A stretch of DNA of 64,000 nt, from the NCBI GenBank assembly GCA_963719085.1, contig CAVRAL010000004.1:704001-768000 (forward strand), in the 5' to 3' direction. Positions within the stretch are counted from its first letter, which is position 1; each line of letters opens with the position of its first letter. This stretch comes from a candidate division FCPU426 bacterium. Its GTDB lineage: Bacteria; Oederibacteriota; Muellerivitia; Muellerivitales; Muellerivitaceae. Under the pieces are notes generated by a model. The model had not been told where the DNA came from. It was given only the letters and a program-made list of their open reading frames with translations, and did not search any database. The position numbers and the translations under genes are program-made. Of this stretch, positions 1 through 64,000 are shown piece by piece.

Positions 1-76
1 TATCGTTGAGGTCGGTGAAAAGGGGGGCGTGCCGGCTGCGCGCGAAACGATCGGCGACCCACTGGATGGCGTTCAT
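1..76 (-). CDS. 5' end of next gene of the glycan/ACP operon (runs off window); possibly an AMP-dependent acyl-activating enzyme
   Basis: ATG at 76 overlaps the ACP stop (ATGA); open frame MNAIQWVADRFARSRHAPLFTDLND to the edge; product guessed from context only. Confidence 0.45.
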   Translation of the reverse strand, partial: MNAIQWVADRFARSRHAPLFTDLND

Positions 77-315
77 TTCTTTATCTTTTTGTCGATGATC
101 CCGGCGAAGTCGTCAATGGTGCTGAAAGCGTTTTGGCGTAAATCGTGATCGTTAAAAGCGATCGAGAAATGTTTCTCGGTTTCCTCGACGAGCTCAATGA
201 TTCCAAAGGAGTCGATGAGCCCATCGTCATAAAGCCTTGAGTCGGCCTTAATCGCCAAGCCCGGATTGCGCTTTTGAAGCCATCGAACCAGCCAACGCTT
301 CGTTTCGTTTTCCAT
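73..315 (-). CDS. Acyl/aminoacyl carrier protein (DltC-like)
   Basis: 80 aa, GLIDSFGIIELV phosphopantetheine-Ser motif, FSTIDDF C-terminal ACP pattern. Confidence 0.85.
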   Translation of the reverse strand: MENETKRWLVRWLQKRNPGLAIKADSRLYDDGLIDSFGIIELVEETEKHFSIAFNDHDLRQNAFSTIDDFAGIIDKKIKK

Positions 316-318
316 CGT

Positions 319-1491
319 TCAAATAAAGAAATCGAAATCGTCGACCAAATCGGTCGGCATTTGCCCCTTGATCATTTCTTCCAGGGCCAAATTCGAGTCA
401 TTGCGGATACAGTGCATTCGGCAATCCACCGAAGGATTGAGTTTTTCCATCACGCCGGCCCGGCTTTTTCCCGCCCACATGTCTTGGAAGGAAGAGTCCA
501 TCACATCACCGATTTTTTTATCGGCTCTTCCCCTGAAATAAGGGCAGACATAAACGCCCGAGGGGGTCACCAAGGTGCGCAGTTGAGAAACGGCGCAGCG
601 CGTGTAGCTTTTGGGTTCCACGTTCGGCTCTCCATTCAAAACCGCTTTCAGCTTGAGCGCCTGTAGGATCCGAAATTTTCCGTCCTCCAGCTCGAGGGCC
701 TTGGTGATAAGCGTTTTGGCCTCTTCGACAAATTCCTGTTTTTGACCGATGGAATAGTGATTAATGTCATACATGGGTTTAATCTCAAAATAATCACAAC
801 CGATCTCCTTGGCTAATTGGGCCGCGATGTAAACCTCGGAGATGTTTGAAAAGGGGGTTTGCGGGACTGGATTGGAGGGGTCAAATTTGCCTTCGGAATA
901 AATCATGAAGGAATAGCCCAGCTTGCCCTTCTTGGCGGCTGCCAGAGCCCTCATGTTCTTGACCGCCCGGTCGAATTCGGATTTATTGGCGTGATTGGGC
1001 CGGATCCGCCTAAAGGTTTCCGAAGTTCCGGCGTCCATCGACACCCGGGTCCAATCCATATAGGGAGCGATAACATCCAAATGTTTATCGATCAAAAGGC
1101 CGTTCGTCGTCAGGCCCAGTTTCACGTTATTTTTCCCGAAATATTCGATCACCCAGCCGATTTCAGAATGGGCCAAAGGTTCCCCGCCGCCGATCAGGAC
1201 GACCGCCTTGACGCCCGCATCCACCATCTCACGGACTAAGTCCCGGACGCGGTCTTTTGAAAAGGACTTTTGGTTCAGTAAGTCGCGGCTGATGCAGTCC
1301 GGGCAGGCCAAGTTACAGGCGGTGGTAGGGTCAAATTCGACGACCCAGGGCGCCTCCGACCCTTTTTTCCAGTCAATATCCCGTAAATGCTTCACGATGG
1401 AACGCTGGTGGAGCTTGTACTTTAGGTTCAGTTGATGCGCCGAGAAGGCCGGAGACGCTTCCGTATGGCTTGGTGTGTTTTCGTGGGGCAT
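319..1491 (-). CDS. Radical SAM enzyme with C-terminal SPASM/twitch-like domain
   Basis: CNLACPDC (CxxxCxxC), GGGEP, TTNG; C-terminal Cys set (C..VYVCPY..IGDV..CRMHC). Confidence 0.9.
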   Translation of the reverse strand: MPHENTPSHTEASPAFSAHQLNLKYKLHQRSIVKHLRDIDWKKGSEAPWVVEFDPTTACNLACPDCISRDLLNQKSFSKDRVRDLVREMVDAGVKAVVLIGGGEPLAHSEIGWVIEYFGKNNVKLGLTTNGLLIDKHLDVIAPYMDWTRVSMDAGTSETFRRIRPNHANKSEFDRAVKNMRALAAAKKGKLGYSFMIYSEGKFDPSNPVPQTPFSNISEVYIAAQLAKEIGCDYFEIKPMYDINHYSIGQKQEFVEEAKTLITKALELEDGKFRILQALKLKAVLNGEPNVEPKSYTRCAVSQLRTLVTPSGVYVCPYFRGRADKKIGDVMDSSFQDMWAGKSRAGVMEKLNPSVDCRMHCIRNDSNLALEEMIKGQMPTDLVDDFDFFI

Positions 1492-1492
1492 T

Positions 1493-2431
1493 TCAGGAAT
1501 TCCTGTGGATCTGTTTTATAACAGTATAGGGCCGTTCGGTCACTTCCTCTAAAACTTTCTTAAGGTAAAGACCGATCACCCCCAGGGATAGCATGAGAAT
1601 GCCCCCCACCGCCCAAATCGACGCGATTAGGCTTGTCCAGCCGGGGGAAATCGACCTTACCCACCATTCATAAAGGACCCAAGTAAAAATACACGCGGAG
1701 AGCAAAAACACGCAGAGTCCGCACCAAAAAATCAAGGAAAGCGGCGCGGTCGAGAATGAAACCATTGAATTGATCACCAGCTGAAGTTTCCGGCGCAGGG
1801 TATAAGTCGTCTGTGAGTGACTTACTTTCGTCACAAGATAAGGGACTTGTCGGAACCCCACTTGTTCGTACAGCCCCCCCAAAAATAACGCCCGGTCTCG
1901 GTGCGCCAGCAGGGCGTTGACGTAGCGCCTGGTCATCAGCCTGGCGGTAACGTGGTTTTCAGGCATTTTGATTTGCGCGAAAAAATTAAAGACTTTATAA
2001 AAAAGCGCTCCCCCAAGACGTTCCAAAAAACCGCCTTTTCTGGTTTTCTGTACGCCATAGACAACGTCGATATCAGAATGAGCTTTCAATTCTTTATGGA
2101 AGTCGACCACCCATTCGGGCCCCTCTTCCAGATCCACTTCGATCAAAAAAACATAATCGCCCTTTGTCTGGTCCATGCCGGTCATCATGGCCTTGTGTTG
2201 GCCGAAATTTTTAGACAGGTCGATAATCACGATATGGGGGTTCTTCTGTTGGACCCTCACGGCCTTTTCAAGGGCATCGTCCGGAGAGCCGTCGTTCACC
2301 AAGATAATTTCATACCGATTGGTTATTTTTTTCGCGGCCCCGGCCATCCGGCGGCAGAACTCATCAATGTAGGGACCCGAGTGATAAAGCGATGTCACCA
2401 CGGAAAGAATGGGCTTTCGGGAAGGGATCAT
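1493..2431 (-). CDS. GT2 polyprenyl-phosphate glycosyltransferase (GtrB/ArnC-like)
   Basis: VNDGSPD, KNFGQHKA, two C-terminal TM helices, ERPYTV tail. Confidence 0.9.
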   Translation of the reverse strand: MIPSRKPILSVVTSLYHSGPYIDEFCRRMAGAAKKITNRYEIILVNDGSPDDALEKAVRVQQKNPHIVIIDLSKNFGQHKAMMTGMDQTKGDYVFLIEVDLEEGPEWVVDFHKELKAHSDIDVVYGVQKTRKGGFLERLGGALFYKVFNFFAQIKMPENHVTARLMTRRYVNALLAHRDRALFLGGLYEQVGFRQVPYLVTKVSHSQTTYTLRRKLQLVINSMVSFSTAPLSLIFWCGLCVFLLSACIFTWVLYEWWVRSISPGWTSLIASIWAVGGILMLSLGVIGLYLKKVLEEVTERPYTVIKQIHRNS

Positions 2432-2940
2432 CGGGATGGAGCCGTTCGTGTGGACAGGGTAATGAGCCCCATCCCCCGATTGACGATAATTGATCCCGCC
2501 TTGATGGATCCGTTGACCACGCTATTGCAGCCTAGGCTGACCTGTTTCCCAATTTTAGATCCCGGCATGAGGGTCGACCCCGAACCAACAATACTATGGT
2601 CTCCAATAGAAACATTTCCGGTCAATTTTAAATTTTCCCCAAGGGTTTGTTTTGAATAATCGGCGGATTTCGTAAAAACACTGACGTGGGTGGAAAGGCC
2701 TGAATGGGGGCCCATCCGAATGGTCCCGCCCGTGCCGCCTAAAAAACAAAAGGGGGAAATGTGAATGTTCCGCCCCAAAATAACGCGGCCGGTCAAGATA
2801 CTATAAGCGTCAATCCGGGCTCCCGAGCCCAATTCGCCCTTAATTGAGAAAAACCGCGCGTCCCTGGAAACGAGGACGCCTTTCCCAACGAACTTGAAAC
2901 CCAAATCCAAAAGCTCTTCCCTGCTATAAGTATCGAACAT
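2428..2940 (-). CDS. Hexapeptide-repeat acyltransferase (VioB/WbbJ-like sugar acyltransferase)
   Basis: Left-handed beta-helix repeats, LGFKFVG N-terminus; ATGA overlap with GT2; GGAG RBS. Confidence 0.8.
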   Translation of the reverse strand: MFDTYSREELLDLGFKFVGKGVLVSRDARFFSIKGELGSGARIDAYSILTGRVILGRNIHISPFCFLGGTGGTIRMGPHSGLSTHVSVFTKSADYSKQTLGENLKLTGNVSIGDHSIVGSGSTLMPGSKIGKQVSLGCNSVVNGSIKAGSIIVNRGMGLITLSTRTAPSR

Positions 2941-3096
2941 GAATCTCCGTTGATTGAGGATGCATAGGGACCTCTTTTTTGATTTCTCGTTGGTCCTCGA
3001 TTGGTAATTGGTTTAAATTATAACATGCTTCCGAAAGATCCCAAACAGAGGCGCTGAACCTCATTTCAAAAACGGGCGGATGGCGGCGTTTATTTT

Positions 3097-5178
3097 TTGT
3101 GGCCCCAAGCGGGTAACCTGGGTTTTCAAAGGGAGAACGGGATTATTTTGAAAAAGCCATCCCTGGGAAATGAGGAAAAAAAACTTCTCAAAACCCATCA
3201 CTATTTGATCCTTTTCCTTTCCTCAAATTTAATTTTAGACTACCTTCCCGTTTCAATCGCCGCGAAACTCTGGGTCTTGCTATTAGGGGTCTTGCTTCCT
3301 TTAGGCATCGGCCTATTTCAAAACCAATTTCGAGCCGCTTCCCGAATTCCCCTGGGCTCCGGGGAAATTTTTCCCGCTCCGTCTCGATGGGTTTGGTGGA
3401 TCCCCTGCCTTTTGGCCGTTTTAGTCCGCCTGGCCAATCTCGGAGGGGCTTGGGGCTGGCCCTCGGGCGACCAGTCCCTCACAGGGATGATCGCCGTGGA
3501 GCTAACCCAAAAATGGAATTGGAATCTCTTTCAAACTTTCGGCCAAATCCCGACTTTTTACAGCCGCTTCGTCTACGGACTGCTTCAAGTCACCCATCTT
3601 CCTCTTTTTAGTCTTTATTTCCCCAACGCCCTTTTTTCGATCCTGGCCTTAGGGATCGGCTGGAAAGCCGCGAGGCAATATTTTTCAACCTCGTTTAGCC
3701 TCTTATTAATTTTTTTATTTTTCTTCGACGCTCTTTCCTTACGGTTCAACCGATTGGCCTATCCCATCGGGCCTTTGATGCTTTGGGAGCTGGCCGTTCT
3801 TTATTCCTTGGGACGCTTATTGAAAACGGGCAAAACCGCCTCCCCGGTCCAAGCTTTCCTTTTGGGGGCCCTTTGTGGCTGCGGGCCCTACATGGGCCCC
3901 CAATGGCCGGTTTTATGGCTGTGGGTGTTGGGAGTTTTGGCGCTCACCAAAAAGAAAATCCCGCTTCGGGCCTGGCTCGCTTTAGGCCTATCCACTGTCC
4001 TTTTTCTTTCGCCTTTTATCTTCTCGATTCTCGGAAATACCTTCGGTGGTCATATCTCAAAAATCGCCGTCTGGAGCGGTTTTATCTCTTGGGCGGACCA
4101 ATGGCGGACCTGGGCGGCATACCTCCAAATACTTTTGGGCCCCGGATGCGGGGATTCTTATACTCCAAGTTCCCAGGGTTTTTACAACTTTATCCTTGTG
4201 GCTTTTTTTTATGTGGGCCTGCTGGAGGGTCTTCGTTGGATCCGCTTCCCCCTGATCTGGGCCATTGGGTTTGGGTTCTTTCTTGCGATGCTTCCAGGGC
4301 TTCTAACGATCAATGCGGAAGGCTTCCGGATGGCCCTGGTCGTTCCTTTTTTTATGGTATTCACCGGGTGGGGGATCCAAGCTTTTTTGGCCGAGTTTCC
4401 CAAGACCCAAAGGATTCGAGTTCTTTTTTTAGTTCTGGGTCTTTCGGCGCTTTTGAATGTGGACGATTTTTTTCAGCTTCACCAGAGACTTTTTCGGGTT
4501 CCGGGCGCCTGGATCCAAACTGAACAACAAATAAGCTATAAGCTTCTAAACCCCCTAGCGAAGGATCAAGGGCCGGGAAATGTTTTTTGGGGATGGGGTC
4601 CTGAAATCCGGGACTTTTCGCTGGCTTACGCCAGCTATCCTTTTAATGCCGCCGAAAATTCCCGATGGGATGGACAAAAAACCAGTTGGACGGCGCTGCT
4701 CACCCAATCTCACTATCTGCCCTGGCTGCAAAAAAGATTCCCACAAAGCCAATGGAATCAGATCATGATTCCAGGCAAAGGATGGGCCCCCCTTGCCATC
4801 GGCCTCTTTCCCGACCTTCCCGGCACCGAAGCCCAGATGGATCAATGGAAAGCCTTTAATTATTGGATGCAATCTCTCGATCTAAAAATCATGGATCAGT
4901 CGAACGGTGTTTCCCGGCGCGCCATCCTGGAAGAAATGCTCGCCTTTTATCCTCACGTCCCTTCCGATCCTTATCTACAATCTTGTTTTTTCGAGAAACT
5001 GGCCTTTAATTATTCCTGTGAGCAGGCTTTTCATCCCGAAGACACGTGGGTCTGTTGGGCGAATTTTTCCGATGTGTTTCAAAACTCATTTAACCGTGGA
5101 ATCCAAGACGCGGAATTAAAAGATCAGTTTTGGAAGCTAACCCAATCCGACGCGCCCCCTGCCCAGAAAGATCCTTAG
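3097..5178 (+). CDS. Polytopic GT-C fold glycosyltransferase (GT39/ArnT/PMT-like); start uncertain
   Basis: Many TM helices, GD in first loop after RL motif, large soluble C-terminal domain. Confidence 0.6.
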   Translation: MWPQAGNLGFQRENGIILKKPSLGNEEKKLLKTHHYLILFLSSNLILDYLPVSIAAKLWVLLLGVLLPLGIGLFQNQFRAASRIPLGSGEIFPAPSRWVWWIPCLLAVLVRLANLGGAWGWPSGDQSLTGMIAVELTQKWNWNLFQTFGQIPTFYSRFVYGLLQVTHLPLFSLYFPNALFSILALGIGWKAARQYFSTSFSLLLIFLFFFDALSLRFNRLAYPIGPLMLWELAVLYSLGRLLKTGKTASPVQAFLLGALCGCGPYMGPQWPVLWLWVLGVLALTKKKIPLRAWLALGLSTVLFLSPFIFSILGNTFGGHISKIAVWSGFISWADQWRTWAAYLQILLGPGCGDSYTPSSQGFYNFILVAFFYVGLLEGLRWIRFPLIWAIGFGFFLAMLPGLLTINAEGFRMALVVPFFMVFTGWGIQAFLAEFPKTQRIRVLFLVLGLSALLNVDDFFQLHQRLFRVPGAWIQTEQQISYKLLNPLAKDQGPGNVFWGWGPEIRDFSLAYASYPFNAAENSRWDGQKTSWTALLTQSHYLPWLQKRFPQSQWNQIMIPGKGWAPLAIGLFPDLPGTEAQMDQWKAFNYWMQSLDLKIMDQSNGVSRRAILEEMLAFYPHVPSDPYLQSCFFEKLAFNYSCEQAFHPEDTWVCWANFSDVFQNSFNRGIQDAELKDQFWKLTQSDAPPAQKDP

Positions 5179-5181
5179 CCT

Positions 5182-5532
5182 ATGCCCTCGGATTTTCTCA
5201 ATAATAACCTGGCCGCCCAATGCGAAAAGCTGGCGGGGGAAATCAATAAAGTTTATCAAAGACTGGAATGGGCTTTAAAAAATGAGGTCGTTCAGCGCTT
5301 GAAACGCCAGGTCCACCAATTGGCGCAAGCGGTCAGGGCCGCGCAGGACAGTTCCAGCCCCCAGGCCACGGGCAAAAATCTTGAAAATGCCCTGGGGCTG
5401 GTTCACGAATTGGTTCCGTTGCTCGATCTCGCCTTAAGAAAAAACCTGGTCTCGCCTGAGCTAAAAAAAAGATGGGTTTCTGAATTAAACCGGCTGGGCC
5501 CCCTGTTGGAGGAATGGAACAGGAGCTGTTAA
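5182..5532 (+). CDS. Four-helix-bundle protein (23S-IVP/Avd-like fold)
   Basis: 116 aa all-helical amphipathic pattern, ALGLVHELVPLLDLA resembles the family C-terminal motif. Confidence 0.55.
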   Translation: MPSDFLNNNLAAQCEKLAGEINKVYQRLEWALKNEVVQRLKRQVHQLAQAVRAAQDSSSPQATGKNLENALGLVHELVPLLDLALRKNLVSPELKKRWVSELNRLGPLLEEWNRSC

Positions 5533-5544
5533 AAAAAACGCGGC

Positions 5545-6495
5545 TTAATCTTTGGGTTTCTCATTCAAGGCGATCCAGACCGGGGCTTTGACTTCCAATT
5601 GAAAAGTACTGTGGTCGATCTCCAATTCTTCCTTCAATAAATGCTGGGCTTGATTCAACAGGGAAACCCCGTCGCTGATTTTGCGGTCGTCCACCACCAA
5701 ATGGGCCGTTAAATAAACCTGCCCCGCCCCCACTTCCCACAAATGAACATGGTGCACCTCTTGAATCTCGGGAATTTTTTGCTTCAGCGTTTGGCTGATG
5801 GTCTCACCCGAAAGGCCGTGCGGGGTGGCCTCAAGCAGAATCCGAAGGGCCTTCCGGAAAAGCTTGATCGCGCTGGAGCCGATCAAAAGCGCGATGACAA
5901 GACTTAAGACCGGGTCCACCCAGGTCCACCCGGTTTGGGCGATGACGATGACGCCGATCAAAACCCCTAAGGACGACGCCAAGTCGCCCATCACATGCAC
6001 CCAGGCGCCTTGCAGGTTGATATCCTCGTGATCCGCCCCGTGCAAAAACCAGGCGCTGGAAGCGTTGGCCAAAAAGCCGATGCCGGCCACCAGTCCCATG
6101 GCTTTCCAATCTGGCAAGGACGGGCTGGAAAACCGCGTCCAAGCCTGCCAGCCGATGGCGGACACCATGAGAAAAAAGGTGAGCGAATTCCCCAGCGCCG
6201 CCAATACTTCCAAGCGCGCCAAGCCGAAGGTGTGGGTGCGGCTGGTGGGCCGCTCGGCCAAGATCATGGCGGTAAGGGAAATAAGAAGCGCCGCCAGGTC
6301 GGTCAACATGTGTCCGGCGTCCGATAGAAGCGCCAAGCTTCCGGAAAGCACGCCGCCCACCGCTTCCAATAAAAGGATGGCCGCCGTGATACCGACCGCC
6401 AGAACCATTTTGTTTTTGCGGTTTAATCCCCCGCCCATAGGAGCGCCATGGGAATGATCGGAATGATTATGTTCGTGAGAATGGTCGTGTTTCAT
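5545..6495 (-). CDS. czcD: Cation diffusion facilitator (CzcD/ZitB-like Zn/Co/Cd exporter)
   Basis: His-rich N-terminus, SLALLSDAGHMLTD, HVMGD, HHVHLW, HSTFQLE. Confidence 0.92.
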   Translation of the reverse strand: MKHDHSHEHNHSDHSHGAPMGGGLNRKNKMVLAVGITAAILLLEAVGGVLSGSLALLSDAGHMLTDLAALLISLTAMILAERPTSRTHTFGLARLEVLAALGNSLTFFLMVSAIGWQAWTRFSSPSLPDWKAMGLVAGIGFLANASSAWFLHGADHEDINLQGAWVHVMGDLASSLGVLIGVIVIAQTGWTWVDPVLSLVIALLIGSSAIKLFRKALRILLEATPHGLSGETISQTLKQKIPEIQEVHHVHLWEVGAGQVYLTAHLVVDDRKISDGVSLLNQAQHLLKEELEIDHSTFQLEVKAPVWIALNEKPKD

Positions 6496-6499
6496 GGGT

Positions 6500-9400
6500 T
6501 TATTTTATCCTGGTCCAGGCCTGCGGGCCATCCTGCCGCAGAAAATAAAGTCCGGCTTCCTTGACTGAAAACCCCGTGGCTTTTTTCAACAGCCTGGCGT
6601 AAAGGTCGATTTGTTTGCCATAGGCCTCCCGTTGGACCCCGGGGTCCCGGTCGGTTTTGTAATCCACGATAACCCAGCCTTCGGGCTCGAAAAAAACCAA
6701 GTCCATCGTGGCCTTGATGAAAATTCCGTTTTCCTGCTTTTGGGTCAGGGGCAATTCTTTAAAAAGAGTCGGGGATTGGCGGGCGCGCTGAAGCAAAGGA
6801 TGTTTTAGCGCGCGGGTAGCCAGCTGAGCCGCTTCCAGCGCCTGCTTCGGGTCCAATCCTTCCCGAGGCGCCCAGGCCAAGGCCGCCTTTTCCATTTGCG
6901 CCGCGCCCCAATCCCAGCCTTTTTCCAAAAGTTTATGGGTCAATACGCCAAGCGACTTGGCGTTCCCGGCGGAGGAATAATCCGGTTCCTCTTGCTCCTC
7001 CGTCACTTCCCAGGATTCTCCGGAACTTTTCTCATCCGCCACATGGGCCAACTCGGTTACGGTTTGGAATAAACCGGCGATCGGCCTCAACGCCTTTGCC
7101 CGAAAAGCCCTTCGGCTAGTTTCAAAAAATCGCGCGCTTTCCAAAACTTCCGTCGATTCTTTCTCTCTTTCATTTAAGTCCACCACAAGAGCCGACGGAT
7201 CTTGCAGTTCGATCGATTCCGAAGGCGTTTCGAAAACCGCGAAGGCTTTCCACGTCTCCCCGCGCTTCAATGGATCCAGGAAGCTTTCTTCCTCTCCATC
7301 CGTCAGGGGCAAAAGCAGCCCGTCCCGGGCCCGGGTACAGCCCACATAAAGCAGCCGCAGTTTTTCGGCTTCCTCTTGGGCCTCTTCTTCCTCGGCCGCC
7401 GCCTGATAGCCTAAGGTCTGCAATCCCAATTTCTGCTCGCCTGCCTTAAAGTGAAAGTTTCCCTGGCGCCGGTTCAAGAGGGGCGGTTTTTCCCTGGCAC
7501 CTTGCGAGGCGATTCCGGAAAGAATCACCAAAGGAAATTCCAGCCCCTTGGCCTTGTGCAAGGTCATTAAAGTGATGCGGTCACCGGCGGATTCGGGCCC
7601 GGGGGCTTCCCCTTCCATCGTTTCCTCGTTTTGTTGTTCCCTAAGCCACCGGGTAAAGGCCCCCGCGCTGAAATTTTGCGACGTTTCCAAATCCCGGGCT
7701 TGATCCACCACTTTTAAAAGATTAGCGACCCGCTGCTCGCCATGGGGCTGGGCCGCCACCAGGGGAATCAAGCTGGTGCGGTCGTAAAGGAGCCTTAATA
7801 CCTCTGAAGGCGCCAGGTCCCGGGTGTCCTGATACAAGCTCCGCAATAAACGGAAGGCCTCCTGGAAAGGTTTTTTTCCCGGGGTCAGGTATTGAAACTG
7901 TCCGCCTTCGGATCGGTAAAACAAAAGCTCCTCGTCGGTAAAACCAAAAAGAAAACTTCTTAAAAGCGCCACCAAGGACGCCTCGTCCGCGGGCGAGGCC
8001 AGGGCTGATAAAAGGGTTTGGAGCGCCGCGATTTCGGGCCGGTTGAAAAAGCGCTTCCCGCCCACCATTTGATAAGGAAGCGCCCGCTTGCGGAAGGCTT
8101 CCTCATAAGCAGTTTCCGAATTGGAAAGTTCCCTAAAAAGAATGGCCACGTCTCCGGGTCTTAAAGGACGGATGGCTTTTGTTTTGGAATCCTCGATTAA
8201 AAAGCCCCGGGGAAACAGGGTTTCTTTTAAAAAGGCCGCCACCGATTCGGCTTCCAAGCGGCGTTTCTGGGCCGCCGTGGCCTCCTCGGGAAAGGGATCC
8301 AGTTGAAGCTTCAAAAGCGGCGGAAGGTTTGGCTCGTGAGGGGCCAAGACACGATGGGCTTTTTGCGGCACGTAAGTCATGCCCCCTTGGGAAAGCAAAA
8401 CGTTGAATTTCTCGTTCACCCAATCCACCACCGGCTCCAGGGTGCGGAAATTTTGGGTCAGATCCTCGACCTGCCCCCCGGAAGCCTTAAGCTTTTGTTT
8501 GGCCTCCTCATAAATCTCAATATCCGCCCGCCGAAACCGGTAAATGCTTTGCTTGGGGTCCCCCACCAAAAAAAGCTTGCCCGCTTCCAGCTGGACGTCC
8601 TGCCACTTTTTAGCCCGGCCGCCTTCTTTTTCGCACAAGAAAAAAACCACTTCCACCTGGAGGGGATCCGTATCTTGAAACTCATCCACAAAAATTCGGT
8701 CAAACCGGCCTTTCAGTTCTTCGCGCAGCTCTCCCGGCATCCGCAACAGATCGCGGGTTTTAGACAATAGATCATCGAAGTCCAGAAATCCCTGGCGGTT
8801 CTTTTTTTCGGCGTAGTCGCCCAAATAGGCCCAAAGCCAATCCGCCAGCCGCCACAGGGCGCGGTCTTTCACTTGGGCGGCGAAAAGCTGATGGGCTTCC
8901 CCAACTTGGGCCGCTTCGTTTCGGGCTTTGGTCAGTACCTTTTCATCCCAATTTCCCTTCGTTCCAGCTTTGGGCTTGGGCAATTCCAACAAGCTTAAGC
9001 GCGCCCGGTCTTCGGATAAGGATGAATCGGCCAAAGCTTCCCATTGCTTTTTGAAGTAAACCAGCTGTTCAAAAAACTTATCTTCTGGATTTTTACAAGC
9101 CGTGAGAACCCCTGGAATCAACCGCGCGAATTTTTTAAGCTCCGTGATCAATGGAGCGGCCGAAGGCTCCTCGGGCACGGGGGGACGCGCGGCCAGGGCC
9201 CTGTGGCGCAAAAGAAAGTTTTTTACCCTTTCGACTTGAGACAAGCTTCCGCCCAGATTAAGAAAAAAAATCAAGCTTTCCACCGGATTCAGCAGGGCGT
9301 TTTTAAGCCAATCGTCCCAGGTTTGCGCCTCGAAAGCGTCGGTTTGGACCTGATCAAGCACTTTAAATTGGGGGTCAATCCCCGCCTCAATGGGGTATTC

Positions 9401-9745
9401 CCGCAGGATTGAGGAACAAAAAGAATGGATGGTGGAAACCGGCGCCTGCTCCAAATCTTTTAAAGCCCGCAAAACCAGTTTTTTTCGCTTCAAGCTTTCC
9501 GCCGGATCGCCTTCGGCCAGCGCTTTTTCCAATTTTTGCCGCAGACGCTCCACCAATTCGCCCGCGGCCTTATCCGTAAAAGTGATGGCCGCCACCCGGG
9601 AAAGGGGAATTTCGGCTTGGAGCAAAACCGCGGCCAGCCGGTCAATCAGAAGGGTGGTTTTCCCCGTGCCCGCTCCCGCGTCCACCGCGAAGGAGGTGCC
9701 CAGTTGTTCCACAATCCGTTGGCGCGCCGCTTGATCGGAGATCAT
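6500..9745 (-). CDS. addA: AddA-type UvrD helicase-nuclease
   Basis: AGAGTGKTT, AITFT, DEFQD, VGDPKQSIYRFR, TLHKAKGLEF, C-terminal VDYKTD; start moved to ATG 9745 (ATGA overlap with addB stop). Confidence 0.9.
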   Translation of the reverse strand: MISDQAARQRIVEQLGTSFAVDAGAGTGKTTLLIDRLAAVLLQAEIPLSRVAAITFTDKAAGELVERLRQKLEKALAEGDPAESLKRKKLVLRALKDLEQAPVSTIHSFCSSILREYPIEAGIDPQFKVLDQVQTDAFEAQTWDDWLKNALLNPVESLIFFLNLGGSLSQVERVKNFLLRHRALAARPPVPEEPSAAPLITELKKFARLIPGVLTACKNPEDKFFEQLVYFKKQWEALADSSLSEDRARLSLLELPKPKAGTKGNWDEKVLTKARNEAAQVGEAHQLFAAQVKDRALWRLADWLWAYLGDYAEKKNRQGFLDFDDLLSKTRDLLRMPGELREELKGRFDRIFVDEFQDTDPLQVEVVFFLCEKEGGRAKKWQDVQLEAGKLFLVGDPKQSIYRFRRADIEIYEEAKQKLKASGGQVEDLTQNFRTLEPVVDWVNEKFNVLLSQGGMTYVPQKAHRVLAPHEPNLPPLLKLQLDPFPEEATAAQKRRLEAESVAAFLKETLFPRGFLIEDSKTKAIRPLRPGDVAILFRELSNSETAYEEAFRKRALPYQMVGGKRFFNRPEIAALQTLLSALASPADEASLVALLRSFLFGFTDEELLFYRSEGGQFQYLTPGKKPFQEAFRLLRSLYQDTRDLAPSEVLRLLYDRTSLIPLVAAQPHGEQRVANLLKVVDQARDLETSQNFSAGAFTRWLREQQNEETMEGEAPGPESAGDRITLMTLHKAKGLEFPLVILSGIASQGAREKPPLLNRRQGNFHFKAGEQKLGLQTLGYQAAAEEEEAQEEAEKLRLLYVGCTRARDGLLLPLTDGEEESFLDPLKRGETWKAFAVFETPSESIELQDPSALVVDLNEREKESTEVLESARFFETSRRAFRAKALRPIAGLFQTVTELAHVADEKSSGESWEVTEEQEEPDYSSAGNAKSLGVLTHKLLEKGWDWGAAQMEKAALAWAPREGLDPKQALEAAQLATRALKHPLLQRARQSPTLFKELPLTQKQENGIFIKATMDLVFFEPEGWVIVDYKTDRDPGVQREAYGKQIDLYARLLKKATGFSVKEAGLYFLRQDGPQAWTRIK

Positions 9746-12700
9746 TCGATTTCTTCCAGTTGGTAATAAGGGCGCATGGCGGGATCCTGCGCCTTGCGCT
9801 CCCCGCGCTCCGCCGCGCCCGGCCCGCAAAGGGAACGGTAATCACAACGCGCGCAATCTTTTCCCGCTGCCGGAAAAAGCCCCGTCTCCACGCTTTCCAC
9901 CACCGGCTGGATGACTTTCAAAAGGGTTTTTTGAAGCGCTTGGGGATTTTCGCTTTCATAAACCACCTGACGGTACTTGCCTTTGCGGGTGATGAAATCG
10001 TAGAGGGCGGTTTTGGCCGGTTTCTGGGGCCTCATTTGCTGCAGGGCCCAAAGATAAAAGGGAAGCTGTAGTTTGGTGCCGGCCTTTAGTTTTTGATCGC
10101 TAAAGCCCGTGTCCGAACCAGTTTTATAATCCACCACGCGAAACGCCGAACCATCCCGGGCTTCATCGACCCGGTCGATGAAGCCTTGCAGCTTAATCTC
10201 GCCGCCTTCCAAGGGAAACGAAACAGGCGTCCCGGCGTCTTTCGCCGCCGTCGAAGAGCCGAAAGCCGCCTCAAGTTCCACGGGTTTCCATTCGGGATCC
10301 TCTAAAATTTTTTCCAAAACTTCTTTTAAGTCTTCCTTGATTCGCCCTTGCTCCCAAATCCAAAGGGCGGGAGCGCCGGTGACGCCTTCTTTCGTGAAAC
10401 GCTCGAAATGTTTATCCCTAATCTCGTCCAGCGCCGACAAAGCCTCCGCTTGGGGGACTTTCTTTTTTTCAAACCATTTTTCTTTCAGGCCCCGCTCCAG
10501 GGTTTCTTCCAAAATACCGTGCATCAATTGGCCCCGGTCGGCCCCTTCCAATTGCAAAACCCGGTCCGGCTCGGGTATCACGGTGAGGCGCAGGACATAT
10601 TTGTAAAAATAACGCAGGGGACAGGCCGCGAAGGTTTCCAGCCTTGACGCGGAAACCGCCCTCAATCGGGGCGAGTCTTTTTCTCTCAAAATTTTGCGGG
10701 CGGCGGGGCCGCTGATTTTCCCGTCGTAAGCGGTGAAAACCGGGAAGGCCTGCCGCTGCTTCAAAAGCTTCGCGCCTTCAAAATAAAAGGGCCTCTCTTT
10801 GGCCAGCGCCAAAGCCGCGGCCGGGCTTCCGAAACGAGCCTGCTGAAAAGCCGTCAAAAGCCGCTCCAACTCGTCAGCGCAATGGGCGAGGTCGGGCTTC
10901 GCCCAATCCTGGACTGGTAATGTTTTGACAAACCCGCCGGCTTCTTCCAACCGGAAAAGTCTTTTTCCGGTTACCGCCTCAGCCGCCTCAAAAAGATACA
11001 AGGAAGGGGTGCGGGGGGATCCGGTCAGCGGATTGAGTGAGGGTGCCGTCAAAATGAGGGCTTTACGCGCGCTTCGCACCGCCAGCAGAAACAACAAACG
11101 CTCTTCAAGCGCGCCTTCTTTTTTTAAAGCCATCCGGTGGGAAGGTTCGGGCAGATGGGCGTCAAAATTGAAAGCTCCCTGCTTGGCTTTGGCCAAAGCT
11201 GAATTTTGAAGCGCCCGGGCTTGCCGGTTGATCTCTTCCCGTTCAATGTCCAATAAAAGCGGATCCTGCCGGACCAATCGGGGAATGGATTTTTCCACCA
11301 ACCCGGGCAAGGCCACCAGTTCAAAGGATACGCCGCGCGCCTGCATCAAATCGTAGAGGGGCACTCCGTTGGGCCCAGCCGGCTCCTGCGGATTTTTCGT
11401 TTCCTGAAGGAGCGCCGCCAACACCGCGCGAAATTCGTCGACGGGTAGCGCCTTGCTGAAAAAATGGCTAAAAAGGGCGAAGTTTTCCAGGAGGGCGACA
11501 ATTGCTTTCCGGCGGGAAGCGGCTGGTTCAGTGTCCGCTTTCATCACTTTTTGAACCATTTCCTTCAAGACACCGGCCTTGCCGCTCCAATCCTTCATTT
11601 TTCGAAAAGCGTCCCCGGCTTTGAAAAGACTCTCCAAAACCTTTTGAAAAGATTCGGCCGCTTCTAATCCCGCCGGGAATTCCTCTTTTTCCCGGAGCAT
11701 TTCCCTTCGCTTGTTTTTTTTCCAAGCCAAAAGACGGCGGCGCCATTCCACCCGGCCTTCCACCACCTTGGCTTCGCGGCTAATCCCGTCCCAGGCCGAA
11801 GGGTTCCAGTCCTCCTCGCGGACCTCAAAAGCGTCCGACACTAGGTTTGGCATGGAAAGAAAATTCAAGGTTTCTTCCCGGGGAAAACCCCGCAAGTAAC
11901 AGTCCAGAAGCGATAATAAAGCCTTGCCTTCCAGCGTTTCTAAAAGCGGGCCCGGCAGAGGCTTGGCCAATGGGATCTTTTGGTCCTCAAAGGCCTGCGG
12001 CAAAATTTTCCGGTAAGACTCGGGATCGCGCAAAAGAACCGCGCCCTCGTTTAAAGCCAGGGACCCGGCCTCAGCCTGGGATAAGATGCCCCGAGCGATT
12101 TCCTTTCCCTCCCGAGACTCGCCCGGGCACAGAAAAATTTTGAAATCGGAAACGTCAAAAGGCTCTTCGATGTCGGGATTTTCGGAAGCTAAAGAGGATT
12201 CTCGAAACAGGTGGTTTTTTAACCGGGACAGGGGACTAGGGGTTTCCGGCGCAAAATGACCTTCTTCAATGACCCGGCCCAAATCTTTGGCCCATTCCAC
12301 GAAAGGCTTGGCGTATTCGAACGCCGGATGATCCTCATAGGGCACGAACCAGCGGCTGGAAGGTGAATGGGCCAAATGCAGCAATACTTTTTTTTGCAGG
12401 GGAGTGGCGTCATAAAAACCATAAATAAACACGGCGCCCGCGCCCGCCGGGGCCACTTCCAAGGCCTTAAAATAAAGATCTTCCCGGTCGAGGAATTGTC
12501 CCTTAGCCTTGAGGCCCTGGTAGCTCTCCAAAAGCGCCGCCAACTCGGCGGCTTTGCGGGAAAAACGCCGAAGCTTGCGGTCTCCCGTTTTTTTCCCGAA
12601 AGCCGCCAGACTTTTCAAGCTTTCGGAATTAAACAACCCTTCCCGGATTTCGGCCAAGGTTTTTCGAAGCGCCCGGTAAAAGCCGGGTGTCTCGCGGACA

Positions 12701-13032
12701 GCTTGAAAAACGGACCCTGTCTTAAGCGTTCGGCCGGCGGCTTCCTTTAAAACCCAGGGCGTCAAAACCTCGGGCAAAACTTGCGATCCTTCGGCCAGAA
12801 TTTTTTCCTGGGTGAAGTCCCCTAAGTAATGGTGCAAGGTATGGACTTGGGTATTGAATACGGATTCCTGTTTTTCGGCCAACACCCGTTTTAAATGGCC
12901 GACCAAAAGAACGTTGGGTACCAGAATGAGCAAGGGTCCCAGGGGATCTTGGGCGCGGTGCGCCGCGTAAGCTTGCGCCAGTTTTTCCTCGAGAAAGGGC
13001 TGATAGGGTCCGAGATAAAGGGAAAAACTCAT
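9742..13032 (-). CDS. addB: AddB-type inactive-helicase/PD-(D/E)XK nuclease with Fe-S staple
   Basis: ACPLRY..GFIDRVD..VVDYKTG..QLPFY..CARCDYRSLC; directly upstream of addA. Confidence 0.88.
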   Translation of the reverse strand: MSFSLYLGPYQPFLEEKLAQAYAAHRAQDPLGPLLILVPNVLLVGHLKRVLAEKQESVFNTQVHTLHHYLGDFTQEKILAEGSQVLPEVLTPWVLKEAAGRTLKTGSVFQAVRETPGFYRALRKTLAEIREGLFNSESLKSLAAFGKKTGDRKLRRFSRKAAELAALLESYQGLKAKGQFLDREDLYFKALEVAPAGAGAVFIYGFYDATPLQKKVLLHLAHSPSSRWFVPYEDHPAFEYAKPFVEWAKDLGRVIEEGHFAPETPSPLSRLKNHLFRESSLASENPDIEEPFDVSDFKIFLCPGESREGKEIARGILSQAEAGSLALNEGAVLLRDPESYRKILPQAFEDQKIPLAKPLPGPLLETLEGKALLSLLDCYLRGFPREETLNFLSMPNLVSDAFEVREEDWNPSAWDGISREAKVVEGRVEWRRRLLAWKKNKRREMLREKEEFPAGLEAAESFQKVLESLFKAGDAFRKMKDWSGKAGVLKEMVQKVMKADTEPAASRRKAIVALLENFALFSHFFSKALPVDEFRAVLAALLQETKNPQEPAGPNGVPLYDLMQARGVSFELVALPGLVEKSIPRLVRQDPLLLDIEREEINRQARALQNSALAKAKQGAFNFDAHLPEPSHRMALKKEGALEERLLFLLAVRSARKALILTAPSLNPLTGSPRTPSLYLFEAAEAVTGKRLFRLEEAGGFVKTLPVQDWAKPDLAHCADELERLLTAFQQARFGSPAAALALAKERPFYFEGAKLLKQRQAFPVFTAYDGKISGPAARKILREKDSPRLRAVSASRLETFAACPLRYFYKYVLRLTVIPEPDRVLQLEGADRGQLMHGILEETLERGLKEKWFEKKKVPQAEALSALDEIRDKHFERFTKEGVTGAPALWIWEQGRIKEDLKEVLEKILEDPEWKPVELEAAFGSSTAAKDAGTPVSFPLEGGEIKLQGFIDRVDEARDGSAFRVVDYKTGSDTGFSDQKLKAGTKLQLPFYLWALQQMRPQKPAKTALYDFITRKGKYRQVVYESENPQALQKTLLKVIQPVVESVETGLFPAAGKDCARCDYRSLCGPGAAERGERKAQDPAMRPYYQLEEIE

Positions 13033-13186
13033 TCAAAATCCTCAGATTACTTGAAGTTAACCCGCAAAAGGGGCCTTTGCGAGCGGGTACGGTTCACTCT
13101 TACGGGCTCATTATATATAATCCTTCTTCCCAAAGGCTTTTGGCTTTGATTGAAGCTGGCCCGAATTGATTCAAAAGGAATTTTTT

Positions 13187-14029
13187 ATGCCCCGTGAAAT
13201 CCTCATCGCCGACGCCGCCGGTTTTTGTTTCGGCGTCAAACGCGCCATTGAGAAGGCCGAAACCATGGACAAGGCCTATATCTTCGGCTCGCTCATCCAT
13301 AACCCCCAGGAAGTGGCCAGGCTCGCCTCGTTGAATAAAAAAATCGTTCATTCACTGGAAGAGGTGCAGGACAACCGGGTGGTCATCACCGCCCACGGCC
13401 TGGATATTAACGTGATTGGGACCATGAAAGAAAAAGGTTTGGAAATCGTCGACACCACCTGCCCCTTGGTCACCAAAATCTATAAAGAGGGCGAGAAACT
13501 GCAAGGCCAGGGCTTGCGCATCGTCATTATCGGCGATCCCAAGCATGTCGAGGTCAAAGGCATCGCTAGCCGCATGAAAGACGCCCTTATCGTTTATTAC
13601 GAGGAAGATATCCAAAAGGTCCCGGCCGACGCCCGCATCGGCGTGGTTTGCCAAAGCACGCTCTTGATGGAAAAATTCGATAAGTTCGTGACATTGCTGA
13701 AAGCCCATTGCGCCGAGGTCACCGTCAGCAATACTATTTGCAAGCCCACCAAGGACCGCCAAACCGCCGCCGCCGCCCTTTCCAAAAACGTGGAAATTAT
13801 GGTGGTCATCGGGGGGCGCAACTCGTCCAATACCCACAAGTTGGCGGATACCTGCAAAATGAACCTGCCGGACGCCACGCATCATATTGAGACCGCCCAA
13901 GAGCTGGAATCCAAATGGTTCGAGGGAAAACAGCGGGTGGGGATCACCGCCGGGGCCTCGACGCCGGATTATTTGATTGAGGAAGTTATCGCGAAAATCA
14001 GGTCTTACGATTCTTTAATTCCCGCCTGA
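13187..14029 (+). CDS. ispH: 4-hydroxy-3-methylbut-2-enyl diphosphate reductase
   Basis: GFCFGVKRA, DTTCPLV, TICKPT, SSNT, GITAGASTP; AAGGA RBS before ATG 13187. Confidence 0.96.
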   Translation: MPREILIADAAGFCFGVKRAIEKAETMDKAYIFGSLIHNPQEVARLASLNKKIVHSLEEVQDNRVVITAHGLDINVIGTMKEKGLEIVDTTCPLVTKIYKEGEKLQGQGLRIVIIGDPKHVEVKGIASRMKDALIVYYEEDIQKVPADARIGVVCQSTLLMEKFDKFVTLLKAHCAEVTVSNTICKPTKDRQTAAAALSKNVEIMVVIGGRNSSNTHKLADTCKMNLPDATHHIETAQELESKWFEGKQRVGITAGASTPDYLIEEVIAKIRSYDSLIPA

Positions 14030-14085
14030 TCCTTACGGTTTACTCAGTCGAAGGCGCCCCTCCTTCTAAAACGAGGAATCCCTCC

Positions 14086-14451
14086 ATGGACAGCCCAACC
14101 GCCGAAAAATTCGCCGCCGAGTGGATCACCGCTTGGAACCGGCACGATCTAGCCGCCATTCTACAGCATTACGCCGACAACGTGGTCTTTACGTCCCCCT
14201 TCGTGGTGAAGCTGATGGGAGACGCGGCGGGAACCTTGCGGGGAAAAGAAGCTTTGCGGTTTTACTTCGCGAAGGGCTTGGCGGCTTACCCTGATTTAAA
14301 ATTCAAACCCCTGGGCGTTTTAGCCGGCGTGAATAGTTTGGTGGTTTATTACGAAAGCGTGGGCGGAAGATTGTCGGCGGAATTTATGGAATTGGACGCT
14401 CAAGGAAAAGTCTCGCGGGTTCAAGCCCATTACCAGAATCCCCGCGCTTAA
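14086..14451 (+). CDS. SnoaL/NTF2-like protein
   Basis: WITAWNRHDL..HYADNVVFTSP pattern; GAGG RBS. Confidence 0.85.
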   Translation: MDSPTAEKFAAEWITAWNRHDLAAILQHYADNVVFTSPFVVKLMGDAAGTLRGKEALRFYFAKGLAAYPDLKFKPLGVLAGVNSLVVYYESVGGRLSAEFMELDAQGKVSRVQAHYQNPRA

Positions 14452-14453
14452 AA

Positions 14454-15467
14454 TTAAAGTCCCACGGCCCGCATCCAAGCGTCCAACACTTGGGCGTTGC
14501 CCAAACTATCTTTCCAAGTCATAAAAGGCGATTCTTGCAAACCTCGTTGAAGCGCGGACCCCACCGCGTCCACCTCGAGCGAGTAAAGGCTTTGGCGCGA
14601 CCGAAGGGTAATAACTTGGGGACGGGCGCCGGCGCGGTAAACCTGAATTTTAGCGGCCGCCGGGTCAAACCGATCCGCGTGCCAGGGCGACGGTACGTGG
14701 ATCCAACCCTTGGATCCAAAAAGCGAGACTCCCACCGGGCGTCGGACCCGGTTGGCGCAGGAAAGTTCGGCTAGGATGCCGTTGGGAAATTTCAAGGACG
14801 CCAACGCAAACTCATCCACCCGGCTTTGGCTTCCCACCACGCCCAGCCCCTTGACTTCCAAAGGCTCGGCGAAAGCTTTGCCCAAGGCCGCGCCGGCTAA
14901 AAGCCGGGCCATGGAAACGGGATAACAGCCCACATCCCAAATCGCGCCCCCACCCAGGGCTCGGTTAAATAAACGGCCTTTCAAATCCACCGGACGCTCA
15001 AAACAAAAAGACGCCTGGATCAGCTTCAATTCCCCGATGGCTTTGTTCCTTATGAGTTCCACCAACTTGGCGGTCTGGGGATGACAGCGGTACATGAAGG
15101 CTTCCATGAAAAAAACTTTGTGGCTTTTGGCGGCCTGGATGACCCGCCGGGCCGCCGGATAATGAAGGGTCAGGGGTTTTTCACAAAGGATATGTTTTCC
15201 CGCGCGGGCGGCTTGAAGCGCCCATTCGGCGTGAAAAGCGTGGGGAGTGGCGATATAGAGGACGTCCACAAAGGGATCATGCAAAAGCTTCTTATAACTG
15301 CCGTAGGCCATGGGGATTTTGTGGCGCCGGGCGAAGCTTTCCGCCTTCGCCGGGGACCGGCTGGCCACGGCTCCCAAAATGCCCATTTTGGACTCCAAAA
15401 CCGCCTTGGCGAAAAGATCGGCGATATGGCCGGTGGACAATATTCCCCAATTGATTTTCTGTTTCAT
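14454..15467 (-). CDS. Gfo/Idh/MocA family oxidoreductase
   Basis: WGILSTGHIA, YIATPH, CEKP, GGGAIWDVGCY; start at MKQK with AAGGAAG RBS. Confidence 0.9.
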   Translation of the reverse strand: MKQKINWGILSTGHIADLFAKAVLESKMGILGAVASRSPAKAESFARRHKIPMAYGSYKKLLHDPFVDVLYIATPHAFHAEWALQAARAGKHILCEKPLTLHYPAARRVIQAAKSHKVFFMEAFMYRCHPQTAKLVELIRNKAIGELKLIQASFCFERPVDLKGRLFNRALGGGAIWDVGCYPVSMARLLAGAALGKAFAEPLEVKGLGVVGSQSRVDEFALASLKFPNGILAELSCANRVRRPVGVSLFGSKGWIHVPSPWHADRFDPAAAKIQVYRAGARPQVITLRSRQSLYSLEVDAVGSALQRGLQESPFMTWKDSLGNAQVLDAWMRAVGL

Positions 15468-15758
15468 CGGCTTCCTTGAACGCCCCTTCATAGGCCTTAA
15501 CCTCAGGGAGCGGGGCCACATTGTACCAACGCCGGGGCGCCGCGCAACAAGAGGCCTTTATTTTTAGTTCAAGTGAAACTTGAGGCTCGTTCAATTTTTG
15601 CCAACCGAGGGAAAACGACCTTCCCACTTTTAACCGCTTTGGGGTTCAAGCCGGGCTCCCAAGAGGCCTATGCTAAAGACAGGTCAAAAGAGTTTCTTCA
15701 TCGACATTTCAACCGCTTGAAATACGGTTGCATGCCCAAATCCCGCAAGGAGTGGTAA

Positions 15759-17924
15759 ATGCAACAAATTCAAGTCGCCCTCGTTCCCCCGGTTCAACAA
15801 TCTTTCTTGGTGCAGCTGGCCCGTGATTTCCGCTCGGCCTTGAGCTATCTTTCGTTTTATTCCAGCGACAGCCCCTTTGTGGTGGGCGCCATCCGCAAGC
15901 TTCACAAAGATTTACAACGGCTCCTCAATACGGTGAATCCATTGGTGCTTTACCGGCAGGATGGATCGCTTTTCGCCAACGGTTCGGCGCTCAATGAAAC
16001 CGGGGATCTGTTGAAAATTTTCGAGGAAAAAAAATGGGATGCGGTGCTTATTGAAAACGGCCTGGCTTACAACGAATGGGTCTCCTGGCTGCGCCATATG
16101 GCTTTTCCCTTCGAGGAAAATCAAAGTCAAAGTGTTCCTTGGGAGCACTTGCGCCAAATTGAGTTGACCGATTTTATTTTGGAAGAAGCGCCGGCGGCCG
16201 CCTTCGTGGAAGTGCCCGAGGTCACGGCCGTGAACGCGGTGGACATCGCGTTGGAAGCCATCGCCGCCGAATTGCCCGCCGCGCCGACCGAAGAGGACAA
16301 TATTAAAGTCGAGGAGGCCTTCTCGCCCGAATCGCTTCAACCCAATTTATCCGGGGCCCAAATGGAAGAAGTCCCCGCCGCCGCCGAATCCATCCCGGCG
16401 CCGGCGGCCGAAAATCAACCCGCTCAATCCAGCGAAGCGCTTGGCGCGGCCCTTTTGGCCACCGTGGCCGAGGCCTGGCACTTTTCCCGCCTCCTCAAAA
16501 AAACGCCGCGGGAAACCGATGAAAAACTCGCTTTGGATAAAGCGAATTCCCAATTTTTCAACCATCTGTTGGATCGGTTGGATACCGCTTCTCCGGACTT
16601 GAAGGGCATTGTCCAATGGTTCCGCACGTCCCAAGGCGATGTGGTGGACAACGACGCGGTCTTGGCCATGGTGCCTTTGATGGAAATCGCGATTCATCAC
16701 CAGTGGACCGTGGTTCTTTTTGATCCGGCCACCGAAGGCCTGGTGAATGACTGCTTGGGCTTGTGGGGCGCCCAAGGCAATCAGGAACTGGTGGAAAAAA
16801 CCGTGACCGCCTTAGCCGAGGGGCTCAACCGCACCGAATCCGAACGGCGCATCGCCTTGACCCATTTGATGGATGCCCGGCCCTGGGTGCATGATCCGGC
16901 CCTTTTGGGAAAAGTTTTGGAGCAGCTTTGCCATTTACTCAGCGCTGAAAAAAATCCGGGCGTCTACCAAAGCGCCCTGCTTTCGGCTTGGGACTTGGTG
17001 GAACCCGCCCTCGAGACCAACAACGAAAACTCGGCCCTGAGCCTTTTATCCACCCTTCATTTTCACGCGGATGACGATGAGCCCTCGTCCGAGTTCCCGG
17101 AAAGGGCTTCCATCGCCCGGCATTGGCTTTTTGAGCGCTCCAATCCCGATCTCATTCGCCGCATGGCCGCTTGCGCCTATCAAGCCGGCCGGCTGGATCA
17201 TTTCCCCCTTTTAGGCGAGATGGCCGCGCCGCTTTTGCTCGAGGACTATCAAAACGCCGAACCGGACGAAAAGGGGATGCTTTTGGAACTTTTCGCCGAG
17301 ATGAGCGATCCCTTGCGCTCGGTCTTGACTGAGCGGGTCGCCGATCTGGAGACGCCCGAGGATCTGCGTTTGCTGATGCCGGTTTTAAAAACCGCCGGCA
17401 TGGACGCCGTTCTGTCCTTCCAGCTGTCCCCCTGGTTTTCCAGGGGCGACCGGGAATTTAAACTGAACCTGATCGGTTTGATTGAGCAGATCGGAAACTC
17501 CGAGGGAGGTCCCGCCCTTCGTCTGGCGCTTTTTGACGATTCGGAGGAGATTGCCTCGGAAGCCGCCAAGGTCCTGGGCAAGATCGGCTTCACGCCCGCC
17601 GGGCCGGTTCTCATTAAGGCTTTGAAGCTTCGGCAAAGCCGCGGACCTGACCATGAGCAATTTTCCATCGAGGTTTGCCGGGCGCTGGGCCATTTGGGAC
17701 AGCCGGAGAATATTTCCTTTTTAGAGGAGATGGCCAAGAAAAAATCCCTCTTCCGGGGAGCCAACGCGCCCTTGCCGGTGAGGCTGGCCGCCATCGAGGC
17801 TTTAGGGGAGATCAATCAACCCGCGGTCTGGGAATTTTTTGAGTCTTTGGCCGCCGAAAAAAATCCGGAACTTCAACAAACTTTGGACAAGATCATCCAC
17901 TCCAAGGCCGCTCAAGCGGTTTAA
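15759..17924 (+). CDS. HEAT-repeat protein with acidic Ala/Pro/Glu-rich linker
   Basis: C-terminal repeats (AAKVLGKIG, CRALGHLG, VRLAAIEALG); AAGGAG RBS. Confidence 0.75.
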   Translation: MQQIQVALVPPVQQSFLVQLARDFRSALSYLSFYSSDSPFVVGAIRKLHKDLQRLLNTVNPLVLYRQDGSLFANGSALNETGDLLKIFEEKKWDAVLIENGLAYNEWVSWLRHMAFPFEENQSQSVPWEHLRQIELTDFILEEAPAAAFVEVPEVTAVNAVDIALEAIAAELPAAPTEEDNIKVEEAFSPESLQPNLSGAQMEEVPAAAESIPAPAAENQPAQSSEALGAALLATVAEAWHFSRLLKKTPRETDEKLALDKANSQFFNHLLDRLDTASPDLKGIVQWFRTSQGDVVDNDAVLAMVPLMEIAIHHQWTVVLFDPATEGLVNDCLGLWGAQGNQELVEKTVTALAEGLNRTESERRIALTHLMDARPWVHDPALLGKVLEQLCHLLSAEKNPGVYQSALLSAWDLVEPALETNNENSALSLLSTLHFHADDDEPSSEFPERASIARHWLFERSNPDLIRRMAACAYQAGRLDHFPLLGEMAAPLLLEDYQNAEPDEKGMLLELFAEMSDPLRSVLTERVADLETPEDLRLLMPVLKTAGMDAVLSFQLSPWFSRGDREFKLNLIGLIEQIGNSEGGPALRLALFDDSEEIASEAAKVLGKIGFTPAGPVLIKALKLRQSRGPDHEQFSIEVCRALGHLGQPENISFLEEMAKKKSLFRGANAPLPVRLAAIEALGEINQPAVWEFFESLAAEKNPELQQTLDKIIHSKAAQAV

Positions 17925-17970
17925 CCAAAAAACCGCGACGGGAGACCGCGCTTCTCTCCCCACGCGGCCC

Positions 17971-18008
17971 AAACCCCTTTCGTCCCAAGACGAAAGGGGT
18001 TTATTTTT
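17971..18008. terminator. Probable bidirectional intrinsic terminator between convergent genes
   Basis: AAACCCCTTTCGTC-ccaa-GACGAAAGGGGTTT perfect stem followed by T-rich run. Confidence 0.8.
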
Positions 18009-19276
18009 TAGTTTTCGGCCAACAACCTTTCCCACATATTTTCGTTCAATAAAATCCGATGAAGAAAATCCTGGTCCCCCGCGGACGGAGGATGGGAAAG
18101 CGGATTGGCCGGAATCCGAAGGGTAAAAATCGTTCCGCGCCCGGGTTCGGGGCCGGTTGAGGCCTCAATTTTTCCGCCGTGGTGATAAACGATGAAAAAG
18201 CAAGTCATCAAGTGAAGCCCGAAATCCTGGGGATTATGGCTGCGGACAAAAAACGGGTCAAAGACCGACTGCAGGGCCTCCGAGGACAATCCGGGACCAT
18301 TGTCGGACAATTGAATCTCGATTTCCGCCGGGCCCTGCGCCGGGCCTACCGCTTTGGCTGAAATTTTAACCTCTCCCCCTTCGGGCAGGTTCGCGGACTC
18401 ATCCTCCAAAAGAAGCTCGAAGAGACGATGAAACTTGGCGCCGTCCACTTTCATGAGGGGCAACTGGGCCGAAACCAAATTCTCGACTTTAATTTTTCGT
18501 TTGGCGAGGGAAGATTCGAGTTTTTTCAAGCTCTCATTCACCACGTCCTGGAGCTTCACTTCATCCGGAAAATCATATTTCGGTTTCTCGGAGGCTTCCC
18601 ATAAATCGCTCAGAAGGAACGCCATCTTGTCCATTTGGCTTTGAACTTTTTTATAATAATCCTTCCAAAAGTCGGGATTACGCAACTGTTCCAAGTCAAT
18701 GTTCTCTTCTTTTAGTTTCTTCGGCGCCAGATCCAAGAATGTCTTCACCGCCACCATGGAGTTGCGGATATGGTGGCTTAAGCCGGTGGCCAAAATCCCC
18801 AAACTTAAAATACGGTCCGTCATCATCGTGTTGTGAAGCACGGACATTTTTTCACGCAATAACTGGTCCCGCTCGTTTTGAACGATGAAAAATTCAATGC
18901 CGCGACGCAGGGTATTCTCCAATTGGGGAATATCCCAAGGTTTGGTCACGTATTTATAGATCGCGCCCGTGTTGACCGCCTCAATGGCAGTTTCCAGGTC
19001 CGAATAGGCGGTCACCAATATCCGCAAGATCCGGGGATTGAGCTGACGGGCTTTTTCCAGAAACTGAATTCCCTTTTCCCCCGGCATACGCTGGTCCGTC
19101 ATCAGGACCGCTGTTTTATCCAAGTTCTCTTTAAGAATCCGAAATCCCTCATCGGCGCTGGGCGCCGTCAGGATGGGAAACTTATCCCCGAAGGTTTGGC
19201 GGAAATATTTGAGGGACTTTTCCTCATCATCCACGTAAAGCACATAATATTTTTTGTAATCGTAAAACGCGTCCAT
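18008..19276 (-). CDS. Receiver plus degenerate histidine-kinase protein (PhcR-like)
   Basis: REC (YVDDEE, MTDQRMP, TKPW), H-box GLSHHIRNS, DNGPG, FDPFF; no DNA-binding domain; AAGGAG RBS before ATG 19276. Confidence 0.85.
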   Translation of the reverse strand: MDAFYDYKKYYVLYVDDEEKSLKYFRQTFGDKFPILTAPSADEGFRILKENLDKTAVLMTDQRMPGEKGIQFLEKARQLNPRILRILVTAYSDLETAIEAVNTGAIYKYVTKPWDIPQLENTLRRGIEFFIVQNERDQLLREKMSVLHNTMMTDRILSLGILATGLSHHIRNSMVAVKTFLDLAPKKLKEENIDLEQLRNPDFWKDYYKKVQSQMDKMAFLLSDLWEASEKPKYDFPDEVKLQDVVNESLKKLESSLAKRKIKVENLVSAQLPLMKVDGAKFHRLFELLLEDESANLPEGGEVKISAKAVGPAQGPAEIEIQLSDNGPGLSSEALQSVFDPFFVRSHNPQDFGLHLMTCFFIVYHHGGKIEASTGPEPGRGTIFTLRIPANPLSHPPSAGDQDFLHRILLNENMWERLLAEN

Positions 19277-19292
19277 GATCGTCTCCTTCAAG

Positions 19293-21962
19293 CTAGGCTG
19301 TTTTTTCTTCCGCCCGCGCGGGCAAATCGAGCGTAAATTCCGCCCCATTTCCCTTTTCACTTCTGACCGAAATCCGGCCTTCTTGTTCCTGCAAGATCCT
19401 AAAACAAAGGCTCAGCCCCAATCCCATTCCTTGCCCGACGTCTTTGGTGGTAAAAAAAGGATCAAAAATCTTATCCATGACTTGCGGGTCGATCCCCGCC
19501 CCGTTGTCCCGGACTTTAATGAGAACCCGGTTGTTTTCTTCCCGGCTTTCAATGAAAAGCCGGGCTTCATCCTTCTCGAATTTCTTTTCTTTTAAGGCGT
19601 CGCCGGCGTTCTGGATCAAGTTGATGAAAACCTGCACCATTTTATTACTGTCCGCCAGCATGGTTTGTTCTTCCGGAATATTCACTTCCACTTTCACGTG
19701 GTCTTTTAACTCATGGCTTAAAAAACGTAAGGCCGTGTCCACAACCCCCTTCACCTCGATTAAATCCTTGCCCCCCCCCATGTGGGGATGGGTGAACGTC
19801 CGAAGGTCGGTGACGATCCGCTTCACCCTTTGGACACCGTCTTCGATATCGTCCAACACTTCCGTGTAAACCGGGCGTTCGGCTTCGGGCAGTTGGTCTT
19901 TTTTTGTTCTTAGAACATACAGGGCCTGGGCCGCATAGTTAAGCGGATTATTAATTTCATGGATAAGCCCGGCGCTTAAGCGGCCGAGTGAGGCCATTTT
20001 TTCATTTTGAACCAACTGTCCTTCGGTTTCTTTCAATTGTTCGAGTGTCGATTCCAGTGCATTTTTCTCGCGCGCCAAATCACGCTGATAATGGTGGGAT
20101 TCGACCAAATTTTTCACGCGAACGTGCAATTCGGTCGTGGAAAAAGGCTTTGACAAAAAATCGCTGGCTCCCGACTCAAGCGCCCGCATTTTGGTCTCAT
20201 CATCCGCGCGGGCCGTGAGCAAAATAATGGGGATTCCCTGGGTGGAAACCTGATTTTTGAGCTCCCGGCACACTTCAATACCGTCTTTTTCGGGCATCAT
20301 CATGTCGAGCAGGATTAAATCCGGGAGAAATTGACGGGATTTTTCCAAGGCTTGCTGCCCGTCCACGGCTTCAATGACCTCGTATTGTTTTTGAAGTTGG
20401 GTTTTTAAAAATCCCAGCATGTCCGGCTCATCATCGGCGATGAGCAATTTCGGCTTGCGGCCCAAGGCGTAAGAATCCGGCCGCAGGGTATCGGCCAAGG
20501 AGGCCATCGTGGGAAAAAGTTCGGCCCTTCGATAAAGTTTTGACAGCCATTCATCCGGTTCCGGGGCGCTGCCGGCCTGACCGGAGGCCTCCTTTTTAAT
20601 TTCCCGGGTTTCGCCTCCCGCGGCCGGCGCCGGAGCGGCTTCATAGGGCAGTTTCACGCTCATCACCGTGCCCTTTCCACTCTCGCTTTGAACGCTCACT
20701 TCGCCGCCTTGGACCTCGGTGAGTTCTTTGACCAACGCCAATCCGATTCCCGTTCCCTGGTATTTGCGGTTGGACGCAGAGTCCGCCTGCCAAAAACGGT
20801 CAAAAATAAACGGAAGATTTTGCGCGGCAATGCCCATACCCGTATCCCGAACTTGCAAAAGAAGAAATGCCTCCTTCTTCTCGGCCTTTAATTCCACCCG
20901 CCCGCCCGCGGGGGTAAACTTCAAGGCGTTAAAGGTGAGATTGAGCACAATTTTTTCCAGTTTATCCCGGTCCAAAAGAACCGTTTCCACTTCCGGAGCG
21001 ACCGTCGTGGTTAAGGCCACCCGCTTATCCCGGGCCACGGCGGATACGGATTGGGTTAGGCCCCGCAAAAACTCGGCTATCGCTACCGGCTCTTTTTTAA
21101 CTTCCATACGCCCGGATTCCAATTTCACTAAATCCAGTAAGTCATTGATCAATTTCAAAAGCCGCAAAGCGTTGCCATGCATAATCTTCAAGGTTCCCCG
21201 GGTTTCCTCGTCCATCCAATTGGCTTTGAGCTGCTGCAGGCTTTCCAAGGGGGCGATCAAAAGCGTTAAGGGCGTCCGCAGTTCGTGGCTGATATTGGCG
21301 AAAAATTGGCTTTTCATCCGGTCAAGCTCGACAAGTTTGCGGTTGTTTTCTTCCAAGGCTTTTTTGTTTTGATCCAACTCAAACCGCAGAACGAACTCCC
21401 GAATGCGCAGCCGATTCGTGAAATAAGTTCCGATGACCGCGAAAGTCGCGGTGAGAGACAAAAAATAAAGATTATTGAAAAAAATGCCGCCGAAATACTC
21501 GTTTCCGTGGCCCACACAAGCGGCCACGTAAATCATCAGGGTGGCGACACAAACAATTAAGGTTTCCTGGTAAGTCCAGGGAACCAGCAGGCAAAAAGCC
21601 ACCAAAACCACGTTTAAGCCGGCGTAGTAGGGAGACACCGCCCCTTCGGTCGAGTAAATCATCCAGGTGATCGCCCCCAGCGGCAACATGGGTAAAATCA
21701 GGAATAAAAGACGGTCATGCCGCAAACCCCAACGGCTGTAAAAAAGCCCGAAAAGCAATCCCACCAAAGCCGAACACATCAACCGAAGTTCCAAGAAATA
21801 ATGAACCTGCTTGGGATAAACCTGCATATCCAGCGAGATGCCCGCGGGCATGGCGATAATGGCGACCCAGCAGATGATCTTAAACAGGCGCCTTCGCTCG
21901 AGTTTGTTGTAGTCCTCGAACGCCTTTTTAACCTCGGGCTGATGGATCAGATCGTTGCTCAT
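19293..21962 (-). CDS. Membrane hybrid sensor kinase, TM-HisKA-HATPase-REC-HisKA-HATPase (PhcS-like input)
   Basis: About 6 N-terminal TM helices, ISHELRTPL, NALKFT, GTGIGL, REC (ADDEPD, LLDMMMP), IHEINNPL, GMGLGL. Confidence 0.9.
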   Translation of the reverse strand: MSNDLIHQPEVKKAFEDYNKLERRRLFKIICWVAIIAMPAGISLDMQVYPKQVHYFLELRLMCSALVGLLFGLFYSRWGLRHDRLLFLILPMLPLGAITWMIYSTEGAVSPYYAGLNVVLVAFCLLVPWTYQETLIVCVATLMIYVAACVGHGNEYFGGIFFNNLYFLSLTATFAVIGTYFTNRLRIREFVLRFELDQNKKALEENNRKLVELDRMKSQFFANISHELRTPLTLLIAPLESLQQLKANWMDEETRGTLKIMHGNALRLLKLINDLLDLVKLESGRMEVKKEPVAIAEFLRGLTQSVSAVARDKRVALTTTVAPEVETVLLDRDKLEKIVLNLTFNALKFTPAGGRVELKAEKKEAFLLLQVRDTGMGIAAQNLPFIFDRFWQADSASNRKYQGTGIGLALVKELTEVQGGEVSVQSESGKGTVMSVKLPYEAAPAPAAGGETREIKKEASGQAGSAPEPDEWLSKLYRRAELFPTMASLADTLRPDSYALGRKPKLLIADDEPDMLGFLKTQLQKQYEVIEAVDGQQALEKSRQFLPDLILLDMMMPEKDGIEVCRELKNQVSTQGIPIILLTARADDETKMRALESGASDFLSKPFSTTELHVRVKNLVESHHYQRDLAREKNALESTLEQLKETEGQLVQNEKMASLGRLSAGLIHEINNPLNYAAQALYVLRTKKDQLPEAERPVYTEVLDDIEDGVQRVKRIVTDLRTFTHPHMGGGKDLIEVKGVVDTALRFLSHELKDHVKVEVNIPEEQTMLADSNKMVQVFINLIQNAGDALKEKKFEKDEARLFIESREENNRVLIKVRDNGAGIDPQVMDKIFDPFFTTKDVGQGMGLGLSLCFRILQEQEGRISVRSEKGNGAEFTLDLPARAEEKTA

Positions 21963-23374
21963 TTTGGTTTTCTTATTTCAAGGAAAACATTAATGCCCGT
22001 AACATCCAAATTCACGGTCCAGGAACCCTCCGGAGCCGCTTCGGGTTTGACCAGTTTCATTTGCGCCGCGTCCCGGTAAATCAAATGCCATTCCATAAAA
22101 CTTTCCATGACATTTTGGAAAGGGTTCGAGGGGGTCACATTGGTGGCCAACAAAAGGCCTCCCGGCGCCAATAGACTGTAAAAATAATCCATCAACTTTT
22201 TGCAAATCCGATCCTCCAAATAATCGAACAAACCGGCGCAATAGATAAAATCGTAGGTTTTTTCCGGCGGCCCCGTGACAGGCTTGAAGGATTCTTTCAA
22301 AATGTGGTTGACGGACTTTTTGACCATCTTGATGGGGGTTCTTCGAAGATGGCGCCTTTTTATTTCTTCCAATGTTTTTCCGGTAAACGCCAAAGTCTCG
22401 TCGTTAAAATCCATTAATTCAAACTCGGCCTTGTCGCAAATCTCGTCTTGGATCAGAAAATTTTGAACTTCCTGCGCGGGGCCGCAAGCCATATTTAAAA
22501 ACGAGGCGACCCGTTTTTCCCGGGCGGCCCGCTCCGTTTCCTCGCTCAACTTCCGCACTAAATGCTTGATTCGATTTCGGTGGGCCTCGCAAGGCGGGGC
22601 GTTGACGAACCAAAAGTTGACGATTTTGGCGAACAGCGAACTGCCCTGAAGCGGATCGCCGAGCATCATGTTGACCATCTCATAATCACCGGCGTATCCC
22701 AGTGGCTTTTGAAAACTCCGGTAGACAAAGGGAGAACAAAGGACGATGGGGTGAATCTGCCGCCGGCTGTAGGAGCGGTGGGTGGACCGCACGTCGCTGG
22801 GTAAACTGGAAATGGTTTCCTCGAACCTTTCAAACAAAGAGCCGACGGCCGGGGTAATGGGGTTTTTTAATTCTTGGATCGAATCCCTCTCCATTTGGAT
22901 CCGGTCCCCCGAAGGCTCCGAGCGGATGCTTAATTCCACTTGTTCCAGCCAACGCCTCATGTCCAACAGGAAAGTTTGCATATCGGCGATGACAACCTTT
23001 AACTCATTGGAAATGAGATGGATTTTCTCCCATTCCTTCAAGAATTCGGCGAATTCGTTTTGAAGTTTGTCTTTTTGGTGGATGGAAGTGAAAATATCCA
23101 CATCCAGCCAGTTTTCTTCCAAGGTGCATTCGCAAACCAACAGGATGCCGGTGTTGACTAGATTGCTGACGACCGCCCGACCGGAATAAACCATCCGGTC
23201 ATTCATGATCATTCTAAAATCGGTTAAAACTTCAGATAATTGGAGAATGCTGTAAGGGTTGTAAACCTCAAAAACCACCGTGTAACGCGTGAGCCTGAGC
23301 AAGGTCGCTCGAAATTCCGTGCCTTGGCTGTTACGGCATACAATGAAAGTGTCTTTACCCGTTGAGATCGACAT
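21959..23374 (-). CDS. phcB: Class I SAM methyltransferase, PhcB-like (3-hydroxy fatty acid methyl ester synthase family)
   Basis: KPLGYAGDYEMVN, SAM motif NMACGPAQE, YDFIYCAGLFDY, LAPGG; followed by sensor and receiver-kinase as in phcBSR; family recognised from memory, not by search. Confidence 0.7.
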   Translation of the reverse strand: MSISTGKDTFIVCRNSQGTEFRATLLRLTRYTVVFEVYNPYSILQLSEVLTDFRMIMNDRMVYSGRAVVSNLVNTGILLVCECTLEENWLDVDIFTSIHQKDKLQNEFAEFLKEWEKIHLISNELKVVIADMQTFLLDMRRWLEQVELSIRSEPSGDRIQMERDSIQELKNPITPAVGSLFERFEETISSLPSDVRSTHRSYSRRQIHPIVLCSPFVYRSFQKPLGYAGDYEMVNMMLGDPLQGSSLFAKIVNFWFVNAPPCEAHRNRIKHLVRKLSEETERAAREKRVASFLNMACGPAQEVQNFLIQDEICDKAEFELMDFNDETLAFTGKTLEEIKRRHLRRTPIKMVKKSVNHILKESFKPVTGPPEKTYDFIYCAGLFDYLEDRICKKLMDYFYSLLAPGGLLLATNVTPSNPFQNVMESFMEWHLIYRDAAQMKLVKPEAAPEGSWTVNLDVTGINVFLEIRKPK

Positions 23375-23442
23375 GGATCCCTTTCCCCAAGGCTTAAAAT
23401 CGACTTATCTTACACGACTCTTAAAAAAAAAATCCCGAAGGC

Positions 23443-24990
23443 TCAGTTCCCCTTGAAAACCCGCAGCAAGGTTCCCAACCCATGTTGCGCGCTCACTCCC
23501 AATAGACCGCCCATCATGGCGCCGGCGATCCCCAATCCCCCCACATCCGCCCCCACCAAGGACAAACCCTTCAAGGGAGTCTTGGCTTTAAGGCTTTTAA
23601 GCCCGTATCGGCGGGGGGTTCCGGGATAACCATAAATGGCCCCTTTTCGGTGGCTGGTGAAATGTTCCACCGAAAGCGGAGTGGACAATTCGGCGAAAGC
23701 GATTTGGGCTCGAAAACCGGGAATACGGCTTTCCACAAAATCCAAAAGGGTTTCGGTGATTTTTTCCTTCAACCTTTGGTATTCGGGCCCCCGCCCCATC
23801 CACTTTTTCCCGCTCCAATCCTGAAAAACGGAATAATCCAGGGGCGCGATAATTTCCGCGGTCGGTCTCATCGCGGCCGGATCCTTCAGCCCCGGAAAAG
23901 AAAGATAACAAGACGAAGCCGTTCCCTGGGCCAATTGGTTTCGGTTTTCCCAAATAACATCGTGGTCAAAGCTGTTATAAATCCAAAAATTTTGACCGTG
24001 GATGCCCAAATGCTCACAACGGGATTTTAGCCCCAGATAAAGGGTCACAACGCCATAGGGAGAAACGGAGGAGATTTCCCTCATTTCATCCTCGTCGATC
24101 AACCCCGGCGGCAAAAGTTCTCCGTAAGTGGCTTGCGCTCCCGCGTCCGAATAGATCTCGGAGGCCTTTACCGTTCGGGGCCCCCGGGAATCTTCCAGCT
24201 CCACCCCGATGGCTTTTGTTCCTTCCATCAAAATCCGCCGTACCCGGCTTCTGACTTTCAGCTCGCCGCCGGCCTCTTGAACCACCTTGGCGATGGCCAA
24301 GCCTAAAGAGGCGCCCGAACCCACCGGATAATAACCCCCTTCGAGATAATGATGGGCGATGACCGCGTGGGTCCCCAGACTCGCCGATTGCGGAGGCAAA
24401 CCGTAGTCCCCCCATTGGGAGGCCACCACGCCTTTCAATCGTTGATCTTGAAACCGGTGATCCAGGTATTTCTTTAAAGGTTGAAGGGCCATTTCCCGGC
24501 ATCGTTGAAAATAATCTTTCTGTCTTTGGCTGCGGCCCGGTCCGGCGAACTGGCCCGGAAGATGGCGCGTCACTAAATCCAAATCACGGAAATAACGCCG
24601 AAGATTCGCTTTCTCCGCCGGAAAAACGCCGGCGAGTTTTTTTAAATAAGCTTCCCGGCCCGAGGGAACCTCAAATTTAAAACCCGGGTAGAGGAATGTT
24701 TCAAAAGGATCTTTCATTTGGACCCAATCGACGCCGCCGCCGGTAATGAAATCCATGGCCCGCCTTAAGGGATTGTTGAGATTCATCTCGCCGACATAAT
24801 GCAATCCCACGTCCCAATGGTAGCCGCCGGGACGTTGGAAGGTATGCGTAAAACCTCCCAGCTTGAAATGCTGTTCAAGCACTAAAACCCGGTAGCCTTT
24901 TATCCGGGCGAGAGCGGCGGCGGCCGCCAATCCGCCGATGCCCGAACCAATAACGATCGCGTCGTAGGAGTCCTCTTTTTCCATCGTCAC
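23443..24990 (-). CDS. FAD oxidoreductase, phytoene desaturase/all-trans-retinol saturase family
   Basis: IGSGIGG, VLEQH..GG..HTF, WDVGLHYVG, STPL..EHF..GAIYG; GTGA overlap with PPTase stop. Confidence 0.85.
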   Translation of the reverse strand: MTMEKEDSYDAIVIGSGIGGLAAAAALARIKGYRVLVLEQHFKLGGFTHTFQRPGGYHWDVGLHYVGEMNLNNPLRRAMDFITGGGVDWVQMKDPFETFLYPGFKFEVPSGREAYLKKLAGVFPAEKANLRRYFRDLDLVTRHLPGQFAGPGRSQRQKDYFQRCREMALQPLKKYLDHRFQDQRLKGVVASQWGDYGLPPQSASLGTHAVIAHHYLEGGYYPVGSGASLGLAIAKVVQEAGGELKVRSRVRRILMEGTKAIGVELEDSRGPRTVKASEIYSDAGAQATYGELLPPGLIDEDEMREISSVSPYGVVTLYLGLKSRCEHLGIHGQNFWIYNSFDHDVIWENRNQLAQGTASSCYLSFPGLKDPAAMRPTAEIIAPLDYSVFQDWSGKKWMGRGPEYQRLKEKITETLLDFVESRIPGFRAQIAFAELSTPLSVEHFTSHRKGAIYGYPGTPRRYGLKSLKAKTPLKGLSLVGADVGGLGIAGAMMGGLLGVSAQHGLGTLLRVFKGN

Positions 24991-25763
24991 CCGGCAGCCG
25001 CCGGCAAGGGGCTTAAATCCCGGGCACGATCATGACTCCTCGAATTCGAAAAAGAGATCAAGGATTCCGGATCCCAATCGTAAATTTGATATTGGCCGGG
25101 CGCGTCATTCTTATTTTTCGTGACCTGGGCCAAACAATAAACACCGCCTTCCAATGTCCGGGTGAAATATTCCCAGCCGCCCGATGAGGCGCGCTCGGGC
25201 GGGGGTAAAGGAACCGTAAATCCACTTAAAGAAAAACAAAGACCTTGCCCAAGGGCTTTGACCATCGCCTCTTTCATGGTGAATAACTGGAAAAAAAGGG
25301 GCCCTTGGGACTCAAGCGGTTGAGAACGAAGAAAGTCGATCTCCCGCGGGGAAAAATAGCGCTCGGCCAACCGCCGGCCCCGCTGAAAGGCTTCGGGGCT
25401 TAAATCAACTTTTTCAACATCAATACCCACTTCACACCAAGAAAATGAACAGGCGATCAATCCTTGGGTATGGGATAAATTAAACCGCAATCGGGTTTTC
25501 TCAAGAACCGGCTTTCCGCCTTCTTGAAAACCAAATCGGATCCGATGGGGGTCGCTTTTTAAGTAAAAGGCGGCGAGCTGCCGCAGGAGCAGACGGGACC
25601 ATAAATATTCCCGGCGCCGGCTTTCCAAGCCGAAATCGCCCATTCGCGACTGTTCGTCTTCCGATAAAAAAGAGGGACGATCGAGAACTGTTTCCTTTAT
25701 CCGAAACAGGTGGATATGAACCGCTTGGGGTTCCAAGGGGGCCGTTTCCCGTTCCAGTGTCAT
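24987..25763 (-). CDS. Sfp-type 4'-phosphopantetheinyl transferase
   Basis: GKP, FNLSHT, GIDVE, FTMKEA; AAGGAAGG RBS before ATG 25763 (alternative start 25796). Confidence 0.9.
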   Translation of the reverse strand: MTLERETAPLEPQAVHIHLFRIKETVLDRPSFLSEDEQSRMGDFGLESRRREYLWSRLLLRQLAAFYLKSDPHRIRFGFQEGGKPVLEKTRLRFNLSHTQGLIACSFSWCEVGIDVEKVDLSPEAFQRGRRLAERYFSPREIDFLRSQPLESQGPLFFQLFTMKEAMVKALGQGLCFSLSGFTVPLPPPERASSGGWEYFTRTLEGGVYCLAQVTKNKNDAPGQYQIYDWDPESLISFSNSRSHDRARDLSPLPAAAG

Positions 25764-25779
25764 AAATCCTTCCTTGATT

Positions 25780-26499
25780 TCAACCCATTCCCCCATCCAA
25801 AACGATCACGCTGCCAGTGAGATAATCCGGGGAGGACTCCGCCAGGAAAAAAACTATCTTGGAAACTTCTTCCACCTCGCAAAACCGGCGCAAGGGAACG
25901 GTTTGAAGAATGGCTTCCTTCGCCTGGGGTGATAACTTTTCAATCATGGGAGTGACAACTCCCCCCGGCGCCACCACATTGGCGATGACGCCGTAAGGCC
26001 CCGCTTCTTTGGCTAAGGCCTTGGTAAATCCGATAATGCCGGCTTTGGAAGCCGAATAATTGGCTTGGCCGGGAAGGCCGTGAATCCCGGAGATCGACGA
26101 GAGATTGATGACCCTCCCCTTTTTCTTTTTCAACATGTCGAAAACAAACCTGCGGGTGAGGTAAAAAACGCCGAAAAGATTCGTGTACAGCACATCCGTC
26201 CAATCCGAATCTTGCATGGAAAACAAAGGTTTGTCCCGGGTGATGCCGGCGTTGTTGACCAAAACGTCCACGCTTCCTTCTTCTTGAAGCACGGCCTTGC
26301 AAAATTGGTCGCAGGCTTCCCGATCCGCCACATCCAGGGCGTGGGCCTTTATTTTCCCCGCGAAACGGTTTTCCATTTCCCGCGCGGAGGCCTCATTGGA
26401 ATGAAAGGTAAAATGGACCTTCCATCCGGCGCCGGCGAATGTTTCAACCAAATTTTTGCCGATCCCCGAGGAGCCGCCCGAAATCACGATTTTTTTCAT
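25780..26499 (-). CDS. fabG: 3-oxoacyl-ACP reductase
   Basis: GGSSGIG, NNAGIT, GQANYSASK; ATG 26499 overlaps fabZ stop (ATGA). Confidence 0.9.
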   Translation of the reverse strand: MKKIVISGGSSGIGKNLVETFAGAGWKVHFTFHSNEASAREMENRFAGKIKAHALDVADREACDQFCKAVLQEEGSVDVLVNNAGITRDKPLFSMQDSDWTDVLYTNLFGVFYLTRRFVFDMLKKKKGRVINLSSISGIHGLPGQANYSASKAGIIGFTKALAKEAGPYGVIANVVAPGGVVTPMIEKLSPQAKEAILQTVPLRRFCEVEEVSKIVFFLAESSPDYLTGSVIVLDGGMG

Positions 26500-26948
26500 G
26501 GCGTTTTCAGCTTCCCGAATAAAAATTTCCCGGTTGCCACCACTTCGCCGTTCACCGTTCCTCTTCCCTCGATGATCCGGTTCGATCCGACGGCTTTGGT
26601 AATGGTCATATGAATCTCCAGTTGATCTCCCGGAACCAGGGGTTTCATAAATCGAAAGTCCGTCACCGCCCCGATCACGTCCACCACTCCCGGAAGCTCC
26701 CCTTCCTCGGTGATCCGGATCAAAATAGCCGCGGTTTGGGCGAAACATTCAATGGTGAGAACCCCCGGGAAAATCGGATTCCCGGGAAAATGACCGGGAA
26801 AATAGATTTCATTGACCGAGATATTTTTAATCGCCCGTAAGTCTTTTCCTTTTTCGAACGAAAGAACCCGATCCACCATCAAGACGGGAAAGCGTTGTTT
26901 TAAAAAAGATAGAACCGGAATTGGGCCCGATTCGTTTTCATTTGGCAC
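26496..26948 (-). CDS. fabZ: 3-hydroxyacyl-ACP dehydratase
   Basis: RFPVLMVDRV, KNISVNE, GHFPGNPIFPGVLTIE. Confidence 0.92.
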   Translation of the reverse strand: MPNENESGPIPVLSFLKQRFPVLMVDRVLSFEKGKDLRAIKNISVNEIYFPGHFPGNPIFPGVLTIECFAQTAAILIRITEEGELPGVVDVIGAVTDFRFMKPLVPGDQLEIHMTITKAVGSNRIIEGRGTVNGEVVATGKFLFGKLKTP

Positions 26949-27186
26949 GAAGCTGCTCTTCGATCATTTTGGCGGAGGAGTCAACCGTGGACATCTGGAC
27001 CAGTTGATCCGGGTCAATCGTGAGATTAAACTCGTTTTCCAATTTGGATAAAAACTCAAGGGCCCGCATGGAATCGTATTTCGCCATTTCGGTGAAGGAT
27101 TTGGACCCCGAAATATCCTCCGGCTGAAGGTCGAACATGCCGGCGATAATTCCCTTTATTTTCGATTGAATTTCAGTTAATTGCAT
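26938..27186 (-). CDS. Acyl carrier protein
   Basis: 82 aa acidic, YDSMRALE motif; AAAGGAG RBS before ATG 27186. Confidence 0.9.
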   Translation of the reverse strand: MQLTEIQSKIKGIIAGMFDLQPEDISGSKSFTEMAKYDSMRALEFLSKLENEFNLTIDPDQLVQMSTVDSSAKMIEEQLRAK

Positions 27187-27197
27187 TTTTTCTCCTT

Positions 27198-28097
27198 TTA
27201 TTTTTTGATTTTGATAAAAGATATTTTCCGTTCCGTTTTTGAGACGGCGGCGACCACTCCGCAAGAATAAGCGCTCGATAAAAAGTGATCCAACGAATCC
27301 GACCCGCCCAATCCCAGTTCTAAAACGGCGGGATTGGGTGAATGGCGGATCAGGCCTCTTGGAAAGCCGGATTCAAGAAAATGCTCTTCCGGAGCGCCCA
27401 ACCATTGCACGCCATTCCATAAAAGCTCAAACCGTTTTTGAAAACCGAGGGGTAGGCTTAAATCCCCCTTCAATTGCAGTGTGAAATAATCCACGACTTC
27501 AAATGAAGCGCCTTGGCTTGCGTCGCCGGAAGCTAATAAAAAGGTCGCGCCTTCCTTAAAAATCATCGCCGAATCGGGCGGCGCCGCCATGGATTTTAGA
27601 AAAGCCGGCGCCTTTTCCACCGCGCCCGCCAAACAAGTTTGAAAAAGCCCGCTGTTATAACCTTCCCAGGCAAAGCCAATGGCGTCCACGAACGAGGTGC
27701 TCCCATTAGTCAGGGTCACGTTCGGGCCTTTTAACTGAAACCATATTCCAATCCGGCTTCCGGCCGCGTTGGCCACGGTGTTGGGGAAATCCATGGGATT
27801 AACCGTATTCGGGCCGTTTAAAAGGGCTTGCGAGTCGAAATCCACCACGCTTTCCATCGAGGCAAAAGCGCTTCCGGCGATCACGGCGAAATTCCGGCGG
27901 GCGGCCTCTTCCAATCCCGCCGCCATTCCATTTAAAGCCCGTGCGGCGGCGATTCCCGCCAACAAGGACAAAGCGTCAATATATTTTGGGGAAACATCAG
28001 GAAAAGATTTTTGAAATTCGGCGGGCAAAGTCTCGATGGTTAACCCATTATTTCCCAGAAACGCGTTGCCTTGGCGGTGAATGATGAGCGGTTTCAA
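27198..28097 (-). CDS. Non-catalytic ketosynthase homologue / chain-length-factor-like protein
   Basis: NPMDFPNTVANAAG..KGPNVTL, catalytic Cys position reads NGSTS, no His motifs; TTG 28097 overlaps KS stop (TTGA). Confidence 0.75.
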   Translation of the reverse strand: MKPLIIHRQGNAFLGNNGLTIETLPAEFQKSFPDVSPKYIDALSLLAGIAAARALNGMAAGLEEAARRNFAVIAGSAFASMESVVDFDSQALLNGPNTVNPMDFPNTVANAAGSRIGIWFQLKGPNVTLTNGSTSFVDAIGFAWEGYNSGLFQTCLAGAVEKAPAFLKSMAAPPDSAMIFKEGATFLLASGDASQGASFEVVDYFTLQLKGDLSLPLGFQKRFELLWNGVQWLGAPEEHFLESGFPRGLIRHSPNPAVLELGLGGSDSLDHFLSSAYSCGVVAAVSKTERKISFIKIKK

Positions 28098-29314
28098 GAA
28101 GCGGCCTCCCGCTTCAATAAAACCAAACACGACGTATTCCCCCCAAAAGCGAAAGAATTCGAAAGGGCGACTTTTCCCTGAAAGGCACGGGATTGATTGG
28201 GCACACAGTCGGACACACAATTTTCATCCTGAATTTCCCAATTCATGGTCGGTAATAATCGGCCGCGATCCAAAGATAAACAAGTCATGACCGCTTCGAT
28301 GGCGCTGGCGGCTCCCATGGTATGGCCGATCATGGACTTGATGGAGTTCACGGGAATTTTACAATCGGTCCCGAATACTTTTTTAATGGCGAAAGATTCA
28401 GTTTTATCGTTCGCCGGGGTTCCGGTGCCGTGGGCCGAGATAAAATCAATTTTTTCGGGCGCGAGTTGAGCCTGAGCCAAAGCCTTGAGGATGCTTTCGT
28501 AAGCGCCGACTCCCTCGGGATGGGGCGAGGTCATATGAAAGGCGTCCATGCCCAATCCATAACCGCCAATTTCACAATAAATGTGCGCGCCGCGGGCCTT
28601 CGCCGTTTCTAAGTTTTCAAGCAAGAGAACTCCCACCCCCTCGCTTACCACCAATCCTTTTCGGTTGGCGGAAAAGGGCCGGCATTTATCCGGCGTCAGG
28701 GAAAGAAGGCGGTTGAATCCGGTAAAGGCCACGCGGGAAAAAACATCCACTCCCCCGCAAATGGCTAAGTCTAAATTGCCCTGGCGGATTTGCTCAAATC
28801 CCCAGCCAATCGCGTAATTGCCGGAAGCGCAGGCGTTGGAAAAAACCATGGCTTGTCCGCCCACGCCCAAAAAATCAAGGACGGAAAAAGCGATCCGGGA
28901 ACTTTGGACTTTATCAAAGCTATCCGGTTTTATTTCGGCTTGGCGGTTTTTGACATTGAATTCGGACATGCGTTCAGCCAATTGGACTTCGCCCATCGTG
29001 GTTCCAAAATAACTGCCGACCCGAAGGGAATCGATCTGCGCAGCGGTGAGCCCGGCGTCTCGGAGCGCTTCTTGCGTGGCCAGGATGGAGAAAGCCGCGG
29101 CGCCTTCATAGCGGCCCGGGTTTTCTTTTTCAAAAAGATCCAAACGTTGCCGCTGTTTAATTTCACCGCCCACCTTTACTCGATAAGGCGCCGGATCCAA
29201 GGATTGAAGCGGCTCAATCCCGATATCACCGCGAACCATGGCTTCCCAGCTCGTCGCCACGTCTTCCCCCAGAGGACAAATCACGCCGAGGCCTGTGACA
29301 GCGACTTTTTTCAT
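28094..29314 (-). CDS. fabF: Beta-ketoacyl-ACP synthase (FabF-like / type II PKS KS)
   Basis: VAVTGLG, NACASG, SAHGTGT, KSMIGH, SNSFAFGG; GGAG RBS before ATG 29314. Confidence 0.92.
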   Translation of the reverse strand: MKKVAVTGLGVICPLGEDVATSWEAMVRGDIGIEPLQSLDPAPYRVKVGGEIKQRQRLDLFEKENPGRYEGAAAFSILATQEALRDAGLTAAQIDSLRVGSYFGTTMGEVQLAERMSEFNVKNRQAEIKPDSFDKVQSSRIAFSVLDFLGVGGQAMVFSNACASGNYAIGWGFEQIRQGNLDLAICGGVDVFSRVAFTGFNRLLSLTPDKCRPFSANRKGLVVSEGVGVLLLENLETAKARGAHIYCEIGGYGLGMDAFHMTSPHPEGVGAYESILKALAQAQLAPEKIDFISAHGTGTPANDKTESFAIKKVFGTDCKIPVNSIKSMIGHTMGAASAIEAVMTCLSLDRGRLLPTMNWEIQDENCVSDCVPNQSRAFQGKVALSNSFAFGGNTSCLVLLKREAAS

Positions 29315-29500
29315 CCCGGGCTCCTTGCCAAACGCTTGAATCATTCGGGCCAAATTCGCTGATAATTTTCGCGATCAGTCAAAATTAGTTTCACGCTCAT
29401 CTTGCTTTCCCCGTCGGCTTTTAGCGCCATGACTCTTTCGTTGTTTTTCTGTCACTTTTAAGCGGGTTCGAAGTCCACGCCGCAGGTTTGTCTTCTAGAA

Positions 29501-29530
29501 ATGATAACTTGGTTTTCTTTTAAATTACAA
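29501..29530 (-). promoter_or_regulatory. Candidate sigma70 promoter of the KS-to-phcR cluster
   Basis: Minus strand TTGTAA-N18-TATCAT in an AT-rich intergenic region. Confidence 0.45.
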
Positions 29531-29644
29531 AAAAAGGTTGAAATGGGTATTTTTTACACAGAAGTTGTTTATCGCTATTTTTTTGTCAAAACTTGACTAA
29601 AAAATTGATAAAACAATTTTAATTTTGCATGTTTACTGTCAAAA

Positions 29645-30664
29645 CTAGAAAAGAGAAAGTTGGTCGGTTGAGGAAACCGGTTTCATTTTTTTCCGCCCGA
29701 TTTTTAGGCCCGGGGCTCCAAAAACCATGGGAGCCGCGGACTGAACCACCGAAGGCTGCGCGGGCCCTTCGCTTTCAACAAGAACCGGCGCAAGAATGGG
29801 AATCTCGGAGACGATTGGCGTCGATGAAGCCTCAACTTTTTTGCCTTTGCTTTCCAAATAAGCTTTTCCGCCGGCGCACACCGAAAGATACTCGCACCAC
29901 CCGCAAAGACGGCTGGGCTTGACCGGAAAGGCCTTCGCCTTCTCAATTTCCTGGATTTTGGAGACGTATTTTTTTTTCAACCACTCCACTTCTTTGGCGT
30001 TGCGCTCGCTGACCACCAAGTCCTTGTCAAAAGCCACAAAATGCCAAGCCAGCTTCACCTTGGCGCTGGAGCCGATCTTCGGGTTCTGGGAAAGCCCGAT
30101 CTGGTAAAGCGCCAATTGATCCTCGTACTTGGCGTCTTCCTCGCTCATTCGGCGGGAGCTGGTTTTATAGTCGTGGATCCAAAAGGTCCCCTCGCTGTCT
30201 TTTCCCAATCGATCGATGAAGCCCTGCATTTTATATCGGCCGTCCGGGTCCAAATTAAAAAGCACCTTCATCTCAATGCCTTGGGTTTGATCTTGGTCAA
30301 ACGGCTGATATTTATGGTAATAATTTTCAACAAAAAGCTGGCCCTTCTCGTAATAGTCTTCCAGGGTCTGGCCTTCGTGCACAATCCGGATGGGCGTGGG
30401 AAAGCCGCGATCCCGCTGTTTTTTCAGGGCTTCCTGCCATTTATGTTCCCAATGGTTTTTAAAATAATTCAACAGCTCGTTGACGGTGGGAACGCGCTCG
30501 GGAATTTGTTGATAAAGATATTCCATGCACTCATGGAAACGGGATCCCAAAAAAAGCTCAATGCCTTCCGCCACCGGCGGCGGTGTTTTATGGATATAGC
30601 GGAACTCAAATTGGGCGGGGCAGGTGAAGTAGGTATTGACGCGGGAGTAAGAATAAATCGTCAT
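29645..30664 (-). CDS. Stand-alone PD-(D/E)XK nuclease, RecB/Cas4-like with Fe-S cysteines
   Basis: SYS..YFTCPAQF, GFIDRL, IHDYKTS, QLALY, CGWCEYLSVC. Confidence 0.85.
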   Translation of the reverse strand: MTIYSYSRVNTYFTCPAQFEFRYIHKTPPPVAEGIELFLGSRFHECMEYLYQQIPERVPTVNELLNYFKNHWEHKWQEALKKQRDRGFPTPIRIVHEGQTLEDYYEKGQLFVENYYHKYQPFDQDQTQGIEMKVLFNLDPDGRYKMQGFIDRLGKDSEGTFWIHDYKTSSRRMSEEDAKYEDQLALYQIGLSQNPKIGSSAKVKLAWHFVAFDKDLVVSERNAKEVEWLKKKYVSKIQEIEKAKAFPVKPSRLCGWCEYLSVCAGGKAYLESKGKKVEASSTPIVSEIPILAPVLVESEGPAQPSVVQSAAPMVFGAPGLKIGRKKMKPVSSTDQLSLF

Positions 30665-30670
30665 GGGCGG

Positions 30671-30699
30671 ATTATAGCCACTCGCCCCTTAAATGTCGA
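30671..30699 (-). promoter_or_regulatory. sigma70 promoter positioned for leaderless mRNA of the nuclease gene
   Basis: TCGACA-N17-TATAAT, 6 nt, then ATG 30664. Confidence 0.7.
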
Positions 30700-30750
30700 A
30701 CCTCCCGCATCCGGCTTTTTTTTGGCCGGACCTTTTGCTACATTGGAGCC

Positions 30751-32487
30751 ATGCCCCTTCTGGACAATCAAAAACTTCCTCATGAGTTTCCCCGCCGCTA
30801 TGTGCCTCCCGGCGTCGATTTGGGAGAGTGGTCTTCCCTGATACCGTTTTTTGAGGAACTGGAAAATCGCTCCCTGACTTCGGTTTCGGATTTAGAAAAG
30901 TGGTTGGAGAATTGGCAGGAGTTAGAAGAGGTCCTGGATGAGGAAGGCTCGGCCCGTTACGTGCGGATGACCTGCAAAACCGACGATCCCCCCGTCGAGA
31001 AAAAATACTTGGAATTCTTGGAAGGGGTCTCCGAGCCCAGCAAACGCCGTTTTTTCGCCTTGATGAAAAAATATTGGGAAAACCCTTTCAGGCCGGATCT
31101 TCCAAAATCCACTTATGCTCTTTTTAACCGCAGCGTGGAAAACCAGCTGGCCCTTTATCGCCCCGAAAACATCCCCTTAGAAACCCAAGTGGAGAAATTA
31201 TCCCAGCAATACCAAAAACTGAGCGGCTCCCTGACCGTCATTTATGAAGGCCGGGAACAAACCCTTCAACAGATGGGCCGTTATCAAGAATCCACCGACC
31301 GCGCCCAGCGGGAAGAAACCTGGCGGAAAGTGGCGGAGCGTCGTTTGAAGGATCGGGAAGCGTTCGACGATCTTTATGACCAAATGCTGAAAATTCGCGT
31401 CCAGATCGCCCAAAAAGCCGGGTTTGCCAATTACCGGGACTATATTTTCCCCCGTAAGGAACGCTTCGACTATGGACCCAAGGATTGTGAGAATTTTCAC
31501 GAAAGCGCCGAAAAGGCCATCCGACCGCTGGTTTTAGAAATCCAAAAAAAACGGGCCAAAAAAATGGGTCTGGAAAAGCTTCGGCCCTGGGACCTGTCGG
31601 TCGATCCGGAGGGACTGGCACCCCTGAAGCCCTTCACGACAACCGATCAATTAGTGGAAGGCTGTCATCAAATTTTGAGCCAGGTCGATCCTGAATTCGG
31701 CCGAAATTTCCAAAAGATGCGGGACTTGGGGCTGCTGGATTTGGAAAGCCGCAAAGGAAAAGCCCCCGGAGGCTACAACACCACGCTTTCGGAGACCCGG
31801 CTGCCTTTCATTTTCATGAATTCGGTAGGCCTGGACGGAGACGTGCGCACCCTTTTGCACGAAGGCGGGCATGCCATGCATAGTTTCGCCTCCCGCGGCA
31901 TTCCCTTTTCTTCCTATCGCCACGCGCCCATGGAATTTTGCGAGGTGGCTTCCATGAGCATGGAATTATTGGCGGACCCTTATCTGAAGGCTTTTTATTT
32001 AACCCCTCAAGAGGCCGCCCGTTCCGCCAAAAAACACCTGGAAGACGTGATTTTGCTTTTGCCTTGGATCGCCACGATCGACGCGTTTCAACATTGGATC
32101 TATACCCATCCCCATCATTCCCGCGAGGAGCGTTCCGAAGCCTGGGTCGCCCTTCGTCTAAGGTTGGGCGGAGCGGAAGACTGGAGCGGCCTGGAAGAGG
32201 TGAGGCGCAGCCTTTGGCACCGGCAGCTTCACATCTTCGAGGTTCCCTTTTACTACATCGAATACGGCATCGCCCAATTGGGCGCCCTGCAGGTATGGAA
32301 AAACACACGGGAAAAGGGACGGGAAGGCGTGGAAGCTTATAAGCGGGGCCTGGCCGTGGGAGGAAGCCTTCCCTTGCCCGACATTTTTAAATCAGCGGGA
32401 ATTCGTTTTGATTTCAGTTTGAAAATGATTGAACCGCTCATGGCCGAGGTTCAAAAAGAACTTCAAAAACTCGAAGCCCTCAGTTAA
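30751..32487 (+). CDS. M3 family oligoendopeptidase (PepF-like)
   Basis: HEGGH zinc motif, EVASMSME, HIFEVPFYYIEY, GKAPGGY. Confidence 0.92.
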   Translation: MPLLDNQKLPHEFPRRYVPPGVDLGEWSSLIPFFEELENRSLTSVSDLEKWLENWQELEEVLDEEGSARYVRMTCKTDDPPVEKKYLEFLEGVSEPSKRRFFALMKKYWENPFRPDLPKSTYALFNRSVENQLALYRPENIPLETQVEKLSQQYQKLSGSLTVIYEGREQTLQQMGRYQESTDRAQREETWRKVAERRLKDREAFDDLYDQMLKIRVQIAQKAGFANYRDYIFPRKERFDYGPKDCENFHESAEKAIRPLVLEIQKKRAKKMGLEKLRPWDLSVDPEGLAPLKPFTTTDQLVEGCHQILSQVDPEFGRNFQKMRDLGLLDLESRKGKAPGGYNTTLSETRLPFIFMNSVGLDGDVRTLLHEGGHAMHSFASRGIPFSSYRHAPMEFCEVASMSMELLADPYLKAFYLTPQEAARSAKKHLEDVILLLPWIATIDAFQHWIYTHPHHSREERSEAWVALRLRLGGAEDWSGLEEVRRSLWHRQLHIFEVPFYYIEYGIAQLGALQVWKNTREKGREGVEAYKRGLAVGGSLPLPDIFKSAGIRFDFSLKMIEPLMAEVQKELQKLEALS

Positions 32488-33226
32488 AAGCCCAAGTCAC
32501 CGAGAATTGGCTGAACCCCGCTGAAACTGAAAACTCCTTCGGTTTTTCCACCACCATATTGCCCAATAGAATTCCCAGGGTCGCCCCGGCTAAAACATCC
32601 GAAAGATAATGATGGTCCCCCTCGATTCGGGCTAGTCCGGTCACCGTCGCCAAGGCGTAAGCGGGAATTCCCAGTTCATCCCCTCCGTATTTTTCAATAA
32701 TCGGCGCCACGCAAAAGGCCGTGATGCTGTGGCCCGAGGGAAAGGAAAAATGATTGCTCCCATCGGGTCTTTCCCGATTCACCGCGAACTTGAGCCCCGT
32801 GGCCAGAACCGTCGCCATCACTAAAGACTCGGAAGCATCCCGGCCAAATTCCGCCAGCCGAAGGTCCGAGTGAAGGCCTCCCCAAACCCAGCAACCCACG
32901 CCGCCAAACCCCTGCACCCAGCCTTCCCCGTAAAAATTCCCAAAATCCCATAGTCCGGAAACATTTAAATCTTTTAGGGGCGCGGGCCAGGGGTTCCGGG
33001 AGTCCTCAAAAATCCAATCGGCGGCGGTCAAACTGGAACCCGCCAAAAATAGAAAAGGATTCGGCGCGTCCAAAACATGGGGAATATCCGAGAGCATTTT
33101 GGTTGGAAGATGAAGCAGGGTTACGTCAGGATCGGAAGAAAAAAAAGGATCGGCCTTCAGCGAGGAACAACCTAAAAAAAAAGCCAGAACCCCCCAAAGG
33201 GCCCGGCTTTTTTTAAATCGGGACAA
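32480..33226 (-). CDS. PAP2-family phosphatase with signal peptide
   Basis: K..VNRERP, FPSGH, RIEGDHHYLSD. Confidence 0.88.
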   Translation of the reverse strand: MSRFKKSRALWGVLAFFLGCSSLKADPFFSSDPDVTLLHLPTKMLSDIPHVLDAPNPFLFLAGSSLTAADWIFEDSRNPWPAPLKDLNVSGLWDFGNFYGEGWVQGFGGVGCWVWGGLHSDLRLAEFGRDASESLVMATVLATGLKFAVNRERPDGSNHFSFPSGHSITAFCVAPIIEKYGGDELGIPAYALATVTGLARIEGDHHYLSDVLAGATLGILLGNMVVEKPKEFSVSAGFSQFSVTWAFN

Positions 33227-33229
33227 TTC

Positions 33230-33718
33230 TTATTTCTTAAACTTCGGGCCAAACCGAAGAAAAGCCCAAACCCCGGCGAAAAGGCCGATCAAGGGAAAAA
33301 AGGCGCTCAGTTTTCCCTCGCCCAACTGGGTGAAAACCGTGCCGGGACAAATACCGGCCAAAGCCCAGCCCGCGCCGAAGACAAAGGCCCCGATCAGACG
33401 CTTACGGTCCAAGGGCGGATTTTCCCAGGCGTCGGTTTGCTTGGCGAAGTTCTTGTCGTTGCGGCGAAGCAGGAAAAGACCCAAAGCGATGACCGCCAAG
33501 GCCACCGCCATCACGCCGTATAATTGGAAATCGGTGAACAAAAACATATTCAAGACCGTGTCAAAATCGGTGGCCCGGGACTTTGAGAGAAAATAGCCAA
33601 AAGCCACTCCAAACAAAAGAATGGAAAGACCGGATCCGATGGAGGCCGAGTTGGTTTGGGGAGCCGAACGGCGTTTTTTTAAGGACGTTTTTTTAAGGAT
33701 TGTGATTTTTTTGGCCAT
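33230..33718 (-). CDS. YeeE/YedE-family (PmpB-like) sulfur-compound transporter half
   Basis: 4 TM, FGAGWALAGICPG. Confidence 0.8.
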   Translation of the reverse strand: MAKKITILKKTSLKKRRSAPQTNSASIGSGLSILLFGVAFGYFLSKSRATDFDTVLNMFLFTDFQLYGVMAVALAVIALGLFLLRRNDKNFAKQTDAWENPPLDRKRLIGAFVFGAGWALAGICPGTVFTQLGEGKLSAFFPLIGLFAGVWAFLRFGPKFKK

Positions 33719-33719
33719 G

Positions 33720-34175
33720 TTAAAACACCCGATATAGAATTTGAGCGGTCACGATGCCCGAGACCAAGAAACCCACCGTCGCCAAGATCGCCATCCAATA
33801 GCCCCGGGCCATGCCCATTAAGCTATAACCGCTGGTGCATCCTCCGACCCACCGGGCGCCAAAACCAACCAGCGCGCCGCCCACCAACAGCAAAACCGTC
33901 TTAAGTCCTAAGCTCCCCAAAGAAAGACCGTCGATCCGGCCATAAGTTAAGGTCCAATTCCAATGGCCCACGTTGGCTAATAGGCCGCCCAAGGGAAGCC
34001 CCAGCAGAAATAACAGGCCCTTGGAGAATGGCGCGGTATAAACCGATTCCACCAAACTGGAAACCCCTAGTTTGCGGCCCGTGAACCAAGCGAACGCCAA
34101 GGCGGTGAGACCCAGGCCCAACCCTCCGGCCCACCAAGTCCAGGTCAGGGTAAAAAGCAATTGGAATAGATGCAC
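33720..34175 (-). CDS. YeeE/YedE-family (PmpA-like) sulfur-compound transporter half
   Basis: 4 TM, GFGARWVGGCTSG; AGGAGG RBS. Confidence 0.8.
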   Translation of the reverse strand: MHLFQLLFTLTWTWWAGGLGLGLTALAFAWFTGRKLGVSSLVESVYTAPFSKGLLFLLGLPLGGLLANVGHWNWTLTYGRIDGLSLGSLGLKTVLLLVGGALVGFGARWVGGCTSGYSLMGMARGYWMAILATVGFLVSGIVTAQILYRVF

Positions 34176-34227
34176 GTCATCCTCCTGTTTTTCAATGGGC
34201 TTATTCTATCCTAACCTGGGAAGGGTT

Positions 34228-35136
34228 TCAAAAACTCCCGAAGCTTTTACCGGTCAGCCGCTCGTAAGCCTCCACATATTTGGCCCTGGTTTTTTCCACC
34301 ACTTCGTCCGGCAGGACGGGTCCCGGGGGGGTTTTGTCCCAATTCTTCAAGGTTTCCAGATAATCCCGCACGAATTGTTTATCGAAACTCTTTTGGGAAA
34401 CGCCTTCTTGATAATCGGCCTTGGGCCAAAACCGGGAGGAGTCCGGGGTCATGACCTCATCGATCAGGATCAAATCGCCGTTAAACAAGCCGAACTCAAA
34501 TTTGGTGTCGGCGATGATGATCCCCTTGGCGTCCGCCAGATCCCGGCCCTTTTGATAAATGGCCAAGCTGACGTCTTTTACTTTTTGAGCCAAGGCGTCA
34601 TCTTTTAATATTTTTTTCATTTCCTCAAAAGAAATATTAAGGTCATGGCCTTCCTCGGCTTTGGTGGAAGGGGTAAAAATGGCTTCCTGAATTTTGGAAG
34701 ATTCCACCAAGCCTCGCGGCAGGTCCAGTCCGCAGACTTTTCCGGTCTTTTGATATTCTTTCAAACCCGATCCGGTCAAGTAACCCCGCACAATGCACTC
34801 AGCGGCCAAGGGTTTAGCTTTTTTAACGATGACCGATCGGTACTGCAGTTGGTCCTTGGCTTTTTGAAAGGCCTCCGGCAATCCGGAAAGGTCGGAAGCG
34901 ATCAAGTGATTGGGGATTAAATTTTCCATTTGCTTGAACCAGTAAAGGGAAATTTGGTTCAAAACCACGCCCTTATCCGGAATGCCGTTGGGAAGGATCA
35001 CGTCAAAGGCCGAAATACGGTCCGTGGTCACGATGAGGAGCTTGTCGCCTAAATCATAAATGTCCCGGACTTTGCCGCGCTTGGGCTCGGGCACACCGGG
35101 GATTTTGGTTTGAAGCACAACGGGGGATAAAGCCAT
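34228..35136 (-). CDS. purC: SAICAR synthase
   Basis: [41 protein letters not shown]. Confidence 0.97.
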
Positions 35137-35149
35137 CGCCTTCTCCTGA

Positions 35150-36118
35150 TTAAAATTTATTTTTTTTCTGATCCAAAAGCCATTTCACGTAAATCGCCAC
35201 GCCTTCCTCGACCGGAAGAAAGGCTTCCGAATAGCCCGCCCCGCGCATCTTCCCCATATCGGCTTGGGTGAAGTATTGATAGCCCGCCCTAAATTTTTCC
35301 GGTGTATCCACCCACTCAATTTTTTGCGGGATCCCCAAAGCCTTGAAGAGCGCCTTGGAAACATCCAAAAAAGTGCGGGCTTGCCCCGTTCCGCAATTGT
35401 AAATGCCCGAGGGCGGATTTTTTTCCAAACAAAAAAGACAGAGCTTCACGATATCGTCGACGAAAATAAAATCACGTTTTTGTTCCCCGTCGGCCACGCC
35501 TTCCTTATGCGATTTAAAGAGAGTTTGTTTTTCGGTTTTTTTGATTTCATAAAACCCATGAAAGATGGGGGAGGCCATTCGACCCTTGTGGTTTTCGTCC
35601 ATCCCGTAAACATTGAAAAATTTCAGTCCATGCCAGCGGGGCGGGGCCATTTTTTGTTCCAAAGCCCAAAGATCGAACTCATGCTTGCTGCGGCCGTAAA
35701 CGTTTAGGGGTTTATACTTCGGGATATCCCGATGGTCATCCGAATAACCCTCTTCGCCCCGCCCGTAGGTGGCGCCGCTGGAGGCGTAAATCAGGGGGAT
35801 TTTCTTTTGCGCGCACCACTGCCAAAGGGTTTTGGTGTAATCGGTGTTCATTTTCCACATATAAGCTTGGTCGTGATTGCCGGTGTCCGTGCAGGCTCCC
35901 AGATGAATGACGGCGGTCACCTGGGAAAGTTTCGAAAGGTCGGCCAGGAGTTTTTCACGGTCTAAAAAGGGAAGGGATTCCAAGCCTTGGGCGCAGCTGC
36001 GGGTTGAGAGATAATCGGCTTTATCCACCAGCAAAAGGTCTGTTTGGCCCTTTTGTAAAAGCGCGTGGGCCAACCGACTCGCGATAAAACCGTAGGCCCC
36101 GGTAACGAGGATGCTCAT
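35150..36118 (-). CDS. hldD: ADP-L-glycero-D-manno-heptose 6-epimerase
   Basis: [53 protein letters not shown]. Confidence 0.92.
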
Positions 36119-36210
36119 GAACCGCCCTTGCCGAAAGAATGTCCCTGGAAAAAGAGGGCTCATTATATAAGCAGAAAAGAAAGACGGGTTTTAAATTTGA
36201 CCGGAAAGAA

Positions 36211-37338
36211 TTATAGACCGACCGATGGGTGGGGACGACGGCCCAAAACAAAGGGGCTTAAATCCACCGAGGGTTTTTCACCCAATAGATCTTGGGCGAT
36301 CAATTCACCCGTGGCGGCCGAAAGAAGCAGCCCGTGGGTGAAATGCCCCGCGGCCAGCCAAACTCCCTCCCAATCGGGAAATTTTCCCAAAAAGGGCCAG
36401 CCATCGGGCGACCCGGGCCTCAGGCCCGCCCAGCTGTCATCCATCAAAACCTCGCTTAAGCCCGGCAAGGCGCGGAGGGCTCCGCGCTTTAATAGTTCTA
36501 ACCCCGAGGAGGTCGTGGTTTTGTCAAAACCGACTTCTTCCAAGGTGCTTCCCACGTAAATGCGGCCGTCCATCCGCGGAACCAAATAAGCCAAGGGCGA
36601 AAAAAGAACATGGCTTAAAAATCCGGGTTGGGATTGGTAAAGCAAGGCTTGGCCCCGAATGGGCTTGATGGGGATCACCCGCTTAAATTTCTCGCCAAAA
36701 AGGCCCGTCCAAGCGCCCGTGGCCAAAACGACCGCGTCCGCTTCCAGGGTTTCTTTGTTGGTCTTTACCCCGAAGATGGTTCGGCCCTTGGCCAAAAAGC
36801 TTTGAACCAGCTCCAACTCCCGAAGGATCACCCCTTGGGTTTGAAGCGACCGCAAAAGCGCCCGCGTGAGGCGGGGCGGCCGGACTTGACGGGTTTGTTT
36901 TAAGTGAAGGGCCGCTTGGACTCTTGGCGAAAGCCCCGGTTCCCTTTGATGGACTTCCGTTCCGGTCAACCATTGGCCTTCCAAGCCTTGTTTTTTTAAT
37001 TTTTTCTCAAGCTCACGGATTCCCTTTTCATCTTTGTCGTCAAAGGCCAAATCCAAACTGCCCGATTCCAATAGCTCGCAAGAAAGCCCGCTTTCTTTCT
37101 CTATTCGCTCGACCCATAGGGGAAAAAGGTCGAAAGAAAACCGGCAAAGGTCAAAGTACGCTCCGCCGACTTGAGCGGCGGCCCGAAGATCCAAATAGCC
37201 GGCCCCGGCCCAGGACGCTTCTTTGGCGAAGGGACCCCTTTCGATCACGATGGATTTTACGCCGCGGGATAATAAGTGATGGGCGATCGAAAGTCCGATG
37301 ACGCCGCCGCCCACGATAATGACTTTTTTCACGCCCAC
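36211..37338 (-). CDS. thiO: Glycine oxidase / D-amino-acid oxidase family (ThiO-like)
   Basis: GGGVIG, ASWAGAG, PIRGQ, YLVPR, WAGLRP, GHFTHGLL. Confidence 0.8.
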   Translation of the reverse strand: MGVKKVIIVGGGVIGLSIAHHLLSRGVKSIVIERGPFAKEASWAGAGYLDLRAAAQVGGAYFDLCRFSFDLFPLWVERIEKESGLSCELLESGSLDLAFDDKDEKGIRELEKKLKKQGLEGQWLTGTEVHQREPGLSPRVQAALHLKQTRQVRPPRLTRALLRSLQTQGVILRELELVQSFLAKGRTIFGVKTNKETLEADAVVLATGAWTGLFGEKFKRVIPIKPIRGQALLYQSQPGFLSHVLFSPLAYLVPRMDGRIYVGSTLEEVGFDKTTTSSGLELLKRGALRALPGLSEVLMDDSWAGLRPGSPDGWPFLGKFPDWEGVWLAAGHFTHGLLLSAATGELIAQDLLGEKPSVDLSPFVLGRRPHPSVGL

Positions 37339-37413
37339 GAAAACGCCTCGCTCCGTAAAAGATTCAATGGATCACACCTATCCTAACCAAGATCGAGTTG
37401 AAGTTTCCAAAAT

Positions 37414-37450
37414 AAAAAAGCCTTCCCGGTTTTTGGCCGGAAAGGCTTTT
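37414..37450 (-). terminator. Intrinsic terminator after the NTF2-like gene
   Basis: Minus strand GCCTTTCCGG-loop-CCGGGAAGGC followed by TTTTTT. Confidence 0.75.
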
Positions 37451-37474
37451 GAAATCCTTTTAAAAAAATTTAAA

Positions 37475-38074
37475 TTACTTGCTCGATCCAGTCACCGAAA
37501 CTCCCGAAGCGGCCGGGGTCGTCGCCGCCAAGGGCGCGCTCGGCGCGGCGGATGGAGGCTGCAGGGGCGCGAAAATACGGGCCGCGCGGGCCTGCCAGTT
37601 TTTATTCCGGTTCACAATAACTCCGAAGAAATGAAAGCTAGCCGGTTGCGCCGCGGTGCCGTCCGGCGCGGTCATGCCGGTCAAGGTCGCGGTCGCGTCC
37701 ACCAAGTACATGTTCGGCATAATATAGGTGAAGGAGAAATCGCTGAAGGACTGCTGGGTTCCCTTCAAGGGGCCCGTCAAATCACCCGTAATGACCTGCA
37801 ACACGCCGTCATGGCCCTGGCCCTGCTGGCCCATGGGATTGATCAAGGTCGCGTCGGACGTGAAATAGGAAGCCACCGTATTCGCGTCGCCCGCGTTCCA
37901 AGCTTTCGCCAATCCATTAAAGGCTTTTTTAATCGCCTGTTCGTCGCCGGCACCCGTGTCTTTTTTCTTTTTAACCAGCGCGGAAGCGGCCGGGCTCGTC
38001 GTGGGAGTATTTTGGGCGTAAAGGGTTGAAGTAAAGCCAATCGCCAGCAAGAGAATGAATAACTTCTTCACCAT
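37475..38074 (-). CDS. Secreted SgcJ/DUF4440 NTF2-like protein
   Basis: Signal peptide MVKKLFILLL..LYA, DEQAI..AWNAGDA..YFTSDA; Ala/Pro/Thr tails. Confidence 0.75.
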   Translation of the reverse strand: MVKKLFILLLAIGFTSTLYAQNTPTTSPAASALVKKKKDTGAGDEQAIKKAFNGLAKAWNAGDANTVASYFTSDATLINPMGQQGQGHDGVLQVITGDLTGPLKGTQQSFSDFSFTYIMPNMYLVDATATLTGMTAPDGTAAQPASFHFFGVIVNRNKNWQARAARIFAPLQPPSAAPSAPLAATTPAASGVSVTGSSK

Positions 38075-38259
38075 AGGGTTCTTCTCCTCAATTATTTTTT
38101 TCCTGATCCAAAAACCAAAAGACGGCGCCATTATGGCCAGCCTTTCTTAAGCCTGTCAATAAACTCCCGAATAAGAGCCGCCCACTTTCACGCCCCGGTT
38201 CGTCTAACGTTATACTTGTGGAAACTTGGCTTTCCCTATCGCCACGAAAGGCCTACCCC

Positions 38260-40158
38260 ATGCGGCTAAAGTGCTTGTCGATCGTTTTGAGCGTCTTTTT
38301 AATTCCGGCGTTTCGCGCGCAGGCCGCTCCGGCCTTTTTTTCAATCGATTGGAAAAAGGATAAGGCTTGGTTTGAAACCCCCGAAGGCGCTCCTTTTTTT
38401 TCCCTGGGAGTCAACGCCATCGCCGATCAATCTTATCGGGCGCCCAATGACGATTATTACAACCCGGTTAAAAACCAATATGGGGGAAATGTCGCCGCTT
38501 GGGATAAGGTCGTTTTACAGAGGCTCAAAACTTGGAAGTTTAACAGCCTGGGCGCCTGGTGCGACGACTCGCTTTTAAATCAAAAAGTTCCTTATACCTT
38601 CATGACCTATATCGCCCGAGGATCGGATTGGGATCGGGTTCTGGATAATGTTTTCAGCCCCGACTTTGAAACTCAAGTCCGCCAAAAGGCCGTGACCTAC
38701 GCCCGTTTTAAAAACGACCCATATTTGATCGGTTATTTTCTGGACAACGAACTTCCTTGGTGGGGACAAACGGGTTGGCGCGCCGAGGGCCAAAAAACCC
38801 TTTTGGAAAAATACGCGGGGTCCTTTTTGGATGAAAGCGCCGAGGCCGCGCTCGTCGGGTTTTTTAAAGACCGATATCAAAACAATATCCAGGCCTTCAA
38901 TAACGCGTGGGATACCTCTTACGCCTCGTTCGAGTCGTTCGGCGATCCGCTGACAATTCAAGTGAAAACCCGTCAGCAAAAATCGGACGCCAACGCTTGG
39001 GCGGGAGTCGTGGCCGAGCGTTATTTTTCCGTAACGACGTGCGCGCTGCGCGCCGCGGACCCCAATCATCTCATCTTAGGCGTCCGGTTCGCGGGAGAAA
39101 CCCCTTGGGAAGTCGTTCAAGCTTGCGGAAAATATTGCGACGTGGTTTCGGTGAATCAATACGAAAAATCAGGTCATATCGACAAAACCCTTTTAGATGA
39201 TTTTTACGTCAAATCGGGAAAACCGATTCTTTTAAGCGAATATTCTTTCAGCGCCTTGCAAAACCAAAGCGGCGATCCCGACACCCATGGAGCCGATGTG
39301 ACCGTCCCCACGCAAAAAGAACGCGCGCAATATTTAGACTCTTTCGCCAAGGAGGCCTTGGCGCTTCCCTATCTGGTCGGATTGCATTGGTTTGGATGGG
39401 CGGATGAGTCCCCCCGGGGCCGGTTTGACGGCGAGGATCAAAATTATGGTTTGGTGGACATAAAAGACGCGCCTTACGCGCTGGTTACCCAAGAGCATCA
39501 AAAGCTGAATGGACTGGCCCCCGCGCTTCACGCCCAATCCGCCACCCTCTTACCGGATCAATTCGTGTCGACGGAGTCGCAGGCGGATTACCGCCGCGCG
39601 GCGTTAGGCGCCGTCATTCCGAACAACCGGGCTTTTGTTAAATTAGACGCCTCGCCGATCCTTTATCCCTGGGGAGATAAGGCGACGGGCGGCACGGTGA
39701 GTTTATCGACCGCTTCCGGGGCGCTAGAGATCCAGTTTCAATCCGGGGGCGGCTGGGGCTGCGGTGTTTCGTGCCCTTCCAATGTCCCGCCCCTGGCGGC
39801 TCCCGGCGTGGTGGATTTGACCGGTTATAACCAGATTCAATTTGACGCTTTCGCGCCTCTGGGGGTCCGTTTTTTGATTTATTTATCCGAATCCGGCAAC
39901 GCGGACCCCTCGGCTAAAACTTTTTTAGGCCTTAACGGCGCCGACGGGGAATCTTATAGCTTTCCCTCGCTCGAGGGCTCGGGCCATTGGCAAACCTATC
40001 GGATTCATCTGGAGGATTTGGAAAAGCGGAGCGAATGGGGAAACCAGAAGGGAAATAATATTTTGGATCTTCAAGCCATTTCGGACCTGGATTTTTACAT
40101 TCCGGGCGGCCAGGGCGACGGGAAAATCATCGTTAAAAATATCCGTTTCCAGAAATAG
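38260..40158 (+). CDS. Secreted glycoside hydrolase, GH50 (beta-agarase-like), with C-terminal CBM-like domain
   Basis: Signal peptide, FFSLGVN, FNSLGAW, GYFLDNEL, DPNHLILGVRF, KPILLSEY, GEDQNYGLVD. Confidence 0.75.
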   Translation: MRLKCLSIVLSVFLIPAFRAQAAPAFFSIDWKKDKAWFETPEGAPFFSLGVNAIADQSYRAPNDDYYNPVKNQYGGNVAAWDKVVLQRLKTWKFNSLGAWCDDSLLNQKVPYTFMTYIARGSDWDRVLDNVFSPDFETQVRQKAVTYARFKNDPYLIGYFLDNELPWWGQTGWRAEGQKTLLEKYAGSFLDESAEAALVGFFKDRYQNNIQAFNNAWDTSYASFESFGDPLTIQVKTRQQKSDANAWAGVVAERYFSVTTCALRAADPNHLILGVRFAGETPWEVVQACGKYCDVVSVNQYEKSGHIDKTLLDDFYVKSGKPILLSEYSFSALQNQSGDPDTHGADVTVPTQKERAQYLDSFAKEALALPYLVGLHWFGWADESPRGRFDGEDQNYGLVDIKDAPYALVTQEHQKLNGLAPALHAQSATLLPDQFVSTESQADYRRAALGAVIPNNRAFVKLDASPILYPWGDKATGGTVSLSTASGALEIQFQSGGGWGCGVSCPSNVPPLAAPGVVDLTGYNQIQFDAFAPLGVRFLIYLSESGNADPSAKTFLGLNGADGESYSFPSLEGSGHWQTYRIHLEDLEKRSEWGNQKGNNILDLQAISDLDFYIPGGQGDGKIIVKNIRFQK

Positions 40159-40172
40159 TCTGTTTAACTGTT

Positions 40173-40595
40173 CTATTCGCAAGGATAAGAAATGACGTTC
40201 AATTCTATTGAGTTTTTTGCGAGCCAAGAAAGATGTTTTGGCGAAATAAAAACGCTCGGATAGGCTGCCTTTTCTATATTCCAATATTCCGCGATACAAA
40301 CGGTTAAACGCGCGTCCGAAGGAAGAACCCCCGGATCAAAAATATGGCTATTTTCAAATCGTTTGATCAACGCGCTTAAATTTTTGGAAAGAGATAAAGC
40401 TGATTTTGACTTTTTTTCAAACCAACGCCAATTTGTGAATTTAGCTTTTATCTTTCTAAATTCCGAGGTTTCCCCCCGATTTATTCCGCCGTAATGCTCG
40501 ATGCCAATATCCGAAGATAATTTTTCAATAGTTCTCTGGCGGGTACAAATTTCAATGGAAAGATCGAATTCTCTGGCGATTTTTTTATTCATCAT
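40173..40595 (-). CDS. Hypothetical protein, DUF4279-like
   Basis: AT-rich ORF; C-terminal VFISPKHLSWLAKNSIELNVISY resembles DUF4279. Confidence 0.5.
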   Translation of the reverse strand: MMNKKIAREFDLSIEICTRQRTIEKLSSDIGIEHYGGINRGETSEFRKIKAKFTNWRWFEKKSKSALSLSKNLSALIKRFENSHIFDPGVLPSDARLTVCIAEYWNIEKAAYPSVFISPKHLSWLAKNSIELNVISYPCE

Positions 40596-40608
40596 TTGGA
40601 CATGGGCG

Positions 40609-41817
40609 TTAGTTGCTGAACTGGGCTTTGACCGCGAGGAACTTTTCAATGTTGTTCAAGAAAGCTTGAACAATTTTGGGGTCAAAATGGCGGCCGCTTC
40701 CCTCTTTGATGATATCCAGGGACTGTTCCAGCGGAAAAGCCGGTTTGTAGCAGCGTTTGGACGTGAGGGCGTCAAACACGTCCGCCAGCGCCACGATGCG
40801 GCCCGACAAGGGAATATTTTCGCCTTTCAGCCCGCGCGGATATCCGCTTCCATCCCATTTTTCATGATGCGTGAAGGCGATCTGCTCCGAAACCCGCAAC
40901 AAATCCGCTTTGGCGTTTTCCAAAATTTTCGCCCCGAAGATCGTGTGATTTTGCATTTCCTTGAATTCTTGGGGCGTCAGTTTTCCTGGTTTCATCAGGA
41001 TGGAGTCGGGCACACCGAGTTTCCCAATGTCATGCATGGGCGAGGCGTATTGGATGCTTTCCACTTCCGCCTTCGATAACCCCAACCCTTCGGCCAAGAT
41101 GGAAGAATAGCGGCTCATGCGATGAATGTGGGCCGCCGTATCGTCGTCTTTATATTCGGCGGCGACGGACAGGCGGAAGATGGTATCCAGATAAGCTTCT
41201 TTGAGTTCCTGGGTTAAAAGGGCGTTGCGGATAGCGATCGCCGCCTGGCTGGCCAAGGACAACACCAAATTCTCAAAATGTTTATCAAAGGGAATGATGG
41301 TTTTTTTCTTGCGCGCGTTGATGAGCTGGATCACGCCCACCACCTTGCCGTGGGCGTCCTTCATGGGAACGATCAACATGCTTTTGGTTCGGTAGTTATT
41401 TTTTTCGTCGAAGGAACGGTTGAAACGGTATTCCCGGGCGGAAGGAATTTTATAAGCGTCCGGAATGTTCAGCGTTTTTCCCGTGACCCCGACATAACCG
41501 GCCAGCGAGCTTTTATCCAGGGAGATATAAAACCCCGTGAAGGTGGCCGGAACCACTTCCAGCGGTTTTTTTAATTTTTTAAGCTCGGCCTTTTTTCGCT
41601 CTTCCATGACTTCGTTTTGGCTGACCGCGAAGCGCAATTGCTCGCCTTCGCGCACATAAAGGCTTCCCGCCTCCGCTCCGGTAAAATTACGGCTCTCATT
41701 TAAGATCAGGGTGAGAAGCTGATTGAGATTATTTTCTTGGGTGAGGGCGATACCGATTTTATTCAACGCGAGCAATTGCTCTTGAAGGTTGTTGACGCTC
41801 ATTTGGGCTTTAGGCAT
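40609..41817 (-). CDS. GAF + HD-GYP cyclic dinucleotide phosphodiesterase
   Basis: GAF (YRTKSMLIVPM..GVIQLIN), MHDIGK, HHEKWDGSGYP, ADVFDALT. Confidence 0.93.
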   Translation of the reverse strand: MPKAQMSVNNLQEQLLALNKIGIALTQENNLNQLLTLILNESRNFTGAEAGSLYVREGEQLRFAVSQNEVMEERKKAELKKLKKPLEVVPATFTGFYISLDKSSLAGYVGVTGKTLNIPDAYKIPSAREYRFNRSFDEKNNYRTKSMLIVPMKDAHGKVVGVIQLINARKKKTIIPFDKHFENLVLSLASQAAIAIRNALLTQELKEAYLDTIFRLSVAAEYKDDDTAAHIHRMSRYSSILAEGLGLSKAEVESIQYASPMHDIGKLGVPDSILMKPGKLTPQEFKEMQNHTIFGAKILENAKADLLRVSEQIAFTHHEKWDGSGYPRGLKGENIPLSGRIVALADVFDALTSKRCYKPAFPLEQSLDIIKEGSGRHFDPKIVQAFLNNIEKFLAVKAQFSN

Positions 41818-41925
41818 ACGGGTTTCCTTGCGTAAGTTCGAGGAATCAAGATACCTTGAAAAGTGGGCCATTTACAAGGGCCATGGAGACCGAAAAAGGC
41901 CGGGAGAAACCGGTTAAAAGCGCTT

Positions 41926-42366
41926 CTAGCCCTTCGAAAGGAGCCGGTTGATTTTGCCCCGAACCTTCGGGGGAATGGGCCTGGATTTAAGATCCAAGGT
42001 GTTCACGAACACCAAAACCTGACGGGCGTCCGCGATAAGCCGGTAAGATCCCTTAAGGCGGAAGTCATAACCAATCGTGATGGAGCTTCTGCCCATTTTT
42101 TCCACCCAGCCGGTGCCCAAAAGAATGTCCTCAAATCGGGCCGGCGAGACGTAATTGATTTCCACATGGGCCATCACGGTCCAAAGCTTGGCCGAACGGA
42201 CTTGTTTGAAGGAAAACCCGAGCTTTTTCGATAACTCATACCGAACCCGTTCCAAAAATCGGATGAATTCGGTGTTATTGACGATGCCCTGGTAATCCGT
42301 CTCAAAAGACATGATGGGCATCGCGACGGTGAGCTGGGTTTTATTTTTGGAGGTCCCTTTGGCCAT
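41926..42366 (-). CDS. Acyl-CoA thioesterase (4HBT/YbgC family)
   Basis: ETDYQGIVNN..RFLE, INYVSPARFED hotdog motifs. Confidence 0.85.
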   Translation of the reverse strand: MAKGTSKNKTQLTVAMPIMSFETDYQGIVNNTEFIRFLERVRYELSKKLGFSFKQVRSAKLWTVMAHVEINYVSPARFEDILLGTGWVEKMGRSSITIGYDFRLKGSYRLIADARQVLVFVNTLDLKSRPIPPKVRGKINRLLSKG

Positions 42367-42420
42367 GCGCGCAGTATAACGGCCGGATTTCGGTTTTAAA
42401 ATTAATTTTGGCGGGAAACT

Positions 42421-45402
42421 TTACCAACTCACCGGGCATTTCACGATTTCGCCGGATTGCTTGTGCTTGAAGAGGACATATTTTTTTTCCTGGCCGAATT
42501 TCCAAAGATCATGGGTCAACTTCACGTCCATTTGGCAATAATCGATGACCTGCTGGTATTTTCCCTCCCGCCACCATTGGACTGCCAAAAGGCCGTCGGC
42601 GCTTTTTTCGGCCCCCCCCAGGGTATGTTGGGCCAGATGCGCCAGCGAAAGCCGGTGGTTGAGCTTCTTTTGAAGGTCCGCCATTAAATCCAACGACGGC
42701 AATTTTTGCAGGGCGAAGGAAGTGTAACCTTGCAAAACGCCATAGTCGAATCGCAGGGTATTAAAGCCAATGACCAGGGACGAGGCCTTCAGGTGCGCGA
42801 TCAATTCACCGACATTTTCCTCGCCGTAGGTGAAGTAACGGGCCTGGTCCACGTCATAAACCACCGCGCAAGAAAGTTTCATGCCAGGGAGGTTTCCCCA
42901 ACCTCCGGAAATTTCCGCGGCCAAATACTGCGTCTCAATATCAAAAACCACCGGGCCGGTTTTTCCCGGCGCCGGCTCGGTTGAAAAAAGCGATGGGACG
43001 GTTTGAGTTTTCTTTTCCGGGGGCTTCGAGACTTTTTCAACCGGTAAAGTTTCTTTGGGTGAAGGCTCCGGTTGAAGGCCCGGAAGCGCCGGCTGAAGAT
43101 CCTCCCGGCCCAACAAATGGGCGAGTAACAAAATCGCTCCTTTTTTATCGAGCGGATGGTTCCCGCTCCCGCATTTGGGCGACTGAACACAGGAAGGGCA
43201 GCCTTCCTCGCATTCGCAGTCTCGGATCATCTCAAAGGTCGTGGTCAACAGCTCTTCCATTGTCTCATAGGCGCGCTCGGTGAGCCCCACGCCGCCCGGA
43301 GTGCCATCATAGATAAAAATAACGGGTTGGGGAACCTGGGGATGGGCGGGCGTTGAGATGCCGCCCAAATCCCAACGGTCGCAAACCACATGGAGCGGCA
43401 TCATGGCGATGGTGCCGTGTTCGGCCGCGTGAAGCCCGCCCATAAAATGAAGTTTCAAGTCCGCCAAGCGCCGCTGCAAATGATCCGGCAACGTGAACCA
43501 AAGCGCCCGGGTCTCAAAGGTTTGGGGCGGCAATGTCAAAGGGTAGGTGGACACCAAAGACCGATCCAAAATCCGGTGCACCTCGTAATTGATGAAGCGC
43601 TGGGTGATCTTCACCCGGCCCCATTGGATTTCGCTTTGGGCTTTCGCCGGCCCTAAGGGGCGCTTTTTGATCTGCTCCAAAATCTCGGTTTCTTCCTCGT
43701 AATTGACCTGGGTGTAATAATCCACCGGTTCGTCCCGAATGAGGATCTTGTGCTGCTCCCATTGGAGCTCTTTCACCACATATTGAACCCCTTGATGCAG
43801 ATAAACCGCGCCGGGGTGGCAGTCGCGGAAAGCGCGCATGCCGTCAATCGTGCCGATGAGTTCTCCCGTGTCTTGCAGGATGATTTGGTAGCCTTCGCCC
43901 ATGTCGCGGATATTGACGCCTCGTTGGGGGTTCTTGTCCGTGACCAGCCATTTTCCGCCATTAGCCGATTCCAAAATAGCGCCTTGCGCCACGAGCGAGG
44001 GGAGCAGCTCTTGCATCAGTTGCCCATAAAAAGGGGTGTCTTGTTCGAGGGTGAGCGGAAATTCGGAAGCCGCGCAGCGCAAGTGGGCCTTGGCGATGGT
44101 CTCGTTCTCAAACCCCACCATCAGCGATTCAGGTTTCATGGTGAAAAATTTGGCGGGATGTTTCATCCAGTACTGATCCATGGCGTCCGCCATCGCCACC
44201 AAAAAAACAACCGAGGGCGCGTCGCCCCGGCCCACCCGGCCTGAACGCTGCCAGGTAGAGATCATGGTTCCCGGATAGCCCACCAAAATACAAGAGTCCA
44301 ATCCCCCCACGTCAATCCCCACCTCCAAAGCCGAGGTGGAAATGACCGCTTTTAACTCATCTTTAAAAAGTTTTCCCTCGATCTCCCGGCGCTCCTCCGG
44401 CAGATAGCCGGCCCGGTAACTTTTAATTTGCGCGGCCCATTCGGGCCTGGCTTGGGTCACCCAAAGGCTGATAAGTTCGGTGATCTTCCGCGCCTTGGTA
44501 AATACAATGGTTTTCATTCCGGCTTTAAGGCACTCGATCAACAAGGTCACCGCTTCGGTATAGGGCGAAGCCGTATCCGGATTCCACAATACGAAGGTCT
44601 TGGCGTTTTGGGGGGCTCCGGTTTCAGAGACAATCTCGAAAGGAAGCCCGGTTAAGCGGCTCAAAAACTCATCCGGATTTCCCAGCGTGGCCGAACAAGT
44701 GACAAACTGCGGATCGCTTCCATAATGCCGGCAGATCCGCCGCAAGCGGCGCAGGACGTGGGCCACATGGGATCCAAAGACTCCCCGATAGCTATGCGCT
44801 TCATCCACGACCACGTACTTTAAGTTTTTAAAAAAGTCGGACCAACCGTCATGAAAAGCCAAAATGCCCAAATGAAGCATATCGGGATTGGTTAAAAGAA
44901 TATTCGGGGGATTCTTTTTTATTTTTCCCCTTACCCCGGTCGGCGTATCCCCGTCATAAATTTCGGCGCTCACCAAAGGAAGCTTCGCGGACTTCAACCG
45001 GCCCGACCACTCTTGCAGGGTTTTCAGTTGGTCCTGGGCCAAGGCTTTCATGGGGTAAAGATAAAGGGCCCGGGAAGCGGGATTTTTTAAAACCGATTGG
45101 ATCACGGGCAAATTAAAGCAAAGGGTTTTGCCCGAAGCCGTGGGCGTGGTCACCGCGACATTTTTTCCGTTCAGAAGCGCGTCGATGGCCTGGGCTTGAT
45201 GGGTCCAAAGCGACTCCACGCCTGATTTTTTTACCACGGAGATAAGTTCGGAGGACAGGCCCGCCGGCCAATCTTGAAACCGGGCTTTTCGAGGGGGGAT
45301 AGCCTCCACGTGTTTGAGCCGGTCTTTTAAATCTTCCCGGGAGCGCAAAACGGAAAGCAGTTGGGAAAAAATCGACTTCGAGGGGGAAAGCTTCAGGGCC
45401 AT
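42421..45402 (-). CDS. DEAH helicase with DUF1998 (MrfA/Hrq1-like) fused to a YprB/MrfB-like DEDD exonuclease
   Basis: TPTASGKT, DEAH, SAT, QRSGRVGR, CECEEGCPSC; C-terminal VFDIET, GFN..FD, YCQMDV. Confidence 0.88.
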   Translation of the reverse strand: MALKLSPSKSIFSQLLSVLRSREDLKDRLKHVEAIPPRKARFQDWPAGLSSELISVVKKSGVESLWTHQAQAIDALLNGKNVAVTTPTASGKTLCFNLPVIQSVLKNPASRALYLYPMKALAQDQLKTLQEWSGRLKSAKLPLVSAEIYDGDTPTGVRGKIKKNPPNILLTNPDMLHLGILAFHDGWSDFFKNLKYVVVDEAHSYRGVFGSHVAHVLRRLRRICRHYGSDPQFVTCSATLGNPDEFLSRLTGLPFEIVSETGAPQNAKTFVLWNPDTASPYTEAVTLLIECLKAGMKTIVFTKARKITELISLWVTQARPEWAAQIKSYRAGYLPEERREIEGKLFKDELKAVISTSALEVGIDVGGLDSCILVGYPGTMISTWQRSGRVGRGDAPSVVFLVAMADAMDQYWMKHPAKFFTMKPESLMVGFENETIAKAHLRCAASEFPLTLEQDTPFYGQLMQELLPSLVAQGAILESANGGKWLVTDKNPQRGVNIRDMGEGYQIILQDTGELIGTIDGMRAFRDCHPGAVYLHQGVQYVVKELQWEQHKILIRDEPVDYYTQVNYEEETEILEQIKKRPLGPAKAQSEIQWGRVKITQRFINYEVHRILDRSLVSTYPLTLPPQTFETRALWFTLPDHLQRRLADLKLHFMGGLHAAEHGTIAMMPLHVVCDRWDLGGISTPAHPQVPQPVIFIYDGTPGGVGLTERAYETMEELLTTTFEMIRDCECEEGCPSCVQSPKCGSGNHPLDKKGAILLLAHLLGREDLQPALPGLQPEPSPKETLPVEKVSKPPEKKTQTVPSLFSTEPAPGKTGPVVFDIETQYLAAEISGGWGNLPGMKLSCAVVYDVDQARYFTYGEENVGELIAHLKASSLVIGFNTLRFDYGVLQGYTSFALQKLPSLDLMADLQKKLNHRLSLAHLAQHTLGGAEKSADGLLAVQWWREGKYQQVIDYCQMDVKLTHDLWKFGQEKKYVLFKHKQSGEIVKCPVSW

Positions 45403-45464
45403 GGGCGAATTGTACGGTTTTTTTCGAAGGATTCAAAGGCGGGGCCCACGAACCTTTAAAAAAC

Positions 45465-45495
45465 AAAAAGACCCGCCAAAAGACGGGTCTTTTTT
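45465..45495. terminator. Intrinsic terminator downstream of dnaN
   Basis: AAAAAGACCCG-8nt-CGGGTCTTTTT. Confidence 0.8.
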
Positions 45496-45517
45496 AAAGC
45501 GCCGGGAAAATGAACCC

Positions 45518-46642
45518 TTAGACCCGCATGGGCATAATCACGCAAAGATAGTCGGAGTCGCCTTTGGGTTTCAAAATACCGGGGCTCAAGGGTTGGGTCA
45601 ATTCAATGGAAACTTGGTCGGTCCCAATGTTCTTCAAAACGTCCAAAACATATTTGGCGTTATAAGCGATGCTGATTTCCTCGCCCTTATAAGAAGCGTC
45701 GATTTCTTCCTTAGCTTCCCCCATATCCGGGGTTTTGGACGAGATCGATATTTTCCCCGCTTTGATTTGATATCGAATCGAATTGGATTTCTCGGAGGTC
45801 AAAATAGCCACGCGTTTGGTCGCCGAGGATAATTCGGAGGTTGAAACCTCCACTTTTTTGTCCGAGTCTTTCGGGATCACTTGTTCGTAATTGGGGAATT
45901 GGCCCTCGATTAAGCGGGAAATAATTTCGACGCCTTCCACCGTAAACTTAATTTGATTTTCGGTCGTCACGACTTCCACCGTGGGCTCTTCCTTTTCTTC
46001 TTTTCCTTTGGCCACATCCGAAATGACTTTGGATAACTCATTTAAGGTTTTGGTGGGGATAATCACGTTCGCTTTTCCTTCACCCTTTCCTTCTAATTTC
46101 TTTTGGATATAAGCCAAACGATGGCCATCAGTGGCAACCATTTTCAGTTTTTCATTCTCGACTTGAAAATAAACCCCGTTTAAAACATAGCGGGTTTCGT
46201 CCGTCGAGACCGCGAAAATGGTCTTATGGATCATTTCTTGAAGTAAGGATCCTTTAATTTTAAAAACTTTTTCTTTTTTAACTTCCGGCAGGATAGGAAA
46301 GTCGTCTTTGGGTAAACCGTGCACTTTGAATTGGGATTTTTGACAAACTAAAATCATCTTTTGGTTCTCATCAATTTCGATATCAACTGAAGCTTCCGGT
46401 AATTCCCGGACGATATCCGCGAGTTTTTTCGCGTTAATCGTGATGCTTCCCTTTTCCACTACCTCCGCCACAACTGAGCAGCGAATCCCCATATCTAAAT
46501 CCGTCGCGACAAACTCCAATTTTTTATCCCGGGCCTCTAAAAGCACATTCGCCAAGATGGGCATGGTATTTTTAGTGGCCACCGCGCTTTGAACCGTTGA
46601 GATACCTTTTAACAAGTCCGCCCGATTTAAAACCACTTTCAT
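45518..46642 (-). CDS. dnaN: DNA polymerase III beta clamp
   Basis: PILANVL, ATDL, DETRYVLNGV, VATDGHRLA, SRLIEGQFPNY, VIMPMRV. Confidence 0.98.
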   Translation of the reverse strand: MKVVLNRADLLKGISTVQSAVATKNTMPILANVLLEARDKKLEFVATDLDMGIRCSVVAEVVEKGSITINAKKLADIVRELPEASVDIEIDENQKMILVCQKSQFKVHGLPKDDFPILPEVKKEKVFKIKGSLLQEMIHKTIFAVSTDETRYVLNGVYFQVENEKLKMVATDGHRLAYIQKKLEGKGEGKANVIIPTKTLNELSKVISDVAKGKEEKEEPTVEVVTTENQIKFTVEGVEIISRLIEGQFPNYEQVIPKDSDKKVEVSTSELSSATKRVAILTSEKSNSIRYQIKAGKISISSKTPDMGEAKEEIDASYKGEEISIAYNAKYVLDVLKNIGTDQVSIELTQPLSPGILKPKGDSDYLCVIMPMRV

Positions 46643-46689
46643 TTGAAAAGCTCCTTGAAGGTAAATTCGTGGTGACGACTATTGTTTCA

Positions 46690-46980
46690 AAAGACTTTTA
46701 AATTTAACCAAGAGTAGTCGTAGTGGGTGTTGAGGATATGTGCAAATCATTCGGAAATTGATTCCCTGTAATGGTTAGAGCCGAAAAAACGATGGGAATA
46801 ATTTGGGGGTATTATAAGAGAAATCCACAGACCCGCAACTCTTTTGCCCGAAACCGCGACTTATACCCAGGGAGTTCGGCCTTTTGTGAATTTATTTGGG
46901 GAGAACCAGGACGCAAGAGAAAATTTGAATCTTAAATAAAGGACTTGGGGATGGATTTGAATAACTTCGTGGATAAGTCG
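46690..46980. promoter_or_regulatory. oriC part between dnaA and dnaN: AT-rich tract, DnaA-trios and degenerate DnaA boxes
   Basis: Trios GAG TAG TCG TAG 46712-46723; overlapping boxes TGAGGATAT/TGTGCAAAT 46731-46747; TGGGAATAA 46793, TTATACCCA 46861, TTTGAATAA 46956, CGTGGATAA 46968. Confidence 0.75.
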
Positions 46981-46993
46981 CGGGAGGCTTAGC

Positions 46994-48385
46994 TTAGAAG
47001 GAAGAGGAATGCCGGTCCGTTAGGTTTTTCTTAAGATTGGAAACTTCCGCCAACAAAGTGGCGTCGGTCTGGCACAAATCGTCGATTTTCTCGTAAGCGT
47101 GGATGATGGTCGTATGGTCTTTTCCCCCGAAGGCGGCTCCGATTTCGGTCAAGGAGTGCGCGGTAAGTTCCCGGGTGAGATACATGGCGATCTGACGGGG
47201 AAAAGCGATTTGCTTCGTGCGTTTCTTTGATTTCATATCGGAAAACTTGCAGTTATACCTTTCGGCCACCAATCGTTGGATGGTGTCCACCGAGATGCGT
47301 TTTTCCTCATTGGGAAGGGCGTCTTTAAGGACTTCTTTTACCAGCTCAAGCGTGATCTCTTGGCGGGTCAAGGATGCGAAAGCGATGACCCGGAGCATGG
47401 AACCTTCCAGCTCGCGGATATTGGCTTTGACATGATGGGCGATGAACAAGGTGACCTCATTGGGCACCAAGATTCCCTCGCTTTCGGCTTTTTTACGGAG
47501 GATGGCGATCCGGGTTTCAAGGTCCGGTTCTTGGATATCGGTGATCAACCCCATCTCAAAACGGTTGCGAAGCCGTTCTTCCAAGCGAATTTCCTTGGGA
47601 TGGCTGTCTGAAGTGGCCACGATTTGCTTTTGCTCCTCATAGAGCACGTTGAAGGTATGGAAAAACTCTTCTTGGGTGGCTTCCTTGCCTTCCCAAAATT
47701 GGATGTCATCAATCAAGAGCACGTCGACGGTTCGGTATTTGTTCCTGAAATCCTGCTGCCGGCCGGATTGAATGGATTGGATGAAGTCATTCATGAACTT
47801 CTCAGATGAGATATAGAGAACCTTAATATTGGGGTTTTGCTCGACCACGTAATTGCCGATGGCTTGAAGTAAGTGGGTTTTTCCAAGGCCGACTCCCCCG
47901 TATATAAAAAGAGGGTTGTAAGAGCGGGCGGGCGCCTCCGCGACAGCCAAACAAGCCGCGTGGGCGAACCGATTGCTGTTGCCGACGACAAAACTCTCAA
48001 AATTAAACTTGCCGTTGAGGATAATTTCAGAATCCGAAGAAACCCGGCTGGGGCTCGGCATGGTCAAGGTTGGCTTTTCGATAACTTCCAGGGTGGAAGG
48101 GGCGGCCACCGAAGCCCTTGCGGGGCTTTCGGGGGAAGCGTTTTGGATCTCAAATTGGATTTCCAATTGAACCGGATGGACTAGTTTGAGGGCCTTTTGA
48201 ATTTGGGGCTGGTAATGGTCCCGGATCCAGTCACGGAAAAACTCGTTGGGAACCTTGATTTGAAGGGTCTTCTCGTCCAATAAGGAAGCCTGCGTTGCCT
48301 TAAACCAGGTCTCGTAGCTCTGGCGGTTTAAGTCTTTTTTGAGGTTTTCGAGACAAAGACCCCATACATCCACTGGACCAGTCAT
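46994..48385 (-). CDS. dnaA: Chromosomal replication initiator
   Basis: YNPLFIYGGVGLGKTHL, LLIDDIQ, QEEFFHTFN, NIRELEG, RQIAMYL, DHTT; GGAGGT RBS before ATG 48385. Confidence 0.99.
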   Translation of the reverse strand: MTGPVDVWGLCLENLKKDLNRQSYETWFKATQASLLDEKTLQIKVPNEFFRDWIRDHYQPQIQKALKLVHPVQLEIQFEIQNASPESPARASVAAPSTLEVIEKPTLTMPSPSRVSSDSEIILNGKFNFESFVVGNSNRFAHAACLAVAEAPARSYNPLFIYGGVGLGKTHLLQAIGNYVVEQNPNIKVLYISSEKFMNDFIQSIQSGRQQDFRNKYRTVDVLLIDDIQFWEGKEATQEEFFHTFNVLYEEQKQIVATSDSHPKEIRLEERLRNRFEMGLITDIQEPDLETRIAILRKKAESEGILVPNEVTLFIAHHVKANIRELEGSMLRVIAFASLTRQEITLELVKEVLKDALPNEEKRISVDTIQRLVAERYNCKFSDMKSKKRTKQIAFPRQIAMYLTRELTAHSLTEIGAAFGGKDHTTIIHAYEKIDDLCQTDATLLAEVSNLKKNLTDRHSSSF

Positions 48386-48454
48386 CCACAAACCTCCCGA
48401 ACGTTAAAAGACATTTAAAACCAACAAAAAGGGGCGAAATGAGATCGGCTGCGA

Positions 48455-48740
48455 ATTTATCCCCTGTTTATCCCCAGTTTATGGGGAGAGCTCTTGAGCA
48501 CTAAATCAAACCAGCGTGGTAAGGATTGGTAAATCAGTTATTCACAATTGTGTATGGTTTGTGGATAACCCAACCGGTGGTAGAAAGCCCAGTCAAAAAA
48601 GAGTTTTTGAAATTTTTGGTCTTTCGGTTTTTAAAAATTTTTAATTTCGATTTTTTGAAGCGGCCAAAAAAGCTTATCGTTTAAGGCTTTTTCGAGTGAT
48701 TCAAAAAGTCATGCACAGATTATCCACGTATCCACAAGTT
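48455..48740. promoter_or_regulatory. oriC part upstream of dnaA: DnaA-box cluster
   Basis: TTATCCCCT 48457, TTATCCCCA 48468, TTATTCACA 48538, TGTGGATAA 48560, TCATGCACA 48709, TTATCCACG 48720, GTATCCACA 48728. Confidence 0.85.
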
Positions 48741-48932
48741 CGGCGCTTCGGGAGTTGAGTTTTTGGATTTGATTTTCAGTTTCGTCCAAAAATTTTCGAA
48801 ATCGTGATTTGCTTCTCTCTATTTAAATCTTTTTCCAGCGAAGTCAAGAAAATTATCGGGATTTTAAAATTCTTTTTTTAAAAATTTTCTATTGAATCCA
48901 AAAATATTTTTTTAACTTTTTACCGCCGCTCA

Positions 48933-49676
48933 TTAAGTTTCCGCGAGCCGCGAATCTAAAATTTGAAAAATAAATTCATCCGCCGCGCCTAAGGGCGGGG
49001 CCATAAATAGTTTAACCGCCGGATTTTCAATTTGAAAATTCCGAAGGGTCTCTTTTATTTTTTCCAAAAAGTTTCCGGGAAACAAAAGATAGGGCGCGAC
49101 CCAAATCTCATTCAAATGATTTTCCAATTTGATTCGTTCCAGGGCCTCGCTTAAGGAAGGCGCGCCTAGGCCGATAAAACAAGGCGTGATTCCCGCCGTT
49201 GGTTTTTTTTGACGCAGGAGCGAAGCCAATTCTTCCAAGAGTCCTTGGGCTTCGGTTTCCCGGGCGCCGTGGCCTACCAAGAGGGCGCTTTTACCGCCGG
49301 GATCGCTCGGATATCCGGCGGACGCCAGCCGGGCCAAGACCAGCTCGGCCATGGCGGAAGAAATTCCCAGCGAAGGCCCCAATTGAAATTGAGTTTGAGG
49401 GTATTTTTCTTGGACGCGTTGAATGGTTTCGGGGACATCTTTTTTTAAATGCGATCCGGAAAAAAGAAACAAAGGAAGAATTCGTACCATGTTGAAATTT
49501 TGGGCGGCTTTTTCCAATTCCGAATTAAAAGACGGTTCGGCCAATTCCAAATACCCGAAGCAAACGGTAATTTCAGGGTGCCGGGTTTGATAAGCCTCGG
49601 CGCATTTTTTCATTTCCAAGTCCGCCGAAGAATCCCGGCTTCCGTGGCTGAGCAATAAGACACAAGTCTTCGACAT
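48933..49676 (-). CDS. cbiX: Sirohydrochlorin chelatase, two-domain CbiX/SirB
   Basis: HGSRD, YLELAEPS, PLFLFSGSHLKKD, second HGAR/PYLLFPG half. Confidence 0.82.
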   Translation of the reverse strand: MSKTCVLLLSHGSRDSSADLEMKKCAEAYQTRHPEITVCFGYLELAEPSFNSELEKAAQNFNMVRILPLFLFSGSHLKKDVPETIQRVQEKYPQTQFQLGPSLGISSAMAELVLARLASAGYPSDPGGKSALLVGHGARETEAQGLLEELASLLRQKKPTAGITPCFIGLGAPSLSEALERIKLENHLNEIWVAPYLLFPGNFLEKIKETLRNFQIENPAVKLFMAPPLGAADEFIFQILDSRLAET

Positions 49677-49689
49677 AAAATTCCAGCTC

Positions 49690-50418
49690 CTAATTTAAAA
49701 GCCCCAGGCCCGCTAGCGCCAAAAGACCGGTTTCGGTGAGCTCAATTAAAGCGCCCAATCCATCCCCGGTGACTTCGCCGATTTGACGGCGGGAAAGAAA
49801 AGTCCAAATAAAATTAAACCCGATCGTGAAAATCAACGCCGCCAAAGCCGGCCCGGGCCTCCAAAAAAAACCGGGAATGATAAAAAGACAGGAGACGATA
49901 AAAAACGGCGGCCGCAAACCGAACAAGGCCGAAGCCAGACCTTTATATTTGGAACGGGGCGGATGAAGGAAGCAAGCCAACCCCACGGACCAGCGCGCCA
50001 TCATCGGGATCAGCGGAAACCAGGGCCAGGCGGCGGGTTTTAAAAACAAAAGCTGAAGAAAAACATATTTTGAAATCAAAAGTAAAAAAACACCCACGGT
50101 TCCATACGTGCCTATGGCGGGGTCTTTCATAATCTTGAACTTTTGCGCGGGCGTCCGTCCCCCCAGCCACCCGTCCAGACAATCCGCCAATCCGTCCAAA
50201 TGAAAGCTGAAGGTGAGAAGGACCCAGGTTAAAAGCGCGAACAAGGCTTGAACCGAAACGGGTACCGGCCAGAGATGATGGAGGAATAAAAGAAATCCCA
50301 GCGCCGCGCCGATCGGCGGATAGAAAACGAGGGAAGTTCTTAAATCCTTCGGCGTCCAATTTTTAACGGGGGCGGGGAAAGGCGTCAGGGTGGATAAAGC
50401 GATCCAAAAAGACTTCAT
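49690..50418 (-). CDS. cobS: Adenosylcobinamide-GDP ribazoletransferase (cobalamin synthase)
   Basis: HLDGLADCLDG, IMKDPAIGTYG, GEVTGDGLGA. Confidence 0.93.
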   Translation of the reverse strand: MKSFWIALSTLTPFPAPVKNWTPKDLRTSLVFYPPIGAALGFLLFLHHLWPVPVSVQALFALLTWVLLTFSFHLDGLADCLDGWLGGRTPAQKFKIMKDPAIGTYGTVGVFLLLISKYVFLQLLFLKPAAWPWFPLIPMMARWSVGLACFLHPPRSKYKGLASALFGLRPPFFIVSCLFIIPGFFWRPGPALAALIFTIGFNFIWTFLSRRQIGEVTGDGLGALIELTETGLLALAGLGLLN

Positions 50419-50452
50419 GGGTTCCTTTGAAGAGCGCAAAGTGAAAGAGGGG

Positions 50453-51544
50453 TTAAGAAGGCGAAGAAGTTTTTCGGGTCGTCTTTTTATTTTTCAGCCG
50501 GGTAGGAACCTTGGCGCTGGAAAAAGTGGCCATTTCCCGATGGGCGCGGACGGCCGCCTCTAATAAAGGAAGCGCCAGGGCGGCGCCGCTGCCTTCGCCC
50601 AGGCGCATCTTGAGGTTCAAAAGAGGCTCTGTTTCAAGCGTTTCGAAGAACTTGGTGTGGCCCGGCTCTTCGGAGCGATGGGAAAAAAAGCAAAAATCAC
50701 GGACTTGAGGGCTCAAGCGGTAAGCCACCAGAAAAGCCGCGGAGGTAATGAAGCCGTCCACGACGACCGGAATTCGATTCTTCGCGCTTCCTAAAACGAC
50801 GCCCGTCAAGGTCGCGATTTCCAATCCGCCGACCGATCGAAGCGCTTCCAAAGGCTTGGAAGGGGTTAACGCGTAACGCCTCAAGGCGTCCGAGATGATC
50901 TTGCATTTAATCATCCAGTGGGCGCGGTCGATGCCGGTTCCAAAACCCGTCACATCTTCCACCGCGCAGGGTAAAAGCGAGGCCATTAACGCCGCCGCCG
51001 AGGTGGTGTTTCCAATTCCCATTTCGCCCAAAGCGATCCATTGAACTTTGTCTTTTTTCGCTTGGTCCGCCAATTGAATTCCCAGCGCGAGAGCTTTGTC
51101 GCGTTCTTCCCGCGTCATGGCGGCTTCCACTTTAAAATTTCGGGTTCCGAAGCGGATTTTCGCGTTTCTTAATTGAGGATGCGCGGGCAAATCGGCGTTG
51201 ACGCCCGCGTCCACCACTAGGACCTCGGCTCCGGCCTGGCCGGCCAAGGCGTTGATGGCGCCGCCACCCTTAAGAAAATTCAACACCATCATGGGGGTGA
51301 CCGAGGCGGGAAAAGCGGAAACACCCTCGGCTGCCACTCCGTGGTCGGCGGCGCAAAGAATCACGCGTTTTTTACCCAGCGCGGGGAGGGGACTGCGCGT
51401 GATACCCGCCACTTGAATCGCGATGGATTCCAGGACGCCTAAGCTGTGAAGGGGCTTGGTTAAATGATCCTGGTGTTGGCGCGCCTTTTTCATGCTCGGA
51501 AGATGAAGCGGGCGGATGGCCTTGAGGACTTTGGAAAGGTTCAT
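50453..51544 (-). CDS. cobT: Nicotinate-nucleotide dimethylbenzimidazole phosphoribosyltransferase
   Basis: LTKP..SLG.LE, ADHGV, GEMGIGNTT, DGFI, MRLGEGSGA, MATF. Confidence 0.95.
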   Translation of the reverse strand: MNLSKVLKAIRPLHLPSMKKARQHQDHLTKPLHSLGVLESIAIQVAGITRSPLPALGKKRVILCAADHGVAAEGVSAFPASVTPMMVLNFLKGGGAINALAGQAGAEVLVVDAGVNADLPAHPQLRNAKIRFGTRNFKVEAAMTREERDKALALGIQLADQAKKDKVQWIALGEMGIGNTTSAAALMASLLPCAVEDVTGFGTGIDRAHWMIKCKIISDALRRYALTPSKPLEALRSVGGLEIATLTGVVLGSAKNRIPVVVDGFITSAAFLVAYRLSPQVRDFCFFSHRSEEPGHTKFFETLETEPLLNLKMRLGEGSGAALALPLLEAAVRAHREMATFSSAKVPTRLKNKKTTRKTSSPS

Positions 51545-51619
51545 GAAGGGGATTATTTCATCCGGGCCGGGGCAAGTCATTAACAAAAATTGCGGAGGAA
51601 AAAGAGAAAGGCGCGGTTT

Positions 51620-52234
51620 TTAGCGTTTGCGGCGCATATTTCTTAAGCGGGATTTATAGCGTTCGGAATAAACCTCAAGCGGCTCAGGCTTGAGCGGGGA
51701 AAGCCAATAGGCGGCCTTGGATTTGGGTTTTCCAATTTGGCTCAAGATGCGGGTTTGATGCCGGTAAGAATAATCCAATTGGGATTGTATCCAAATTTTG
51801 CTCTTTTTATTCCGAATGGCCCAAAGCAGATAATGGTGGATCAAGAGTTTGTAAGGGAAATGGGTTTGCCAAAGGCCGATCAACTTCTGGCTTTCGTCCG
51901 AAGACAGCCGGGGCTTCACGGCGAATTTTTGATAGAAGGCGTAAAAGCGCTTCTCAAAAGAACTTTTTTGTTTTTCCGAGAGGGTTTGCCAAGCGTGGCG
52001 TAATTTGACCGATTTACGCGAATAGCCCAGCTTTAAAAAATGGCCTTGGATGGTATTGCGGTGGATCTTCAGCGCGGCGGCGGTCTTAATGATGTTGCCG
52101 TCGTACACCACGAACCAGTTCAAAAAATAATGTTTTTCCAAATCATCGGGGAAAAGACCCCGCTGCCACAAACGGTTCAACGTTAACAACCCGTCCCGCC
52201 ATTTTGGAATTGAAACAGAATTTTTTAATTTCAT
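51620..52234 (-). CDS. Basic hypothetical protein with Fis-like HTH and an internal repeat
   Basis: LEKHY..GNIIKTAAALKIHRNT..KLG resembles the Fis/HTH_8 motif. Confidence 0.6.
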   Translation of the reverse strand: MKLKNSVSIPKWRDGLLTLNRLWQRGLFPDDLEKHYFLNWFVVYDGNIIKTAAALKIHRNTIQGHFLKLGYSRKSVKLRHAWQTLSEKQKSSFEKRFYAFYQKFAVKPRLSSDESQKLIGLWQTHFPYKLLIHHYLLWAIRNKKSKIWIQSQLDYSYRHQTRILSQIGKPKSKAAYWLSPLKPEPLEVYSERYKSRLRNMRRKR

Positions 52235-52351
52235 TGAGGGGCCATTTGTAAACGATGACGGATTGGTTTGTAAAGGCTTTGCGGGGTGAAAACGCCGAAA
52301 AAATAAGGGGAATTTGTCAAACGTGGGGGCTAAGCAACAACTGTAAAAAAA

Positions 52352-52894
52352 TTATTTTATTTTTTGGGCAATACCGGCCACCAGAAAATAAATATCGCTG
52401 GAAACTTCGGCGATGGACTGGTTGAGCTTTCCTTGCAGATCCCGGAAGTCCCGGCCCAAGGAAGTCTCGGGAACCAGCCCCAAGCCCACTTCATTGGAGA
52501 CAAAAAGGACGCGGCCGGTGAGTCTCAACATTTCTTTTTGAAGGTCATCGATTTTTTTCTCGATCGACTCGGGGGAAAGCGCGGGGCCGCCCATGCCGCA
52601 AAGCAGGTTGGAGAGCCAAAGCGTCAAACAATCCACCACCACGAAGGACTGGTCTTGGCAGGCGGTTTTTTGAAGAAGCTTTAGAAGATCATAAGGCTCC
52701 TCTTGGGTTTTCCAGCCGGAAGGGCGGTCTTTTTGATGCTTTTGAATCCGAATTCTCATCTCATCATCTTGAGCCGTCGCGGTGGCGATGAAGTAATGCT
52801 CTTGGGAAGAAGGCACCGGGGGATTCAGCCGAAGGGCAAACCGGGACTTCCCCGACCGGGCGCCGCCCAAAATAAGGGTTACTTGAGGGTTCAT
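52352..52894 (-). CDS. cobU: Adenosylcobinamide kinase/guanylyltransferase
   Basis: LGGARSGKS, IATA..DDEM..RI..HQ, VDCLTLW, VSNEVG, FRDLQG. Confidence 0.95.
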   Translation of the reverse strand: MNPQVTLILGGARSGKSRFALRLNPPVPSSQEHYFIATATAQDDEMRIRIQKHQKDRPSGWKTQEEPYDLLKLLQKTACQDQSFVVVDCLTLWLSNLLCGMGGPALSPESIEKKIDDLQKEMLRLTGRVLFVSNEVGLGLVPETSLGRDFRDLQGKLNQSIAEVSSDIYFLVAGIAQKIK

Positions 52895-52943
52895 GCTGTG
52901 GTTGTAACATGGTCTTGGGGCCACGCCAAGCCTTGATCCTGGA

Positions 52944-52973
52944 TTGACGTTTTTAGGAGGACTAAGATACAAT
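52944..52973 (+). promoter_or_regulatory. sigma70 promoter of the rpmH operon
   Basis: TTGACG-N18-TACAAT about 50 nt upstream of rpmH. Confidence 0.7.
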
Positions 52974-53024
52974 TAACGCTCTTTTTCCCCTCAGGGACAG
53001 AAGTAATATAAAGGATAGGATTGC

Positions 53025-53162
53025 ATGAAAAGAACCTTTCAACCAAATAAGCGCAAGCGCCAAAAAGTCCATGGTTTTCGCAGCCGTATGAAAACCGTCG
53101 GTGGGCGCCGGGTTTTGAGCGCGCGTCGTAAAAAAAGCCGTTTAAGGGTGAGTGTCCAATAG
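53025..53162 (+). CDS. rpmH: 50S ribosomal protein L34 (below the ORF-track cutoff)
   Basis: Manual translation [45 protein letters not shown]. Confidence 0.98.
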
Positions 53163-53181
53163 GACCTCTGTTGGTTTAAGC

Positions 53182-53556
53182 ATGAAAAAGAAAAAATCGG
53201 GTTTTCCAAAATCCGAAAGGCTCAAGCGGTCCAACGAATTTAAGGCGGTTTTTGAAAAATGCCGAAAAGTAGAGGATTCCGTTTTAGCCCTTTATGTGCA
53301 GCTAAGTGAAGACGCTCAATTAAGGAAGTTCGGTGTTTCGTTGGGGAGGGCCCATGGAAAAGCCCATCTTCGAAATCGCTTGAAACGCCGCTTAAGAGAA
53401 ATTTATCGGGTGGAACGGAATCGTTTCCGGGGCGGGTATCAGATTATTTTGTTACCCCGCCGCGGAAGCGTTCAACGCCCCTTCGATGAGCTGAAGAAAT
53501 CTTTTTTAACGCTCTCGACGAAGGCGGGCCTACTCCCCCGGACGATGTCCGAATAG
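53182..53556 (+). CDS. rnpA: Ribonuclease P protein component
   Basis: ERLKRSNEF, GKAHLRNRLKRRLRE; position after rpmH. Confidence 0.95.
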   Translation: MKKKKSGFPKSERLKRSNEFKAVFEKCRKVEDSVLALYVQLSEDAQLRKFGVSLGRAHGKAHLRNRLKRRLREIYRVERNRFRGGYQIILLPRRGSVQRPFDELKKSFLTLSTKAGLLPRTMSE

Positions 53557-53604
53557 GTTCATTCAATACCTCAAGGACTTGATCTCCTCATCAGAGATTG
53601 AACG

Positions 53605-53835
53605 GTGATGAAAATGGACAAACTAATGAAGCATGGGCTCCTAATAATGATACGGGGATATCAAATGTTGATTTCGCCTTATTTACCTCCCGCGTGCCGG
53701 TTTTCGCCCACTTGCTCCGAATATACCCATCAAGCCATTCGTAAATACGGTGTTTTAAAAGGCTTGGGGCTGGGTTTAAAGCGTTTGAGCCGTTGTCATC
53801 CCCTATCGGCCGGAGGATTCCACCCCGTTTCCTAA
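53605..53835 (+). CDS. yidD: Membrane protein insertion efficiency factor
   Basis: YQMLISP..CRFSPTCSEY..RCHP..GG. Confidence 0.96.
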   Translation: MMKMDKLMKHGLLIMIRGYQMLISPYLPPACRFSPTCSEYTHQAIRKYGVLKGLGLGLKRLSRCHPLSAGGFHPVS

Positions 53836-53855
53836 TTTTTGAACGGGGGCCTTTT

Positions 53856-55568
53856 TTGGAAAATCAAAGCCGCAGATTAATTACCTTCATTGTTGTGTCG
53901 ATCGCTATTTATTTTCTTTTTTACCGTTTTTTCCCCCAACCGGTTTCTTCGCCTTCCGTGAACGCCGGCGCGCAAGCCACGCCTGTCGCGACCGCCGCCG
54001 TCCCGTCCTCGCAGCCCGCCCTCGCGAAAGTTCATTCGATGACTTTCGCCCAAAAGCCAAAGGTTTCGGTGGCGGCCACCAGCGTCACCATCGGGACGGA
54101 TGAATATACGGCCGTCTTTTCCAATCAAGGCGCGGTCCTGACCAGCTTCGAACTTAAAAAATATCCAAACCGCCAAACCGGCCAACCCATTCAATTGGTG
54201 AATCAAGATCCGGCCCATCCCAAGCCCTTTACGTTAAGTGACGACGCGCTTCCCGATCTCACCCAACTCACATTCGAGATCAAGGGTTCCTCGAAGACGC
54301 TTTCGAATAACGAGGAAACCGATCTGGTTTTTCGAACCATGACTTCCACCGGGACTTTGGTCGAGAAGAAGTTTCATTTTAAGAACGGAAGTTATCTGAT
54401 CGGTTTTGACCTCACGATCGGCCAAAGCCACGGCGAGTTGGCGGCCAGCCCCTTAGGTGTGGAATGGGCCGATACCTTGGGCGCGGAGGAAAATACCGGC
54501 ACCCAATCGCGGGTCACCGGTTATCAAGTGGCCACGAATTCGGGCCAGAACATCACTTGGGAAAAGGCTAAAAAATCCCAGGAAAGCACCGAAATTCCCG
54601 AACCCATTATTTGGACTTCTTTGTCCAATCAGTTTTTCGTCGCGGCTTTAATTCCGGACGCTTCCACCGGGGGCGCTTCGGCCAAAATTGTCCGGGATTA
54701 TAACGTGTTCAAGGAACCCACTCCCGAAAACCCCAATCCGGGGCTGGATTTAAAAACCTTCGCGCCCCGCCCGATTTTGGTTTTTCAGGGACAAGCTTTA
54801 AAAGCCGGCCAAAGTTTCGAGCGAAAGGGCCAAGTCTTTCTGGGGCCCAAGAATTATGACCTGTTAAAAACCATGAACCTGCAGTTGGAGAAGGTGGTGG
54901 ACTTCGGGATATTCAAGTTCATCAGCGTTTATATGCTGCAGCTGCTGATCTGGTTTGACGGGTTCTGCCACAACTGGGGATTGGCGATTATTCTTTTGTC
55001 TATCCTGGTGAAATTGCTTTTGTGGTTCCCCACCCACGCCAGTTACAAAAGCATGTACCTCACCCAGCAAAAAATGAAAGAAATCCAGCCCAAGATCGAC
55101 GCGATTAAACGTAAGTACGCGGACGATAAGGAAAGGCAAAACAAGGAAACCCAAGAGCTTTACGCCAAGGCCGGCATTAATCCGCTGGGCGGGTGTTTGC
55201 CGATGGTTTTCCAGATTCCCATCTTTATCGCGCTTTATTCCACTTTGTCGCACACCATAGAGTTGCGTGGCGCTTCTTTCCTTTGGTTGAAAGACTTAAC
55301 GTTGATGGATTCGACGCACGTGTTACCCCTGCTCATGGGAGCTTCCATGATTGTTCAGCAGAGGGTGTCCGGACAGGCCGCGAGTAACGCGCCTGGTCAA
55401 CAAAAATTTATGATGTGGTTTTTTCCGATCTTTCTGACGGTTTTCTCACTCCAATGGCCCTCCGGGCTTTTGATTTATTGGGTGGTGACGAACCTGCTGT
55501 CCATCGTGCAGCAAAAAGAAGTGAATCGGGAAATTAAAAAGGAAAAGAAGAAAGAAGAGGCATTATGA
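53856..55568 (+). CDS. yidC: Membrane protein insertase YidC with periplasmic domain
   Basis: GPK, NWGLAIILL, NPLGGCLP, QIPIF, WLKDL, GLLIYW; TTG 53856 chosen after the yidD stop. Confidence 0.96.
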   Translation: MENQSRRLITFIVVSIAIYFLFYRFFPQPVSSPSVNAGAQATPVATAAVPSSQPALAKVHSMTFAQKPKVSVAATSVTIGTDEYTAVFSNQGAVLTSFELKKYPNRQTGQPIQLVNQDPAHPKPFTLSDDALPDLTQLTFEIKGSSKTLSNNEETDLVFRTMTSTGTLVEKKFHFKNGSYLIGFDLTIGQSHGELAASPLGVEWADTLGAEENTGTQSRVTGYQVATNSGQNITWEKAKKSQESTEIPEPIIWTSLSNQFFVAALIPDASTGGASAKIVRDYNVFKEPTPENPNPGLDLKTFAPRPILVFQGQALKAGQSFERKGQVFLGPKNYDLLKTMNLQLEKVVDFGIFKFISVYMLQLLIWFDGFCHNWGLAIILLSILVKLLLWFPTHASYKSMYLTQQKMKEIQPKIDAIKRKYADDKERQNKETQELYAKAGINPLGGCLPMVFQIPIFIALYSTLSHTIELRGASFLWLKDLTLMDSTHVLPLLMGASMIVQQRVSGQAASNAPGQQKFMMWFFPIFLTVFSLQWPSGLLIYWVVTNLLSIVQQKEVNREIKKEKKKEEAL

Positions 55569-56704
55569 GACCCTATTCAAATTCAAATCAAAACAGCGGC
55601 CGCCCCAGTGGGAATGGAAACGGGAACCGCCAATCCTCTGGCAACAAGCCGGGTTATGACCGGCCCAGTGGATATTCGAACCGCGAAAATCGCGGCGGAC
55701 GCAGTGAGAATCGATCCGACCGGGAACACCGCGGCAGTGGTAACAGCGGCAACAGTTCTTCGCGCAGCCATGGATTTCGCCCGGACCGCAATAATTCCTA
55801 TCGGGACCGTGAACCGTCCCAGGGCCGGGGCAATTCTTATCGTCCCGCGGATCGGGATCGGAATTCCTCAGCTCCCCGGGGGCCCCGCAGTTCTTGGGTC
55901 GAAGTGACCGGTAAAGGAACCGAGGAAGCCATTCAAGAAGCGTTGCGGCGTTTTAATGTCAGCCGTAATGACTTGAACATTGAAGTTCTCGAGGAAGGAA
56001 GCAAAGGCTTCTTAGGAATCGGCTCCAAGCCCGCCAAGGTGAAGGTGGCTTTGAAATCCAACGCCGTGATGCCTTTCGCCGAGAGTGTGTTGGCTCGGTT
56101 GTTGGGGGCCATGGGATTGCCGGATAAGGTGAAGAGCCAAAAGGATTCGGATGGAAATCCGGTTTTGAACATCCTCGGCCCTTCCAGCGGAACCCTGATC
56201 GGCCGGCACGGCCACACTTTGGAATCGCTTCAATATTTGGTTTCCAAGGTGGTTCAACGGATGACCGGTGATGATCACGTGATCATCGTGGTGGACGTTG
56301 AGAATTACCTGGAGCGCCAAAAAGAAAAGTTGAAGGAACTGGCCCAGAATCTCGCGCAAAAAGCCCGAGAGACGGGGTCCGAGATTCCCATGCGGCCCAT
56401 GAGCTCTAAAGACCGCCGGGTGGTCCACTTGACGTTGAAAGAAGACGAGCATGTCACCACCGAAAGCCGGGGCGAGGGATTGCGCCGCCGGGTGGTGATT
56501 ATTCCCAAAGTGAAGGCGGTCGCTGCCGCCCCGTCCGCTTCGACGGGCGCCTCGGCCCAAGAAGGGCTTTCAGATAACGGAAACTCCTCCGAAGCCCCGC
56601 TTCCTTATTCACCGGAATCGATCGCCCAGCCGGAAGTTTCGATGAATGTGGCGCCGCCGCCGGTCGTGCACGACGAAGAAGAGGATACCTTCGGAAATCG
56701 TTAA
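55565..56704 (+). CDS. jag: Jag/EloR/KhpB RNA-binding protein (Jag_N, KH, R3H) with disordered tails
   Basis: TGKGTEEAI, GSKGFLGIG, LIGRHGHTLESLQYL, PMSSKDRRVVH, SRGEG. Confidence 0.93.
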   Translation: MRPYSNSNQNSGRPSGNGNGNRQSSGNKPGYDRPSGYSNRENRGGRSENRSDREHRGSGNSGNSSSRSHGFRPDRNNSYRDREPSQGRGNSYRPADRDRNSSAPRGPRSSWVEVTGKGTEEAIQEALRRFNVSRNDLNIEVLEEGSKGFLGIGSKPAKVKVALKSNAVMPFAESVLARLLGAMGLPDKVKSQKDSDGNPVLNILGPSSGTLIGRHGHTLESLQYLVSKVVQRMTGDDHVIIVVDVENYLERQKEKLKELAQNLAQKARETGSEIPMRPMSSKDRRVVHLTLKEDEHVTTESRGEGLRRRVVIIPKVKAVAAAPSASTGASAQEGLSDNGNSSEAPLPYSPESIAQPEVSMNVAPPPVVHDEEEDTFGNR

Positions 56705-56728
56705 TTCTTTTTAACTCATTTGCCGTTC

Positions 56729-56762
56729 AAAAGGCTTCGGAAATAACCGAAGCCTTTTTTTA
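56729..56762 (+). terminator. Intrinsic terminator after jag
   Basis: AAAAGGCTTCGG-aaataa-CCGAAGCCTTTTTTT. Confidence 0.85.
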
Positions 56763-56821
56763 TTTCCCAAAGTCGTGGATAATTTTTAAAAAGCCCTACA
56801 CCAGCCGGGGAAAGAAAAGAC

Positions 56822-58192
56822 ATGTACGGATTCGACGACACGATTTGCGCCATCGCCACTCCCCCGGGAATGGGCGGAATCGGGATTATCCGTGTTTCGG
56901 GCCCCGCGGCTTTTAAGATCAGCGGCGTCTTTTTAGGTGGTTCGGAATCATTTGACAAAAAGCGCCGGCTTTCGTTTCAAAAATTCATCCACCCGCAGAC
57001 CCGCGAAATTTTAGACGAGGGGTTGCTTCTGGCGATGCCGGGACCCAACAGTTACACAGGGGAAGATGTGGTGGAGTTTCACTTGCATGGCAGTCCTTCC
57101 CTTTTGGCATACCTCTTACGGCTGTTAATTGAAGGAGGGGCCCGTCCGGCGGACCCCGGGGAATTTACTTACCGCGCCTTTTTATCGGGCCGGCTGGATT
57201 TGACCCAGGCGGAGGCCGTGGAAGAACTCATTTCGGCTCAAGGCGACGCCTCGAGGAGGCAAGCGCTTCAACATTTGACCGGCGGGCTAGCGGCTTATTT
57301 GGAACCCCTGGAAGAGGCGCTCAAGTCCCTCTATTTAAAAATTGAGGCACGGCTTGAGTTTTCCGAGGACGGAATCCCTCCGCTTGATTTCGAGAAATTC
57401 AAGCTGGAGGTCCAGGCGGTCCAGGGCCAATTGAGAAAACTTTTGGAAAGTTACAGCCAAGGCAAGATCCTCAAAAACGGCCTGACGGTGGCCCTGGTGG
57501 GTCCGCCGAACGTGGGCAAGTCGAGCTTGCTCAACCGGTTAGTGGGCACGAATCGGGCGATTGTGACGCCCCTGGCGGGGACTACGCGGGATGTGATTGA
57601 GGGGCAGATGCTCTTCAAGGGTATCCAAGTCCGTTTTTTTGATACGGCGGGCCTGCGGGATTCCTCCAATGTGGTGGAAGCGGAGGGGATCCGCCGAAGC
57701 CAGCAGTTAATTGAGGAAGCTGATTTTATCTTTTGGGTGGTTGATTCCACCCAAGTCGAGGAATCAATCCAAGAGTTCAAAAACCACTCGGTCGATCCTT
57801 CCCGAAGCTGGTTTCTTTTCAATAAAAGTGATTTGGTTTCCGGCGAAGCGCCTTGGAAAAATTACCCTCCGTTACCGGCGTCTCGATGCCTTTCCATCTC
57901 CTGTCAAACTCCCGAAGGCCTAGAGCCTTTGTTGGCTCGATTGATGGAGCTGATCGAGACGCCGGCCTCTTCCCAAGATATTATTTTGACCTCGGCCCGC
58001 CATCAAAAGGAGACGGGCTTGGCCCATCAAGCTTTGGCCAATCTTCAAGCCCTATTCAAAGAAGGCCAATCCTATGAATTATGGGCGGAGGAGCTTCGGG
58101 AAGCCGCCTTGGCCATCGGCCGGATCCGCGGCCGAAACCTGCCGGGAACGGCCTTTGAGGAGATATTTACCAAGTTTTGCATCGGTAAATAA
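56822..58192 (+). CDS. mnmE: tRNA U34 modification GTPase
   Basis: DTICAIATP, IIRVSG, SYTGED, GPPNVGKSS, GTTRD, DTAG, FCIGK. Confidence 0.97.
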   Translation: MYGFDDTICAIATPPGMGGIGIIRVSGPAAFKISGVFLGGSESFDKKRRLSFQKFIHPQTREILDEGLLLAMPGPNSYTGEDVVEFHLHGSPSLLAYLLRLLIEGGARPADPGEFTYRAFLSGRLDLTQAEAVEELISAQGDASRRQALQHLTGGLAAYLEPLEEALKSLYLKIEARLEFSEDGIPPLDFEKFKLEVQAVQGQLRKLLESYSQGKILKNGLTVALVGPPNVGKSSLLNRLVGTNRAIVTPLAGTTRDVIEGQMLFKGIQVRFFDTAGLRDSSNVVEAEGIRRSQQLIEEADFIFWVVDSTQVEESIQEFKNHSVDPSRSWFLFNKSDLVSGEAPWKNYPPLPASRCLSISCQTPEGLEPLLARLMELIETPASSQDIILTSARHQKETGLAHQALANLQALFKEGQSYELWAEELREAALAIGRIRGRNLPGTAFEEIFTKFCIGK

Positions 58193-58282
58193 GCGCTTCC
58201 CCAAGCGACCTTCATTTTTAAATAATGAACAAAAAAAGTCACATAAGAATACGGCCCCCCGGGCGGGCCGGCGCTCAGGCGT

Positions 58283-58298
58283 TGTTCCACGTGGAACA
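58283..58298. promoter_or_regulatory. parS centromere site
   Basis: Perfect palindrome TGTTCCACGTGGAACA. Confidence 0.92.
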
Positions 58299-58396
58299 AT
58301 TTAAAGGCGGGCGCGCTTTTTCGCCGGAGGGTAGAAAGTTGTACCTTCCCCGGACTTGTGTTATAAATTTCAGCGGTTAAATTTTAAAAGGCCTTT

Positions 58397-60301
58397 ATGT
58401 CTTTTCACTCTTCCTCTTCTTATGACGTGATTGTGGTTGGCGCCGGCCATGCCGGTTGCGAAGCTTCCTTGGCTTGCGCCCGGATGGGCTTGGCCACGGC
58501 CCTCTTAACGATGAACCCCGATACGATCGCCAAGATGAGTTGCAATCCCGCGGTGGGCGGGCTGGCGAAGGGCCACTTGGTCCGCGAGATCGACGCGCTC
58601 GGCGGCGAGATGGCCAAGGCCACCGATGAAACTTCCATTCAATCCCGAATCCTAAACAAAACCCAGGGGCCCGCGGTCTGGGGCTACCGGGCCCAATGCG
58701 ACAAAGAGCTTTATAACGAACGCATGCGAAAAACTATTTTTGCCCAGCCCAATTTATTCGTGAAGCAAGCCCTGGTGGAACGTTTGATCGTGGAGGACGG
58801 AAAAGTTGTCGGCGCCATCACCCAATATGGAGAAGAGATCAAAGCCAAAGCGGTCATTATCACCACGGGAACTTTTTTAAACGGGTTGATGCATATCGGT
58901 GAGACCAAAATTGAGGGAGGCCGCACGGGCGAATTGACCTCGAAGGGGCTTCCATCCCATTTGAAAGAATTAGGATTTGAGGTCGGGCGCTTAAAAACCG
59001 GAACCAATCCCCGCGTGAACCGAGCCTCGATTGATTTCACTCAAACCGAAGAACAATGGGGAGACGCGACCCCGGTTCCCTTCTCGCATTTTACGACCCA
59101 GTTCCCGCTTCAGCCGCAGATCGCCTGCCATATCACTTATACCAATGAAAAAACCCATGGGGCGATTCGGGATAATATGAGCCGCTCACCGCTTTATTCG
59201 GGAACCATTAAGGGTATCGGGCCCCGTTACTGTCCTTCGATTGAGGACAAGGTAGTGAAATTTCCGGACAAACTCCGCCATCAAATCTTTTTGGAACCCG
59301 AGGGTCTTGCGTCGAATGAGTTTTATTTAAACGGCCTTTCCACTTCCCTGCCTCTGGACGCCCAATACGCTTTTTTGCGCACGATTCCCGGATTAGAAAA
59401 GGCGGAGATTGTCCGGCCCGGTTACGCGGTGGAATATGATTTCGTTCCCCCGACCCAGGTCAAACACACGCTGGAGTCTTACCGAATTCAAAACCTTTTC
59501 CTGGCCGGTCAAATTAATGGGACCTCCGGCTATGAGGAAGCGGCCGCTCAAGGCTTAATGGCGGGTATCAACGCCGCCTTAGCCGTCAAAGGGCTGCCCG
59601 GATTCGTGCTTTCGCGCTCCGAAGCCTATATCGGTGTTCTCATTGACGATCTGGTCACCAAAGGAACGGATGAACCCTACCGTTTATTCACTTCCCGGGC
59701 TGAATACCGGCTTTTGCTCAGGCCTGATAACGCCGATCTTCGATTAATGGAAAAAGGTTTTGAACTGGGGCTTATTTCAAAGCCCGCGCATGAAAAGGTG
59801 GTTGAGAAAAAGGACAAGATCGAAAAAGGAATCCAAGCCTTTCGAACCCGGATTTTGCCGCCCGAAGCGGCACCCAATGAAGCCCTTCAGCTGGTTTTGG
59901 CAGACCGCGCGCTTCACTTAGACGCGGTAATGCGCCGGACCTCGGTGACTTATGAAGGCTTAAAACCCTATTTGTCCGCGGATTTGCAGTGGGAACCCGA
60001 GGTGAGCTTCCAAGTGGAAGTGGAATTGAAATACGAAGGTTATTTGCATAAGCAGCGCCAAGAAATCCAACGGCAGAGCCGCTATGAAACCTTAACCATT
60101 CCCCGGGATTTTCCTTATCTGGAAACCACGACCTTTTCCCGGGAAGCCAAAGAAAAGCTTCATCGGATTAGGCCGGAGACCTTTGGCCAAGCCGGCCGGA
60201 TCCAAGGGGTAACGCCTGCGGATTTGAGTGTACTTTTGCTGGCATTAAGCCGCTATGCGAAAAGCCAATTTGAGTCCATCGCTTCGGAATCCGTGGATTG
60301 A
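58397..60301 (+). CDS. mnmG: tRNA U34 carboxymethylaminomethyl modification enzyme
   Basis: [50 protein letters not shown]. Confidence 0.98.
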
Positions 60302-61029
60302 GCTTAAACGCTTCCGAGATACGCCGGCTTTTTGAAAGCTACTCTCTCGCTGATTTTTTCCCCGTTTCTCAAGACGAATCTCTCGCCCGCTTCACCCAAA
60401 AAATGTTGGAACTCAACGAAGTCCTCAATTTAACCAAGTGGATCAAGCCGGAAGAAGTGGCGCATTACCATCTTCTGGACTCGGCCTTTGGAATGCCGTT
60501 ATTGAAATCTTTGGGCCCTTCATCAGGCGATCGTTGGATGGACCTGGGAACCGGTGGGGGTTTCCCCGGCGCGTTGGTTTTAGCGGCCTTTCCCGAATTA
60601 AAATTAACCTTGGTGGACTCCGTGGCGAAAAAAGGGCGGGCCTTGGAACAGTGCCTGGCGGCCGCTTCCTGGACGGCGGAAGTTGTCGCTGAGCGGGCCG
60701 AAAATTTGGGCCGGGATCCCAAGACCCGGGAATCTTGGAATGGCGTGGTGGCCCGGGCGGTCGCTGATTTCCCCGTTTTGCTCGAGTACGCCATCCCCCT
60801 CTTGAGGCCTCACGGACATCTTTTAAATTGGATGACCCAAGAGCAAATGGAAAAAGTGGATAAGGCAAAAAACGCGCTCCAAGAACTCAACGCCCAATTG
60901 GTGGAAAAAAAGGAATATCGCCTGCCGGGGCTTTCCCAATCCCGGTGGATTGTGCTTGTGGAAAAGTTGGGGAAAACCGACGCGCGCTATCCCCGCCTGG
61001 TAGGCCAAGCCTCTAAAAAGCCGCTCTAA
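60298..61029 (+). CDS. rsmG: 16S rRNA m7G527 methyltransferase
   Basis: [29 protein letters not shown] overlap with mnmG. Confidence 0.95.
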
Positions 61030-61083
61030 AAATTCACGGCATTCCAAGCGATGCCCTTTTGAGAAAGTGAACTTTTACCGCAA

Positions 61084-61099
61084 TGTTCCACGTGGAACA
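61084..61099. promoter_or_regulatory. parS centromere site
   Basis: Perfect palindrome TGTTCCACGTGGAACA, identical to the 58283 copy. Confidence 0.92.
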
Positions 61100-61382
61100 C
61101 CTGACTTGAGGCCTTTTTAAATATGCCCAATTTATTATTCAATTTTTTTAAAAGCCATTTTAAAATAGGGTGAAAAGCCCGAATTAAAAAATGAAAAACC
61201 CTCTTTGAAAGTTTATAATAAGCGGGCTTTAAATGAACGATCCCGCTTATTAATAGGAAGAGGCCCATCGGGACATTTGAGGCCTTCTAGAGGGCTTTTA
61301 AACGCTCTTCAGCGAGGAACAGACGACGATACCCTTCGTTAAGTCGCAAGAACACTATTCTTAAATAAGCAGGGGTTAAGGT

Positions 61383-62501
61383 GTGCATGTTGGTTCCATT
61401 CGGCTTTCCCAGTTTCGCAATTACACCTCGTTGGAGGTTCGATTCCATTCCCGGTTGAATCTTCTTTTGGGAATGAACGCTCAAGGTAAGACCAGTCTTT
61501 TAGAAGCGCTTTACTGTCTTTCCGCCGCCCGGTCTTTTCGGGCCGGTGTGGATGATGAAATGATTCAATTCGGCCACGAGACCGCCGGCATTGAAGGCGT
61601 GATTCATCGGGAGAAGGGCCAAGATCAGGTTTTTTTGGAACTGAAAAAGAGCAAAGGAAAAACACTCACCCTTAACGGGAAGAAGCAAAAAAAGCTTTCA
61701 ACTCTTTTGGGACAAATGCCGGCGGTGGTTTTTTCCCCGGACGACCTTTTCCTGGTTAAGGGCGCTCCCGGGCTTCGGCGAAAGTACTTAGACCTGACGA
61801 TTCTTCAGTTGGAACCGGGGTTTCTTCCCCACTTCCAGCTTTATGAGCGGGCCTTAAAACAGCGTAACGCTTTGCTTCGGCAAAGGATGGAAAACTTAGA
61901 AACCCAACTGCCGCTTTGGGACGCGCCTCTGGCGGAGCATGGCGCGGCGATTCTTCGAAAGCGGTTGGAGATAAGCCAAGGCCTCTCTGTTTTAGCGGGC
62001 CGGGCCTTGGGCGATTTGACGGGTGGGCTTGAAAAATTTGAGCTGCGGTATGAAAGTTCGCTGCTAAGCGCTGAAAAAACAGAAGTCACGAAAGAACAAA
62101 TGCTTCAAGCCTTTGGAAGGGCCCGCAAAGAAGAGATCGCGCGGGGCCTCACCGTGGTCGGGCCGCATCGGGACGATATCGGTTTTTTCGTGAACGGCGA
62201 GCTTTTAAGAAAATTTGGAAGCCAAGGACAGCAACGCACCGCGGCCCTGGCCTTGAAACTGGCCCAGTTGTCGCTTTTAGCCGAGGGCTGCCACACGGAG
62301 CCGCTGGTTTTATTTGACGACGTGATGTCGGAGCTGGACGAGAAACGACAGGCTTTTTTTTTGAACCGGCTTCAACGGGGGGGGCAGGCTTTTTTAACTG
62401 GGACCTCCGCCCACGATTTCGCCGCGGCGGCGCAGGGCGCCCGGGTGTTTACGGTCGAAGAGGGCCAGGTGAAGATGGTTCAGGAAGGTCCAGTCCCTTG
62501 A
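61383..62501 (+). CDS. recF: DNA replication/repair protein RecF
   Basis: FRNY, GMNAQGKTS, RSFR, QRNALL, GPHRDD, SQGQQR, DDVMSELD. Confidence 0.97.
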   Translation: MHVGSIRLSQFRNYTSLEVRFHSRLNLLLGMNAQGKTSLLEALYCLSAARSFRAGVDDEMIQFGHETAGIEGVIHREKGQDQVFLELKKSKGKTLTLNGKKQKKLSTLLGQMPAVVFSPDDLFLVKGAPGLRRKYLDLTILQLEPGFLPHFQLYERALKQRNALLRQRMENLETQLPLWDAPLAEHGAAILRKRLEISQGLSVLAGRALGDLTGGLEKFELRYESSLLSAEKTEVTKEQMLQAFGRARKEEIARGLTVVGPHRDDIGFFVNGELLRKFGSQGQQRTAALALKLAQLSLLAEGCHTEPLVLFDDVMSELDEKRQAFFLNRLQRGGQAFLTGTSAHDFAAAAQGARVFTVEEGQVKMVQEGPVP

Positions 62502-62533
62502 CGAACTGAATCAGGGCCTTCACGGAGACTTAA

Positions 62534-62869
62534 ATGAAGCGGCGTAAAATTCAGCCTCGCAACGGTTTGGTGGAAATCGGCGAACTTTTGGAAGGCGCTC
62601 TCAAACAGCTGGGGGCGAAATCGGATTACGAATTATTCCGTGTCGGCAAGCAGTGCCGTGAGCTATTGGGTGACCGGGCCGCGAACGCCCTGGTGGAAGT
62701 TTCGTTTAAGGACAGTCAAGTGGGTCTTCAGTTCAACCAAGCGATTTGGTTGAATGAAATGAATTTTCGAAAAGCCGAATTGTTAACCCAGCTTCAAACT
62801 TTGCTGCCGGACCTAGGGATTAAAAGCATCAATCTGGGGCTGGGGCGTAGCCCGAAATCTAAAGCGTAA
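62534..62869 (+). CDS. dciA: DciA/DUF721 family helicase-loading factor
   Basis: 111 aa between recF and gyr[19 protein letters not shown] pattern. Confidence 0.7.
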
Positions 62870-62883
62870 GGACATTAGCCTTT

Positions 62884-64000
62884 ATGGCGAAAAAAGCAGC
62901 GAAGACCCAAGTTGTAAAAGAAAAAACAGTCAAAACCGAAAAGGCCCCGCCGGTCGAAAAGGCGCCTAAAAATCCCGCCGAATATTCAGCGGGGAACATC
63001 ACGGTTTTGGAAGGCTTGGATGCCGTCCGTAAACGGCCCGCCATGTATATCGGCTCCACCGCGGGTTCGGGGTTGCATCACTTGGTTTATGAAATCGTCG
63101 ACAACTCCATTGACGAGGCCTTGGCCGGTCATTGTGATTCCATCGAGGTCGTGATCCATTCGGACAATTCGATTTCGGTCACGGATAACGGCCGCGGGAT
63201 TCCGGTCGAGATGCATCCCACCGAAAAGATGTCGGCGCTGGAATTGGTTCTTACCAAACTGCACGCCGGCGGTAAGTTTGACCACAACAGCTACAAGGTT
63301 TCCGGCGGGCTTCACGGGGTGGGAAGCTCGGTGGTGAACGCGCTTTCGGAGTGGCTGGAAGTGGAGGTCCGCCGCGACGGCAAGGTCTGGGCCCAATCCT
63401 ACAAACGGGGTAAACCGGAGGCCAAGGTCCGGCCGATCGGCGAAGCCAAAAAAACCGGGACCAAAATCACTTTTTTACCCGATAAAACTATTTTCACCGA
63501 GACGGTTTATTCCTACGACATCCTGGCCAAGCGCCTGCGCGAGCTGGCTTTTCTCAATAAGGGCATCTTTATCAAGCTGGTGGATGAGCGCGGCAAGGGC
63601 AAGGAAGCCGTGTTCCAATACAACGGCGGAATTATCCAGTTCGTGAAATATTTGAACGAGACCAAAGAAGTCTTGTTCGCCACGCCGCTTTATTTTGAGA
63701 AAGAAAAAGACCGCGTCATTGTGGAAGTGGCCATCCAATACAACGAGTCCTACGCGGAGACCATTTTTTCTTTCGTCAACAACATCAACACCATCGAGGG
63801 CGGCACCCATGTTCAAGGCTTTCGCTCGGCGCTGACCCGCACCATCAACGATTACGCCAAGAAAAATTCCATGATCAAAGAATCCGATCCGCCGATCACG
63901 GGGGATGATTCGCGCGAAGGCTTGACCGTGGTCATCTCCGTCAAGGTGCCGGATCCGCAGTTCGAGGGCCAAACCAAAACCAAACTGGGGAACGGGGAAG
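62884..64000 (+). CDS. gyrB: DNA gyrase subunit B (5' part, runs off window)
   Basis: Manual translation [52 protein letters not shown]. Confidence 0.97.

Follow-up and report, generated by a model that had tools for sequence, protein, structure and literature searches.

A candidate Phc-type lipid-ester signalling locus that may carry its own acyl-chain factory

Enzymes of the PhcB family give rise to methyl 3-hydroxy-fatty-acid signals in Ralstonia and Cupriavidus, where the signals of the phcBSRQ systems are methyl 3-hydroxymyristate and methyl 3-hydroxypalmitate. Reduced or polyene chains are made by systems of another kind, including the aryl-polyene systems, which are type II ketosynthase/chain-length-factor (KS/CLF) systems. 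No KS/CLF polyene-type system linked with kinases and a methyltransferase of the PhcB type is known to us. In PMC10653808, PhcB is the signal methyltransferase, PhcS the sensor kinase and PhcR a receiver plus kinase, and PMC13269768 terms PhcR the prototypical Rec-HK. Here we describe a locus in the window (the whole stretch of DNA analyzed, 64 kb) that holds ten co-oriented genes, all on the minus strand, at 18008-29314 (Table 1). Their order and domains had been proposed in a first-pass annotation, and its domain calls proved correct for all ten according to Pfam and NCBIfam, with starts set by start-codon analysis. We see about an even chance that the locus encodes cell-to-cell signalling of the Phc type by lipid esters, together with a dedicated acyl-chain factory. 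That the layout had no described precedent, as the annotation supposed, agrees with our literature search, which found no published description of it.

Table 1. Features of the locus, ordered 5' to 3' along the minus strand (positions in the window)
Feature	Position	Strand	Basis or context
Intergenic region, 330 nt, 5' of KS	29315..29644	-	between nuclease stop (29645) and KS start
Ketosynthase (KS), 406 aa	28094..29314	-	Pfam ketoacyl-synt N and C domains
Inactive, truncated KS partner, CLF-like, ~299 aa	27198..28097	-	KS N-terminal domain only (Pfam)
Acyl carrier protein (ACP), 82 aa	26938..27186	-	PP-binding domain (Pfam)
FabZ-type 3-hydroxyacyl-ACP dehydratase	26496..26948	-	FabA-like domain (Pfam)
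FabG-type 3-oxoacyl-ACP reductase, 239 aa	25780..26499	-	adh_short (short-chain dehydrogenase), 1e-53
Sfp/HetI-type phosphopantetheinyl transferase (PPTase)	24987..25763	-	ACPS + AASDHPPT_N domains
CrtI/CrtISO-family FAD oxidoreductase (flavoprotein), tailoring enzyme	23443..24984	-	NAD_binding_8 + Amino_oxidase domains
68-nt gap, module boundary	23375..23442	-	flavoprotein/methyltransferase junction
PhcB-family SAM-dependent methyltransferase, putative signal synthase, 471 aa	21959..23374	-	C-terminal Methyltransf_23
Membrane hybrid kinase, 889 aa	19293..21962	-	5-6 TM sensor, HisKA-HATPase-REC-HisKA-HATPase
Receiver-kinase (Rec-HK, PhcR/LvrB type), ~422 aa	18008..19276	-	REC, HisKA, HATPase
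Two hairpins, terminators	17934..18002	.	convergent intergenic region, 3' of last stop codon

Our sequence comparisons show genuine homology between the last three genes and a PhcB/PhcS/PhcR-type operon, and their order is that of phcBSRQ in Ralstonia and Cupriavidus (methyltransferase, sensor kinase, receiver-kinase). This assignment runs through the Paraburkholderia operon L001, through Cupriavidus and through JGI names, where relatives of the methyltransferase carry the KEGG PhcB name. The methyltransferase matches PhcB-type proteins over its full length, with 39% identity across 98% of its length to the L001 enzyme and 38% identity end to end to a Cupriavidus enzyme (466 aa, E 4e-116); the L001 enzyme is itself 68-69% identical to those of Cupriavidus. 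Its structural model combines a Rossmann methyltransferase domain with a helical cap, the N-terminal 100 aa being poorly predicted. The sensor domain of the kinase is 34% identical (E 5e-27) to that of the Paraburkholderia PhcS-like kinase and its second core (core B) 37%, while the receiver-kinase, which starts at an ATG with an AAGGAG ribosome-binding site, shares 38% identity with the PhcR-like protein over REC and linker (E 2e-43). By its sequence, the sensor kinase is of the polytopic, loop-less membrane type, like PhcS, with five hydrophobic segments over threshold at positions 26-153 and, on visual reading, a weaker sixth near 160-181. As a point against the reading that we favour, the divergence of the sensor domain is ordinary when set beside other lineages (TM/core identity ratio 0.75, against 0.77 in other pairs of similar overall divergence).

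The homology of all three proteins (34-39%) thus upholds the PhcB-PhcS-PhcR-like module of the first-pass annotation, but the kinase is no simple PhcS: inserted between its sensor and PhcS-like core are a receiver and an additional HisKA/HATPase core, which bring it to 889 aa against 445 aa in the PhcS-like protein. The window operon also differs from phcBSRQ in its host lineage and in having no PhcQ-like single receiver, and no LysR domain was found among the large ORFs of the window that were scanned. A further difference lies directly upstream, where the window has KS, CLF, ACP, FabZ, FabG, PPTase and flavoprotein genes, whereas the betaproteobacterial operon L001 contains no fatty-acid synthase (FAS) genes. 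The kinase-receiver-kinase order is shared with LvrA from the LvrA/LvrB phosphorelay of pathogenic Leptospira, and the LvrA model of NCBIfam matches residues 193-881 of the window kinase at 326 bits, far below its cut-off; the partner is a Rec-HK, as is LvrB (PMC13269768, PMC5863495). In contrast to the window kinase with its 5-6 TM segments, LvrA is without a transmembrane region according to PMC5863495, and the word "methyltransferase" is absent from the main text of both Lvr papers (PMC13269768, PMC5863495).

The three-gene module is widespread, with 577 confirmed matches in species-representative genomes, the majority from Verrucomicrobiota. The kinase lies directly 3' of the methyltransferase in 64 of the 65 loci with enough downstream DNA, and the receiver-kinase comes next in 61/63 testable loci. 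The usual neighbour of the trio in these relatives is a FadL outer-membrane channel, not FAS genes: Pfam detects FadL/TodX in 47 of 80 loci; in 39 of 67 it lies at most 2.6 kb upstream of the methyltransferase. In this FadL-linked trio (Verrucomicrobiota and a few other phyla), on which no paper was found, the methyltransferase is 51-62% identical to that of the window, the 889-aa hybrid kinase is covered over 96-99% and the receiver-kinase follows in the same order, but KS, CLF and ACP are missing. In the window it is the other way round, and its 64 kb contain no FadL gene. According to the Pfam description, the members of this family are mainly known as importers of hydrophobic substrates. 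For rhizobia, PMC9938287 reports that FadL modulates acyl-homoserine-lactone signals with long chains, so a signalling role is compatible with FadL too. Since most relatives carry the trio without FAS genes, the methyltransferase does not need them, and the factory would be a clade-specific addition to a trio otherwise found beside FadL.

Upstream of the trio, the KS has an intact Cys-His-His triad and the motifs NACASG, SAHGTGT and GHTMGAAS, and is predicted to be catalytically competent. It starts at an ATG with an AAGGAG ribosome-binding site, and its AlphaFold model (pLDDT 86) superimposes on FabF structures with a TM of 0.92, yet it scores 368.7 bits against the fabF model of NCBIfam, whose cut-off is 493.75. 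Its CLF-like partner, annotated from the start as inactive, indeed has its catalytic Cys replaced by Ser and is without the C-terminal half that would bear the His residues; it starts at a TTG overlapping the KS stop. For both proteins the best solved match is PDB 9s5h (chains B and C), and the structure matches include the ishigamide KS/CLF (6kxd). As in the ishigamide Iga system, an active KS is paired with an inactive partner, the ACP is a separate protein, and ketoreductase and dehydratase are present while an enoyl reductase is missing; the partner in the window, by contrast, is truncated and nearly lineage-specific. Only 5 relatives of this partner were found at E<=1e-30 among 1.84 billion representatives, nearly restricted to one 38-tip methyltransferase clade, and look-alikes occur in many phyla. 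The KS relatives show a sharp drop from at least 69% identity (44 clusters) to at most 54%.

The ACP, with its carrier Ser within YDSMRALEF, falls below the housekeeping ACP cut-offs of NCBIfam. The dehydratase reaches 127.4 bits with FabZ models, exceeding the NF000582 cut-off, and PDB FabZ matches go down to E 9e-32; FabG scores 232 bits against subfamily NF009466 (cut-off 222). The PPTase matches the HetI model at 101 bits, under the cut-off, and starts at the ATG at 25763 with a AAGGAAGG ribosome-binding site, or at 25796. Because KS and ACP score under the equivalog cut-offs, the sequence data support FAS/PKS-like genes that are dedicated rather than housekeeping. Together with a clade-wide adjacency to the methyltransferase gene, these scores fit the ACP-bound assembly line of its own that had been suggested for this enzyme, which the cluster may feed. 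No thioesterase, acyltransferase or enoyl reductase is encoded in the cluster of the window.

The best NCBIfam matches of the flavoprotein are carotenoid isomerase, CrtD and the crtI family, all under curated cut-offs, and its PDB matches are 4rep and 4dgk (~1e-11). Its gene is present in one of the two relatives with the cluster, L003, and absent from the other, L002: window and L003 have FabG and flavoprotein, while L002 has a type II thioesterase in the cluster instead (E 7.8e-31), which would release a free acid for carboxyl methylation. By its CrtI/CrtISO-family domains the flavoprotein fits the suggested tailoring oxidoreductase, but it is not a constant component, since L002 lacks it, as it lacks FabG.

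Packing of the ten genes is as tight as first described, with overlaps or gaps under 20 nt at every junction but one. KS and CLF overlap at TTGA, CLF and ACP are separated by 11 nt, ACP and FabZ overlap by 11 nt, and FabZ and FabG overlap at ATGA. A 16-nt gap separates FabG from the PPTase (a 17-nt overlap with the alternative PPTase start) and a 2-nt gap, or 4-nt overlap, joins PPTase and flavoprotein. Methyltransferase and kinase overlap at ATGA, and 16 nt lie between kinase and receiver-kinase. In the exceptional 68-nt gap, a T10 run immediately follows the flavoprotein stop codon and GGGGAAAGGG lies 5' of the methyltransferase ATG; no significant terminator structure was found there (folding z +0.92). 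The corresponding gap is longer in the relatives: in L002 it follows the PPTase ORF and measures 293 nt, in L003 it follows the flavoprotein ORF and measures 108 nt. Both relatives share ACAAACTATAAT, a perfect TATAAT-containing motif about 87 nt 5' of the methyltransferase start. This motif and the T10 run of the window make it possible that cluster and signalling module are transcribed separately.

In L002 and L003 the cluster lies immediately upstream of the methyltransferase and the gene order is kept, so the arrangement is not due to chance. PPTase identity is only 35-44%, the upstream flank of L003 is different, and window, L002 and L003 form a clade (SH-aLRT 100). A KS-CLF-ACP set next to phcB homologues, the neighbourhood that the annotation proposed to look for, does co-occur with them, but in one clade: KS and CLF stand upstream of the methyltransferase in just 2/55 genome loci with enough upstream DNA. 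In protein searches, 22 contigs (14+1+4+3) had exactly equal length between methyltransferase and KS relatives, equal length being only a proxy for the same contig; three of these measure just 6585, 6714 and 8778 nt. All methyltransferases matched in this way belong to the 38-tip clade, whose node support is weak (0.40) and which contains zero FadL-linked loci. Methyltransferase identity in the linked set goes down to 64%, and of the 63 methyltransferase clusters with at most 63% identity, not one has an equal-length KS contig. For one methyltransferase cluster, P0027, with a contig of 23,003 nt, no KS match was found among the subset of KS cluster members read. The link between KS cluster and methyltransferase thus appears to hold throughout one clade; this clade may be a single taxon, so shared ancestry possibly contributes to the conserved adjacency.

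In the pathway that we favour, the dedicated ACP would be activated by the PPTase, and the acyl chain on it would be extended by the KS and its inactive, lineage-specific partner, which would set chain length. FabG and FabZ would process the beta-carbon. As the cluster has no enoyl reductase, acyltransferase or thioesterase, host enzymes or the CrtI-like flavoprotein would have to fill these roles. The PhcB-type enzyme would then methylate the carboxyl of the released acid (3-hydroxy or modified), and the product, a membrane-permeant methyl ester, would enter the membrane and be sensed by the transmembrane domain of the kinase. The phosphate relay would run from core A through the internal receiver and core B, continue to the receiver-kinase and reach a regulator encoded elsewhere. 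Here the acyl chain for Phc-type signalling probably comes from a dedicated assembly line, which is new relative to known Phc systems and suggests a custom-built lipid signal. That this signal is unsaturated or a polyene, as first proposed, is no more than a possibility. The factory, if this reading is true, would give private signal chemistry to these bacteria.

The two modules could instead be mere neighbours, a reading that we hold possible but less likely. KS, CLF and ACP would then make a separate specialised lipid (for example a polyene, or a membrane or pigment lipid of an unusual kind), either unrelated to the trio or regulated by it, and the methyltransferase would draw on primary fatty-acid synthesis for 3-hydroxyacyl intermediates, which is also the assumption for Ralstonia. 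The rarity of FAS genes beside the trio in its relatives fits such a split, as do the promoter-like TATAAT motif of L002 and L003 and the position of the sole sizeable gap of the window, exactly at the module boundary. A KS-CLF pair with ketoreductase and dehydratase but no enoyl reductase also resembles polyene-forming type II PKSs, as the 6kxd match does, and the CLF-like look-alikes span many phyla. However, adjacency is kept in a clade that has diverged considerably in methyltransferase and PPTase, all genes share one strand, the gap is without terminator structure in the window, and the module encodes no transcription factor. The close KS (at least 69%) and CLF-like (E<=1e-30) families are, moreover, small and sized like the linked methyltransferase clade, and no close KS/CLF member was placed on a contig without methyltransferase.

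It is unlikely that the trio serves to sense and handle environmental fatty acids rather than self-produced quorum-sensing signals. FadL would import the acids, the methyltransferase would convert them to esters to detoxify them or turn them over, and lipid load would be reported by the kinase, the FAS-like genes of this clade making a lipid treated likewise. The frequent pairing of the methyltransferase with FadL, a family known chiefly for import, speaks for this, signals have so far been shown for betaproteobacterial members only, and the literature search found nothing on these non-betaproteobacterial systems. Yet all three proteins are homologous to those of a phcBSRQ-like operon whose methyltransferase is close to that of Cupriavidus, and the rhizobial report cited above places FadL in signalling as well. 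We judge it very improbable that the methyltransferase acts at the start of the pathway, methylating an ACP-bound starter carboxyl that KS-CLF would extend to an omega-methyl-ester (BioC/Art28-type). On-line methyl esterification of malonyl-ACP as a polyketide starter is documented for a different system (PMC8302727), and the cluster of the window has no thioesterase; but L002 encodes one, the enzyme is a full-length PhcB-family member and not BioC-type, and its family has no KS or ACP neighbours in most loci.

At the flanks of the locus, the region 5' of the KS is likely the promoter region of the cluster. A single sigma-70-like consensus match lies in it at 29530-29501, such matches being at chance level in this region (9 found, 9.3 expected). 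At the other end, the closing terminator of the first-pass annotation corresponds to two hairpins after the last stop codon, a 14-bp stem at 17971-18002 and a stem at 17950-17934 followed by GTTTTTT on the minus strand; the folding z of the region is -4.55, and 0/200 shuffles were equally good.

Searches against Pfam and NCBIfam bore out the domain calls of the first-pass annotation for all ten genes. These form 10 head-to-tail ORFs that encode, in order of transcription, a ketosynthase (KS), a chain-length-factor-like (CLF-like) partner, an ACP, FabZ, FabG, a phosphopantetheinyl transferase (PPTase), a CrtI/CrtISO-family flavoprotein, a methyltransferase, a hybrid kinase and a receiver-kinase. 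The reported near-contiguity also stood up to start-codon analysis, with overlaps (4 nt between the methyltransferase and kinase genes) or gaps no larger than 17 nt at each junction but one. The sole larger junction is a 68-nt gap between the flavoprotein and methyltransferase genes; it opens with a run of ten T and has no significant structure when folded against shuffled sequence (z +0.92). The terminator said to close the operon is present as two hairpins after the last stop codon, whose fold is far beyond that of shuffled sequence (z −4.55). A consensus promoter scan was uninformative (9 sites found, 9.3 expected), and no Rfam family was found in 17000-31500 at E ≤ 0.1.

Positions of the features discussed, in the window or in the genome loci of relatives
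Feature	Sequence	Position (strand)	Remarks
Ten head-to-tail ORFs	window	18008-29353 (-)	
Receiver-kinase	window	18008-19276 (-)	
Hybrid kinase	window	19293-21962 (-)	
Methyltransferase	window	21959-23374 (-)	
68-nt gap	window	23375-23442	flavoprotein/methyltransferase junction
KS to flavoprotein genes	window	23443-29314 (-)	
Both KS subunits	window	27198-29314 (-)	
PD-(D/E)XK (Cas4-like) nuclease	window	29645-30664 (-)	stand-alone gene
AddA/AddB-like helicase-nuclease pair	window	6500-13032 (-)	1109 and 1096 aa
ispH	window	13166-14029	
Origin region	window	45518-48391 and 53793-63999	dnaA, dnaN (-); yidC, jag, mnmE, mnmG, rsmG, recF, gyrB (+)
Cobalamin genes	window	48933-52972 (-)	cbiX, cobS, cobT-like phosphoribosyltransferase, cobU; between dnaA and yidC
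FadL/TodX example	L010	8503-9825	
FadL/TodX example	L004	8426-9751	
Type II thioesterase	L002	7968-8759	PF00975, E 7.8e-31; occupies FabG place
Insert between methyltransferase and kinase	L002	11417-13150	1.7 kb
ORF within this insert	L002	11533-11940	no Pfam match
ACAAACTATAAT	L002	9914-9925	
ACAAACTATAAT	L003	8859-8870	
Further kinase or receiver-kinase gene	L004	15396-16601	right behind the trio
Further kinase or receiver-kinase gene	L005	15377-16555	right behind the trio
Further kinase or receiver-kinase gene	L064	8835-9974	

Searching the protein collection with the methyltransferase (471 aa, SAM-methyltransferase domain C-terminal) gave more than 5,780 relatives, many of which carry the KEGG description of PhcB in JGI annotation. 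A translated plasmid search returned one full-length relative, on a Paraburkholderia graminis plasmid (39% identity, 98% coverage). Genes for a kinase of 445 aa, a single receiver and a response regulator of 344 aa come next on this plasmid, which makes the locus (L001) a phcBSRQ-like operon. The methyltransferase of this operon shares 68-69% identity with its counterparts in many Cupriavidus species, and the window protein aligns with a Cupriavidus one over residues 1-466 (38% identity, E 4e-116). The predicted grouping with PhcB was thus supported by full-length homology, including the non-catalytic N-terminal half, with the Phc assignment running through the Paraburkholderia and Cupriavidus homologues and not through the characterised PhcB, PhcS and PhcR of Ralstonia. 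Other resources said little about this protein: no NCBIfam model matched it, its N-terminal half matched nothing in Pfam at a permissive threshold, and its profile gave a single marginal match in a PDB sequence search. Its AlphaFold2 model (pLDDT 75, the N-terminal 100 aa below 50) retrieved generic class I methyltransferases with Foldseek, the best being 3ocj.

In the Phc system, PhcB is the signal methyltransferase, PhcS the sensor kinase and PhcR a protein with receiver and kinase domains (excerpts of PMC10653808). The 889-aa window kinase has the order HisKA-HATPase-REC-HisKA-HATPase behind its sensor, which contains five hydrophobic segments over threshold (residues 26-153) and a weaker sixth read by eye; these five to six segments match positions in the Paraburkholderia kinase. 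The polytopic sensor domain is 34% identical to that of the Paraburkholderia kinase over 192 aa (E 5e-27), and the second kinase core 37% identical over 257 aa. The likeness to PhcS therefore holds for the sensor domain and the second core but not for the single-core architecture, since in the window kinase an extra kinase core and a receiver are inserted after the sensor. LvrA has a similar domain order; however, the LvrA model scored 326 bits, far below its cut-off, and LvrA has no membrane domain according to an excerpt of PMC5863495, unlike the window kinase. At a permissive Pfam threshold the sensor domain gave weak MASE8 and Lnb-TM hints only. The receiver-kinase carries REC, HisKA and HATPase domains, and its likeness to PhcR was upheld over REC and linker only, with 38% identity (E 2e-43) to the PhcR-like protein of the Paraburkholderia operon. 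PhcR is presented as the prototypical Rec-HK beside Leptospira LvrB in an excerpt of PMC13269768. Because all three proteins match the same Paraburkholderia operon, homology to the Phc system extends, judged by sequence, to the synthase, to the input domain of the sensor and to the relay protein. No PhcQ-like single-domain receiver is present in the operon, and no LysR domain, as expected of a PhcA regulator, turned up among the scanned large ORFs of the window; such genes could be located elsewhere in the genome.

The spread of this trio of methyltransferase, kinase and receiver-kinase was followed by a genome scan with the methyltransferase, which gave at least 592 pattern matches and at least 577 confirmed relatives. 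By taxon label, the best 80 loci, which were analysed, comprise 69 Verrucomicrobiota, 5 'delta proteobacterium', 3 unclassified and one each of Pyrinomonadaceae, Binatia and Syntrophobacteraceae. A hybrid kinase directly follows the methyltransferase (at least 90% coverage) in 64 of the 65 loci with enough downstream DNA, the sole exception being L002, one of two relatives that also have the KS/CLF cluster, where an insert precedes the kinase. The receiver-kinase comes after the kinase in 61/63 such loci; its matches in L016 and L049 are partial only. The commonest neighbour is a FadL/TodX-type outer-membrane channel protein of 420-530 aa (Pfam E 5e-40 and 1e-44), whose gene adjoins the methyltransferase on either strand in 47/80 loci and lies at most 2.6 kb upstream in 39/67. 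No such gene was found in the 64 kb of the window, in the Paraburkholderia operon or in L002 and L003, the second relative with the cluster. FadL as a neighbour of the synthase agrees with a hydrophobic signal, and in rhizobia FadL is reported to modulate long-chain acyl-homoserine-lactone signals (excerpt of PMC9938287).

Many loci have a further kinase or receiver-kinase gene right behind the trio. A family of five proteins was also seen immediately upstream (L061, L064, L073, L074 and L081), the L064 member being a REC-HATPase protein according to Pfam; its genes are co-oriented with the methyltransferase in 4/5 loci and on the opposite strand in L061. Neither arrangement occurs in the window.

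The genes upstream of the trio in the window would encode an assembly line of their own. The KS is complete and keeps the Cys-His-His triad in the alignment (AlphaFold model pLDDT 86). Its partner, the start of which overlaps the KS stop, has only the N-terminal domain; given that Ser stands at the Cys position and the C-terminal half is missing, it is an inactive CLF-like subunit, and the proposed pair of active KS and inactive partner agrees with the alignment. Among solved structures, the two subunits match chains B and C of PDB entry 9s5h best (E 1.5e-105 and 1e-20), a recent entry for which a search by entry code found no paper; the matches also include 6kxd, the KS/CLF structure of the ishigamide system. 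A dedicated ACP with its carrier Ser and a PPTase of the Sfp/HetI type are present, and Pfam and NCBIfam place FabZ and a FabG-type reductase in the cluster, each above the NCBIfam cut-off for one model. The KS scored 368.7 bits against a cut-off of 493.75 for the FabF equivalog, and the ACP 37-40 bits against AcpP cut-offs of 66-106. Because both fall below these curated scores, we ruled out that the cluster is the housekeeping type II FAS of the cell. The flavoprotein scores under all curated cut-offs of its family and may be a saturase, a desaturase or an isomerase. Ketoreductase and dehydratase are accompanied by no enoyl reductase, thioesterase or acyltransferase in the window's cluster. 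Host enzymes must therefore take care of release and reduction; chain reduction could still come from host FabI or from the flavoprotein.

The association of this cluster with the trio is restricted among the loci analysed: KS and CLF genes lie upstream in 2 of the 55 loci with at least 6 kb of upstream DNA, namely L002 and L003. These two and the window form a clade in a quick tree (SH-aLRT 100). At 69-100% identity, relatives of the KS make up a compact set of 44 clusters, and the next ones, at 54% or less, belong to unrelated phyla. Of 1.84 billion representatives, only five are related to the CLF-like partner at E ≤ 1e-30 (one full-length, four fragments); all other matches cover residues 70-205 only, at about 40% identity. 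We then compared the contigs carrying methyltransferase and KS relatives, taking exactly equal length in nt as a proxy for the same contig. The first comparison yielded 14 such matches, all with methyltransferases at 64-84% identity; the 63 methyltransferase clusters at 63% or less had none. Cluster members added eight (91,359; 842,592; 779,338; 20,402; 398,825; 14,347; 25,444 and 198,836 nt), giving 22 equal-size contigs and resolving the apparent exceptions, methyltransferases on contigs of 779 and 842 kb, by a KS match. Three matched contigs measure only 6,585, 6,714 and 8,778 nt, which indicates that the two genes lie close together.

A FastTree tree was built for 202 methyltransferases, with the betaproteobacterial ones as root; in it, the smallest clade that holds the first 14 matches, the window, L002 and L003 has 38 tips, at a node of weak support (0.40). 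No FadL-linked locus falls inside it, and all methyltransferase clusters matched later are among its tips. In total 21/35 protein clusters of this clade were matched, and 13 of the other 14 lie on contigs shorter than 8 kb. P0027, a methyltransferase cluster on a contig of 23,003 nt, had no match among the part of the KS cluster members that was read. The KS relatives and the equal-size contigs overturn the view that the link is limited to three genomes. The co-occurrence of FAS and phcBSR-like genes suggested in the first-pass annotation thus stands for one clade but not for most relatives. As the proteins are diverged and the upstream flank of L003 differs from that of the window, the conserved order is not simply due to recent common descent.

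The gene content of the cluster varies between these relatives. L003 has the same set as the window, whereas L002 lacks FabG and the CrtI-like flavoprotein and carries a type II thioesterase instead, which indicates that the tailoring set is interchangeable. The simplest way to turn acyl-ACP into a fatty acid methyl ester is to combine a thioesterase with a carboxyl methyltransferase, so the two genes side by side lend modest support to a single pathway. Compared with L002 and L003, the PPTase is 35-44% and the CLF 55-63% identical.

The insert of L002 contains a pair of small ORFs that resemble each other and lie on opposite strands; both have a hydrophobic leader and a lipobox-like sequence around a Cys. 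In the window, a PD-(D/E)XK nuclease gene precedes the cluster directly, on the same strand, a position kept in L002 (60% identity) and not in L003.

These data are compatible with a model in which the dedicated KS-CLF/ACP line would supply the acyl chain to the PhcB-type methyltransferase. Alternatively, the KS/CLF genes could be a neighbouring but separate, or a regulated, lipid cluster. In favor of separation, the trio plainly works without FAS genes in most lineages. In addition, the motif ACAAACTATAAT is common to L002 and L003, about 87 nt upstream of the methyltransferase start, where it may be a separate promoter for this gene. With up to two mismatches allowed, it occurs in 3/78 upstream regions: exactly in these two, and with two mismatches and at a different distance in L009. 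At the same tolerance it is absent from the window, including the 68-nt gap. Comparison of kinase identity region by region showed that divergence of the window sensor does not exceed that in 1523 other pairs with comparable overall identity, and so gives no sign of a ligand shift. Because of the FAS-less trios, the motif and the unshifted sensor, we hold the dedicated-supply model at about one half and give a separate or regulated cluster about one third. Smaller shares go to a role of the trio in fatty-acid sensing and to a BioC-like methylation of a starter by the methyltransferase.

Taken further, the dedicated-supply model belongs to a broader reading. Phc-type signalling would be a large unrecognised family, present in Verrucomicrobiota and a few other phyla and normally FadL-assisted, in which one clade swapped supply from primary metabolism for a private KS-CLF/ACP line with a lineage-specific partner and interchangeable tailoring, making a signal of new chain length or unsaturation. 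For the two parts together we put the chance somewhat short of even. If true, this signal would be the first autoinducer of the Phc class built on its own carrier protein.

Excerpts of a 2026 review (PMC13220807) and of PMC10653808 treat Phc signalling as a speciality of the Ralstonia species complex. In the main texts of open-access papers and preprints we found no description of Phc-type modules in Verrucomicrobiota, of a FadL partner or of a joined KS-CLF cluster, nor, in line with the first-pass annotation, any system with such a layout; in the excerpts of PMC12950752 and PMC12503165, Verrucomicrobi and phcB occur in unrelated passages. The PhcB-like label of these methyltransferases is already known from databases (JGI annotation), so the novelty lies in the conserved trio outside Betaproteobacteria, its association with FadL and the clade that has an assembly line of its own. 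The result places a Phc-type synthase-sensor-relay unit in hundreds of genomes of a poorly studied phylum, one clade having a carrier-protein line. A functional link would reveal the way in which a family of lipid signals varies its chemistry, as acyl-homoserine-lactone and DSF-type signals do; it would also provide a defined 11-kb cassette for a new class of signal molecule and a way into the study of how cells of Verrucomicrobiota communicate. Even if the link has no function, the wide distribution of the trio and of its FadL partner is a useful annotation result.

The window is chromosomal, and the contig given for its KS measures 1,287,077 nt. No tRNA gene was found within it. It includes a replication-origin neighbourhood with dnaA, dnaN and gyrB among its genes, and the cumulative GC skew turns at about 40 kb of the window. 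A run of cobalamin genes lies within this neighbourhood, and ispH and a SnoaL-like protein adjoin an AddA/AddB-like pair.

Follow-up and report, generated by a model that had tools for sequence, protein, structure and literature searches.

Organization of the operon

Ten intact open reading frames, all on the minus strand, occupy positions 18008–29314 of the 64-kb window (that is, the whole stretch of DNA that was analysed) in the order ketosynthase (KS), CLF-like inactive KS, ACP, FabZ, FabG, PPTase, CrtI/retinol-saturase-like flavoprotein, methyltransferase (MT), membrane hybrid kinase (HK) and receiver-kinase (REC-HK). The single-strand ten-gene operon of the original prediction is thus borne out, as is its tight packing with one 68-nt exception: KS and CLF overlap by 4 nt, CLF and ACP are 11 nt apart (ACP ATG at 27186), and the remaining junctions are −11 (ACP/FabZ), −4 (FabZ/FabG), −17 (FabG/PPTase), −4 (PPTase/flavoprotein), +68 (flavoprotein/MT), −4 (MT/HK) and +16 nt (HK/REC-HK). 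We infer that the ten genes are co-transcribed. Within the 68-nt gap 5′ of the MT, which folds no better than shuffled sequence (z +1.2), a tiny UUCG hairpin with T10 after it could uncouple transcription. An AT-rich leader or promoter region (29315–29644, minus strand) precedes the KS gene and matches the region directly 5′ of the MT in G001, a genome of the same genus without the lipid genes (local alignment score 59; maximum 32 in 200 doublet shuffles); eight other upstream regions gave background-level scores, and the one sigma-70-like site in the leader (29530–29501) is within the number expected by chance. At the other border, between the operon and a convergent HEAT-repeat gene, lies a strong hairpin (17971–18002; −25.3 kcal/mol, z −3.3 on the operon strand). 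The hairpin of the predicted closing terminator therefore stands, but the long U-tract serves the opposite strand and the HEAT gene, with about three U on the operon strand, and the element is probably a bidirectional terminator. No Rfam match was found in the 64-kb window.

A primary plsX-fabH-fabD-fabG-acpP-fabF operon (gene names assigned from reading the translations) is present elsewhere in the genome (G000:C1:741948-747244), and the lipid genes of the operon therefore represent an extra set rather than a duplicate of primary FAS. A carotenoid or aromatic PKS cluster was also rejected, as no matching family scored above its cut-off, and composition (GC3 0.53–0.66, similar to the neighbouring genes) argues against recently acquired foreign DNA.

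Chain-building genes

The KS (28094–29314) comprises PF00109 and PF02801 with an intact C162/H295/H331 triad, and falls below the FabF cut-off (369 of 494 bits). The CLF (27198–28097; 299 aa), whose TTG start overlaps the KS stop, matches the N-terminal KS domain only and has Ser at the site of the catalytic Cys; the top folds for its predicted model (pLDDT 85) are the AntE and ishigamide CLF chains. The best PDB match is 9s5h_B for the KS sequence (E 2e-105; runner-up 2e-81) and, in a profile search, 9s5h_C for the CLF (E 9e-30; runner-up 3e-11). In the dedicated ACP (26938–27186; PF00550), S38 sits in a KYDSMRALEFL stretch that is invariant in an alignment of 14 orthologues. These genes are followed by a FabZ-type dehydratase (DH; 26496–26948; NF000582 above cut-off; H53, E67), a FabG-type ketoreductase (KR; 25780–26499; NF009466 above cut-off; Y148/K152) and an Sfp/HetI-type PPTase (24987–25796; PF01648 and PF22624; NF042922 E 5e-29, below cut-off). 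With an active KS and inactive CLF, ACP, KR and DH in a cluster without ER, the set answers the description of a highly reducing type II PKS, although an enoyl reductase of the host could act on the chain in trans. The cassette of this genome has no thioesterase, FabD or FabH; that of G008 has a thioesterase in place of FabG.

The flavoprotein (23443–24990) scores under all carotenoid-enzyme cut-offs and falls in Atlas clusters named phytoene dehydrogenase and retinol 13,14-reductase. It had been put forward as the tailoring oxidoreductase of the cluster; the gene is an optional rather than a fixed member (6/13). Its orthologues occur in 3/40 relatives, each within a cassette; in L127 and G042 the gene lies between MT and HK. 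Its presence does not track the MT/sensor subtype (3 changes).

Signalling genes

The MT (21959–23374), a class I SAM methyltransferase with a beta-rich N-terminal domain, proved, against Cupriavidus sequences, to be PhcB-like as predicted: it is a full-length homologue of a C. taiwanensis protein (38% over 466 aa, E 5e-115) and shares 40% identity with the protein named PhcB from Cupriavidus sp. HPC(L). About 60 positions, including the SAM-binding region, are the same in cassette and non-cassette sequences and in three from betaproteobacteria, and seven are specific to cassette genomes. The predicted fold is that of a SAM methyltransferase, with C-methyltransferases among the matches; prediction of an MT–ACP complex gave no usable answer (score 0.01). 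The N-terminal domain has pLDDT below 50 in the predicted model; a likeness to PilZ (Atlas score 0.84, family on 27% of members) is a lead only.

Directly 3′ of the MT is the gene for a PhcS-type sensor (19293–21962), with a transmembrane (TM) sensor region (residues ~1–195; at least five hydrophobic segments) followed by HisKA(H226)-HATPase, REC(D553) and HisKA(H668)-HATPase domains (Pfam), all with intact motifs. Compared with a Janthinobacterium protein named PhcS and a Paraburkholderia sensor, identity is 28–34% in the TM domain (E 4e-21 and 4e-26) and 36–37% in the second kinase (E 7e-52 and 7e-56). The proposed PhcS likeness consequently holds for the membrane domain and C-terminal kinase, but the inserted HisKA-HATPase-REC module sets the protein apart from a plain PhcS. 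The last gene (18008–19276) encodes a soluble protein with REC(D61) and HisKA(H168) domains (Pfam), a degenerate ATP-binding domain (the N-box Asn is absent from the query and from the 8 variants listed) and no DNA-binding domain. It is 38% identical over 206 aa to the 344-aa product of the last gene of a Paraburkholderia phc-like locus, which is near the size of PhcQ (336–337 aa in PMC8578825). The predicted receiver-kinase does have REC and HisKA domains, but its ATP-binding domain is degenerate and its likeness is to a PhcQ-sized protein. No PhcA-type output was identified in the genome, in which the one LysR match lies ~58 kb away and below every NCBIfam cut-off.

Distribution and co-inheritance

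The MT-sensor-receiver triad is widespread without lipid genes: KS/CLF/ACP occur at 0/80 phcB-like loci, mostly from Verrucomicrobiota. As most phcB-like loci have no cassette (0/80, and 11/20 in a second set), the MT family needs none. In the host family, the cassette (that is, KS-CLF-ACP-FabZ-FabG-PPTase) sits 3′ of the same leader. The predicted co-occurrence of FAS and phc-like genes was recovered among relatives: a KS orthologue is present in 12/30 host-family relatives, the MT in 12/12 of these, and the cassette genes are on the MT contig in 11/12, the remaining one being split by a contig end. All five metagenome loci that continue beyond the PPTase, and beyond a flavoprotein gene where there is one, also contain the MT, and in G020 and G021 the PPTase and MT genes overlap or are spaced by 17 nt.

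The trees came from quick LG+G4 searches, with no bootstrap. They unite the cassette genomes for the MT (10 rows, SH-aLRT 100) and for the sensor TM domain (9 rows, SH-aLRT 97), whereas the same grouping is rejected for the trees of the cytoplasmic kinase (AU p 4e-6), REC-HK (2e-59) and RpoB (7e-80). The trees contradict a single insertion in one sublineage followed by vertical inheritance. Among genomes found later, three with the cassette joined the MT group and two without it did not. In no case (0/13) does a cassette stand beside a non-cassette MT nor, where the TM region is recoverable, beside a non-cassette sensor. Relative to G001, identity is 61% in the catalytic part of the MT and 43% in the TM domain, versus 79% in the cytoplasmic kinase and 87% in REC-HK, with the switch near kinase residue 200. 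Four cassettes bearing an extra SDR group together in the MT (99.7) and TM (100) trees but not in that of the core enzymes (AU p 0.008); this subgroup was spotted in earlier trees before testing, and two of its four members are from one genus.

The anatomy, the homologies, the shared leader and the co-inheritance of cassette, MT and sensor domain are directly observed. Neighbouring genes can be inherited together through physical linkage alone. The trees indicate that cassette, MT and sensor membrane domain are swapped between species as one unit, and this unit-wise exchange suggests a new family of chemical signals. Given that the MT is PhcB-like and that cassette and MT co-occur and co-vary, neither computable outcome that would count against the original prediction (that is, an MT unlike PhcB, or lipid and phc-like genes that never co-occur) was found.

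Proposed model and alternatives

We propose, at a probability of roughly 0.6, that the cassette produces an unsaturated acyl chain, which is then methylated and sensed next door; every chemical step, the ligand and the output of this scheme are what we infer. The locus would be a Phc-type signalling operon whose exchangeable front half sets signal identity. The PPTase would prime the private ACP, and the KS–CLF heterodimer, probably self-priming, would extend the chain with malonyl units borrowed from primary metabolism while FabG and FabZ process it. Because the cluster has no enoyl reductase, the chain would probably stay unsaturated, possibly with the 3-hydroxyl kept, and may be edited by the optional flavoprotein or, in other strains, by the extra SDR. 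After release of the free acid by a host thioesterase (in G008, by the cassette-encoded one), the PhcB homologue would turn it into a methyl ester for sensing by the PhcS-type membrane domain, and the hybrid kinase may relay phosphate to the receiver-pseudokinase, whose action would be by protein contact. In favour of a signalling role, a FadL-like channel is present at 38/80 other phcB-like loci.

It is unlikely, in our judgement, that the cassette is cargo that makes a separate lipid or polyene (for example, a pigment or membrane lipid) off the phc promoter, with the MT methylating an acid from primary FAS and the MT and sensor hitchhiking on one recombination tract. The triad does work without the cassette in most genomes, the cassette sits 3′ of the old leader, with a weak terminator-like element before the MT, and its KS–CLF, ACP, KR and DH amount to a complete polyene-type minimal set, as established for the ishigamide and aryl polyene systems. 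The strict pairing of cassettes with cassette-type MTs and sensors runs counter to such independence, as do the extra SDR, which tracks the MT and sensor and not the core enzymes, the flavoprotein genes between MT and kinase at two loci, and the close PPTase–MT junctions in G020 and G021.

We regard it as improbable that the product of cassette and MT, although sensed, is a cell-bound or short-range cue (of membrane state or of kin or neighbours) rather than a diffusible density signal. No FadL-like gene was found in this genome or its family loci, no PhcA-type output was identified, and allele swapping fits kin recognition equally well; however, carboxylate methylation favours diffusion, and every characterised PhcB in the literature surveyed makes a secreted methyl ester. 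That the cassette-type MT instead has changed chemistry (for example, C-methylation of the ACP-bound chain) and the ligand is not a methyl ester seems very improbable, since the SAM-binding region is among the invariant positions and the G008 thioesterase fits a free-acid substrate, even if the seven cassette-specific positions, the lack of a thioesterase in most cassettes and the C-methyltransferase fold matches point the other way.

Relation to known systems

As in phcBSRQ of the Ralstonia solanacearum complex and Cupriavidus (3-OH PAME/3-OH MAME), a PhcB homologue is followed here by a PhcS-type sensor and an output-less receiver, and in both systems synthase and sensor co-vary and the downstream receiver tracks the species; in Ralstonia, according to PMC8578825, PhcB and PhcS trees follow signal type and PhcR and PhcQ follow phylotype. 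The present operon differs in its private KS-CLF-ACP-KR-DH-PPTase cassette with optional tailoring genes, in its 889-aa sensor with an extra kinase-receiver module, in having one receiver protein in place of PhcR and PhcQ, and in the lack of an identified PhcA. Leptospira LvrA-LvrB also pairs a hybrid kinase with a receiver-kinase, both without a DNA-binding domain, and is the top NCBIfam match of the large kinase; membership was rejected because the scores (326 of 1200 and 57 of 500 bits) are far below the cut-offs and the kinase here is membrane-bound by predicted segments, whereas LvrA is a soluble PAS sensor without a membrane segment, and no synthase is described for LvrAB. The ishigamide (Iga) and aryl polyene (Ape) systems have KS-CLF, ACP, KR and DH without enoyl reductase in common with this cluster, and its CLF is predicted to fold like the CLF chains of Iga and Ant, but the cluster has no starter-loading or transfer enzymes and ends in a signal methyltransferase and sensor.

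Dedicated acyl-chain enzymes confer signal specificity in Rhizobium NodE/NodF, where the final chemistry and receptors are unrelated; to our knowledge, that system has no KS–CLF pair with a PhcB-type methyltransferase. The same holds for Photorhabdus DarABC, which has dedicated acyl-chain enzymes with unrelated final chemistry and receptors and is not known to use a KS–CLF pair with a PhcB-type methyltransferase. Our literature search found no published description of the present layout.

In the literature surveyed, Phc signalling is characterised in Ralstonia only, with two signals. With the loci described here, Phc-type modules also appear across Verrucomicrobiota and in an uncultured family. 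They point to a way in which the signal could change, by exchange of a private type II PKS-like line along with the methyltransferase and the sensor domain. One genus naturally holds alleles with and without the cassette, and these matched pairs could serve to find a new signal structure and to locate the residues behind synthase and receptor specificity.

The solved KS/CLF pair nearest to the one here, PDB 9S5H, was assigned by residue numbering to the heterodimer of anammox ladderane Cluster I (amxFabF2/amxFabFmut); the identifier is not in the main text of the preprint. 9S5H is absent from the listed CLF fold-search hits, and several environmental CLF-like proteins reach equal or higher scores (up to 141 versus 107 bits, in different searches). 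The CLF tunnel residues F104/T107/V108 are conserved here, and companion families (amxACP, amxFabZ and a phytoene-dehydrogenase homologue) are shared, with likeness at the family level. By contrast, the CLF here is much shorter (299 versus 412 aa), the B12 radical SAM enzyme of Cluster I has no counterpart among the ten genes, and the operon has its own KR, PPTase, MT and sensor. It is conceivable, if doubtful, that KS-CLF, ACP, FabZ and a phytoene-dehydrogenase-like enzyme of the Cluster I type were recruited for a polyunsaturated methyl-ester signal, with private channels kept by co-swapping the tailoring gene, MT and sensor. The anammox likeness offers a possible handle on this enzyme class; were such recruitment true, the small self-contained operon would provide an expressible readout of the KS–CLF class product and bear on the question of how ladderane synthesis starts.

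Operon organization

We interpret the operon as Phc signalling in a new form, in which a dedicated KS-CLF cassette lies beside a phcB homologue. Ten intact genes on the minus strand occupy positions 18008–29314 of the window and encode a KS, a second KS (CLF), ACP, FabZ, FabG, PPTase, a CrtI/retinol-saturase-like flavoprotein, a PhcB-like methyltransferase (MT), a membrane hybrid kinase and a REC-kinase; family searches upheld the original prediction for all ten, and the computed junctions (in order, −4, +11, −11, −4, −17, −4, +68, −4 and +16 nt, with the +11 value based on an ACP start codon at ATG 27186, minus strand) agree with its description of overlaps or gaps below 20 nt except for one of 68 nt. 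The KS keeps its catalytic residues (C162, H295 and H331), the CLF lacks the catalytic Cys, and catalytic residues are present in ACP, FabZ and FabG. The closing terminator that had been proposed stands in part: the hairpin at the operon end is strong, yet its U-tract suits the convergent gene better. This gene (15759–17924), to which the hairpin is common, encodes a 721-aa HEAT-repeat protein of no known family. On the other side, a PD-(D/E)XK nuclease-like gene (29645–30664) upstream of the operon marks a site that is conserved among relatives with and without the cassette (that is, the KS-CLF-ACP-FabZ-FabG-PPTase genes upstream of the MT).

The host genome (3.04 Mb, 99% complete) carries a separate primary FAS operon on its contig C1. 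A FabF-like gene (G000:C4:232806-234150, on contig C4 of this genome) shows up as two overlapping reading frames and is apparently frameshifted. Elsewhere in the window, a 1096-aa ORF (9742–13032) has a C-terminal PD-(D/E)XK-like region and resembles AddB by eye, and cumulative GC skew changes from falling to rising at approximately 38000–42000.

The Phc-like module

Comparisons with Phc proteins were made using Cupriavidus, Paraburkholderia and PhcS-type sequences, with Ralstonia proteins included by description only. The predicted PhcB-like character of the MT was supported: a protein of Cupriavidus taiwanensis aligns with it end to end at 38% (E 5e-115), the match to a Cupriavidus protein named PhcB is 40%, and many homologues bear the JGI name ‘EF 3-hydroxypalmitic acid methyl ester biosynthesis protein’. 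R22 of the MT also occurs in the Cupriavidus protein and, assuming equivalent numbering, would correspond to R22 of Ralstonia PhcB, in which R22C is reported to alter quorum-sensing responsiveness (PMC6989110). Regardless of cassette status, the first 95 residues of the MT (23090–23374; 75–97% in the family) show stronger conservation than its catalytic part; they give only a weak PilZ lead. A shorter, distant MT relative (approximately 25–28%) that has no such N-terminal part occurs in 125 Rhizobium plasmid records, and a Pseudanabaena plasmid MT relative touches a sensor kinase gene.

The 889-aa hybrid kinase, all motifs of which are intact, is PhcS-like as proposed in its membrane domain (28–34%) and second kinase (36–37%), but departs from PhcS in an extra HisKA-HATPase-REC module between them. 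The REC-kinase keeps D61 and H168, and the N-box Asn is absent from the query and the eight variants printed; its best match is the product, 344 aa long, of the last gene in a phc-like locus of Paraburkholderia, near PhcQ in size (PMC8578825). PhcQ is reported to work through binding to PhcA (PMC13320629), and no PhcA was identifiable in the host genome.

Distribution of the cassette

The triad of MT, hybrid kinase and REC-kinase is widespread without lipid genes. At least 592 genome loci matched; of the best 80, whose record titles point mostly to Verrucomicrobiota, 78 have a kinase and none has KS, CLF or ACP, with at least 8 kb of upstream sequence present in 48 of the 80. Of these 80 phcB-like loci (L042–L121), 38 include a gene for a FadL/OMPP1 outer-membrane channel (for example, L061:8485-9831), often directly upstream; no FadL-like channel gene was found in the host genome.

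Within the host family, the MT occurs in 19 of 24 genomes. Across 20 fetched loci (19 from the family and one from the same order), the cassette lies directly upstream of the MT in nine and is absent from 11, in six of which the PD-(D/E)XK gene that precedes KS in the host directly precedes the MT. A family-2 glycosyltransferase gene takes the cassette position in two cassette-less relatives (L033:2133-3341 and L036:2257-3414). CLF orthologues were found in 9/40 relatives, exactly the nine with an upstream cassette, and KS in 12 of the 30 host-family relatives, all of which were searched; the MT was likewise present in the three further KS genomes, on the KS contig in two and separated by a contig end in the third. 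The predicted co-occurrence of cassette and phcB homologue holds in 12 of 12 KS genomes by neighbourhood and family searches. True CLF orthologues also occur in 13 of 80 metagenome loci, counted without dereplication against the genome set; the MT is present in all five that extend far enough. Of the others, one breaks off within the flavoprotein gene and the remainder end before it. Only 65 proteins make up the close CLF family, and matches beyond it drop to E 1e-8.

No paper on phcB with a dedicated KS-CLF cassette was found among the matches listed from the literature on phcB and Phc components, a set with subscription papers mostly outside it, and passages of three reviews name only 3-OH PAME and MAME as signals (PMC11298618, PMC13532016, PMC13220807).

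Mosaic inheritance

In quick LG+G4 trees, with gene content used to define the groups (cassette versus cassette-less), a single branch separates the cassette genomes from the rest for the MT (residues 96–471; 27 rows; SH-aLRT 100) and for the sensor, the membrane part of the hybrid kinase (residues 1–195; 26 rows, omitting G010 at a contig end; SH-aLRT 97). AU tests reject this grouping for the cytoplasmic kinase (p 4e-6; 23 rows, 4 left out), the REC-kinase (p 2e-59; 21 rows, 6 left out) and RpoB (p 7e-80; 24 rows, without G004, which gave no match, and the fragmented G018). These trees give no support to an origin of the layout in a single sublineage. Later-found genomes fell as predicted, with three cassette genomes inside and two cassette-less genomes outside the MT group, and two inside and two outside the sensor group, one being too short to include; the cassette-less call for G044 is based on an 84% complete genome. 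The same-genus genome G001 lies closest to the host in RpoB and in the two cytoplasmic proteins, yet its MT and sensor are distant. As the leader before the host KS is homologous to that before the G001 MT (score 59 versus a shuffle maximum of 32) and identity to G001 switches near kinase residue 200, the exchanged tract, whether gained or replaced, is bounded by the leader and the end of the sensor domain. Reports on Ralstonia describe PhcB and PhcS as splitting strains by signal type and PhcR and PhcQ as following phylotype (PMC8578825, citing Kai 2015), and phcB and phcS as being under balancing selection (PMC6580516).

An extra SDR is present in four cassette genomes, which group in the MT and sensor trees, where the group (two members of which share a genus) had been noticed before the test; for the core enzymes the grouping is rejected (AU p 0.008). 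The flavoprotein, present in 6/13 cassette genomes, does not track MT/sensor type (3 changes). A rival reading, in which the cassette is a cargo cluster and hitchhiking explains the joint inheritance, is unlikely, although it is the strongest of the rivals.

Proposed mechanism

Most likely, with a probability of roughly 0.6, the cassette would use its own ACP to assemble an unsaturated acyl chain, which a thioesterase would free; the PhcB homologue would methylate the carboxylate, and the matched membrane domain of the kinase would sense the resulting ester. Ujita reportedly found in 2019 that PhcB acts on free acids. The G008 cassette has a thioesterase instead of FabG (L023:9186-9977). A cell-bound cue seems improbable, and changed MT chemistry more improbable still. 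G008 also has a 1.7-kb insert between MT and kinase (L023:12635-14367) with short, similar lipoprotein-like ORFs.

KS-CLF relatives

PDB entry 9S5H is, by wide margins, the best sequence match of both KS and CLF. A hand count on the alignments places 13 of the 14 residues that bioRxiv 10.64898/2026.05.19.726425 numbers for Brocadia fulgida amxFabF2 on chain B of this entry (offset +5), and three tunnel residues of amxFabFmut on its chain C (offset −1); the chains therefore appear, by residue numbering, to match the amxFabF2/amxFabFmut pair. These three tunnel residues (F104, T107 and V108) are invariant in the CLF family. Because the anammox heterodimer is reported to convert malonyl-ACP to acetoacetyl-ACP, with C6–C8 probes preferred (bioRxiv 10.64898/2026.05.19.726425), the lack of FabH in the cassette would be explained. 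Anammox Cluster I is likewise described as encoding ACP, FabZ and a phytoene-dehydrogenase homologue (bioRxiv 10.64898/2026.05.19.726425; PMC2649909). However, several differences count against a special link: the operon has no radical SAM gene, its FabZ best matches PDB entries named plain FabZ, unnamed CLF-like proteins match equally well or better, and a similar motif marks a distant KS-CLF group, found without the MT in 67 of 80 metagenome loci. In that group (L135–L201; for example, L143:5991-10939), which has an FPNTV motif and gave no MT match, an SDR and a REC-PilZ gene often precede. In a fold search, the top folds for the predicted CLF model were the Ant and ishigamide CLF chains.
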